From: Tubiluchus corallicola
Taxonomy: Eukaryota > Animalia > Priapulida
Assembly: GCA_030141605.1 (NCBI GenBank)
Contig: JAQGDQ010000044.1
Coordinates: 558,001 to 622,000, forward strand
Length of the DNA stretch: 64,000 nucleotides
Direction: 5' to 3'
In this document: positions 1 through 64,000 of the stretch, piece by piece
Numbering within the stretch: position 1 is the first letter of the stretch
Layout of the letters: each line of letters opens with the position of its first letter
Notes under the pieces: generated by a model
Seen by the model: the letters and a program-made list of their open reading frames with translations, nothing else
What the model was told of the DNA's origin: nothing
The model's database searches: none
Made by a program: the position numbers and the translations under genes

Positions 1-451
1 AAGCTAAACATCTAATAACTTGCCTAGCGGTTTCCTTTTGATGTTTTAGTTGCGAATCACTCTTTCCGGCTTAATGAGTTAATAGTCAAAGATGCAGGTA
101 CAGTACATTTACTGGCTATGTCATGAAGCAATATAAGTGAGCAGGCGATTCAGAACTGTTTTAGTCATGCCCAGTTCAGACGTGTGTGATTTAGAAAAGT
201 ATACTTTTTAATTTATTGTTAATTCGCTTATATAAATTAATATTTTAAAATATTTTTTTCTAATTTTTAACTGCACAAAGGAATTTAGGCATTAGTTCGT
301 TTCTAGAATTGATTAAAAGCCTTTGCAGTGCATAGTAAGCTGATGACTCATACTTCTATAGTAGTAATACTACGCCCATCGGTTAATAGGTTCAGTCGGT
401 TAATTGGGTCAAAACACGTCGGTCCCAAAGTCTATTAGGCGGTGACTACTG
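1..451 (+). mobile_element. pogo/Tigger-like DNA transposon remnant (3' end)
   Basis: Region ~112-177 translates as LAMS*SNISEQAIQNCFSHAQF, resembling the Tigger transposase C-terminal AW..V...TI.NCF.KAGF motif. Ends in ...GGCGGTGACTACTG|TA, a CAGT-type terminus with TA target. Confidence 0.55.
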
Positions 452-2957
452 TATTTACATAAATTGTTTGTCATGAAGACTAACGAAAATTAATGAAAAC
501 GAATAACGAAAGTCTATGCAGCTGATTGAATCAACAGTAGGTTTAGCTATGATACTGTACATATGTGCATTATGTTATGACCCATAATAAGTTGTAAAAA
601 CAATCTTCTAAGCTGTGGACACTGTTTACAACAAATGGGACGGGGGCTGGCGACAGCAGTATTACAAGTGTTTTTTATATTGAAAAATGTCATGTTGGCA
701 GGACTTTGAGAAATCATATAAAACTGTGTTTCGTAGTAACAAGTTTCGTATTAACCATTAGTGAATAAAGTGATTAGATAGGTTTTATTATAACCTTGGC
801 AGGGACATACTAAAATCATCGTACTACCAAGAGTTTCATTATAAGCCAAATTGTATTACCGGCATTTGACTGTATAACTTTTTTTCACTCTTATCATGTT
901 AAGTGTTCAGAACATCTATGTGGTAAATGTGCCAAAATATTTCTGTAGTAATTTTTATATTTGCATCGACATGGAAATGAGCTCGAGCCAGACATTTAGC
1001 TACTGAATGCAGATGATATAAATGTATGTTACTTTGTGTTTACGTATTTATTGAGCCACACTATTGTGTTTTTTAGTGACTCGTCTCATCTGCTGGACCC
1101 ATTTGTAGTTATGAGTTCTGTAAAAATATCAATTTTTAATATTCAGCATTCCTCTCTTTTGAGTTTTTTAGTTATAGTGTTAATAGATAACATCCTGTAT
1201 GATAAACTGTTCATTTATCATCACTTGTTGTTCATCATCATTTGTCATCATCAAACAAACTACTCTATTTTGTATATTATTTATGTTAATTGTCTGGATG
1301 GCTTACTTTTTGATGTTTTTGCCATGTATTGGTTCTCCAAACATATCTCCAAATTATAAATGCAATTATATTGTTTCAAAATTGTGACGTGTGTTGAATA
1401 AAAAATAAAGTTAAAAAGTTAAATGTTAAAATTATTAATATGCTGCAAAACTTGGCTTTTACAAATTAATTACTGTTGTGTGCTTTGTTACTGTTGGCAT
1501 TTTTCAAGTGTAAATAAATATGTATTAAACGGTTTCAAACAATTATATCAGTTTTGTTTACTCGTTTGCGAAGTGTGAAGAGGCCGGTTTGCTGTAATAC
1601 GCTTTTTGGTTGTTTGAAAAAGAGCTGTAGCTCAACTTGTAAAACATTGTTCTCAGCCTGTAGCTTGGAAGCTGAAATTTGGCCATAGTAGCATTTTATT
1701 TCTCAAAGCCTATGTGATCGGGGGACAGAGTTGAGTAAGCGGAAACCAGAAACACGCGTAACTCCAGTTATATGAGCATTCCTGATTAGCTTGAGTAGTT
1801 ATTAACCAGGATTAGGACTAGATAATGTATGTCAGTAAAGAAAAGACAGTTAATTTTTTATACAATAGTTTTGTCATGGACAGAAATCAAGCAAAGCAAC
1901 ATGTGCAAGCTCTGTATTTGAAATGGACTGATTTGTACCCTTGACAACACATACATGGTATAAACATTACAGCATTCATATACACCATGGATGGCTATTG
2001 CTGGCTATAACAAGGGAAAAAATTTGCATTTGGTGAAGCGCTGCCGGGGCAATGAGATTGAGTTGCAGTTCGAAAAAAATTGCCCTAAATGATTACTAAA
2101 CAAACATTGAAATCCAGTTTATGCCGTCACACACTATATTGTACTCTAATTCAAACGTAAACTTTGCATTGTTAAAACATAATAAGTGAGGAATTATCGC
2201 CCTGACTAACATGGTTAATTTGTTTAACGACGGTCTCTGGCAGTTGTATTGCTTACGGTGCTTTAACAATAATGCCTGCACATAGAGAGGCGTGTTTCTT
2301 AACTCAAAATGGCTTGTGGTGGGCTGATTTTTACAGGACACTTGTGTAATACTAACTGACCCAATGATTACTCAGATGTTCAGGGTGTCAGGAAGTGACA
2401 GCCCCGCTATACTTGAAAGTTATCACAAATAGATGCTGATTTATTTTTAATATTCTAATCAATATAAAACCTCTTAATGTTTTTTAGGTTCTTTCCACTT
2501 CTTGGCGCCAGAAAAAAAAATCAACGAAGCTCTTGAAGGAATGAACCATCCCAGTCCCATTGAGAAATCAACATGAATCATATTAGTCCCGGTTTATGGC
2601 CATCATAGCAACGAACAATAGCAAAGCTAAATATTGGGATGTGTTCTATCTACTTTCGGTTTCTTCTGTACAAAAGAAGTAACCATTTCCTCGTCTCCCT
2701 TAGTTACTAATAAAAGTGTGTCTTTTATTAGTAATAAAAGTAATAGTAATAAAAACACAGTTTACAATTGGCACTCTCAAAGTTTGGTTAATCATTTACT
2801 CACATAACTAGGAAACGTCCAAATTATTTTTTACTTTGCAAGCTTGAATTGGCACTCAATGGCAGTTCATGAGTGACATATTGATGATTGTGTGGCAGGA
2901 CAGGAAGTATGCTCTACCTAAGATAATACCGCATGGGAAGACACTGAAGCATGCTAT

Positions 2958-3080
2958 GTACCTACCTACCTACCTACCTACCTACCTACCTACCTATCTA
3001 CCTACCTACCTACCTACCTACCTACCTACTTACCTACATACCTATCTATCTACCTACCTACCTACCTACCTGCCTACCTA
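2958..3080. repeat. (CTAC)n microsatellite
   Basis: Tetranucleotide array seen directly; explains the YLPT repeat of ORF 2869-3207. Confidence 0.95.
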
Positions 3081-3896
3081 TTTACTTATTTACTTTCTTA
3101 CTATAACTATTACTGGGCGAGAAATTTTATCACTTTATTTCACCTCTTCTCAACAGCAGCTTTTGATTACTTTTAGTCCTATACTGTGTTTTGATAAATA
3201 TTACTGACCTTCGAAAGGCGCAACAAAAAGAAATTTACACAGGTAATGCGCTGATATTTTGTTTTTGGTTCCACTGAAATGGGCCTTGGCTTTTAAATCC
3301 ACATTATGCTCATACAGTTGACTGAGAAAGGAAACACTACACAGGAACTGGATTAAGGGGTGCTGATGCCCCCTTAGCACACCCAGCACGTGATGCCTCG
3401 ACTATCTCCTTTGCCCCATTTTGCCTTTGGTTCCACTGAGATTGGCTATGGTTTTCAAATCCACTTCATGCTCATATTATAATTGACTGAAAAACGAAAC
3501 ACTACTCTCACCACATTAATTTGTATGAGAGTTTCTAACTTTCAACTACTGAGACGTTAAATGGTAAAAGTTACAAACTGCTTCCTATAAAACCGATATT
3601 ACAGGTCATAACATTAGTTTTGTGTTAACAAAGTACTCCCAGGTAGATGTTAACAAAGCTTCGTGCACGTACAAACATTTTATGAACAAAATAAAGCGTA
3701 TACAGTATATTTCTGTGCTTTGAGGGCAAGCTGAGAATAATATTTTTCTCTTTCTTGATATCTTCGTACAAATTTTATCATTGATGTGTTAAAATTCACA
3801 GCTTGGTTACTCAATCAGCAGATTTGAGATACATGAATTGTTGTAAAACGTGTGTACGAATGTAGAGAACACACGAAGGTAAGCATAACGTAGTTA

Positions 3897-4298
3897 CAGG
3901 GTCGTCCAGAAGAAATCATTACCTGTAATTTTTTTATAATTTTATAAAATCAAAAAGGTATGAAAATTTAGCAGAATAGCCGCAAATACATACATACATA
4001 TAAATATACAAGAGCAAATTTAGTGCTATGTCTTATGCTTTATTCTTGCTGAAGTTTTTAAACGTATGGTGCCCAAAATTGTATTTTAAAATAAAGAAAA
4101 GGATTTTTTCAAAATGAAATGAAAAGCTGTTTTAAATGAAAAGGAAATACAATTTTAAGTATCACATTCTTGACAAATTTAACAAAAATAAAAGCTATAA
4201 CTTACAACTAAATTTTCTCTTGTACATATACAGTAATCTGTTAAGTTTTTATGCGTTTCATAAAATAATTTGCAAGTAAAGTTTTCTGCTCGACCCTG
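3897..4298. mobile_element. Tc1/mariner-type MITE
   Basis: TA|CAGGGTCGTCCAGAAGAAA ... TTTTCTGCTCGACCCTG|TA: imperfect TIRs flanked by TA. A second degenerate TIR copy lies at ~4318-4336. Confidence 0.55.
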
Positions 4299-6177
4299 TA
4301 TAATTTGGAGGTATTGTTTTCCTGGTCGACCCCGTATAAAAGCTAAAAAAGCTAGCACAAAAACTAGTTACAGTAGATAGTTTAGGATTCATCTTCTATA
4401 TATAAAGTAACACCAAACTCAGTTTGGATCAAATTAAATAATCGTACTAGTCAACGGACAAATCAGCCATATTCTAACAATCAGACGTCTAAGCAAAACT
4501 TCAAATACTCTGCACAATTTTTGAAAACGACTCTATTGTTGGACATGAAGCATAGATTAAAATTTTGCGCAGTGCAAGAAACTTGCAGCGTAATACTGTA
4601 GTAGCCTAAACTATTACAAGTATTGCGAAAATCATTTAATACGTAAAACCGTCGATCCGCGAAACACTAGTCAGTATAGAACAAATTTGCTAAGCTATAA
4701 AATTACTAAACTGTTGAATCTGCATCCACTTGTTTCACGCCACGTCATCTCAATGTCACCCGAATTTTACTGCTGGGCAGATCCTATCCAGATGATCCGT
4801 CCCCGCTTTATAATAACGCCACAGCATCATTCAATACTTTAAAATGCCTGGAACACATTTAGCTAAATACTGTTTTAACAATCGCCCGCAATAATGTGGG
4901 CCCACCACACAATATCGTGAGTTTCAGAAATACAAGGTAGAAAAAATGGAGCTATGCAAAATACCATTTTTACGTCACTATGATGTCATGATAAGAGTGT
5001 TCTTTGGCCTCTTCAAAGCAATTCAACTTGATTAATTTTTTTTTTATAAAATTCGGCGTTGTTCAATTTAGCTTTTATTTCTGCATTAAAAATTGCCATA
5101 TAACACACCAAAAAGACAAATTACTATATACACACAAAAACACAAAATACTAAAGCTACTAAGTATAGACAGGCGTTCAAAGAAATCATAGCACTGTGAT
5201 CGTGGTATGCAAACCAGTTAAGATAAGATATTATAAGACAAATTTTATTTAATGACGATTCCAATATGAGGAGTTAAAGATCTTCATCAATTAAAATCAC
5301 CAAAAGTTAAACCTCCAAACACGTAGTCAACAAATCATAGAAAAACAAATAGGTATGTATGTAATTTATTAAAAGTTTGATACCAAACTTGAAAGACGGG
5401 AATTGTAAAAATGGTCGAATTCTGTTGACAGCTATGGGCAGGGTGAACTTTGGATTGATTTGCCACTACCGAATACCGAATGCAGTGGCTGAACAATATG
5501 AAACCGTAGAAACAAACGATTCGAACGAATTGAATTAAAAATCAGCAAAATTCACTTTAACGTATGCCACCGTAGGCTCACCGACCTAATTATGTGGCCT
5601 CAAAAAGCCACTCAAGTGGAAGAATAAGGCGCGCAAGCAGCACATCTCATTTCTCAGAATCTTTAGAGTGGTAGGTGTAATAAACACAAGAATGCGAACG
5701 CTATACCCGGCCACTGGTGTAGAAATATACACAACAATATACACATACAACAACAAGTTTAGCGCGACAGGAGAATTTGAGTTGACTGGACTGACAAGTA
5801 ACGTCGCCATCAGAGCCCGAGGACATCACGTTTAGCTTTCTTCCGATCTGGGTGTTAGGATTTTGTTGATTAGCTAGTTGCATACGCTAGCAAAAAATGG
5901 CTGCCGGAAACAAAGTTGGAGGAGTGAGTTGCAGCTGCTACCACCAAGTTCAAATTGCATACGGCTAGACTAGTATCAACTTACTTATAAGGCTAAATAT
6001 ATGCGTATACTGTGAAGGGTATACTATGAGTTTAAGTTTTCCTGTGAATGCCTATACATGTACAGTGTCAATATTATTAGAAGAGTACTAGAAATCGTTG
6101 TCTCTGCGATTACAGAAACTCATCAGTTTGTAACTCGTGTAAGTACATTAACAGTAATTGTTTCTCTGAAGTGGAAT

Positions 6178-6187
6178 TGTGTGTGTG

Positions 6188-6219
<32 letters not shown>

Positions 6220-6242
6220 TGCGTGCGTGAGAGAGAGAGAGA
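6178..6242. repeat. compound (GT)n(GCGT)n(GA)n microsatellite
   Basis: Seen directly; similar arrays at 9155-9210 and 9350-9447 flank the 3' side of the cGLR ORF. Confidence 0.95.
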
Positions 6243-6470
6243 AGAGAGGGCGAGAGAAACAAAGCGAAAAAGAGAAGAGCATGAATGAGAGAAATATGGT
6301 TTAAGAGAAACAGAGGGAGACAAACAGAAAGCCAGGGAGAGGCGAGGGCTTATAAAAATTTTCATGATACTTATTGGTGTTTCAGAAAATGAAAATCGTT
6401 GACATCTTGGAACAGAAACAAAAATAGAGTGGGTGGAAAAGTGCAGTAATATGACTGGGTTACTCACAAG

Positions 6471-9029
6471 ATGCGGCTGCAGTTAGTTTCGAACTTGGGT
6501 GAGCTTTTGGAGGTCCAAATGGAGCCCGCAGAACTCTTTGCTGACACCAGAAAACGATGCAAGAGCTTTGGAGACACAATAGGCAATGACAAGAACTTCA
6601 TGTCAAAGAAAAGACATGGCAGCCAAAGAGTAACACCTAAAGAAAGACAGAAAGCTTTGGATGATGCCTTGCTAGAAGCAGCTTACTGTGGACAGGTGGA
6701 AAATGTGAATAAGTGGATTACAGATGGAGCAAGTATCGATTGTATTTCTGAAATGCACAGCAATCGTTATGAATATGAAGAGAAAGGAGGAACTCCACTG
6801 CACATAGCTGCTGCAATGGGTCATACTGATGTGGTCAATAGACTGCTAGATATGGGTGCTAAAATAGAGAGTACCAGAAACAATGGCTGGAGACCATTAG
6901 AACTAGCTTGCAGGAAAGGCCATGCGGATGTAGTGGAAACGTTGCTAAATCGCTGTGCTAATATTCATTGTACTCAAATAAACGACGATAGTACACCATT
7001 ACACCAGGCTGCTTGGTGCGGTCAACCTGAAGTTACAGAGGTGCTCATTGAACATGGTGCCAAAGTAAATTGGCATAATCTTCAGAATACGACTCCTCTA
7101 GATGACGCTACAAAACAAGGACATACGTCCATTGTGGAAATTTTGATAAGAAATAGTGCAAGTGTAAATGTGAAGAATTATCGTGGTAATACACCACTGC
7201 ATCACGCAGCATGGGAAGGACATGTAGATGTCGTGAAACTTCTCATTAATAATGGTGCAAATATCCATGCAAAGAACTACATGCGAGAAACGCCTTTGAA
7301 TTTAGCTTGTAAATGGGGTAATATTGACGTGATAAATGTATTATGTGAAGAAATTAAAAATCAAAGTTCCTACAGTGGTAGCATCAAGCAAGTTTTGAAC
7401 ACTGTAAATGTAACTGGAAATACGAATCTTCACCTTGCTTGTATCAATGCCCATAACGTTGATACAAGCGTACAAACTGTGGTAGACCTTTTAGATAAAG
7501 GAGTTGACGCTAATATAATGAATTACAAAAACAAAACTGTGTACGATATGTGCACAAAGCCTTTAGGAAGAACACCAGTTAACAAAGCTCAAAAGAAAAT
7601 TGCTGGTGTCTTGGTTACGCACAAGTACTTTGGCAGATTTCGGGATATGCATGCGGAAGATCTTGTGAAGGATCCAGAACATGATTTTTTAATAGGAAAC
7701 AACAAGTGTTCCTTGATCGATCTTGTAAATCTTCCGGGAATAGGATTGCTGCAAGATTTTGAAGAATTTGACATTGTGCGTGAGACGCTGGAAGACCTAC
7801 TACAGACTGTTTGCAATAAGATGAATGAGATATCTCTGGTGCAGTGCAAATCATTGCTGATTGGTAGTGCATCTTGTGGTATGAAGATTGGCCAGCCCGA
7901 CGAATTTGATTATTTTATAGTAATAGAAAATCACCCACATCTTCTAGTCAATGTATTAAATGTGAATAATGTAATAGGTGCCAAAGTTTCTGAAAAGCAG
8001 CAGAATGTTTGTATGTTGCCAGTAAACCTCAAAGAACTGTTCATGCGGACGTTGTGTACCGCCGTGGCAGCTGTCCTTAATTTAAAAGTGACGAAAGAAA
8101 GAGTAATTCCACAAGACTTTCCCTTTGTTGTTGAGTGGAATAAAATCTGTACGTGTTTCAAATTGCTGGTTAAAATCAAAAGTGGGAAATTTCGTCCAGT
8201 TTCGGTTGATGTAACACCATGTATTGAAAGCATTGGGAAGCCACCGGGATCTAATATTAGCTGGCCAGTCTTCGTTAACTGCTATCATTTTATACCTAAG
8301 CCACTTGGTAAAGGTAAACAGTCGAAATTGTATTGTTCTGCATCAATAGCAGTGACCGAGTCTCTGTTCCTTTTCAGTCTTGATGACAGCATCAAAAGAG
8401 GTGGCTGTCTTGTTAAGGTTTTAGTGAAACCTGTTATTTATGGAGGCACTGTAAATAACAGAATAGCAAAAAACCTGAAAGGCCGGGCAGCAAGAAGGCA
8501 TAGCAAACTGCTCTCGGCAAAAGTTAACTTGCCAAAACTTTTTAGCGCCTTGAAGTACGAACCTGATCAACTGATCGATTCCTATATGATCAAGTTGGCT
8601 TTTATAAGAGAAGCGATAGAAAGACCTGCTGGTGAAGACTGGCTTGGAGAAGACGACCTTAAAAATCGAGCAGTGTCCATATTTTCCTACATCAAAGAGT
8701 GTTGTGACAAAGAGCTGATGCCGCACCCATTTGTGCCACACCTCAATGTCTTTCACGAACTAAAAGATAAACGGTTAAGCAACATACCGATTTTGGTTTT
8801 GGCGGGCAAGTGCGCTGCCGCAATTGCTGGTCTAGTCGAGTCGGGCAACGTTCCAACACGGTCAGGATTGATTCAACCTGACGTTGAAGAATTTGAAGCG
8901 AAACTTGTTGATGAAATAAATAACAACATGCAGGCCGACCACAAACCAGAAGCCACCGAATGGATTAGGGCCCTGTGGAAGCCAATCGTGGACACAGATG
9001 CTCAGTTATTAGTTTCTTGTGTTAGGTGA
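6471..9029 (+). CDS. Ankyrin-repeat cGAS-like receptor (ANK + Mab21/cGAS nucleotidyltransferase, cGLR)
   Basis: 852-aa uninterrupted ORF. About 8 ankyrin repeats (GGTPLHIAA, RPLELAC, TPLHQAA, TPLDDAT, GNTPLHHAA, ETPLNLAC, GNTNLHLAC). NTase signature LIGSASCGMKIGQPDEFDYFIVI, third acidic residue in VSVDVTPCI, and Mab21 C-lobe motifs IDSYMIK and MPHPFVPHLNVF. The true start could involve an upstream exon. Confidence 0.9.
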   Translation: MRLQLVSNLGELLEVQMEPAELFADTRKRCKSFGDTIGNDKNFMSKKRHGSQRVTPKERQKALDDALLEAAYCGQVENVNKWITDGASIDCISEMHSNRYEYEEKGGTPLHIAAAMGHTDVVNRLLDMGAKIESTRNNGWRPLELACRKGHADVVETLLNRCANIHCTQINDDSTPLHQAAWCGQPEVTEVLIEHGAKVNWHNLQNTTPLDDATKQGHTSIVEILIRNSASVNVKNYRGNTPLHHAAWEGHVDVVKLLINNGANIHAKNYMRETPLNLACKWGNIDVINVLCEEIKNQSSYSGSIKQVLNTVNVTGNTNLHLACINAHNVDTSVQTVVDLLDKGVDANIMNYKNKTVYDMCTKPLGRTPVNKAQKKIAGVLVTHKYFGRFRDMHAEDLVKDPEHDFLIGNNKCSLIDLVNLPGIGLLQDFEEFDIVRETLEDLLQTVCNKMNEISLVQCKSLLIGSASCGMKIGQPDEFDYFIVIENHPHLLVNVLNVNNVIGAKVSEKQQNVCMLPVNLKELFMRTLCTAVAAVLNLKVTKERVIPQDFPFVVEWNKICTCFKLLVKIKSGKFRPVSVDVTPCIESIGKPPGSNISWPVFVNCYHFIPKPLGKGKQSKLYCSASIAVTESLFLFSLDDSIKRGGCLVKVLVKPVIYGGTVNNRIAKNLKGRAARRHSKLLSAKVNLPKLFSALKYEPDQLIDSYMIKLAFIREAIERPAGEDWLGEDDLKNRAVSIFSYIKECCDKELMPHPFVPHLNVFHELKDKRLSNIPILVLAGKCAAAIAGLVESGNVPTRSGLIQPDVEEFEAKLVDEINNNMQADHKPEATEWIRALWKPIVDTDAQLLVSCVR

Positions 9030-9163
9030 AGAATGCGCAGAGGGGAATAGTGAAGTTTTTGTGTGAAAATCAACAAAAATTTTACTGGCTTATTCTGAAA
9101 ATTGCTAGCCATTTGGCTTGATAATGAATATTTCTTTAAGGTGTTATGGGGTCTGTGTGAGTG

Positions 9164-9196
<33 letters not shown>

Positions 9197-9411
9197 GTGT
9201 GTGTGTGTGTAATGAATCGCGTTACTTTTTTGCCACTTTTGTGGAAAAGAATGCAAATGTGTCAAAGTTAATCTTAGTGACAGCGATGATGACACTGATA
9301 AACAATGATTTTTTGTACAGCAAAAACCAGCTACTGCAACCTGAGATCCAACACACATACACGCACGCACACACACACACGCGTGCACACACACACATAC
9401 ACGTGCACACG

Positions 9412-9451
<40 letters not shown>

Positions 9452-10149
9452 TATAAAATCTTTATTGTACAAATTATACACATTTACAGGTATGATAAAA
9501 TACATGAAAATATTGTATGTATAACTAGTCAAAGACTGTTGTAGACAATAGTGTTTAACTAGAAAAAAATTACAAAAGTTATTGTTTTTTAAAAAGTGAA
9601 TAAAAGAGGTAAAATATATTGTCTACATCGCGTGAAATTAAAATTGAATTACAAAATATAACTTCATAAAATTCATATCGACTACGCATACGCACAAAAC
9701 GTTTAAAATGACTTTAACATGTGTATTTTTATAATGAGATTTATTTGTTTCGATTATTTTATGGAATTTAGATTATACTGCTGGCAATATATCTATAGAC
9801 ATAATCATTATTTGCAGCTGTTTTATCATTTTTATAAAGGGGCCTCTCGTTATTTTTGAGATCTCTTAAACTCGTTGAAAACTCGTTTTATTTCTTGAGG
9901 AGCTGAATTCCAGATATTAATAGCCACTTTACATATTGAGTTATGACCTTGTTTAGTGTTTGCCTGAATTTGCTTTATGTTAAGAGTTCTCTTGTTTAAC
10001 TGCTTATCTTTAATAAAAGGTATGTAATTATATTCAAATGGTTTGCTGATATTATGTTTTGTTTTTATAAATGAACAGATACGGCGTTGTATAATGCCTT
10101 CTATGGTGGAAACGTTTAGTTTTTTCTGTTTGCCATTACTGAATCTTGA

Positions 10150-10290
10150 ACTGTAGGTCGAAACAATCTAGTCTTTAAAATATTGAAAGGAGACATATTG
10201 TTTTTTACGTGAAAGAATTATTACTACACAAACGCTCGCGTTCGAGCCACTAGTTTTTCGCTGTTAAATGCATTTCGCCATTCGCTAGTC
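10150..10290 (-). repeat. dispersed repeat copy (family also at ~48528-48712 and tandemised at 49561-49797)
   Basis: Reverse complement matches CGAATGGCGAAATGCAT..AACAGCGAA..ACTAGTGGC...CCTTTCAATATTTTAAAGA.TAGATTGTTT.GACCTACAG at 48.5-48.7 kb. Confidence 0.75.
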
Positions 10291-13200
10291 AGATTCGCCA
10301 GCCCGCCCGCGTTAACAGCCGCTAGATTCGAACTCAAGACTGCATGGTTGCAGTCCGAAATAGAGACAATTTGGCTTCGCAGCTCCTGGTCAGCTCTAGT
10401 GTTTTTATTTCGGAATCGATTAAAGAATAATCATAATTAAAAGGATGAATAATCGAAATCAAAAGCGATGATTCATTACAATTGAAAGAGAACCCTCTCA
10501 GCTTCTCCTCTCAGCCACACATTTAGTAGGCTTATGGGGACGCCTCTGACAACTCCAGAGATGATAAATATGACAATTAATAATCAATGTAAATGTGAAC
10601 GGAGAAGTTTGGCCCATATTGACTTGTACTTCCAAGACAGATGTGATTTTGTAAATAGGTTGAAGACAATTCGAAGCTCGTTAGCAACGTCCGCGAGCAG
10701 TTGATGGAGTGTTGTACCTGGTCAGTCGAGTGACCAGTGCGCGTTATACTATTGTTCCTAATAGACGTAAGTGTTGTCAGAGCTCGGTCTTGTGAAATAC
10801 GTAGCTGGTAGCCAGCTGACCTAGGAACGGTTAGCGAGGACCGATAGTCGGGCCACTGGCTTTAGGACAGTGACACCCCAGGGCTCTGTCGTAGTGACAG
10901 GAGAGGATAACGAAGCGCTCAGAAGTCGAGATGCCCAGATAACAGCCATCAGGTGTATCATAAGGGGGGGGCGACAGGGACTCCGTGACTGAGGCTTGGG
11001 CGTTGATGTTAAGCAGGCGAAAAGATGTAAACTCTCTGTCGTACGTTCTGAAGGCAGGAGCTAAACTTTCTATTGCTATTAGCACAAACTAAGCATAGAT
11101 AATAGCTCATATTGGAACTGGACTTGGCAAATTACTGGACCTTATAAATTTGCCAGTCCCAGAGTTAAGTAATCCTTAATATTGTTTTCTTTTTGGTAAT
11201 ACGTGGAAGATTGTATTTGATTATTTGTACTTGTGCACTATTGTTAAATGCAGCTTAAAGTAGCAATTGTAAAGAAAACGAAATGTAACCTTAATGAAGC
11301 CATTTGTACGGCAAATTATTAAAGCAATTCTTTGCTAATCTATTGTGATATTATATTTTGAACAGAGTTTTGATTCTGAGTGTTTACTGATGTTTGGCAT
11401 TTCTAAATTTTGTTAAAGTAATATTTACAACTGTTAATGAAAGTATTAGCGTTAACTTTAATCGAGAGCTCACTTAAAGGCTATAACAATTCTGTAAATG
11501 CACTATCTGTTTTACGAACCGTAAACACTAAACATCATCACACTAAAACGGCTTATTGCAGAGCCTTGCTAGAAAACTAGAGAGATAAAGATCTACTTCG
11601 CAGCACGTATTTCGTGCTTTCAAGGTCGATCTGGGATTCATCATTACCGTTTCGACCATGCCTTAGCTCTCGTAGTTGTGAATTAATTAATTGATTAATT
11701 ACCTAATTAGCGGACCGGTAGTACCATTGTATAACACAGTCGCTTTTTGTGGCCGCTTTATATAATGTACTTTACATGGAACGATATAATGTACTTTAAC
11801 CTAGTAAAATCCGCTGTTTATTAAATCCAAACTTCGCTTTATAAATCCACTTTGCGCTGCGAAGATTTCCTCGGTTTATAAATCCAGCCGCTTAACAAAT
11901 CCATTTAGCTTCGCACCAAGGTAGCGATGAAGCGGCTTACACTATAACTAAGTTAGGCAGATTAGTAGACAGACGTTAATCAAATGAAGTAATTGGTTCT
12001 TATTTTTTAAACAAGCTAAATTCAGTTTTTATGGCATTAATTGACATTTTGCTATGTAGCAAAATCTTTTTGATTTATCCGTCATTTTTATTCTCGTGCC
12101 TTTTTGTTTTTTTAACACCGTTAATAACATGCAAAGAAAAGGTGTGTCATAAAACTTACAGGGCACAATCCCCAGGGGGGAGCTATGATTCAGTGACCTT
12201 GGTCAAAGGCCACTGGGTGGACGCGTCTTCATTTTTTCATTAAGCTGCCTCACATCTATAGGTTTAAGCTAGCATAGGGCATCAATTTTTAGTACATTTG
12301 ACTATGGGTCATGTGCGTATGAGAAAATTTTTCGCTAATGGGCCAAAAAGGGAAAATTGGGGTCGGACGAGGAAAGTTTCTCAGTGTTGAGCAACAGTAC
12401 ATTCCAGGATATGAAATGAAAGGCCTTGGCGGGACAACTTGAGCAGCATAGGTTGACTCGAGATTGGTCACCCCAATGAGTCACGGTTCAAAAGGCACAA
12501 ATTCCGCTAATATTCAAACAAAACCTAGACAATTCTTAGGTAATCTAGCATGGTAAATACACATAATGAGTACATGTCCATACGTATTGTTATTTTCAAA
12601 TTTTATTTTTAAATAATAACAAAACAAAAGTTGTCACGTAAACCAAGTACTCTGCTTAGTCCTGTTTTTCACAATGTCTGTAGCATCGGGTAGCTGTTAG
12701 ATTAGAAGCACAAATTATTTCAGTTTTTCTTACATATGATTTCACTGTTTTGCAAGAAACTGTCAGAAAAGAAGCACAAGAAGACATATTAAGCAAAAAC
12801 CGTAAAATTACTTTCTCTCTTATCTGCATGAGGGAATCTATCGAACATCAATCATGACATAATATTCTTTTCTTCCACCTTCTTCTTTCTTGTATATTAA
12901 ATTAACAACTAAAACACATGTAAACGAATGTGATAGAAATATTGAAAAACGTTTGTCATGGGATTCAAACCTGTCTCTTCCACATTTATGTCAAATTTCA
13001 GCAGTTTGAATTGTTCTTCGCGTCATCCCTACTAACAGGATGCTAAATTCTAATTTATTGGAACTTGTAAAATGCGTTGCTTAGCTGCACAAATTCACAT
13101 CCGTGAAAACCGTCGTAGATGTGTCTAAACAAAATTAAAACTTCAACGTGTAAAGCGGCGATTTTAGTGAAAACCTTTCAAGGACCAAGAAAGCATAAAT

Positions 13201-14615
13201 TTATCTTGGTTGTTTTGTCCGTACTTTGTAGAAAATGCTTTTCTTGGTCACTTTGCAATGAACAAAATTAATATTTTGAGTGCTACATGTTGCTGCTAGC
13301 CATTTTTTATTTAATATTAAATGTATATTTAATTAGATACAGTATAAGCTGAGTGCAACTACTGACACTCTCACAACCACATATTGACAGTAGATTGTAC
13401 CAGCTATGAGCAGACCAGTACCAGATGCCCACCCCACAGTTCCCACCTTCACATCCAAAGACATTTGTTGCCCGGCCCTGCCGCCACATCTACGAGCATA
13501 AAATTCACCTCTCTACGTTACCACAAGTACCCTGACTAGCTGTCTACTCACACATCCACCTCAAATTGACAGTATGCTAAATTTCGCAAATACAAGCAAT
13601 ATTTCACACCTTAGCTTACCTTATTACCTGAAATGAAATAATAGATAATACAGGATGTTCAATCATTCCGCTCACGCTGCCATTAAGTAGCTGTATTACT
13701 GCAGGATATGACAACCGGATACACGCCCAATCCTGAACCAATAGCCAGTCAAGTACACAAAAATGGTCATGGTCATAGCCATGGTCAACACACAAATAAA
13801 TGTGGATTCAAAATAGCGAAGTTATCAAACAAGTAATTTAAACAAGAATTTGTTTTCCTGCCGAGCTCACGTTGGTGAAATTACACGCCTTTACTTTGTC
13901 GCATCAGACACAGACGTTGAAACTTCTTTTACTTGAAATCTACACGTATAAATTCAGGTAAGATTATTCAATTAATCTGCGTGACTAATTAATTTTTTTA
14001 GTAACTATCATGTTGTTCATCTAGGGTAATGTGTTAGTTCAGTAATTCTCTTCTAGAAATACTCCTGTTAACAATCTTTATAGAAACTAATCCTGGCCAA
14101 CTAAGCAGAAAATTAGCACCCATGTGAGTGCCTGGCGGTACGTTTGGGGCCGCAAACAATACACAAAAGCATTATAATACAAAACTGGCGTGATAGGTGA
14201 GCTTTGTGGCTATTTACTAGTTTTGAATGTATCTGTTATTGACTCAGTTTGTAAGAGGTTGAATTTTTATTAATGATTTCGTCTTGAATCTTCAAGATAA
14301 TATATTACTTATGCAGCACTGTCACCTGTTATGGAATCAAAGACCTATTCACATACGACAGTCAGAGTCATCATCAATTTTTAAAACACGCCTCAAAACC
14401 TTTTTACTCCAAAATGCTTTGAACTCGTAGTTACTTAATCAAATTAATTTAAATTGAATTCAGATTGCGCTTATGCCTTAAAATTTATATGCACAATATT
14501 GTATGTATCATTCGTCTATATCTCTAGTTTTATTGTAATGTATAATTCTTAAGCCTACTCCCTGTAGCGGATTTCTATTCACGCTTTTTACATATTACTG
14601 ATTGAGGCTAATAAA

Positions 14616-14956
<341 letters not shown>

Positions 14957-15695
14957 ATGAATATGCAAGATGTCGTCGAGCTGTTTAACTCAGCCTACGA
15001 ATCATCTCTTATCATAACTTGGTAATGATGCAGTGTCGATTATACAAATTTACAATTAAGTAAATTTTGATACTAAACTTTAAATACAGAGTTCAAAAAA
15101 GTCGTAATGCCGCTTGGATGTGAAGCAGCAATTTTATGCTTACAATCTGACTCAAATCCAGACTGTATTCTAACCTTTTCTCATTTCCTGTATTCCAAAT
15201 TTAATTTAGTATCAAAATTTAATTAATTGTCGGTTTGTATTTATTGACAATTGACTATATATTCTAAATACTAATTATTAAAATCTTCATTTAAATGACT
15301 AAAATAACTAACGGTAGCGATTTTGTAATATTTGTTTTTTCAATAAGTGTTTGTTTTCTAATGTCACTATATTTCAAAATTAAAATTGTATGTATGTTTT
15401 GATTTTCTTGTATTGTATGGATTTTTGGCATTAATAAATATACAAATGTAAATATAGCATCCTTTTGGGATGAAGATTATAAAAAATAACTCGTGATACT
15501 TCATGTTTTCGTTTGCATTTTTAAACTATTACACAAGTATAGCCTATACAGAGACAGAGAGAGGGTAGGCCAGCGACTTATCATGATTGTCAATCGTCAT
15601 ATAGGGCATACAGTTTTTCTCTTTACTACGCAGCTTAAGAATACATTATAATTTTCAATTTTTTATTTTTCTTTCATTGCAGGTGTTGGTTGAAC

Positions 15696-16115
15696 ATGAA
15701 CTACATTTTCCTTGTACTACTGTCCTTCTTGGGACTTTCGCTGGGCTTTCCAACCAACGTACGGTACAGAAGTTGGTTCCACCGACAACCGCAACAGCAG
15801 CAACAACTACAACAGCAGCAACAGCAACAACATCAGCAACCTGCGTGCTCTTACAGCGCTCCAGTCATCAATATCGTTTTCAACGTGAACGGCAGGAAAG
15901 CAAGTGTTGATCGGGGCGAAGTTGGCATCCCGCCTATAGCTCCACCTAGTTTCGTACCACCACCTACTTTTAAAGCAATTCCTGTGACTGATCCCCCTAT
16001 GATACAATTTTTTACAACCGAAAAGGAGCCCTCGATTCACCCGTTTGTCATTGGCGACACTGGAAACGTCATTGCGAACCCAGGAACTATAGAAGACAGG
16101 GAAGAAGTAGGCTAA
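15696..16115 (+). CDS. small secreted Gln-rich/Pro-rich protein (139 aa), unknown function
   Basis: Strong acceptor (ttttctttcattgcag, AG at 15681-82) then ATG at 15696. Signal peptide MNYIFLVLLSFLGLSLG|FPT, poly-Q tract, Pro-rich tail. GC higher than flanks. Candidate 5'UTR exon donor CAG|GTAAGA at 13957. Confidence 0.75.
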   Translation: MNYIFLVLLSFLGLSLGFPTNVRYRSWFHRQPQQQQQLQQQQQQQHQQPACSYSAPVINIVFNVNGRKASVDRGEVGIPPIAPPSFVPPPTFKAIPVTDPPMIQFFTTEKEPSIHPFVIGDTGNVIANPGTIEDREEVG

Positions 16116-17268
16116 GGACGGACGGAAAGAGAACTCAACATGAATTAAATTATAGTTATTTGACTTCAAATGATAGTGCTGTGCAACATTGCACTACTAT
16201 AAACCACATGGATTTCAAAAAATCATAGTCAATAACCAACGGACGCCAAATGACGTTGTCACTGTTTTTTTTTTGGGGGGGGGATAAGTTCAAATTTTAC
16301 AGCATGTTTATCAGTCGTTCGTTAGAATATGGTGATCTATACTATCACTAACAGATGTAATCACCAGAATTTATATTTTGAGATTATAGCATAGCCTTAT
16401 TTCTGTACAGAAATTGTCACAAAGCGAACATGGTGGATGTATTATTACTTTATTTTAAAAACAAAACAACGGTTATAAATGTGTGATAACAAGTAAGTAA
16501 AGTAGTCTTAAGTATTAGCTGAAACTTATCTTCGAACTTTGGATTAGTATTCAGTATAATTTTTTGTAATACCGTAAGCAATTTAATTACAGGCTTAATA
16601 CTACAATTAAATATACATTTATATGTGTACATAAAAACTTATAATTGCTTGTAACTAGTTAGTGATCAACGTTGTAGTTAGTGATTAGTAGTTACAAGGT
16701 AAGGATATTTATTATTGGTAGTTATAATAGTAGGGTGCTTATTTAAACCTACTGCATGCTTATAAATTTTAAACGCAGCACATTTTGTGAAATGTTTACA
16801 TTGTGAATACAAAAATTATTGAAGCAGATGCAATTAATAACAGTGGTCACTAAATAAGTTACTTTTAATAGGTTGACATGTTAGTCATTTGACAGTTAAT
16901 GTTATATCACAGTACTTCAGTTTTGTAATTACTTACAAAAGATACATTGTCTAAACTTTGCAGAGCTGTAATGTTACGTGACACTTCATCACAGATACTA
17001 GCATCACAAATACTAGCATCACAGATGAGCAATGACCTTCACTCTTCAATTCAAACTGACTTGATCTTTTTATTCACATCATTTGGATGGTGCTGCGCTA
17101 CGGTGTGTGGTCCAAACTCCCAGAATTTATCTTATCTGAAGTTTCTCTTCTACCGAGTGACTCCTCCATCGCAGTTCAGCTTTATAAACAACAGTTGTCA
17201 TGACAACAAATTTTCTGTTGAAATTATTAATCTTACATGATAACTAAGGTTTGGCAATGACAAATGCT

Positions 17269-17312
<44 letters not shown>

Positions 17313-17967
17313 GTTAGATGCTTCTGTTATGCAGCATAGCGCCACTCATAATCTTATTTAATTGACGCCTATTTGTTTCCTGACCTGCTGCCACATGATA
17401 AGTGTCTAAGTAACTAAGGCTTGGCAGTAAAAAATTATCACAAAACGCCATACAATCTCTTTAACAGCAAACAGTTGCCCTTGACAACCAGTTCATGGTA
17501 AATTGCCCTTTAAGTTGTCACTCATATATGGTAACCAAAGCTTGATACTATTAAATGCAAAAAATGATTCAAACTTATTGACACTGCAGTTGCTAAAATT
17601 TACTGATAAACAGTTGTTATGGCAACCTGCTTATGGTAAATTACGTTTTAAATTACTTGCCGTATGATTAGATTAGGTCTGAATTATGTTACAGGTAAAA
17701 TACCTTCAAATTTGATTAAGAAGATGAGTCACAGTTACCCAATTTTGAATACTCTGGGCTATTGTGTTTTATTTAAAAAAACAAATATTGCAAACGTGTA
17801 AAGTCCACATTACTGCAAACATCTAAGGAAGTTGAGTCCACTTTTATCATGGATAAGATTTTGCCTTTCTCTGTGCACCCACGAGATGGTGCCTGATGGC
17901 ATATCAGGATCTTGTACACTTCAAACTAGGGGTGCTACAGGGTTCTGTCTAATTGTCGAAGTGTAAT

Positions 17968-18472
17968 TTATTTTAATAGACTTGAAGTGTAAGTTACTTT
18001 AATACACTTGAAGTGTAAGTTACTTTAATAGACTTGAAGTGTAAGTTACTTTAATAGACTTGACGTATTAGTTACTTTAATAGACTTGAAGTGTTAGTTA
18101 CTTTAATAGACTTGAAGTGTAAGTTACTTTAATAGACTTGAAGTGTAAGTTACTTTAATAGACTTGAAGTGAAAGTTACTTTAATAGACTTGAAGTGTAA
18201 GTTACTTTAATAGACTTGACGTATTAGTTACTTTAATAGACTTGAAGTGTTAGTTACTTTAATAGACTTGAAGTGTAAGTTACTTTAATAGACTTGAAGT
18301 GTAAGTTACTTTAATAGACTTGAAGTGAAAGTTACTTTAATAGACTTGAAGTGTAAGTTACTTTAATAGACTTTACGTATTAGTTACTTTAATAGACTTG
18401 AAGTGTTAGTTACTTTAATAGACTTGAAGTGTAAGTTACTTTAATAGACTTGAAGTGTAAGTTACTTTAATA
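17968..18472. repeat. 26-bp minisatellite (GACTTGAAGTGTAAGTTACTTTAATA), ~19 copies
   Basis: Tandem array seen directly; variant units recur every 156 bp. Confidence 0.95.
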
Positions 18473-19859
18473 AAGTGAATGAATAATAGATCTGTTAAAC
18501 TGTTATGATTATATTTAAGTTTCAGGCAAATTCAATTAAATATTTTTAATCATTTAATATAGTATCAAGTTCATTTATCGCATACTGAACATAAACAATC
18601 ATGAAGTCTGTGCGAAAATGTACATGGCAGATTAATTATTAATCACTAATAACAAATCAGACAGAGGAGACCTTGGTAAGGGCGATACCGCCGCATTTTG
18701 CTAAGGCCATGTTTTTGAAAAAAACAAAAGATAAAAGGGTTGGGGATAAAAAGGGGAGGAAAAGAGGGATGGTAATAGAAAGGCAAGAGATATACGATGC
18801 CATAATAATGATATGTTTGACAATGATGATGATGATAACAATAACAATAATGGTAATGCAGTCAGGCCACAATCAGGTAATGCTATCCAGCGATCAACAT
18901 CAGCAATGCGCGCACTTTCTGCATAGTGTAATTCTGTCGCAAAATTAATAATTCTGTTACGCAGGCTTTGCTTTCTGGTGCTTTTCAAGTGGTAGTGGGA
19001 CACCGTTGTGTGTCGTCAGGTGATGCAAGGCTGATACATCAGTCAGGCGTGCTTTTGCACAAGAGAGACCGAGAGCACAGCAACAACAACGTGGTATGTA
19101 CGATTAAATTTGACTTCATGATTACATTGGAATGGTTGGGAATGATTTGCTATGGAAATTTGGGAAGGAATGGCGCTGAAATTCCTACTTGGTAAACTTA
19201 AAACAAATTGCTTCAATAAGGAATAATAACACGACAAGATAAACATAGAGTAAAATAAATGCTGCTGTTTTCGGTCTGTGTCGTGTGGAGTTGTGCCGTG
19301 ATGTGATCATTGACCAAGTATGACAATATGCCAAACTAGAAACTCTCCAGTTACAAAGCAACAGGCGCGCACTCTTTTCTTGAGCCTTGTGCAGGAGTCT
19401 TTTTGTTAGTCAGTTACTGGTGCAAATTGATCTCCCCACATCAGTAGATGTCAGTCATGCCAAATAAGGGCATACCATCTCAGTTATTATTGAATATTAA
19501 CAGGATTATGTCATTCTCACCCTGTCTGCGCCGTGGGATCTTGCAAACCGGCTTCTTCGGATCATTCCAGAATGAGCTTCCAAATCTGAATGTCCAATTA
19601 ACAATATGTCATATTGATCCATCAGTTACGCAGTTTCCGTTACTCATAGCAAAGAAATTTATTTTGGGCGTTTCCTTGTACATCCATTCTGTTTTTGTCT
19701 GTGGGTTTGTAACGCTCCTATGGATAGCTACTGGGATAGCCAAAACGTGTAAAATGAATTTTTTGGCTACGTTGATTGCGTTGTTGATGATATCATTTCT
19801 TATCAATTACTTCAATTCCCGCCCTAACAAGAGAAATGAGTTTGTATTATCAAGCTTTA

Positions 19860-21000
19860 ATTCAATGGACGAACCAACTATTTTGTACGCTGATTTAACA
19901 AGACTAGCTACACCTCAACAGGGCGCTGTTGATCCCGCATGGGTACAAACAACTAGTGGCGCAGCAATTGTGCCGCCCGAGGGCCAAAACTTCTGGCGCC
20001 CGAGGGCAAAAACTTCTGGAGCCTTACCCTTTTAATGTTTTAATCATTTTGCTCGTGCTAGAGCCCCACTTTCCTTTTTCGTTGTGGTAAAAATAAATGA
20101 TTTTTTTCCTAAGAATCACTCCGAGTTTGATTTGCGATACTGCCCCAGAATAGCTCTTTTCTATGCATTGATCTAGGAAAGTTTCTCGTAACACGACAGT
20201 CGCTAAACATTCTACTCCAACATTAAAATATGCAAAAATTATGAAAGATGCACGACATTACGGGTTTTCGCAATAATATCATCAGCAGTTAGAGAATAAA
20301 CACTGTTTCTCGCAAAATTATTGACCAGCCAATTGTTGAGCTAAGCCAAGTGCCACATTTACACCCGTTAAATAACAACATCAGCTTTTTTATAGGTTGT
20401 AGGTAGTAATTAAGTTAGCTATGATGATCTCTAACTAGGAAATTTTGCTGTAGTTTGAAAACTTTTGTTAATTGCTAATATCATATTAATTAATAATTAA
20501 CAGTCATAGAACTCTAGGCGAAATTCTGCGCCCTTTACACTTGCGCCGGGGACGATTGCCCTCTGTTGCCCCCTCAATTTGCTGCGTCTCTGCAAACATT
20601 ACAAATTCCTGTTTTTACTATTTTCCTCCCAGTATCTCGCCTCTTAATAATGGCTGAGCTTGCCGTTCCATTCTATATTCCAGAAAATATTCAAAATGCC
20701 AGAGATCGCAAAACAAACAAATATGCCGCTTTACTATCAGACCTTGAAAAACGATGATGATGAGTTGTTTGTTTCATTTAAGATCGGCAGTTGCGGTTTT
20801 ATTTTTGATGACAATTACAGTTGTGCTTAAAATACTTTTCAAGAAGTGCCATTATCAAAGAAAATTATCTGAAATGCAAAGAGACTTAATGAAACTTGTC
20901 ATCATTTCAGCGTCATCATACGCAATTTTCTATTTAAAATTCTCACCAAATTGGCAAGCCTCATTTTTAATGCCTGTGCCAAACAGACAAGTTATGTTTA
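19860..21000 (+). mobile_element. degenerate RLE-endonuclease non-LTR retrotransposon fragment, split by a MITE
   Basis: PTILYADL...PAWVQT [insertion] LQIPVFTIF...LIMAELAVPFYIPENIQNARDRKTNKYAALLSDLE and then FKIGSCG resemble the RLE motif RPD..IIELTVPFE.NI..A..RK..KY..L...EVGSRG. Confidence 0.6.
19954..20592. mobile_element. hAT-like non-autonomous element
   Basis: Imperfect TIRs TAGTGGCGCAGCAA / TTGCTGCGTCTCTG; flanking 8-mers CAAACAAC / CAAACATT; interrupts the RLE reading frame. Confidence 0.55.
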
Positions 21001-23329
21001 GTAAATGACTATTAACTAGCAAAAAATTAACCGTGCTAAGACAAATGTTATGTAGAAGCTAAAAAAAATTGCAATAAAAGCTCTTGCAATATTTTATCAA
21101 CAGCTAACAGTGGAGTATCACATCAGTGCACGAAACGTCAGTGACGTGTACCAAACGACATAGACATTTTTCTCCTCAACTACACCAGAGTACAAGCTAG
21201 GCTATAATTAAAACAATATTAAACTTTTGATCGTTAACAATTGCGAAAAATATGTACGTACTAAGTAAAGTATCAAGGGGACGTAGGACAAAGAACAGTG
21301 ACATGAACAGTAACAAGCTCCACGACATGTTGAAATACGATAATAAATGTGTTAAACGTCATATTGAGTAACATTTTAGTACTAATTTCTCTATTTATCT
21401 GTGCACAGTTTCGTACTATATAAGTACTCTCTACAAATTAGTTATGAACATGTTAGAAATTGTTATAACATGGGAAAAAACCTGTTCCAACCATTTCACG
21501 CGCCAGTTAGGTTTCTCCCAAGGATCTATTTCCGGTCTACACTTTCGTACTACCAAAAATGTAATATGGATTTAAATAATTCGTAGTTAATGAGGCGATG
21601 ACAGTAGTGATTCACTTGGCTTTAAAGTTATTCATTACAATTAAGCTACAGAAGTTTACGTTTCTACTATACATGGTTAACTTTTTAATTAGCTTTAAGT
21701 AGAATAATGTACAATAATTGCCCAATCGGAAAGATATTTCCCACAAGGTGGTAAGCGAGCTCATAAAAATCCACATTCAGGCAAAATGTTTTCTTTCCTG
21801 GTCTTATAAACCTCAACAAGATCTTCTCGGTCCAAATTAACCAAATGTGGCCAAAATTGCTATATGTGCGATATATATATATATATATATATATCAATGT
21901 GATATTTGTATCCTGAAATAGTCAATTTATGCAATTTTTTTATTATAATCATGGCTAAAAGATGCCATTTGGACTTATGAGTCATGGGCAAGGCAAAAGC
22001 TTGCAGACGATCACGTGATCAGCGAAATGCAGAAAAATACGTCACCGGTATGATGTGTTCATATATTCAAAGGCAGTAGAGACTTTCGTAAATATATTTT
22101 GTTGTCCATTTGTTTAAAACTAGACTTAACTGTCTTAGTTCCTTTATAATAACGAGGCACTCATGTTTACGCATTTTGTAGTTTTTTGAAGTTTTAATTT
22201 CTTTTAAAAATAACTTCTGCCTTGCAAATCTTGTAAATGAAGAAGCACAATCAGTTTACCTGGTAAGTAGGCATTAGTTGTCTTGTTTACTAAAGAGAGT
22301 TGTTATTCCTGAATGTCGCTGAGCGTGCTACGTCACAACGGAGGCGGAGGGATAGACCAATATGCTTGACGCCAGAATTGGTCATCAGCTCAGCTACCTA
22401 AATGGCCAAACAAGATCACTAACAAGCATTTGTAATAGATAACCAGTAAAAATCCTAATCAAAACCCTCAATAAAGAAGGCTTGGGTATATGTGTGAATA
22501 GGACATGCAATTAGACGGTTACAGAAAGTTTTCCGTTGGAATACAAATTTTTTTGAATATTGAAACTTGCCAAAAGCACTCTGATGGACAGTTAACGTAC
22601 ACAGAAGATCTTAGTAATACTAGACTAAATACATAGACATAAGCACCTGATGACGATAATGATGTCCAGAGATGAACTGCACTACTGGACTGCATTGATA
22701 GCCTGGGAATGCGGTGGCCTAGTGTATGAGGTGTATGTCTTGTAAGCAAAAGGTCTCTGATTAGATTGCAAATGGTTTAATCAGCAACTCATAAACGTAA
22801 CCATTGTGCATTTCTTCCTGTAAACGAAAGTAGACTATGTATTTCCACTAATTCATTTGTAATTTCAATTGACAATAATAATATATAGAACCAGGCCAAT
22901 ATTTCTCCCGCTAACTAATGAAAAGTTGAGCATTTTTCATAACAACATTAGACGGAGCTGTGGCTAAATGTCCCGAACGTACCTGCGTTAATTAAGCTCT
23001 GCAGGGGTAAGAAATAACTTGCACGTTGATTGGGCAGTCAACGAAAATGATTGACATTACGTTAGACGTCAGTTATCACGTATGGGGGCCTACTTTTAAC
23101 AGGCTCGTAATTAATCATCCTCGAAGTTCATTAAGACAACTTGGATCAATGTAAATTATTGTGTAAGGTGCTTTATAAGTCACTCATGAATTACTTTTTA
23201 AAAATGCTGAAATTTTGGTATGGGTTATATTTACAGTAAGCTGTATAATTATTTTGGCTTTTGGAAATAGCAATCGAAGAGGCCTGCTGCTTCTCGATTT
23301 GTGGTAGGTATTATTAATGACTCTACAGA

Positions 23330-23620
23330 ACTAGGCAACTCATTGTCATCTTTATGGAAGTGTTTAACTCGGTAGATTAACTAATTCTGCTTTGTAAGTT
23401 CAACTATTAGTGTTTTAATAAAATTCTATATCTTTCATTTCTAATTACTGTACCACTATTGAACAGTTTGCTAAATTTACAGCTTAATAATTTGGTCCTT
23501 GTGATATTGTAGCTGGTGTTCTTCAAGGTTCTATCATCGGCCTTGCCCTATTTTTAGTGTGTATCAACGATATGAGTTTTGTTCGTAATTTGTTTAAGGT
23601 TATTATGTATGCTAACAAAA
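23330..23620 (+). mobile_element. CR1/L2-type LINE reverse transcriptase relic
   Basis: GVLQGSIIGLALFLVCINDM...VIMYAN at ~23515-23616, versus consensus GVPQGSILGPLLFLIYINDL...LYADD. Confidence 0.75.
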
Positions 23621-24485
23621 TGCCATCAATGCTGCTATCACTTCCCCCTGTGTCTACCCCTGCCGACACACCACTATTCTCACCTTCCTCCCGCTCATGA
23701 TCACTTTCATAACGATTGCTTGGAACTACTGATCTTAAACGCCTGATGCCAACTTTGATGTTTTTATGTTATTTGACTCACTTCGTGTCGTTAACGCTTA
23801 TTTTGGTCATTGTCTTTATGTCTGCGGATGTTTCTTTTTTTACTAGTTGGTAAGATCACCTACGAGGCTACGACTGCAGGGCCAGCTCATCCTTCCAATC
23901 TTTTTAGCCAAAATTTTAGCCACAGCCCTTTTGTTATTCATTTTTGTATTATGAGTCACGTTATAATGAAAAAGGTTAAAGTACGGAGGAGGTATTCATT
24001 TGCCAAAATTTTAGCCACTTGATATTTTCTTTAGCCGTCCTGACTAAACTTATGGCTTTTCGTTATAACGCAAGTGGGCTCTGGACAGTCTTATCTTAGA
24101 ATGGTTGATCATGATGGTTCATGCACAACTTAACTTCTGAATCCCAAACTCAAGTGCGATTACTGAATCTAAGAGTGGTAGTGTGTTGTTTTCCAGGTAA
24201 AGTCTATAGCAACAGTAGGATAGATGTTACACCTCTGGCCGATTTCCCGGGGGGGTGGGGATTTCCCCGGGGGGGTGGGGAAAAACACCCCTAAAAAAGT
24301 GCGAAAATCCACGAAAACCCCTAAAAAAGTGTGAAAACCCGTGTGAAAGTGCGCACGTGACCGAAATCGACGAAAAAGCGCGAAAAACAAAGAAAAACGA
24401 AGAAAAGGCGTGTGAAACGAGGTAAAAATTTTGCAGTTTTTCCCTCCCGCATGGCTTCATTTGGATCGAATGACCTTGAACTCTA

Positions 24486-24497
24486 GGTCACGTGACC
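24486..24497. promoter_or_regulatory. perfect E-box palindrome GGTCACGTGACC (USF/MiT-TFE type) in the element's subterminal region
   Basis: Seen directly; mirror copy at 28749-28760, second GCACGTGACC at ~24353-24362, adjacent TGACCT/AGGTCA half-sites. Function untested. Confidence 0.4.
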
Positions 24498-24560
24498 AAA
24501 GTTCATTGACCCCTGGCCCCTGGATGGCTTCTTTTTTTGACGCCCCATTTTAAACCGCGC

Positions 24561-24650
24561 GAAAGCGCGCGAAAGTGTATGAAAGCGCGTGAAAGCGTGT
24601 GAAAGCGCATGAAAGCGTGTGAAAGTGTGTGAAAGTGTGTGAAACGAGGT
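24561..24650. repeat. 10-bp subterminal tandem repeat GAAAG(C/T)G(C/T)GT, ~9 copies (mirror at ~28603-28690)
   Basis: Seen directly in both arms. Confidence 0.9.
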
Positions 24651-24945
24651 AAAAAGCGCCTCAAACGAAGAAAAAAGGGAGAAGTGGAGTTCCCGCCGAG
24701 GACTAATTAGTGCTAATTGGCGCTAATTGGGGAGCCCCTGCCACCCCTCCGCCGCATGCAAACGTCCGTCCCGGGGGTCGGGGACACCCCCCTGCAACCC
24801 ACCCCTCCGTCGCGTGGAATCGTCCACTGCAGGCAATGAGGGAAATCTTTTTCCCGCCACTCGCGCAGTGCCGGCCCTTTTCCGCGACCACTTCTCTCTC
24901 TCGGGTGCCCTCCCTTTTCCGCGACCACTTCTCTCGCGGGTTTAG

Positions 24946-24983
<38 letters not shown>

Positions 24984-25259
24984 GGAGATTTATTTCAAAT
25001 GCCAAAGTTTGATAAATGCATTTTCACAAATCTTTTTTATTGATGGATTACAGGTGTGGAGATTTATTTCAAACGCCAAAGTTCGATAAATGCATTTTCA
25101 CAAATCTTTTTTTATTGATGGATTACAAAAAATTTTTTTACATTTTTTATGCAAAATACATACGTGCTAAAACTAGATTATTATTATTATGGTGACATGA
25201 TAGTTCTACATTTTACGTTTTTTTCGCAAATTACACAAATTATGCAAATTACAATAAAA

Positions 25260-25856
25260 CTACACTAATGACGACGAGCGAGTACATGGATTGTCGTCGT
25301 CGTCGTCGATGTGATACAGACAAACGTTATTGATGTTAAAAACGAATTCGTTAAATTTGCGGAAAACGCGAGAGAAATCCTCGACCTTTGTCCCGCCCAT
25401 CATTATTATGCTTCCGGTGTGAAAAATGTTCAGAGTAATTTGCTCGCATTTGCAAGTTAGTTTGGGAAATAGTTCCACTTCGTAAAACACTTCTCTAAAA
25501 GAATGCGTCGAAGGACGAACGAGTTCTTCGTACAGTGCACCCAGTTTCAATCTGCAGTGAATTTTGGCTCTGGCGGTGATGGTGCGAATTGCGATCCCGT
25601 CGGCGGGCGTCAGTCCGAGACCTTTCGAGAGTTCTTCGATCGCATTGCGTAGTACTTTTTCCTCCGAAAAACCGTTGGCCACCACGGAGCCGGAGGCAAA
25701 AATCATCAGCGTCCCGCCCAGTCGCTTTAGCAGAACCATTTGCGGTTTCCTTTCGTAGCGTCTTCCGCCCGTTCTCCGCCAGAGTTCGTTCAGATCGAAG
25801 CGCTGCGAGAACGAAGCAGTGGCGACGATGTTGACCGTTTGGACTGACACGTTAGA
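25260..25856 (-). CDS. TBP-fold (TATA-binding protein-like) protein, left-arm copy; 5' end unresolved
   Basis: Two TBP repeats: VQTVNIVATASFSQRFDLNEL...TLMIFASGSVVANG and IRTITARAKI..RLKLGAL...FYEVELFPKLTCK..ITLNIFHTGSIIMMGG. The frame is open up to 26294 but has no in-frame ATG before the domain. Confidence 0.8.
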   Translation of the reverse strand, partial: SNVSVQTVNIVATASFSQRFDLNELWRRTGGRRYERKPQMVLLKRLGGTLMIFASGSVVANGFSEEKVLRNAIEELSKGLGLTPADGIAIRTITARAKIHCRLKLGALYEELVRPSTHSFREVFYEVELFPKLTCKCEQITLNIFHTGSIIMMGGTKVEDFSRVFRKFNEFVFNINNVCLYHIDDDDDNPCTRSSSLV

Positions 25857-26302
25857 ACGTAGTTGGCAATCGTTTCGGACGCCCGAATCGCTCTGCCTCG
25901 CCCGTTGCTCTGCCAACGTATGGCGGGCGGCGGGTGCTCGCTTTCCAGATCTTCTACGCGTATGACCACGCGATTTTTGGGGAGATGTTTTTTGACGAAA
26001 TCGTACATCTCTGCTCCCTTGACGTAGGTGATCCTGCCTCTGGTGGTCTGTCGTAGAATGTTTTCCAATTCTGCGTACTCGATCATTCCCTCCTCCCACG
26101 AGATGCCGTGTATGTGTCTGATTAGGTAGTTGTAGGTGGATCGCTTGTGCTGGGGAACGCGATTCCAGGGGTGGGGCGGTTTGAAGGTGTAGTTGTGATA
26201 TATGCCGGTCTCTATTTCGCGAATTACCAAATTTTTGACCAGGTATTCTTCTTTTCCGCACTGGAAGGCATCTACGGTGAGAACTATGCTCGATTCAGAC
26301 AT
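25790..26302 (-). CDS. DnaQ/DEDD-like nuclease-fold protein (170 aa), left-arm copy
   Basis: ATG-initiated. Motifs VLTVDAF..YLVKNL..YTFKPPHPW..YL..HIHGISWEEG.I.Y..L..IL..TYVKG match a family I recall from invertebrate Maverick/Polinton-like insertions (xDxQGF..KEL..FKPP..HGL.W..G..YVKG). Not searched. Confidence 0.65.
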   Translation of the reverse strand: MSESSIVLTVDAFQCGKEEYLVKNLVIREIETGIYHNYTFKPPHPWNRVPQHKRSTYNYLIRHIHGISWEEGMIEYAELENILRQTTRGRITYVKGAEMYDFVKKHLPKNRVVIRVEDLESEHPPPAIRWQSNGRGRAIRASETIANYVLTCQSKRSTSSPLLRSRSASI

Positions 26303-26744
26303 CTGTGACGATGGGGGGTCCTTCTACGCCGTCGGCAACGAGTTTTCCTTCGATGACGATTTGCTTGTGATTGTTCACAAATTCCAGAGACTTGATTTTT
26401 TCGAAGGTGTATTTTTTTATGACCTTGTTGGGGGCACTCTTGCGTGCGTTGGCGCGCTTGCCGCCCCGCGTCCCCGCTTGTTGTTGTTGCTTGCGAGGAA
26501 CGGTGGTTAGAGGTTGTTTGAAATCCTGCAAGAGAAGAAGAACAATAGTTATAGTATTGTTGTTCGCTAACGACAACTAGGCATTTTTGATGAGCCATTC
26601 TTTCAGATTTCTAGGTTTTTTGGGGGCAGTGGGGGTGAGCACCATCGGCGGCGATGGAGGGGGCGTCGCGGAAATTACGAGTTTGTCTTCTTCTTTATCA
26701 TCATCTTTCTCCTCTTCCTCCTCCTCCTCTCGAAAGATGTCCAT
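26295..26744 (-). CDS. putative spliced small protein (acidic N-terminus, basic C-terminus), exons 26744-26679 and 26525-26295
   Basis: ATG at 26744 (MDIFREEEEEEEKDDDKEEDKL), donor CTC|GTAATT at 26678, strong acceptor TTGTTCTTCTTCTCTTGCAG at 26526. The join is in frame to DFKQPLTT...PPIVTDV*. The unspliced frame ends at 26577. Only the 3' part is present in the right arm (26835-27041). Confidence 0.45.
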
Positions 26745-27033
26745 TCGTGTCCCTCTCTCGCGTCTGCTTTTACACGGAGGGGCGGAGGTGCCGACGTCCG
26801 TGTCTGGCAGACTTCTTTCCGTCCAGTTTGTCCAGTTCCTCGCAAGCAACAACAACAAGCGGGGACGCGGGGCGGCAAGCGCGCCAACGCACGCAAGAGT
26901 GCCCCCAACAAGGTCATAAAAAAATACACCTTCGAAAAAATCAAGTCTCTGGAATTTGTGAACAATCACAAGCAAATCGTCATCGAAGGAAAACTCGTTG
27001 CCGACGGCGTAGAAGGACCCCCCATCGTCACAG

Positions 27034-27546
27034 ATGTCTGAATCGAGCATAGTTCTCACCGTAGATGCCTTCCAGTGCGGAAAAGAAGAATACCTGGTCA
27101 AAAATTTGGTAATTCGCGAAATAGAGACCGGCATATATCACAACTACACCTTCAAACCGCCCCACCCCTGGAATCGTGTTCCCCAGCACAAGCGATCCAC
27201 CTACAACTACCTAATCAGACACATACACGGCATCTCGTGGGAGGAGGGAATGATCGAGTACGCAGAATTGGAAAACATTCTACGACAGACCACCAGAGGC
27301 AGGATCACCTACGTCAAGGGAGCAGAGATGTACGATTTCGTCAAAAAACATCTCCCCAAAAATCGCGTGGTCATACGCGTAGAGGATCTGGAAAGCGACC
27401 ACCCGCCGCCCGCCATACGTTGGCAGAGCAACGGACGAGGCAGAGCGGTTCGGGCGTCCGAAACGATTGCCAACTATGTTCTAACGTGTCAGTCCAAACG
27501 GTCAACATCGTCGCCACGGCTTCGTTCTCGCAGCGCTTCGATCTGA
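27034..27546 (+). CDS. DnaQ/DEDD-like nuclease-fold protein (170 aa), right-arm copy
   Basis: Mirror of 25790-26302 with 3 aa differences (E/D, I/V, L/R). Start overlaps the upstream stop (ATGTCTGA). Confidence 0.65.
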   Translation: MSESSIVLTVDAFQCGKEEYLVKNLVIREIETGIYHNYTFKPPHPWNRVPQHKRSTYNYLIRHIHGISWEEGMIEYAELENILRQTTRGRITYVKGAEMYDFVKKHLPKNRVVIRVEDLESDHPPPAIRWQSNGRGRAVRASETIANYVLTCQSKRSTSSPRLRSRSASI

Positions 27547-28076
27547 ACGAACTCCGGCGGAGAACGGGCGGAAGACGCTACGAAAGAAAACCGCAAATGC
27601 TTCTGCTAAAGCGACTGGGCGGGACGCTGATGATTTTTGCCTCCGGCTCCGTGGTGGCCAACGGTTTTTCGGAGGAAAAAGTACTACGCAATGCGATCGA
27701 AGAACTCTCGAAAGGTCTCGGACTGACGCCCGCCGACGGGATCGCAATTCGCACCATCACCGCCAGAGCCAAAATTCGCTGCAGATTGAAACTGGGTGCA
27801 CTGTACGAAGAACTCGTTCGTCCTTCGACGCATTCTTTTAGAGAAGTGTTTTACGAAGTGGAACTATTTCCCAAACTAACTTGCAAATGCGAGCAAATTA
27901 CTCTGAACATTTTTCACACCGGAAGCATAATAATGATGGGCGGGACAAAGGTCGAGGATTTCTCTCACGTTTTCCGCAAATTTAACGAATTCGTTTTTAA
28001 CAACAATAACGTTTGTCTGTATCACATCGACGACGACGACGACAATCCATGTACTCGCTCGTCGTCATTAGTGTAG
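27480..28076 (+). CDS. TBP-fold protein, right-arm copy; 5' end unresolved
   Basis: Mirror of 25260-25856 with 5 aa differences, intact frame. AATAAA at ~28225. Confidence 0.8.
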   Translation, partial: SNVSVQTVNIVATASFSQRFDLNELRRRTGGRRYERKPQMLLLKRLGGTLMIFASGSVVANGFSEEKVLRNAIEELSKGLGLTPADGIAIRTITARAKIRCRLKLGALYEELVRPSTHSFREVFYEVELFPKLTCKCEQITLNIFHTGSIIMMGGTKVEDFSHVFRKFNEFVFNNNNVCLYHIDDDDDNPCTRSSSLV

Positions 28077-29492
28077 TTTTACTGTAATTTGCATAATTTG
28101 TGTAATTTGCGAAAAAAACGTAAAATGTAGAACTATCACGTCACCATAATAATAATAATAATCTAGTTTTAGCACGTATGTATTTTGCATAAAAAAATGT
28201 AAAAAAAATTTTTTGTAATCCATCAATAAAAAAGATTTGTGAAAATGCATTTATCGAACTTTGGCGTTTGAAATAAATCTCCACACACACACACACACAC
28301 ACACATCTAAACCCGCGAGAGAAGTGGTCGCGGAAAAGGGAGGGCACCCGAGAGAGAGAAGTGGTCGCGGAAAAGGGCCGGCACTGCGCGAGTGGGGGGG
28401 GGGAAGATTTCCCTCATTGCCTGCAATGGACGATTCCACGTGACGGAGGGGTGGGTTGCAGGGGGGGTGTCCCCGACCCCCGGGACGGACGTTTGCACGC
28501 GGCGGAGGGGTGGCAGGGGCTCGCCAATTAGCGCCAATTAGCACTAATTAGTCCTCGGCGGGAACTCCACTTCTCCCTTTTTCTTCGTTTGAGGCGCTTT
28601 TTACCTCGTTTCACACACTTTCACACGCTTTCGCGCACTTTCACACACTTTCACGCGCTTTCACACACTTTCACATGCTTTCGCGCGGTTTTGCGCGGTT
28701 TAAAATGGGGTGTCAAAAAAAGAAGCCATCCAGGGGTCAATGAACTTTGGTCACGTGACCTAGAGTTCAAGGTCATTCGATCCAAATGAAGCCATGCGGG
28801 AGGGAAAAACTGCAAAATTTTTACCTCGTTTCACACGCCTTTTCTTCGTTTTTCTTTGTTTTTCGCGCTTTTTCGTCGATTTCGGTCACGTGCGCACTTT
28901 CACACGGGTTTTCACACTTTTTTAGGGGTTTTCGCGGATTTTCGCACTTTTTTAGGGGTGTTTTTCCCCACCCCCCCGGGCAGCCAAAGGGGGGGTGGGG
29001 AAATCGGCCAGAGGCAAAACATCTATACTACTGAGGCCGAAATACCTGGGAAAGTTAAAGTTGTCCAAAAGTCCTGTAAGACCTTCACGACCTGGTAGAA
29101 CCAGTACTTGACAATAATTATTGAAATTATCTCTTTTACTGCATTTGTCACAGACTGGCAATGTTTAAAGCATGTGACGCAAATTGTGGCCTTCAACTAT
29201 AGGTGACAGTAGGAAATTGTAATAAAACCCATCGACCTGTTTTTGTGACTTGATTATAGCTTTTTAATATAAGGCTTAGTTCTAAAAATCCTAACGTTGA
29301 TTGGGATAATATGTACAAAACATCCAGGTTACAGAATTCTTGAGATTCGAACACCAAACTATCACTGTCCGTTTGTTTTGGATTTTTTTTTGTAAAAAAT
29401 AAACCAAAACAGGTACACCAGGGGAAAGTAATTTTTGTTATTATAATGGTTATTCTCGCGGTGATTTCCAAATAGTTGTTTTCTTTTTATAG

Positions 29493-43595
<14,103 letters not shown>

Positions 43596-43699
43596 ACAGA
43601 TTAATTTTTGATGTAAACTGTCTGTGATGAGATATGTAAATAAATTTTATTGTTCAGTAAAACAGTAGCTTTTAATTGGCTTTTTTCCTTTTTAACTTA

Positions 43700-44388
43700 T
43701 TGTTCAAACTAGCGATATTATAATCAATATTGCACATGCAAAAGCATTAAAAGAACCTTTCTAAGATGATTAGCACTATTGGCACTAATTGGGAACTCTT
43801 CGCTCTCCGTTTACTAAATGTAGTGTTCGGCTAACTTCGTTTATTTTTAGATACAAATTGTCTCAAACAAGGCCATTAGCTACTCAGGGAAAGAGTTACA
43901 ATAGGAGTGGAAATATGAGTACATTTCCAGAACAAAAGTATTCTTGTAAGTTGAAAGGGAAACAATTTTATAGCAGGAGGTTTCACTGATAACTTGTGCA
44001 TACACAGTCCATTTGAAGAGTTCCACTATTACCTGGTATAGACTGGAAAGCGAAGTTGACAAAGCACGCAGAAAAATATTATCATTGGTAGAGCATTCCA
44101 AGCTAACGGATATTCTTGAAAACTTTAGATTTCCTTGGAAATCAAATCTCACAGTTTTCCGTCATCTGCAGAAGCTGTATTCCTCATATCTGTATAACCT
44201 CAAAGGCCTGTCTCCAAGAGGTGGATCTCGTGGGACTCATCGATACTTATAGCCCCTTTTTGCCCTTCATTCCAATGCAGAAATCGAAGTTTTAACAATG
44301 AGGAGATCATCCTTGTCAATGGCGGTTCCGATCTTTTAGAACTGGCGACCATTTCAAATACACTTGTGGGAAAATCACCAGTGTTATG

Positions 44389-44439
<51 letters not shown>

Positions 44440-44960
44440 ATGCGTGTGTCCAAAATCTTTCAACCAAGAGCTGTGTGTGTGCGTGCGTACGTGCGTGCGT
44501 GTGTATGTCCAAAATCTTTCAACCAAGAGCCGTTGAATTTAACAAAATTCACTAACTGGAATAGTCAATAGAGTGATATAATTCACAAGTACTGCTGAGA
44601 TGAACTAATAGATCATGCGACTACAATACTGCAAAACTATCCGCTTGTTACAGAATAATTTTTTCGAAAGCTCACAATGACTTGGTCAAACCTAACATTA
44701 AAATTTCGTCTTCTGTCTGGATCCTCAGGACTTTTTCTTCTGTCTTTTTGAATTGTCTTTCACAAAGCCAGTTCAGTCAAATTCTGTAGATGTTTCATGA
44801 AATCGCGCGTTTGTGTTTGAAGCAACCCTTCCCTATTCAGAATATGCTGGCCGACAGTATGGCTTCAAACAGTTCCATAAGATCAGAGAGTTATTCAACG
44901 TGTTGGGTTTTGCAAGGTTACACGTGTATGATACAGATTTCTTGTGACGTATCAGCACGA
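43700..44960 (-). mobile_element. possible highly degraded hAT transposase relic
   Basis: Broken minus-strand peptides LMELFEAILS, SPEDPDRRRNFNVRFDQVIVSF and PISANSA..ERFF are reminiscent of hAT motifs (PVSSASAERSFS). Many stops. Confidence 0.3.
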
Positions 44961-45314
44961 CGAATAGGCCACCAATACCAGGTAAGAATTAAACATTTTG
45001 TAAATTAATTTCTCCCAATTTTCATTTACAGAATTTTGTAGTTTGTAAATTTTTGGAAAATTTGTTGATCGTGTTCACACTTATAAAAAAAGTTTTCATG
45101 AAATTATATATTCATTGCATTATAGCTACTGTAGTCTCAGTGTATTTCAAGAAATTAAGATTACGTGTATTTTAGAAGTGAACTAAGTTTTACACCTAAA
45201 TGTTAGTGGATTCTCACCTAGCATTAACGATAACCTACCATTTCTCTAGTTAACGTGCATTGTAGAACAACTTTAAAAAACGTTTTTTATTTGCCATCTG
45301 ACAAAAACGTTTTT

Positions 45315-47663
45315 AGTGTGCATGTCACGTTTAATTTTAGGTTATTGAGGCAAACATCACTTAGACTAGTACAGCAGTTTTTATTCGTTAATTTATAAAA
45401 GAGGTATATTTAAACTTTAGTCAATTATATTCAAAACATTAACGCAGTTACGTACTTAAGGCCTAAACTAATTGTAAGAGAGAAATTTTTAGACGATGCC
45501 ACTGCATACATAAACCATAGGGAATACAGTAATATCAAATTTAATTATCGTCTTTTTATTCAGATTTTCAATTTAGAATAAACACTTGGCACTCACGACC
45601 AAGTGGTCACTAAGCTAACTGTGTTAAACCAATGACACACGGCCGCCAAAACACACAAACCCGCCGACGTCGGCCATGATAACTCTCCTTAACAGGGCTG
45701 TCTCTCCCATTAATGCAAACCAGGCAGTTGCGCAGGGCACCAAATTTTGGTTGGCGTCAAATTCTGGAAGTAATTATTTCATTTTGAAGTTTAGCTTAAG
45801 TAATAACATAGCGTATGTGTAATAACATAGCTTAAGTAATAACATTGTGTATGTGTAATAACATAGCTTAAGTAATAAAATTGTGTATGTGTAATACCAT
45901 AGCTTAAGTAATAACATTGTGTATGTGTAACATAGATTAAGTAATAGCATTGTGTATGTGTAGTAATATAGCTTAAGTAATAACATTGTGTATGTGTAAT
46001 AACATAGCTTAAGTAATAACATTGTGTATGTGTAATAATATAGCTTAAGTAATAACATTGTGTATGTGTAATAACATAGCTTAAGTAATAACATTGTGTA
46101 TGTGTAATAATATAGCTTAAGTAATAACATAGCGTATGTGTAATAACATAGCTTAAGTAATAACATTGTGTATGTGTAATAATATAGCTTAAGTAATAAC
46201 ATAGCGTATGTGTAATAACATAGCTTAAGTAATAACATTGTGTATGTGTAATAATATAGTTTAAGTAATAACATTGTGTATGTGTAATAATATAGCTTAA
46301 GTAATAACATTGTGTATGTGTAATAACATAGATTAAGTAATAACATTGTGTATGTGTAATAACATAGATTAAGTAATAACATTGTGTATGTGTAATAACA
46401 TAGCTTAAGTAACAACATAGCGTATGTGTAATTCTTTAAGTGCGCAACACTAATCAAACGAAACGAACCATAATCTTTCTGTCGAAATGGATAATTCATC
46501 GATGCTAGGAAGTTAATTCCTACAGCAAAACACTTTCTAGTTTAGTTTTATTTGTATTTCTAAGATTACATCATTCCACTCAGACATTTCTTGCGCGTGA
46601 TTTTGCAAGCATTTTCTATTCTATGCATCGAGCAGCCTCGCTACGTAAGTGCTTATTGTAATGACCCTTACGTTAATAAACACTTCTTTCTATAGCATTT
46701 GTCTAATTATGCCAAATAAACTTACAAGAGTCGAAGTGTTTAGGAGCGGAATTATACAGGAAATGAAAAGCAAGAAAGCTAGCGGGTGACGGGTGGCGGG
46801 TGGCGACAATGAACAGCAGAAAGATTCGCCAGTGAAGCATTTGCAACAAAACCAGAGTTATGAAGCAGATGAAGCTAGTGAAATGGATGTACACGAAGAA
46901 AGAAGTTAAAGTTTCAAGGATTTCCTGACGAATAGCTGAGGGAAAATCTAAACAAGAAGAGCTGAAATCACAGAAATTTGATTGCTCCTGTAATAGGGTT
47001 ATAAAGTCAGTTTCAAATTTAGTCAACACAATACAAGCTGTAGATAGGTAATTGACCACACTTAATTAGTTCACTATCACACATGCATAAGTCTAACACA
47101 CAGGTACCATTATACTTTATTATAATATCATACAAGAAAAATTCAAATTTGCTGATGCTGTGTGAACCGGGGTGGAAGGGGTTGACCGTTGTTCAAATTC
47201 CGTCAACACAGCACAAACTGTAGATCTATCACACATGCATAAGCCTAACGCACAGGTAGCATTATACTTTACTATAATATTATACAAGAAAAATTCAATT
47301 TTGCGGGTGCTGTGTGGACCGTGGAAGGGGTTGACCGTTGAAGAGGGGGCGCTAAAACTAATTTTCCCTAAGGCCTACTAAGGAAAATTGTGTTAGCCAT
47401 GACCCCTTAGATCTGAATAAAAAGACGATACTTCAATTTGATATTACTGTACACCACATGGTTTATGTATGTATTTTAAATTTCTCTCATGCAATTAGCT
47501 TAGGTCTTAAGTACGTAATTGCGTTAATGTTTCGAACAGACATCAAAAATAATTCACTAAGAGTTTAAATATACCTGTTTTATAAATTAATAAATAAATA
47601 CTGCTGTACTAGTCCAAGTGATTTTTGCCTCTGTAATTTAAAATTAAACGTGATATGCACACT
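45315..47663. repeat. ~250-bp diverged inverted repeat pair (45315-45565 / 47410-47663) enclosing ~1.85 kb
   Basis: For example AGTGTGCATGTCACGTTTAATTTT pairs with AAAATTAAACGTGATATGCACACT, and TATCGTCTTTTTATTCAGAT pairs with ATCTGAATAAAAAGACGATA. Confidence 0.75.
45792..46431. repeat. 36-bp minisatellite (AGCTTAAGTAATAACATTGTGTATGTGTAATAACAT), ~18 copies
   Basis: Tandem array seen directly. Confidence 0.95.
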
Positions 47664-49560
47664 CAGACTACCTAGAGCCCACCCTGCTCGTTAAATTATA
47701 GAAGCCATTGAAAAGATTCACACTTGTGAAACTACTAGCTGTTCGCGTCTGTAGTGTAATGTAACTACAAAAACTTATAAATTAAGTATCTTAGCGCATT
47801 ATATCGTTGTATGTAAAAATGTCCTACCGAAGAGAGACACTGCCAGTTCAAGCATTTTTCGTTCTTTGATTTGATACAGTGAGTTATCATTGATAGACGG
47901 TGCTATACTTAATTTCTCTAAGGAAAAAGCCAGAAAGGCACTTAGTATATATGCTAAACAGTCCGTTCATCGCTTATGTTTTCCTTTATTGCTATTTTGA
48001 TGATTGCTGTTCATTGCTAGTTTTGCTGCTAGCTAAAATACTCGTGTTTATCTAACTGTCTTTCATGTTTGGCATCAAAATTTCATCAATTGTTGGTTTT
48101 TTCCATCCTTAAAGGAAGACAGGGTGATTTTTTTATATACCAGCCCATTTCAAGTCCGATAAAAGGGATACATTTTAACACAATTAATACCGCAAAAGTA
48201 GTTCTCATAATTAAATAATAGATTAAAAATTTAATTAACGGCGGGCTAGCCCACCTATTGATGACATCACCAATTAACATAATTTTCAAAGGCAAAAATA
48301 CTCCACTAGCTTGTTTGAACTGTTTGAAAAGTACAGTGGTATTCAGTGTGTTGTATCAAAGCAAGGCAAGTTTTAATATAAAAATTCAAATTTCAGAATA
48401 AGTGCTGTGCTCACGCATGAGCTGTCGAATGTTTGTAGTTCGTCGCAAACTAACGCATCTGAACAGAGAGGCACAGCACCTGTTTTTTGTGCATTGCGTT
48501 TCTGAAATGCAGGCGCTAGTGCCCGTCTAGCTAACGAATGGCGAAATGCATGTAACAGCGAAGAACTAGTGGCGCGAACGTGAAATTGTATTTCTGGGGT
48601 ATTAATTATTTCACGTAAGTCATTTTTGAAAAAAAGAGTATGTTTCCTTTCAATATTTTAAAGAGTAGATTGTTTTGACCTACAGTTTAAGATTAGGCCT
48701 GGTTTTACTTTAATAATAATAATCTTGATTCTAGTTACTCAATTAAGTCATTAATTTTCCACAGAAATTTCAGGATCAAAATTGATGTTAATTGTTAGAT
48801 TCACTCCAGTGTAAGAGGTCTAACAGTGGAAATGCTGAAATTAGTTTACCAAACAAAAAGAATGAACTTTGGGCTGCTTTAATCATTGGAAATAGGGAAA
48901 TAGGGAGACAAAATCCAGGCTGTATCCCATCTATTTTCAAATTTCCTGTCTCTGGGCTTTAGTATCAAAATTTAATTTACTGTATCTTTGTTCCATCATT
49001 CATGTTCTGTCATTGTTTTAATTTTGTCGGAAAAATTTATTTGACCCAACATCTTGGTCTGTGGATAGTTTTTTCCTAGAAACGGAGAAGGGTTTTTATG
49101 GGATATGAAAAAGGGTGGTTATATTTTCACTGTTTGTGACGTTTTTCTGCCTAGACCCGAAGTCTCATTTTCATTTTCTTTTCGGGACTGTGCAGTGATT
49201 GTAAAATGCTTAGCAAGAAAAACATTTTTACGTTTTAATTTGGTTTTCCCACAAAAATAAATCTGTGTATACGAGTTACGTGCCTATTCCGACAGAACTA
49301 TAACTACAATGTATTACCGGTTTATTTCCTAAACGCTATTTCGCCAACTTAAACATCGAAATTTTAAGTTTCGAAGTTTTACAAACGACGAGTAAAATCA
49401 TCAGCAATACAAGTGCACTAATTCTCAGATTATTTTCCCACTAAACTGTGAATTTTACTCTTGTTGTTGGAGTGTGTCCCATTCTTTTGTGCTTGCTAAA
49501 CTATTTTGGGATAAATTGCGCTAAGCATTCTTTCATGTAAGTCATTTTTGAAAAAAAATA

Positions 49561-49797
49561 GTATGTGTCCTTTTAATATTTTAAAGAGTAGATTGTTTTG
49601 ACCTACAGTTTAAGATTGGGTCCGGTTTTACTTTATATAGTATGTTTCCTTTCAATATTTTAAAGAGTAGATTGTTTTGACCTACAGTTTAAGATTGGGT
49701 CCGGTTTTACTTTATATAGTATGTTTCCTTTCAATATTTTAACGAGTAGATTGTTTTGACCTACAGTTTAAGATTGGGTCCGGTTTTTACTTTATAT
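49561..49797. repeat. 79-bp tandem triplication immediately upstream of the chitinase start exon
   Basis: Units start at 49561, 49640 and 49719; the unit is the end of the dispersed repeat at ~48638-48712. Confidence 0.9.
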
Positions 49798-49926
49798 TAT
49801 ACTTTATATATTTTACTTTAATTTATAACACGGAATTATATAGAATAATTTTTGCTTGCATTACAATTTTTTTCTACTAATGATTGATAACTAACGATCA
49901 TGAAAATACTCGATTATTTTTGCAGT

Positions 49927-51105
49927 ATGCAGGGGATAGGTGTTTGCCTGGTATTGGTATTACTGGCAGGACTATCATCTACTGAAACTCAGCCAGGTAA
50001 GTATTAATTTGGTTTCACATTTTAAATACAGTTTGACGTCGGTTAGTTAAATTATTTCGCCATTATTAGGTGTAAGACATTAAGAAAATGAACATATCTG
50101 TATCTCTATAAGTTCAGCAGTTGTTTCACTGATTGTTTGATTGGTTTTTTTCAACATGAAATTTTGACAGCAAATGTCTGGAGAATCTTAATTAACGCTG
50201 GCGCAATTTTTGGCAAATTCTTTTTTTCATTTACGGTTTGTGTGGGATTTTGATAAAAGTAAATCAAATGTTATTGATATGAACCTTTGTTTCCGTGCCT
50301 GTGCCGTTAATGAAACACCATTGTTTAGTAGCCAAATTAGCGATGTTACTATGTTTTAAATGTGTTAATCAGAATTTAACAATCCATTGCGATTCCTTCC
50401 ATCTACGATTAACAGCTATCTGTTGGTGAGCATAAACCGCAATCGTTTGTTAAATTCTTTGTTTTCACACTACAATCAAAGACTAATTATCCAAAACACC
50501 ATATTATGGTTAGGTAATTAGTAATTACAGTAAACAGTTAAGTGTAAGTAAACTAACAGTTCCCTTGGTTGGTGACCTAATATTATGCAATAATGAACGC
50601 TAATCCTAAAGAATTTTAAGATACTTTTCTTTCAACTCTTTTTTTTCATAACTAAACATACATGTTTATCCACTTTTGCTAGCTTCAAGCGGAAAATTAA
50701 TTTTTTTTCTTCCTTTGACTCTAGGTCCTCATAATATTAATTTTAAATACGTAAAGGTTAAATTATTATTAAAAGATAGGCACGTGTGTCTCTTCTTTCC
50801 CATTATTGAACATTATTTTATTATAAACTAACACATTCGTATAACGTTCAATTTTCATTCGTCTTAAATGCAAAATCTGATAATTTTTTATTATCTGATA
50901 CATGCGCATTAACTAATTAATTATATTAGTAACAATTCTGAGAGGGTGGCTGACCTCGATGACTTATAGTTCTTTCGCCACCCTTTCACCACTAATCAAT
51001 AATTACTTTTGCACTTTGTAATGTTGTATTATTGTATGTTGTATAGATTTATAAATCTGTTAGTTATGTATTTTGCTATTTTAAAAATGGTGATAAACTA
51101 ATAAA

Positions 51106-51151
<46 letters not shown>

Positions 51152-54100
51152 TACTCATGGGATTGAATTAAGAACGCCCGCGTTCACACGTGTCTGTGTT
51201 GTCTAGTCATTGGTTTGAATTCCAAAGGTTTCTGGTTCAAATATATTGTGTTCACTTTACCAATAACTGATAATCTCGAATTTAAACTTATAACTAATTA
51301 GCTAATTATTTTATTTAATTACTTTCCAGAAGTTCCAAGTCATCTTCATGACTACGATTCCTACGTGCGGTTCTGCTTTTACCCGGGGGAGGCAGCTCGA
51401 CGTCCCGCGCCAGCCACGTTCTTACCAGAAGACATCGACCCCTCAACTTGCACGCACATCGTGTTTGGATACGCCACAATATTGGATAATGAGCTGACGG
51501 CCAAGTCAGAGTCAGATTTAGGTAAGTTGCTTGTTGCAAAGTGCTTTTGCCAATATGGTGTTATTGTTTACCATCCAAAGAAATTTCTGTGCTCATTGCG
51601 ATGATGATGATGATTATGGCGACGACGACAACGATGATGATTCAGCTTTAAGTAGAACAGACAAACAAAGCTGCAATGAGATTTTTTATTGCCCACGATA
51701 AATTACGAATTACAACTACATAACAGAGATTAGTCACACAGGGCAACTACACGTAGCATTTTTTAATTTTTTTATATGACTGTCTTTCGTATCGAACACG
51801 CAACCTCCTGTACGGAGCTCGGACGTTTTACCTATCAGGCTACGCAGCCACTGTATTTGCCTAAGTGTTTGAAGAGAGACAGTACGACGTGACTATTAAA
51901 CGAATACACAACATTGTCGTTCTGGCTATTGAGATTGCAAGCTGAGGTAAAAAGGTATCGAGGTTTAGGGACTGAAGTCGTGGACACTGGGTAGTGGGTT
52001 TTGAGTTTAAACAGGTACTGTGGGTAGAAATACCAAAAAACGTCAGGTCTATTTTATACACTCCCGAAATACTTTTCAGATTGCACGCAAAGTGTTAAAA
52101 TTACTTGAAGATCACCAGTCGAATATTCATTCACGAAAAAAGGTTTATAAATAGAAGTAAATAAGTATAATCATTTTACTAGTTTTACAATCTGTTCACA
52201 AACCTACTAAATTGACAATATGATAAAAATCATGGTTTTTTGGTTCTTTTCTTAGAGAAGCGGTACGAAATCTCGACTTCACACTTAATCGCATTTAGAT
52301 ATAGATCTAGTAACTAATTTAATCTACAGCCAAAGGGAAGAAATAAAATGAGGTCTGCAACATCTTGATGGCTCTGCTTGTTAAATGGTTTCAGCTTATC
52401 GTAGCCCCGAATGCACCACTCATATTTTACGCCTAGCACACGAACGCAGCGCACCCTGTGCTTAACTCCCCAGCCTGTGGTATCATTGATGACTTTCTTT
52501 TCTGGCTAATTATCACATTGGACACAATTCAATTCAATTCAATAATTTTTTATTTGGCTGATTTGCAACACAAAACATTAAACTATATACGTAATGATAG
52601 CAACAATGCGATAACAAAAACAGGTATGGTTTGAAAATTCTACAGAGTAGGATCGTGAACTTTCCAGACTCACCCCGAGACATGTCTTCTGTTCCTGAAA
52701 TGGTAACTCGCGTAATTTCGTAACTTTGAAGCTCGTAGCTCTAATTTTAAATGCTTTTACTCACTTTCTGCATATAGTATTTTTTAGCACTTCTAGTTTT
52801 AGTCTAGGTAAATTTTAATTGTATGTTTTTGTGGCTTTTATGCTGAAATAAATAGTACAATGAATGGATCAATCATAAATCAATCATTCTGACATGCTCT
52901 TCTCCTCACTTCTTAGCTTAACAAACCCAAATGAGGTTCAGTTTTAGTTATTTCAATGGCAAATAAAAAAAATTGATTTAATTTTGCTTTAATTTTGTTG
53001 CGTTTTTCCAACTTTTTTGTTAAATGATAAAGCACATAAAAATTGACGATATAAAACACATTGAAAAATCCCTGGTAAAGACCTACTTAACAATAACCAA
53101 GGTACACGGTGCAAGAAAGCAACAAACTGAACAAAGACCTGATCAAGTAAAAGTGCATTCAAAGCTGTGGTACAAGGAAAAAACCTAATGAAGCAATGAG
53201 TATTGAAGTAACTTTCCACAAATTTTATATTTTGTCAGAATTTCAAGAGGCCATTTATGCACTTTAACCCATGTCACAAAAATGATGTGTCGCATTCATT
53301 GTTAAACCAAATTTTGAGCTAAACGTTTTTTAAAACATCGTTATTGCATTGTTTAAGACGCTGGTTGGGCTTTAAATTGCTATTTGCAGTAATACCTAAC
53401 TAAAAAATCCGTTTGCACTAACTGTTTCTGTCGAAGCATTTAATAAAATTCTTTTTTAGAATTGTTTCAGAGAATCCTGGCCCTAAAAAACCAAAATCCA
53501 GATCTGAAGGTACTGCTAGCAGTAGGCGGTTGGGCAGAAGGTTCACAGCGTTTCAGCAATATGGCGTGGTCTCTCAACTCACGTCTTACCTTTGTTAATT
53601 CTGTACTTCATTTCCTGAGACAATATGGTTTCGATGGACTAAATGTCGACTGGGAGTTTCCGGGCTACGAACGAAGAGGTGGACATCCTTCAGATAGAGA
53701 CAATTTACCACTGCTCTTAGAGGTATTGATATAAAAATATTAGTAGTATTTGACAGGCTATAACACTCTAACTGCTTTGCTCTTGAAATTCATCTTTTCA
53801 AGCATTTTAAAGCAGGTTGTTAGTTCTGCTAGTTGACCGTCGGTTCTTCGTGTCTATATGGTGTAGTTTTGGCTTGAACAAATTAATGCAAAGTGAGGAC
53901 TCTTCTTACCCAATATCTCTGTGTCAATTTTAAATTTATGTACAATTGTGTGTTTAATTTTTAGGAGCTTCACAAGATCTTTACGATGGAAGCCAAGTTT
54001 TCCGGCAACAATCAACTAATCTTGGCCACCACGATACCGGGCGCTAAATACTGGATAGATTTGGGTTACGACATCCCGAAAATCTCTTCGTGCGTTTATA

Positions 54101-57100
54101 AATACGTTTCTTATTTTTGATGAAAATAATTGGTACTAATAACGCTATTTAAAAGTTGAATTATCAGTGAATGATAAATTATTATGTAGAAGATAACCGC
54201 CCTGCAGGTCAAGTGACTAACCTCAAAATTGTCCTTGAAATCTATCATCTACTACCATTAATCCTTGCAAAGCGCCTTGTGTAAAAAACATCTCTGGTTA
54301 TTTGTGCTCAAAGAGAAAAAGCTTCTCATAATATTCTTGATTTCTAAATGCAGGTTTAGTGATTATTTACCAATGATGACTTATCACCTTAATGGAATAT
54401 GGAACAAACACGCTGGTCATGGAAGTCCTTTGCATCCTCACTCCTACGATGTGGACAAAACTGCGAATATTGTAAGTGAAGAGGTCGCCTTTGAAATATC
54501 TTTGTTTTTAGTAATTTCAGTTAAGTGTAAGACAACTTGGAAAATCACACACAAGCAAGGGCAGCATTTTTGTGTCATGTGTGTGAAAGGGATAAATTAT
54601 TGGAAAATCACGGAAGCACTTTTGAGACTAATAGCTATGAAGATGCGGTATGATCGTTTTCCTTAGATAACCTAGTAATCTTCCATGCCATATAGTGTTC
54701 CTTGGTTTTTAGGGTACTTGGATAACCTAATAATCTTCCATGCCATGTAGTGTTCCTTAGTTTTTAGTGTACTTGGATAACCTAATAATCTTCCATGCCA
54801 TGTAGTGTTCCTTAGTTTTTAGTGTACTTAGATAATCTAATAATCTTCCATGCCATATAATGTTCCTTAGTTTTTAGTGTACTTAGATAACCTAATAATC
54901 TTCCATGCCATGTAGTGTTCCTTAGTTTTTAGGGTACTTAAATAACCTAGTAATCTTTCATGTCATATAGCGTTCCTTAGTTTTTAGTGTACTTAGATAA
55001 TCTAATAATCTTCCATGCCATGTAATGTTCCTTAGTTTTTAGTGTACTTAGATAATCTAATAATCTTCCATGCCATGTAATGTTCCTTAGTTTTTAGCGT
55101 ACTTAGATAATCTAATAATCTTCCATGCCATATAATGTTCTTTAGTTTTTAGTGTACTTAGATAATCTAATAATCTTCCATGCCATGTAGTGTTCCTTAG
55201 TTTTTAGTGTACTTAGATAATCTATTAATCTTCCATGCCATGTAGTGTTGCTTAGTTTTTAGTGTACTTAGATAATCTAATAATCTTCCATGCCATGTAG
55301 TGTTCCTTAGTTTTTAGTGTATTTAGATAATCTAATAATCTTCCATGCCATATAACGTTCCTTAGTTTTTAGTGTACTTAGACAATCTAATAATCTTCCA
55401 TGCCATATAGCGTTCCTTAGTTTTTAGTGTACTTAGATAATTTAATAATCTTCCATGCCATATAGCGTTCCTTAGTTTTTAGTGTACTTAGATAACCTAA
55501 ATCCTATTATCGTTGCTTTTTTTTAAGGAATTCATCGTCCAATATTGGATAAACCATGGAACGGATCCAAAGAAATTGCTGCTGGGAATTCCTCTTTTTG
55601 GACAGACTTACACTCTCCAAGACCCATCTGACCACATGTTAAATGCACCTATTGTAGGAAGTGGCAAGGCTGGACACATGTATCAACAGGAAGGAATGAT
55701 GCCGTACTACGAGGTTTGTGCCCACAAAACTTTGCTTGAGCTTATTCTTATTAAGATTTTCGGCTTCTTGTGGATTGGTAAACACCAATCTTATTACTGC
55801 TTAAGTGATAGATTTAGCCAACTGAACAACTGATAATGCTTCTTGCGAATATTTTTTGAATGACTTACAGATCTACGTCTTCACTCATAATAAATGAATA
55901 AATTACGACAAAATTTGCAGATTATAAAGATTCGCAAATCTGTTTCGGAAAATTCACAAACATTTTAATGGTACCAATGTGCGGCATTTGTCACATTTGC
56001 AAATAAATAAAAATTGTGGTTTATTTCTATTAATTTTAATGACTTGCATTACTTAAATCTTTTGTAGGTGTGTTCTGAAGTGATGCCAAGCTATGAAAGC
56101 TTTTGGGTTGAAGATCAGCTTGTTCCATTTGCTTACAAAAATGACCAATGGATTGGCTACGAGGATTCAAGGAGTATTAGTGAAAAGGTAACAATCCTTT
56201 GCAGTATATTTGGACAAGTTCTAGAACTTCCATCACCAAACTTTCACTAATTTTTTTGTACGTATTGTTGACCACAGTTAGCATTCAACTGGTTACTGAT
56301 CACCAACTTTTGTAATTTTTGCAACGCATTTGCATGTTATCAACGGGCCTCATTTTTCCCTGACTGACAATAGGGTTCGTCTAACTAGTTTTTGTTTGTA
56401 GGTCAAGTATGTGATCGACAATCACCTTGGAGGCGTTATGGTCTGGGCATTAGGTTTTGATGATTTTAAAGGTCATTGTAATCATGGAAGGAATCCTCTG
56501 TTGACCACAATAAAAACAGAATTGCTGGAAGTGACACAGGTGACCTATGTAATCCACACAAAATCTTCAAATGTTTTACAGCAGTTGCCGCACAAGTATG
56601 AAACGGGTGCAGTAGAACCACATTATGCAACATCACATCACGGTGAGACGTACAGGCGTCATACTGTGCAACATCGGCGACACTACGTACAACATGTATC
56701 CCATCAGCAAGAAGGACAACACCCTGTTCATGGATATGATGAGCACCATGCCTACCATGGGCACAGTCGCAGTCGCAGAGTGGAGTCATCATATTCACGG
56801 CACGGGAATTATCACGATGCGTATCCTCATCAAACACAAGGAAGTTACATACCATATCAAGAACACGAAATGATTCCCCACGAAACGTACAATTACGAAA
56901 CATATCCACACAGAGATGCATATGAAGTCTACCCTAGCAACAGCTATCCTTATGACGCTCACAATTATGTAATATATCTGCCGGAGCAGTATGACGTGCA
57001 CCCTCATCAAACACATGAGAATTACGGTGCATATTCAGCACATGGACAGTATGATGATTTCGAAGTACATCCTCGTGAAAGTTCTGAAATATATCCAGTA

Positions 57101-59554
57101 AACGAGCCGCATGCGTACCCTTATGAAAAAAGCAATTATTACGATACTTACCCTGGGTCTGAACTCTATGAAGTTCATCCTTATGAAAGTTATGGTTATG
57201 AAACACACCCTGATGAACTGTATGCTGAACATGGACATTATGAAGGGCATCCTCGTGAAACATACCCTGAACATGGACATTATGAAGGGCATCCTCGTGA
57301 AACATATCCTGAACATGGACATTATGAAGGGCATCCTCGTGAAACATACCCTGAACATGGACATTATGAAGTGCATCCTCGTGAAACATACCCTGAACAT
57401 GGACATTATGAAGTGCATCCTCGTGAAACATACCCTGAACATGGACATTATGAAGTGCATCCTCATGAAACATACCCTGAACATGGACATTATGAAGTGC
57501 ATCCTCGTGAAACATACCCTGAACATGGACACTATGAAGTGCATCCTCATGAAACATACCCTGAACATGGACATTATGAAGTGCATCCTCGTGAAACATA
57601 CCCTGAACATGGACATTATGAAGTGCTTCCTCATGAAACATACCCTGAACATGGACACTATGAAGTGCTTCCTCATGAAACATACCCTGAACATGGACAC
57701 TATGAAGTGCATCCTCATGAAACATACCCTGAACATGGACACTATGAAGTGCATCCTCGTGAAACATACCCTGAACATGGACATTATGAAGTGCATCCTC
57801 GTGAAACATACCCTGAACATGGACATTATGAAGTGCATCCTCATGAAACATACCCTGAACATGGACATTATGAAGTGCATCCTCATGAAACATACCCTGA
57901 ACATGGACATTATGAAGTGCTTCCTCATGAAACATACCCTGAACATGGACACTATGAAGTGCATCCTCATGAAGCGTACCCTGAACATGGACACTATGAA
58001 GTGCTTCCTCATGAAACATACCCTGAACATGGACACTATGAAGTGCATCCTCATGAAACATACCCTGAACATGGACACTATGAAGTGCATCCTCGTGAAA
58101 CATACCCTGAACATGGACATTATGAAGTGCATCCTCGTGAAACATACCCTGAACATGGACATTATGAAGTGCATCCTCATGAAACATACCCTGAACATGG
58201 ACATTATGAAGTGCATCCTCATGAAACATACCCTGAACATGGACATTATGAAGTGCTTCCTCATGAAACATACCCTGAACATGGACACTATGAAGTGCAT
58301 CCTCATGAAACATACCCTGAACATGGACATTATGAAGTGCTTCCTCATGAAACATACCCTGAACATGGACACTATGAAGTGCATCCTCATGAAACATACC
58401 CTGAACATGGACACTATGAAGTGCATCCTCATGAAACGTACCCTGAACATGGACACTATGAAGTTCATCCTAATGAATTATATCCTCATGAAGAGTATCC
58501 TGAACATGGACACTATGAAGTGCATCCTCATGAAACGTATCCTGAACATGGACACTATGAAGTGCATCCTCATGAAGAGTATCCTGAACATGGACACTAT
58601 GAAGTGCATCCTCATGAAACGTATCCTGAACATGGACACTATGAAGTGCATCCTCATGAAACGTACCCTGAACATGGACACTATGAAGTGCATCCTCATG
58701 AAACGTATCCTGAATATGGACACTATGAAGTGCATCCTCATGAAACGTACCCTGAATATGGACACTATGAAGTGCATCCTCATGAAACGTACCCTGAACA
58801 TGGACACTATGAAGTGCATCCTCATGAAACGTACCCTGAACATGGACACTATGAAGTGCATCCTCATGAAACGTACCCTGAACATGGACACTATGAAGTG
58901 CATCCTCATGAAACGTACCCTGAACATGGACACTATGAAGTGCATCCTCATGAAACATACCCTGAACATGGACACGATGCATATGAAAGCTATCCAGGCC
59001 ACTATGATACGTATCCATCACATGTTTCCACAGTTGGTATTCCATTTCCACACCATACAGCTTATTCTTATGAAGGGTATCCTACAAATCAATCCTATGA
59101 ACAATATCCACGTAATACTTACAACGATTATGAATTACCTGGTACTGTTGGACACGAGACATATCCCAGTAATACTCATGGGGGCGAAAGCCTTGGCCCA
59201 GTAGTTGCCCAGGAAGAGCAGAGGCCATATAATCCAGAATTGGAGGAAACAAAACTTTCGGATTCCGGTTCATCTGCTTCTGGAAGAAACGGCGCTGTGG
59301 GAATGGCTACAGAAAGTACGCAATGTGAGGTGAAAGGACCAGGTCCCTCTTGCTCCGGACATTCGCACATGGTAATGGCAAATCCAATAAACTGTCGCAA
59401 GTACTATCTATGTCTGTGGCAGAACACACCCAATGAAATGCGTGTTCCAATGAACTGCCCGGAGGGAACAGTCTTTCATCCATTCAAATACATGTGTGAT
59501 GATAAGGAAAATGTTGATACATCCGTAATATGTAAATGTGGAGAAGAGTCGTGA
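49927..59554 (+). CDS. secreted GH18 chitinase/chitinase-like protein with long His/Glu/Tyr/Pro repeat linker and C-terminal CBM14 chitin-binding domain
   Basis: Phase-consistent exons 49927-49996 (signal peptide MQGIGVCLVLVLLAGLSS), 51330-51521, 53460-53722, 53965-54089, 54354-54471, 55528-55713, 56068-56187, 56402-59554. GH18 motifs CTHIVFGYA, KVLLAVGGW, FDGLNVDWEFP, KLLLGIPLFG, WIGYED, LGGVMVWALGFDDF. CBM14 pattern C..NPINCRKYYLC..NCPEGTVF..MCD..C. Confidence 0.92.
54660..55500. repeat. 55-bp intronic minisatellite, ~15 copies
   Basis: Unit AGATAATCTAATAATCTTCCATGCCATGTAGTGTTCCTTAGTTTTTAGTGTACTT; fills most of chitinase intron 5. Confidence 0.95.
57226..58976 (+). repeat. 42-bp coding minisatellite (ETYPEHGHYEVHP[H/R]), about 40 copies
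   Basis: Seen directly within the last chitinase exon. Confidence 0.97.
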
Positions 59555-60755
59555 TATGTAGCAGTAGACTAATTTGTTTTTGTGTGCCAGTCCTTGCTGT
59601 TTACCTGTGACCATGTTTAATCCCTTTTCAAAAGTGGGAGGAATAGTGTCCTAGTAATGCTTAGCAGTATCTTTTTATTACCTAGATCATTGGAAATAAA
59701 TGTAATTGACTAAAGCAGCAACCGAATTGCAACAGCGGAAAACTGATAATTTCATTTCTGCCTTTTTGAACATCATCGATCAGGTTTTATTACTTGAGGT
59801 AATATTTTTTTTAAAAGGAAACACTTGTTTTGTAGCTGAGCAGAACTTCCTTAGCCTTTCGTTTAAGACTTTGGTGCTCGGTACTCTTGCTGCTTATGCC
59901 CAAAACAACTAGACCTGCTACTGCCGGCAAAAGTATATTTTTTCCAAAGTTACTAGTAGAAGCTTTAGTGTAGTTCTATAGCTTTATTTACAGTATGTTT
60001 TAGTGATAGTATTTATGTTGCTAGTAGTTGATTTAGGCCAAAGCTACAGAGCTATAATCTGGTTTTTTTCCTTCATTAGCTGGTTCTGTTTCGATTACTT
60101 TATTCCTCAAACTGATTTTAAAAACAAGTGATTTTCTCAACATTATTATCTGTATATTCGTGCCAAAATTTGGGCATCGTTAACTTATTGATTATAATGA
60201 TTTCAGTTTATAATTCCTAATACAATTTAAATTACGCGTAAGTTCAAAATTTAAATAAAAAGAATTTTTGTGCATGAAATTAATGTTATGTTGTTATAGC
60301 AACGTTCACTTTGTTGTTGATGTTTTGTCGTTTATTGTTAAGACAGAATGCATCTTTTGCATACCGTTGTTGTTATCCTTGTTAATAGTATTGTTATTAT
60401 TTTTGCATAAAATTGATTTTGAATTATGCACATTCTAAAGCGAGCAAAATGACATTAAGATTGGAGTACACTGTAAAAATGAATAAAAATTATGCCCAAT
60501 AGCGTAATTTTTGTAATTCAGTTTTATTAATAAAGCTATAATGCAAAATCGTTGAGTATTATGATAATTTTTATTATTTGTACAAAAACTACATGTTGTT
60601 ATCGCAATTGTGACATTTTAAGGCCGTTTTTATATATTTGTAATAAATCTATATACAAAACTAATTCTAAGGACTTAATCCAACAGTAAAATTTAACATT
60701 GCAATTTTTTGATAACCGGAAGTAAGTAATGCTTCATGCATGCCCTGAATTTAAC

Positions 60756-63087
60756 TTAATAACAATAACATCGTTGGCCACCTACTGGACGATGTAAAGT
60801 GTTATCATGGCGAATCGGACTCGTTGAATATCCATGCTGTCGGTATTTACTGGGATGGCCGTAGCTGTAATCGTCGTTAGCATATCCGCCATTGTGATAA
60901 GTTTTCGTTGATGGATAATCGTAGCCGTAGCCGTCGTAAGAATGGCTTAATATTGGTCGAACTATGTCGTACTTGTATAACGTTTCTGGTTGATAATATT
61001 CATGGCCTTCCCTAGGACAAGAAGCAAAGCATTTAATTATGTTCATCGACTTGTTAATTAAACTATATTAACCCCGATGTATATACTCGGTGTAGCAATA
61101 GATGCATTTCAAAAAAAGAGTTAAAATTCAAGCGAGACCACGTGACTAAAATACACATGCAATCGCTGCAGTTGGGTGTTTAAATAAACTTGTTATTCTT
61201 TATAGTAAAATATTTCGTTAAAATATTTTTATAGTAAAAGAGAAATAAAAAGCGGTTTCTACTGAAAAATTTTCGTATGTCTACGATTTAACTTCTAATA
61301 AAGTCATAACTTACTTTACTGATATTTTGGTAATTGGTTAAAAATATATTAACATAGCTTCTGTTTTAATAAATTTAATAATTTTACGAAGTGCACTGTA
61401 GTGACATCTATTAACGAATAAGTTAATTAATCAGTGTTCTGTGCCCACTGCGAACCTTACAAACTGGTTTTAGGCATGATTGCGTTATCCATCGTTAAAC
61501 AAGAAATTTAATAATCACGATCAAGTGAATTTAAACAAGTGAACAGCTGTTTTAAAAGCAAACAAACTAAGTATGATTTCAGTAACACTTGATTTCAGAC
61601 AATGTTGTTCATATAATTTGCCAGATAATTACTATCAAAACAATTTGTTACTTTTTGGCGCTTGTTAAATTGCAAAACAATATAATAAGTTTCAGCCGTT
61701 TTGAATTATAACTTTAGTTTAGTTTTGTTTAGTTTTGTCTGTATGCTTACTTGTAATCGTAGTCGTAACCTCTAGATTTTGCTGAGGTCTCCTTCGCGTA
61801 GGATTTATCTTGACTAGTCAAAGTTCCGTGAGCCCGACCAGAGCGAGAAAATGAGGTTTCGCTACTTTTCTGCCCATCTCCTTCCAACTTGCCTTTGCTC
61901 ACCGGTCCGTACGTTGTGGTGTGAAAATAAGTTTTTGGAGCTGGTGCTACTTTGTGATAGGCTGCTGTGTTGCCCTTATAGCCGTGTGGAACAGCACCTC
62001 CGGGAGCAAACGCCACATCGTTCCGGTACGATGGCCCACTGGCGCTTACCATGCTAAGTACAGCAACGGCTAGAACGGCAACAAGAATCGTATCCCTGCA
62101 ACGAAAATTTGCATTAGCCTTGTGTTAAGTGCACAGGTAAGAAGTGTATCATCATCATGATCATCGCCGTCGTCTTCATCGTAGTTGCATTCATCATTCG
62201 TCATTATCATCATCAAAACAGCAGCAGCAGCAACAGCAATAGCAACAACGACAACAACAACAACAATTACTTCTACAACTACATTACTATTACTGCTACT
62301 GCTACTAAAACTACAACAATAATTACAACAACAGTAGCATGATTAACAGTAACAACGACGGTAGCATCAGCAACAAGCAACATCAACATTATAACTACCC
62401 GGAACTGGTATTTGCCAGATGATAAAGTTCCCAACTCTTACAAGCATGGGTCTAAATTCAACTTAAAATTTGAAACAAAAACTTTTGCAAAATTTAGATT
62501 TACAGTTTAAGAACGTGGTCCTAATTCTGAATTTTCGCATCTTTTTAACATGTTTATTTAAAAAATCAATTAATTGAATAAGCTTTGAAATCAGTAATGA
62601 GCATAAGTATCCACTTTTTTAAAGAAAATTGCACAAACGTGGATGTAAAAATACGTCAAAAGCTTGTTGTGCGCTTCAGTACTAAGTTCGCACTATAATT
62701 TGCAAATTTTACAAATAAATTTACATTTCATTATTAACAAGAAGATAATATTATTAGATAACATTATTGTAATCCTTTTATAGAATATTTCAATTACAAG
62801 CTGTTATTTCGATACTATTTTTGTAGTTTTAAACTTCAAATCAAACGTTTGCACATTTTTTTTTAAATTGATTATTTATGCTGACTGCTGAATTGAGCAA
62901 ATTAGACTAGACTGCTGATCAAAAATTTTAAACTTGCTAATAAAAAACATTTTCAGAAAATGAATAGGACTCTGTGCATCGTTAATTTATAAAGCTAGCA
63001 ACTAAATGACTTTTTACAGATTTATCAAAATCATTCAAACGTTTACATCAAGTTTTGAAATAAAAAAACAGTTACTCGCACTTACAT
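60756..63087 (-). CDS. secreted Tyr/Gly/His/Ser-rich low-complexity protein (~200 aa), unknown family
   Basis: Coding exons 63087-63086 (AT|gtaagt), 62095-61751 (G-GAT..., ends AA|gtaagc) and 61011-60756, all phases consistent. Signal peptide MDTILVAVLAVAVLSMVSA; ends ...GGQRCYCY*. Confidence 0.8.
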
Positions 63088-63137
63088 TTTGAAGTTTTGC
63101 TCTCTGACCGTAGGCCTGCGATTGTGGAACAATTTGA

Positions 63138-63175
63138 CAACTGTGGCAGTCGGGAAAATGTGGAAAGCATTTATA
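63138..63175 (-). promoter_or_regulatory. TATA box + Inr-like element for the Tyr-rich secreted gene
   Basis: Minus-strand TATAAA at 63175-63170 and CCACAGTT ~31 nt downstream, about 55 nt before the first donor. Confidence 0.6.
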
Positions 63176-64000
63176 GAGGCCAATTAGAAACGTCCTCCAA
63201 ATGATAGCGGTCATGGCGTAAAAACTGGGTGCCAATTTCAGGAAAATGCACTAGTTTCTGGGCGGAAAATTACCATCGTTAGCGTATATACAGGATATTA
63301 AGCCCTACATTTATAGACAATAACGCTGTGTTAATGTTTAAAGGTTTCCAGCAAGAAACACGGGTTAGTTGTTCGTTTTTTTCTATTTTTATGTGTTAGG
63401 CAAACGTGGACACCAAAACTTTAGTATAAATTATCGAAACTTCAGTATAATGACGAATTGGTTTATGACAATTTATAAGTGACTCCTCAATTAGACATAT
63501 TACGTACGTTGTGTTTCAGGAAATGATAATTCGTTGTATTTTCTAAAAAATAATCATATGTATCTGTAAACTTAATAAAGATTTAAATTGTTTATTACAG
63601 AAAAATATCCGTTTCATAGACAGATCATTGTATAACAAGTTTCAATAAATTTTTATTAGAAAAATGCAGTGTTTCTACTACATCATTTCCGGCCACCCGT
63701 CTTACTTGAATACACAGTTACTTTGCAAACCTTTCAATTATTATGTCTTTTTTCGCTATATTACATCAACCCATATACATTTGTACCTCTAATGATATCG
63801 AAAAAGCAAAATATTTAATGACGACTACGTGTTTTAACAAGCTCGGTTATACGTGTTAGCAACTTGTGCAACTTAGCAACAACGAACATGATAGCAACTT
63901 TTTGACATTTGTTTTAAACTTACGAATTCTAATTAATATTACTCTAATTAATAGCAGTTGTGAATTGAGTTCGATTCCTCCAATGTTCACTGTTTAAATA

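Follow-up and report, generated by a model that had tools for sequence, protein, structure and literature searches.

A palindromic element carrying a TBP-fold gene in the priapulid Tubiluchus corallicola and its possible origin from one end of a Polinton-like parent

The window analyzed here, a stretch of 64,000 nucleotides of a Tubiluchus corallicola contig, contains a palindromic element of 4819 bp (24214-29032). Two arms of about 2.2-2.3 kb, which make up 93% of the element, are separated by a 333-bp spacer, and the palindrome is two inverted copies of one 2.2-2.3-kb end piece. The features are as follows.

24214..24946, plus strand: left outer terminal region, candidate terminal inverted repeat (TIR) of the parental element; AGTAG at the end, tip rich in G; also E-boxes, 10-bp and 37-bp tandem arrays, and half-sites of nuclear-receptor type
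24947..25259, minus strand: AT-rich stretch on the downstream side of the left TBP gene; (TG)n run; 74-bp tandem duplication in this arm only
25260..25853, minus strand: TBP-fold gene, left copy; two repeats; no in-frame ATG before strand 1
25790..26302, minus strand: 170-aa DEDD/Maelstrom-like ORF, left copy; acceptor-like AG directly before the ATG
26295..26525, minus strand: ORF1 piece, left; 76 codons without an ATG; a polypyrimidine-CAG acceptor-like site stands before it, and the ORF1 stop overlaps the ATG of the DEDD/Maelstrom-like ORF
26493..26501, plus strand: first half of a 9-bp inverted repeat without mismatches, placed where the arms switch
26502..26834, no strand: unique 333-bp spacer; its minus strand holds the acidic, Pro-rich C-terminal end of a truncated ORF, ending at 26577
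26835..26843, plus strand: second half of the 9-bp inverted repeat, putative point of fold-back or deletion
26835..27041, plus strand: ORF1, right truncated copy, cut shorter than the left piece
27034..27546, plus strand: 170-aa DEDD/Maelstrom-like ORF, right copy; no Pfam or NCBIfam match
27483..28076, plus strand: TBP-fold gene, right copy (P0001); first in-frame ATG only at 27597
28077..28305, plus strand: AT-rich 3' region; AATAAA at 28225 and 28272, then (CA)n
28306..29032, minus strand: right outer terminal region with a perfect (ACT)2 at its end; the flanks show no target-site duplication (TSD)

The reverse-complement palindrome, the CpG-rich island, and the AGTAG at both ends that an earlier note had read from the bare sequence were all borne out. 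As reverse complements, the arms (24214-26501 and 26835-29032) match at 91.8% in an alignment of 2316 columns with gaps. CpG observed/expected is 1.28 in the element vs 0.78-0.81 in the flanks, and the coding and outer parts have a GC content of about 0.50-0.54 vs 0.37 in the flanks close by. (AGT)2 is perfect at the right end and matched at 5/6 positions at the left, and the limits of the palindrome coincide with these termini. The coding part of the arms is 99% alike, with 15 substitutions in 1325 bp (25177-26501), 11 of them transitions and 6 at CpG. Divergence between the arms is even outside the tandem arrays and the tip (inner part 15/1325, outer part 9/545), as expected from a single duplication event followed by drift. 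A sequencing fold-back artefact is unlikely, since the palindrome stops at the element termini and the arms differ by these 15 substitutions. The 6-bp TSD that had been anticipated did not appear: the flanks hold no duplication of 4-8 bp and at most two matching positions at any length, and no second copy of the flanks lies within the window. The left outer region is probably the true TIR of the parent element.

Three ORFs are present in each arm, as the earlier note had reported, with the qualification that an ATG stands at the start of the 170-aa ORF only; the innermost ORF is a start-less piece, more truncated on the right, and no in-frame ATG precedes strand 1 of the TBP. The reading of the 170-aa ORF as a DEDD-like nuclease was not confirmed by Pfam, NCBIfam, or fold search, the last reaching a best Z of 3.5 to unrelated folds. 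Its single-sequence model (pLDDT 42) has the order beta3-alpha-alpha-beta-alpha-beta, and strand 1 ends in Asp with no Glu two residues further. An Atlas search scored arthropod hypothetical clusters at 0.96, Maelstrom at 0.86, and 3'-5' exoribonuclease at 0.78, and a homologue search with this ORF retained 0 of 52 candidates. The Atlas search with ORF1 (recognition 1590) was uninformative.

The two-repeat TBP fold, in turn, is confirmed by family models, structure prediction, and fold search alike. P0001 matches PF00352 in two stretches with 78.3 bits against a curated cutoff of 22.9 (E 4e-22), its model (pLDDT 91, pTM 0.83) is a pseudo-symmetric saddle, and the top 44 PDB ranks listed in the fold search are all TBPs (best E 4e-11). 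Compared with cellular TBP (PF00352; PDB 1tbp_A, 1cdw_A), the saddle is common to both, with TM 0.78/0.84 against yeast TBP and an rmsd of 2.0, at 23-26% identity. We take the four Phe to be the intercalating residues, and the paired Asn to lie on the concave DNA face, of canonical TBP; this set is incomplete in P0001, which keeps three of the four Phe positions and one of the two Asn, that of repeat 1, together with the repeat-1 Val and the acids of the C-terminal stirrup. Unlike cellular TBP, it has a shortened first stirrup without its Phe, Thr in place of the repeat-2 Asn and Val, replacements at both Thr positions, and a helix-2 basic patch that is largely gone. The ExELFP stirrup (E125, E127, L128, F129, and P130), presumably the TFIIB contact motif, is kept. 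Because this motif is retained while the DNA face is altered, the residues suggest a private promoter factor rather than an antagonist, so that of the two roles in host initiation raised by the earlier note, redirection and antagonism, the second is less favoured. On balance, a private promoter factor is the predicted role; a decoy or antagonist appears unlikely, a structural DNA-binding role somewhat more so, and the absence of any function in this element family is doubtful.

Two further readings of the TBP frame were rejected. A frameshift private to this copy, lying between the DEDD-like ORF and the TBP gene, conflicts with the contigs that cross this junction without a gap: the dominant one of X2, 753 nt long at depth 536, and two of low depth that are about 85-87% alike. 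An overprinted 148-codon N-terminal extension of the TBP had seemed significant, its frame staying open in 9/5000 and 18/5000 resamples, but is not supported, because the TBP gene itself avoids stops likewise (4 vs 9.6 expected); a homologue search with the whole 344-codon frame retained 0 of 2075 candidates. The present copy has probably lost the interior that lay upstream, and any output of TBP from it is probably slight or nil.

Relatives of this TBP suggest a link between the element and Polintons (Mavericks, adintoviruses). The earlier note did not count TBP among the regular Polinton genes, but genes of this kind do occur in Polintons: of 20 metagenomic loci with TBP relatives, 13 have them next to Polinton core genes, as do 7/7 of those tested by Pfam. 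In the tree, the window TBP and seven Polinton TBPs separate from 21 cellular-type rows with support of 94/83, but a grouping of the window TBP with cellular eukaryotic TBPs was not rejected by the AU test (p 0.123). The window TBP and the Polinton TBPs have changes in common at four positions on the DNA face, and both keep the ExE[LI]FP stirrup: the Polinton TBPs (L005-L013, L019-L024) are likewise minimal two-repeat proteins in which the repeat-2 Asn/Val/Leu are replaced by Thr/Ser/Asn-type residues, and the first Phe is also absent at L012, L019, and L024. Identity to the five Polinton loci compared is only 20-28%. In these relatives, the TBP gene adjoins an ATPase, integrase, or PLA2-like gene and is not terminal, whereas here it adjoins the DEDD/Maelstrom-like ORF at the element's end and lacks an in-frame ATG at the expected start. 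Since loci L001-L024 hold no match to the DEDD-like ORF, ORF1, or the terminal region, what ties the element to Polintons is its end motif together with the kinship of its TBP.

Searches of viral contigs found no close relative with P0001 or with the DEDD-like ORF; alignment A2 gave four loci, and the one inspected, L001, is giant-virus-like. Two motif scans gave 0 matches, and an end-motif scan gave at least 120, of which the 80 listed appear to be chance interior matches. The earlier note had named an annotated TBP gene in full-length relatives as evidence against its proposal, and this holds in part: for MELD viruses with an adintovirus-like PolB, the Fig. 5 legend of PMC8502044 carries a TBP-labelled gene, which we place with the Polinton TBPs as a nearest known counterpart of the window TBP. 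The literature searches, largely of open-access main texts, listed no paper that takes Polinton TBPs or palindromic derivatives of Polintons as its subject; further TBP genes may appear in the supplementary genome maps of Starrett.

The architecture was likewise compared with that of Polintons. The end motif conforms to the Polinton pattern, (AGT)2//(ACT)2 or (AG)3//(CT)3, and the former is given as the common type in PMC8097293. The outer non-coding part of about 730 bp alone would fit the published TIR range, and accessory genes near the ends and multiple copies in an animal genome are further points in common with Polintons (PMC8097293, PMC8502044, bioRxiv 10.1101/2023.08.22.554363). Autonomous Polintons, however, measure 13-25 kb with TIRs of about 50-1500 bp, against 4819 bp and 2.2-2.3-kb arms here, and the inverted arms here include genes. 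No ORF of the size or kind of pPolB or an rve integrase occurs in 24214-29032, the element has no ATPase, protease, or major or minor capsid gene, and the TSD of 5-8 bp that serves as a criterion for Polinton membership is absent. The missing core genes and TSD would also suit a DNA transposon of the foldback type, or a fragment of some other endogenous DNA virus, that had captured a TBP gene, the more so as TBP-fold genes occur in giant viruses too and the AU test is not decisive. Against such an origin, which we consider highly improbable, stand the (AGT)2 end, the residues shared with Polinton TBPs, the gene contexts of the relatives, and the low identity of giant-virus TBPs to the window TBP in the fold search (6-22%).

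The arm switch and the sequencing data bear on how the palindrome arose. The perfect 9-bp inverted repeat (26493-26501/26835-26843) spans from the end of the arm alignment (26835) to base 26843, behind which five contigs of X1, one of X2, and three of X4 depart from the window sequence, this base being the departure point for contigs of two studies (run X5, which reaches neither the element nor its flanks, gives no information). The repeat at the arm switch and the contigs leaving there point to a fold-back or microhomology-deletion remnant of one end, in keeping with the earlier note's view of one end of a larger element. The same data bear out its expectation of further copies, revealing a multi-copy family with an X2 contig depth of 536 in the element vs 17 in the flank. 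An X2 contig of depth 1026 runs unbroken across 26493-26541, so the window junction is not the family's main form in X2, and no contig among those listed bridges the window's own junction at 26843. The palindrome is chromosomal, and we consider it moderately likely that it is a defective Polinton/Maverick derivative, made by fold-back on the 9-bp inverted repeat and copying to the terminus. An insertion by integrase should leave a TSD, and its absence speaks against this explanation, as do the missing core genes, the AU result, the lack of a bridging contig among those listed, and the non-terminal place of the TBP gene in the relatives.

An identical product and junction would result if the parent already had very long, gene-carrying inverted arms, as a palindromic Polinton satellite or through TIRs above 2.3 kb, and this copy arose by internal deletion between spacer and opposite arm at the same 9-bp microhomology. 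We regard this as unlikely: published TIRs are shorter (46-1447 bp in PMC8097293, or 100-1500 bp), a TSD is again predicted and none was found, and the summed depth of the two arms in X1 and X4 is about that of the spacer and not doubled, although depths give no copy number. The missing TSD would instead be accounted for if the arms were the same end of two separate, opposite insertions, brought together by a deletion, chromosomal or made by the assembly, at the 9-bp microhomology. Consistent with this, the right arm and the dominant X2 contig disagree at 4/753 positions while the arms differ from each other at 13 there, so that each arm has its own differences, and an X4 contig alignment stops exactly at 29033 with no left-flank joint among the contigs listed. 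Such an origin, however, needs two nearby inverted insertions, or a misjoin landing on the 9-bp inverted match; the letter at 26275/27061 is common to both arms and is minority or absent in X1, X2, and X4, and the empty site may lie outside the contigs listed. It is, in our estimate, slightly less probable than a parent with long arms.

Under the favoured fold-back explanation, the linear parent would replicate by strand displacement, and a nascent or broken strand ending at 26843 would anneal to 26493-26501 and extend back to the terminus, giving a molecule with a terminus at both ends that a helper polymerase and integrase could handle. In the parent, ORF1, the DEDD-like ORF, and the TBP gene would form an accessory block read outward toward the TIR, with mRNAs that are probably spliced and 3'-coterminal, as the acceptor-like sites and shared AATAAA suggest. 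The TBP is predicted to recognize a variant TATA-like word through its changed concave face, to recruit host TFIIB/Pol II via the conserved ExELFP stirrup, and thereby to switch on the parent's own genes.

Snap-back and palindromic defective genomes are familiar from linear replicons, such as the AAV snap-back genomes and the hairpin and palindromic plasmids of yeast pGKL, and maize Mu killer is a comparison case for an inverted duplication that gives hairpin RNA. These systems, too, hold two inverted copies of one end, separated by a non-palindromic spacer with a short inverted repeat at its borders, and a hairpin RNA could arise here if the element is transcribed. Unlike the AAV and pGKL replicons, the present palindrome is chromosomal and Polinton-like. 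A much broader proposal, which we hold to be unlikely as a whole, is that Polintons shed fold-back, defective-interfering-like genomes via short internal inverted repeats, which integrate and can seed giant palindromic satellite families. This locus would be such a birth with its junction still legible, and its 2.2-kb hairpin, if transcribed, would be a Mu-killer-type silencer of a virus-like family, one whose own rewired TBP steers host TFIIB/Pol II onto viral promoters of non-TATA type.

The weight of the finding is limited, since a TBP label already stands in one published figure legend and this copy is probably defective. To our knowledge, Polintons have no RNA polymerase of their own, and a minimal TBP lineage with a retained TFIIB stirrup and a changed DNA face allows a direct test of Polinton gene control. 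The junction at 26843, moreover, offers a concrete path, open to checking, by which a linear, protein-primed element could give rise to a palindromic one.

The most plausible reading of the island at 24214-29032 is a Polinton derivative, palindromic and defective, each arm of which encodes a real but divergent TBP. The CpG-rich palindrome described in the earlier note is confirmed: the 4819-bp element consists of two arms that are reverse complements of each other (91.8% over 2316 columns including gaps), with a CpG observed/expected ratio of 1.28 versus about 0.8 in the flanks and a GC content of 0.50-0.54 in its coding and outer parts versus 0.37 in the near flanks.

24214-26501, left arm
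26303, acceptor-like site immediately before the ATG of the 170-aa ORF
333 bp, spacer between the arms
26526, acceptor-like site before ORF1
26835-29032, right arm

The inner 1325 bp of the arms differ at 15 positions (11 transitions, 6 at CpG); farther out, with tandem arrays and tip set aside, 9 of 545 positions differ, as do 15 of 100 within the 10-bp array and 9 of 44 within the tip. The (AGT)2 motif, the commonest end motif among Mavericks (PMC8097293), is perfect at the right end and matches at 5 of 6 positions at the left. The anticipated target-site duplication (TSD) failed to appear, no duplication of 4-8 bp being present at the flanks.

The predicted TBP fold withstood structural comparison. 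The right-arm protein (P0001) matches PF00352 in two stretches (78 bits), and its predicted structure (pLDDT 91, pTM 0.83) superposes on yeast TBP (E 4e-11, TM 0.78/0.84, rmsd 2.0), while its identity to four reference TBPs (three eukaryotic of cellular type, one of archaeal type) is 23-26%. Among the positions with functional roles in cellular TBPs (intercalating Phe, stirrup, helix-2 patch), those retained are three intercalating Phe out of four, the Asn and Val of repeat 1, and the ExELFP stirrup. Missing are the first Phe, together with part of the first stirrup, which is shortened, the Asn, Val and Leu of repeat 2, both Thr and the greater part of the basic patch on helix 2. With the ExELFP stirrup kept and the DNA face changed, the protein would, by prediction from these residues, more probably serve as a private promoter factor than as an antagonist. 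The copies in the two arms differ by five replacement and two silent changes, a small count that is compatible with neutral decay.

Read outward, each arm does carry the three ORFs that had been noticed (ORF1, the 170-aa ORF and the TBP frame), but ORF1 is a start-less piece, and in neither arm does the TBP frame have an in-frame ATG ahead of strand 1; the earliest lies at 27597, 38 codons in. A private frameshift was considered as the cause and rejected: the junction between the 170-aa ORF and the TBP is spanned without gaps by the dominant contig of sequencing run X2 and by two contigs of low depth that are about 85-87% alike. For the closest homologue (P0002, 59-60%), gene calling likewise placed the start at the matching Met, which faintly suggests an unusual TBP start in the lineage. 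The 170-aa ORF resembles unnamed arthropod clusters in the Atlas protein-cluster resource (0.96) and, more weakly, Maelstrom (0.86); as it has no match in Pfam or NCBIfam and its single-sequence model is too poor for fold comparison, the DEDD nuclease label is a lead. Two AATAAA motifs downstream of TBP, together with the acceptor-like sites, suggest that the cassette mRNAs would be spliced and 3'-coterminal. An alternative open frame crosses ORF1 (26284-26598, minus strand), encoding 104 aa from its ATG with an Arg-rich, protamine-like C-terminus.

Searching 1.84 billion representatives with the TBP returned 112 matches, of which only P0002 was close, the others being TBPs that were short and divergent, or cellular or archaeal (23-38%). 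Scanning metagenomes with alignment A3 turned up 20 loci; ORFs were listed for 15, and L014-L018 (1.0-1.5 kb) were translated around the TBP match only. A Polinton core gene lies beside or near the TBP in 13 of these 15 loci, which include near-copies and make up about two lineages in total; the assignment comes from Pfam in all seven loci so tested (L005, L006, L012, L019, L021, L022, L024) and was made by eye in six. In the tested loci rve and DNA_pol_B_2 were above cutoff and protease and capsid below, and the ATPase passed its cutoff in L006 and L022. In L006 the ORFs presumed to encode pPolB and capsid drew no Pfam match, and L008 and L009 showed no core gene among their listed ORFs. Neither the 170-aa ORF, ORF1 nor the terminal region matched any of the loci L001-L024. 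A PC4-like coactivator gene (PF02229; in L006 at 1302-1793, E 4e-21) stands just upstream of TBP in L005-L011 and L013, and this Polinton lineage therefore carries two basal-transcription genes. The second lineage (L012, L021, L023, L024) has a parvovirus-type PLA2-like gene (PF08398; L024 3994-4398) between the polymerase side and TBP.

A 124-row quick tree (without P0005, P0114 and L001) groups the window TBP within a set of 35 rows (SH-aLRT 91) that includes all 12 metagenomic element TBPs used. A 47-row tree, with group labels assigned by eye except for P0006, separates it and seven metagenomic element TBPs from 21 cellular-type rows (94/83, not starred), and an AU test did not reject its placement among eukaryotic TBPs (p 0.123). 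All 10 non-cellular rows compared have Thr/Ser in place of the Asn and Val of repeat 2 and have lost the Leu there, shared changes that support kinship without recourse to branch lengths. The proposed Polinton-like lineage is backed by the (AGT)2-type end and the Polinton TBP loci but not by core genes or a TSD in the element itself, and membership of another element class seems to us the least likely reading, very improbable. By the ranges for size, TIR and TSD in bioRxiv 10.1101/2023.08.22.554363 and PMC8097293, the element, with no core genes, no TSD and the wrong size, is not an autonomous Polinton.

Of four sequencing runs compared over 22500-31000, three, from two studies (X1 and X4 being one sample), show the element at much greater depth than its flanks: 536 for the dominant TBP contig versus 17 for a flank contig in X2, and 14,000-62,000 for the summed element bins versus 155-166 for flank contigs in X4. 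These depths, which are not copy numbers, indicate a multi-copy family. Among the contigs listed, at least five in X1, one in X2 and three in X4 track the spacer to 26843 and then continue into other sequence. The arm alignment starts at 26835, and the stretch from there to 26843 is an exact inverted repeat of 26493-26501, a 9-bp match expected by chance about 4 times per 100,000 at a fixed junction; 13 such inverted 9-mer pairs occur within 24941-26843, so fold-back substrates are common. An X2 contig of depth 1026 runs uninterrupted across 26493-26541, and the window's junction is therefore not the main form in that run. In X2, unlike X1 and X4, depth is several times higher over the spacer and the 170-aa ORF's 5' part than over the TBP part, and many relatives there may have a missing or more divergent TBP. 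An X4 contig of flank depth begins its alignment exactly at 29033 after 81 unaligned letters, hinting that the insertion is polymorphic; the longest X4 record among those listed has 195,318 nt.

We consider it somewhat better than an even bet that the palindrome arose by fold-back. The parent would likely have been a Polinton in which the outer 730 bp served as TIR and an accessory cassette pointed toward it; a strand that stopped at 26843 would have folded onto 26493-26501 and been extended to the terminus, and the resulting two-ended palindrome, devoid of core genes, would have entered the chromosome via a helper's enzymes. An internal deletion in a parent whose arms were already very long would yield the same product, though we regard it as unlikely. 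The missing TSD is best accounted for if a deletion or misjoin brought two inverted copies together, which is slightly less probable again.

The terminal region holds five nuclear-receptor-like RGKTCA half-sites within 42 bp (24471-24512, mirrored near 28735-28775; 1.6 expected; 3 of 300 shuffles), with a CACGTG E-box among them, a second at 24354 and repeated homeodomain-like CTAATT sites at 24703-24730; the TIR possibly carries a candidate hormone-responsive enhancer. The neighbours are animal-type, a Pfam match being found in 7 of 148 ORFs scanned.

6450-9029, plus strand, ankyrin-repeat ORF with a Mab-21 C-terminal domain, 859 codons, uninterrupted
37676-40776, plus strand, DH-PH RhoGEF exons, with the element 8.6 kb upstream
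53447-59554, plus strand, GH18 chitinase exons, repeat linker and CBM14 domain

The first we take to be of cGAS-like nucleotidyltransferase architecture, and the chitinase linker is a long 14-residue His/Glu/Tyr/Pro repeat (42-bp array). Two short interspersed repeats (22770-23071 and about 30270-30581) are very high-copy, with many different flanks in the runs, and a 102-bp inverted pair (45315-45416 and 47562-47663, 89%, 2.1 kb apart) around a 36-bp tandem array is possibly a non-autonomous DNA transposon.

Neither TBP nor TATA occurs in the main text of the coral polintovirus paper, nor TBP in PMC8097293; PMC3014272 describes non-autonomous Polintons as apparently absent from one lizard. 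A literature search covering mainly open-access papers found no study devoted to Polinton TBPs or palindromic Polinton derivatives.

The element copy has no interior upstream of the spacer and probably produces no TBP. The element may or may not lie within the RhoGEF transcription unit; a transcript running through it would form a hairpin of 2.2 kb.

Follow-up and report, generated by a model that had tools for sequence, protein, structure and literature searches.

A near-palindromic insert of 4819 bp in the genome of the priapulid Tubiluchus corallicola likely represents one parental end of a Maverick present twice, in mirror image. It occupies positions 24214..29032 of the 64,000-nucleotide stretch of contig JAQGDQ010000044.1 that we analysed, hereafter the window. 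Judged by its ends and its gene content, as compared with distant homologs, the element is a non-autonomous Maverick derivative and not an autonomous member. We give a probability of about 0.4 to its having arisen by a template switch during the copying of a free linear element, followed by insertion in one piece that left no target-site duplication. Its features and host flanks are as follows.

24197..24213, plus strand: left host flank after an acceptor-like AG, tentatively the first 17 nt of a split host exon.
24214..29032, no strand: whole element, near-palindromic, GC about 49%, CpG-rich relative to the host.
24214..24219, plus strand: left terminus, five of the six bases of the Maverick (AGT)2 motif.
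24214..26501, no strand: left arm, 2288 bp.
24214..25259, no strand: outer left arm, non-coding (about 1 kb), candidate for an original TIR of the parent.
25260..25859, minus strand: TBP-like gene, left copy, the domain starting without an ATG.
25790..26302, minus strand: 170-aa gene of DnaQ/DEDD fold, left copy, an open reading frame.
26295..26576, minus strand: small open frame of 93 codons, crossing the border between left arm and spacer, with an acceptor-like AG before 26525.
26502..26834, minus strand: unique spacer, 333 bp, reading onward from the minus-strand genes of the left arm.
26577..26834, minus strand: 85 open codons with an acidic tract and no family match, presumably truncated.
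26835..29032, no strand: right arm, 2198 bp, an inverted copy beginning inside the small open frame.
26835..27041, plus strand: right-arm copy of the small open frame, lacking its head.
27034..27546, plus strand: 170-aa gene of DnaQ/DEDD fold, right copy, of a Maverick/adintovirus accessory family.
27477..28076, plus strand: TBP-like gene, right copy (Pfam TBP, E 4.3e-22).
28077..29032, no strand: outer right arm, non-coding, candidate for an original TIR.
28963..29003, minus strand: G/C hairpin near the right terminus, 15-bp stem (z -3.36, 0/200 shuffles).
29027..29032, plus strand: right terminus, exact (ACT)2 motif.
29033..29075, plus strand: right host flank before a donor-like GT, tentatively the last 43 nt of the same exon.

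Within the animal-type, microsatellite-rich window, the element appears as a GC-rich island at 24-29 kb that consists of a single inverted repeat, with an observed-to-expected CpG ratio of 1.28 against 0.78 and 0.81 in the host. The coordinates and palindrome geometry given by an earlier, sequence-only reading of this DNA proved exact. The longest gap-free inverted pair, 25177-26501 and 26835-28159, measures 1325 nt with 15 mismatches (99% complementary), its halves lying 333 nt apart, and a gapped alignment of the arms extends to 24214 and 29032 with 43 mismatches in 2177 aligned bases. The symmetry ends exactly at 26501/26835, where that reading had placed its stop and past which no 7-mer inverted match carries the stem further; outward, it ends exactly at two AGTAG termini of Maverick type. 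Since it ends at these termini and the host flanks are unrelated to one another, both a folded read and a fold-back inside the chromosome, which would have copied host flank, are excluded. The outer left arm contains 10-bp repeats (24552-24644) and, on the left only, 37-bp and 74-bp repeats (24980-25127). No Rfam family was found in 23500-29800, and the 64-kb window holds no second copy of the element.

Both genes of the arms have relatives elsewhere. The TBP-like gene, scanned against Pfam in its right copy, matches solved TBPs down to E 2.7e-9, and its closest relative, P0001, is 59% identical. For the 170-aa gene, a HMMER search returned 644 relatives, the closest of which, P0002, is 62% identical; its best named viral matches are Drosophila adintovirus and ichnovirus proteins at ranks 2-5. 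None of 60 members of this family shows a consistent Pfam family, and its profile found no relative by sequence among solved structures; comparison of the modelled structure (pLDDT 92.6) points to DnaQ-type folds, that is, a DnaQ/DEDD exonuclease fold. P0001 and P0002 both lie on 1855-bp contigs, probably the same one, so the gene pair is probably present in another lineage.

The TBP-like frame overlaps the end of the 170-aa gene (27477-27546 on the right, 25790-25859 on the left) and its first ATG comes at about residue 41. The start of P0001 falls at the same residue, the overlapped tail is present in P0002 too, and AG acceptor-like sites precede the small open frame, the exonuclease ATG and the TBP domain. 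This arrangement suggests that the start is a conserved one, spliced or non-AUG, and not a sign of damage. A TBP-like gene is also named, for related linear DNA viruses, in a figure legend of PMC8502044.

A homolog of the 170-aa gene (E 3e-15, 26% identity) is encoded in L003 (1-9417), a partial Maverick/adintovirus contig together with genes for an integrase, an A32-type ATPase, a PLA2-like protein, a double-jelly-roll capsid protein and a tail-fibre-like repeat protein. In this distant contig, which shows no ends, the exonuclease-fold gene is single-copy and internal. The element itself has none of the core Maverick genes and no frame long enough for a polymerase or an integrase. The L003 integrase found nothing in the window as a query, and in a tblastn search of the window with 11 L003 proteins the exonuclease-fold gene was the sole match, with no capsid, ATPase or protease; this search and one with three terminal motifs gave no other Maverick remains there. 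Protein and DNA pattern searches of viral contigs, metagenome contigs and phages yielded no close relatives. Two candidate relatives, L001 and L002, were dropped, their matches lying in phage tail-type genes.

The spacer appears to carry on from the left arm, as the sequence-only reading had proposed in calling it a continuation of that arm's minus-strand coding sequence. One minus-strand frame has a single stop in 111 codons, against five stops in each of the other two: it is open for 85 codons from the junction, stops at 26577, and is then open across 26501 into the small open frame. Two plus-strand frames are likewise nearly open (one and two stops), so openness by itself is modest evidence. 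The GC content of the spacer is 49.5%, next to 48.6% in the arm and mostly 30-43% in host DNA, and its A-over-T skew is that of the left-arm genes; by frame, strand skew and GC, the loop is colinear with the left arm. The symmetry had further been said to stop in mid-ORF. The frame is open across 26501 as described, but the 93-aa ORF has no ATG start, no homolog and no Pfam match, and its structural model is of low confidence, the sole structured part lying within the arm. Its first 17 codons resemble the end of an intron and include the best acceptor score among the 11 listed in the element. The 85-codon stretch at 26577..26834 probably represents the 3' portion of a gene interrupted at the junction. 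Neither the spacer ORF nor the small ORF matches the neighbours of the exonuclease-fold gene in L003. The spacer folds no better than its shuffles (z -1.38). We set aside a hairpin at 26762-26812 as a priming structure: it lies 22 nt from the break and has z -2.62 on the plus and -0.84 on the minus strand, over an interval picked post hoc.

Maverick TIRs are given as 46-1447 bp in vertebrates in the available part of PMC8097293, and as 100-1500 bp in general in that of 10.1101/2023.08.22.554363. The gene-bearing arms, of 2288 and 2198 bp, exceed these published ranges, whereas the non-coding outer 1 kb or so falls within them. Because of the length of the arms, the TIR-like size of their outer part and the single, internal position of the gene in L003, it is likely that the element is one end present twice. 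The proposal of a duplicated element end, favoured by arm length, gene content and L003, thus keeps the grade of likely.

The two arms have not diverged evenly. Their outer parts differ by 31 mismatches in 868 bases (3.6%) and 11 gaps, the inner parts by 15 in 1325 (1.1%) without a gap (Fisher p 1.8e-4). A 10-bp tract with changes of CpG type holds 15 of the 31 outer mismatches; with the tract left aside, the rates are 2.1% versus 1.1% (p 0.09). Within the inner part, the innermost 549 bp contain one mismatch and the next 776 bp contain 14 (change-point p 0.035-0.057), the drop falling near 25950-26160, within the genes and off the border between coding and non-coding sequence. Differences of a structured kind include 74-bp and 7-bp duplications, CpG transitions and different terminal variants; several gaps are changes of one or two bases in runs, which could be slippage or sequencing error. 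Of 11 coding differences between the arms, 4 are synonymous (p 0.23; dN/dS 0.52), so that they look near-neutral, and CpG sites account for 6 of 11 transitions. The uneven divergence could have its cause in hypermutable repeats or in later conversion.

Known end motifs of Mavericks are (AGT)2//(ACT)2 or (AG)3//(CT)3 and their target-site duplications measure 5-8 bp, as far as the available text of PMC8097293 and, for the duplications, of 10.1101/2023.08.22.554363 goes. The first 18 bases of the element's two termini differ at four positions. At the place of the right-hand G/C hairpin, the left end has a direct repeat instead (z -0.94). A search over 13 x 14 end placements, for lengths of 5-7 bp and allowing one mismatch, gave no target-site duplication; in this search, an 8-bp duplication would appear as a shifted 7-bp match. 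As the arms have diverged by about 1%, such a duplication should have survived if it was ever made. No other repeat in the window matches the flanks; they share an 11-nt inverted match, which is equalled by 41 of 3000 random pairs and was set aside.

Joined to one another, the flanks form 60 stop-free nucleotides of phase 0-0 that fit the next exon-like piece at 29493, weak and tentative evidence that the element splits one host exon. In this test, with thresholds set post hoc, 71 of 20000 random cut pairs were equally good, and the exon has no confirming homolog. If the flanks are the halves of a single exon, they once adjoined, and the element came in as a unit with no duplication made; a split exon would thus count against two insertions joined by a deletion. 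The element probably entered the site as one piece, by a route that leaves no target-site duplication.

The surrounding plus-strand host gene resembles a DH-PH RhoGEF, which we take to be PLEKHG7-like, and a chain of exon-like pieces belonging to that gene begins downstream of the element (plus strand: 29493-29594, 30612-30761, 31428-31523, 40603-40689, 41685-41813 and 42330-42425). A Pfam scan of eight exon-like pieces gave a weak PH match (E 2e-4) in one, and a further analysis lent the assignment no support. An acceptor-like AG in the right arm (28956-29075, plus strand) opens 40 stop-free codons in phase with the host donor, and the host gene could, to judge by this signal, splice through the insertion.

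Elsewhere in the window, a single 859-codon frame (6450-9029, plus strand) with ankyrin repeats and a Mab-21 C-terminal domain is a possible ankyrin-bearing cGAS-like receptor, on its predicted domains. A long frame at 56402-59554 (plus strand) has dozens of 42-bp His/Tyr/Glu-rich repeats, then a terminal chitin-binding CBM14 domain; its start presumably corresponds to the end of a chitinase domain, which it resembles. An exon-like frame at 15683-16106 (plus strand) has a hydrophobic signal-like start and a glutamine run, with no Pfam match. A short stretch at 23515-23613 (plus strand) resembles what we take to be a decayed LINE reverse-transcriptase motif; a Pfam scan of it gave no match. Minisatellite arrays occupy 17828-18602, 45679-46539 and 54552-55621, with units of 26, 36 and 55 bp; a 102-bp inverted pair (45315-45416 and 47562-47663) flanks the 36-bp array.

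The route that we favour is a copy-back during replication of a free linear element. A strand copied outside the chromosome would stop at 26834, re-prime on its complement at 26501 and be copied back outward to the terminus. Such a molecule would end in a complete terminus on both sides and carry the TBP-like and exonuclease-fold genes in mirror image; lacking polymerase, integrase and capsid genes, it would have to be copied by a full-length relative. It would then insert as one piece, by a route without target-site duplication. The uneven arms might mean that the switch joined two family members differing slightly in sequence, or that CpG decay, repeat slippage and central conversion came later. 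In favour of a copy-back are the end of the symmetry at two Maverick-type termini, the unrelated flanks, and coding differences between the arms that are near-neutral, as expected for decay after duplication.

The simpler form of this idea, in the sequence-only reading, was a snap-back during strand displacement, deduced from the geometry and integrated in trans. The deduction does not follow, since TIR extension, end-joining of like ends and an off-centre deletion give the same junction, and geometry therefore does not pick a mechanism. Integration in trans would be expected to leave a 5-7-bp target-site duplication, and none is present at any of the end placements searched. Had the element copied itself in one step and then integrated normally, one would expect a duplication, matching ends and even decay, and none of these is cleanly seen: the duplication is missing, the termini are variant and the divergence is uneven. 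In the accessible part of PMC8235507, asymmetric snap-back genomes with a loop, described for AAV, are attributed to end-joining and not to template switching, so a loop does not identify the chemistry.

Repair in the chromosome could have extended the TIRs, as in the transposon Galileo. An integrated Maverick would break internally, its right end would invade the left TIR and copy inward through the genes to 26501, and rejoining of the left part at 26834 would end the process with the old outer TIRs kept. The junction geometry would be the same, and the route predicts older outer and younger inner arms, as seen, as well as a single insertion site, with which the data are consistent. Both the route and its TIR1-F1-F1-TIR2 product have been proposed for Galileo, and inverted-repeat expansion is said, on the authority of others, to be reported for Polintons (PMC3573991, in the part available). 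We nevertheless consider such an extension rather doubtful: it should retain the original target-site duplication, of which there is none; the drop in divergence, near 25950-26160, is placed within the genes and misses the border of coding and non-coding sequence; and the outer excess outside the 10-bp tract is not significant. It is also unlikely that the like ends of two separately inserted members were joined, either through loss of what lay between neighbouring inverted copies or through a crossover of copies, even if the missing duplication, the variant termini and the extra differences of the outer arms would be explained in one step. Chimeric Galileo copies do show divergent TIRs and non-matching flanks (available text of PMC3573991), clustered Polintons rearrange a locus in C. 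elegans (that of 10.1101/2024.01.15.575659), and the dN/dS of 0.52 between the arms leans towards selection. The excess of synonymous changes lacks significance, however, and no other Maverick remains were found in the window. Moreover, with flanks that look like the halves of one exon, both insertions would be needed at almost the same base, and randomly placed deletion breakpoints would rarely fall within 333 bp of symmetry.

A parent whose TIRs exceeded 2.6 kb and already contained these genes, or a longer palindrome, would make the element a product of off-centre internal deletion. Logically, exactly this geometry remains when a deletion runs from within one TIR to a position further distal in the other. 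Such TIRs would be longer than the 46-1447 bp and 100-1500 bp given above (for the part of those sources available), and L003 has a single, internal member of the gene family, even if that contig, at 26% identity, is a distant one without visible ends. The target duplication would also survive a plain deletion, yet it is absent, and we hold this origin to be quite improbable. Least credible, and by far, is an artefact of assembly or reading such as a fold-back chimera: the symmetry stops at the element's termini rather than in host DNA, the window is free of N, and the 74-bp and 7-bp duplications, the CpG transitions and the terminal variants go beyond what a folded read would contain.

A template switch on a free linear element is thus the reading that we carry forward, and its interest lies in how Mavericks are copied, which has been modelled and not observed. 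If a free linear form copied by strand displacement folds back now and then, it should yield a palindrome with two complete termini; with such elements, the replication model could be tested on genomes alone. That mirror geometry by itself is no proof of snap-back is shown by the missing target duplication, the variant ends and the stepwise divergence. Also of interest is the TBP-like gene next to the terminus. A more speculative extension, which we regard as improbable, would make the element a Maverick copy-back satellite, with two origins, doubled TBP-like and exonuclease-fold genes, a switch between family members and capture into a host coding exon without the integrase's usual duplication. 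Were it true, genomes would preserve in such elements a record of the free linear replication of Mavericks, and the mirrored genes could act on the helper or silence it. The fossil defective-interfering genome of the sequence-only reading stays speculative, the element being present once in the window; such a genome is defined by helper use, packaging and interference (see also PMC13506859, in the part available). In the titles and abstract openings covered by our literature search, we found no description of whole-element palindromic Mavericks; the accessible parts of PMC11161782, PMC3014272 and 10.64898/2026.07.28.741278 hold nothing on such a structure.

Compared with known systems, the element resembles Mavericks, Polintons and adintoviruses in its (AGT)2-type termini (PMC8097293, available part) and in an exonuclease-fold accessory gene common to L003 and, by fold, to Drosophila adintovirus 2. 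It differs from Mavericks, according to what is available of these sources, in its size (4.8 kb against 13-25 kb), in having no polymerase, integrase, ATPase, protease or capsid genes, and in its gene-bearing inverted arms of 2.2-2.3 kb without a target-site duplication. In the available portions of PMC3573991 and PMC4168063, 2RT and chimeric copies of Galileo recruit internal, even coding, sequence into non-autonomous inverted repeats; the chimeric ones have no matching target duplications and divergent ends, and the element shares such non-matching flanks and variant ends. Galileo, as described there, is nonetheless a cut-and-paste transposon of the P superfamily in Drosophila, and its recruited stretches measure about 0.07-0.5 kb, whereas the corresponding stretch of the element is about 1.25 kb long and holds two whole genes. 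With AAV snap-back and copy-back defective genomes, as the accessible text of PMC8235507 and PMC13506859 presents them, the element probably shares one end made self-complementary around a short unique loop. AAV is however a hairpin-primed single-stranded virus for whose snap-backs an origin by end-joining is favoured (PMC8235507, same part), whereas the element is a chromosomal insert with diverged arms.
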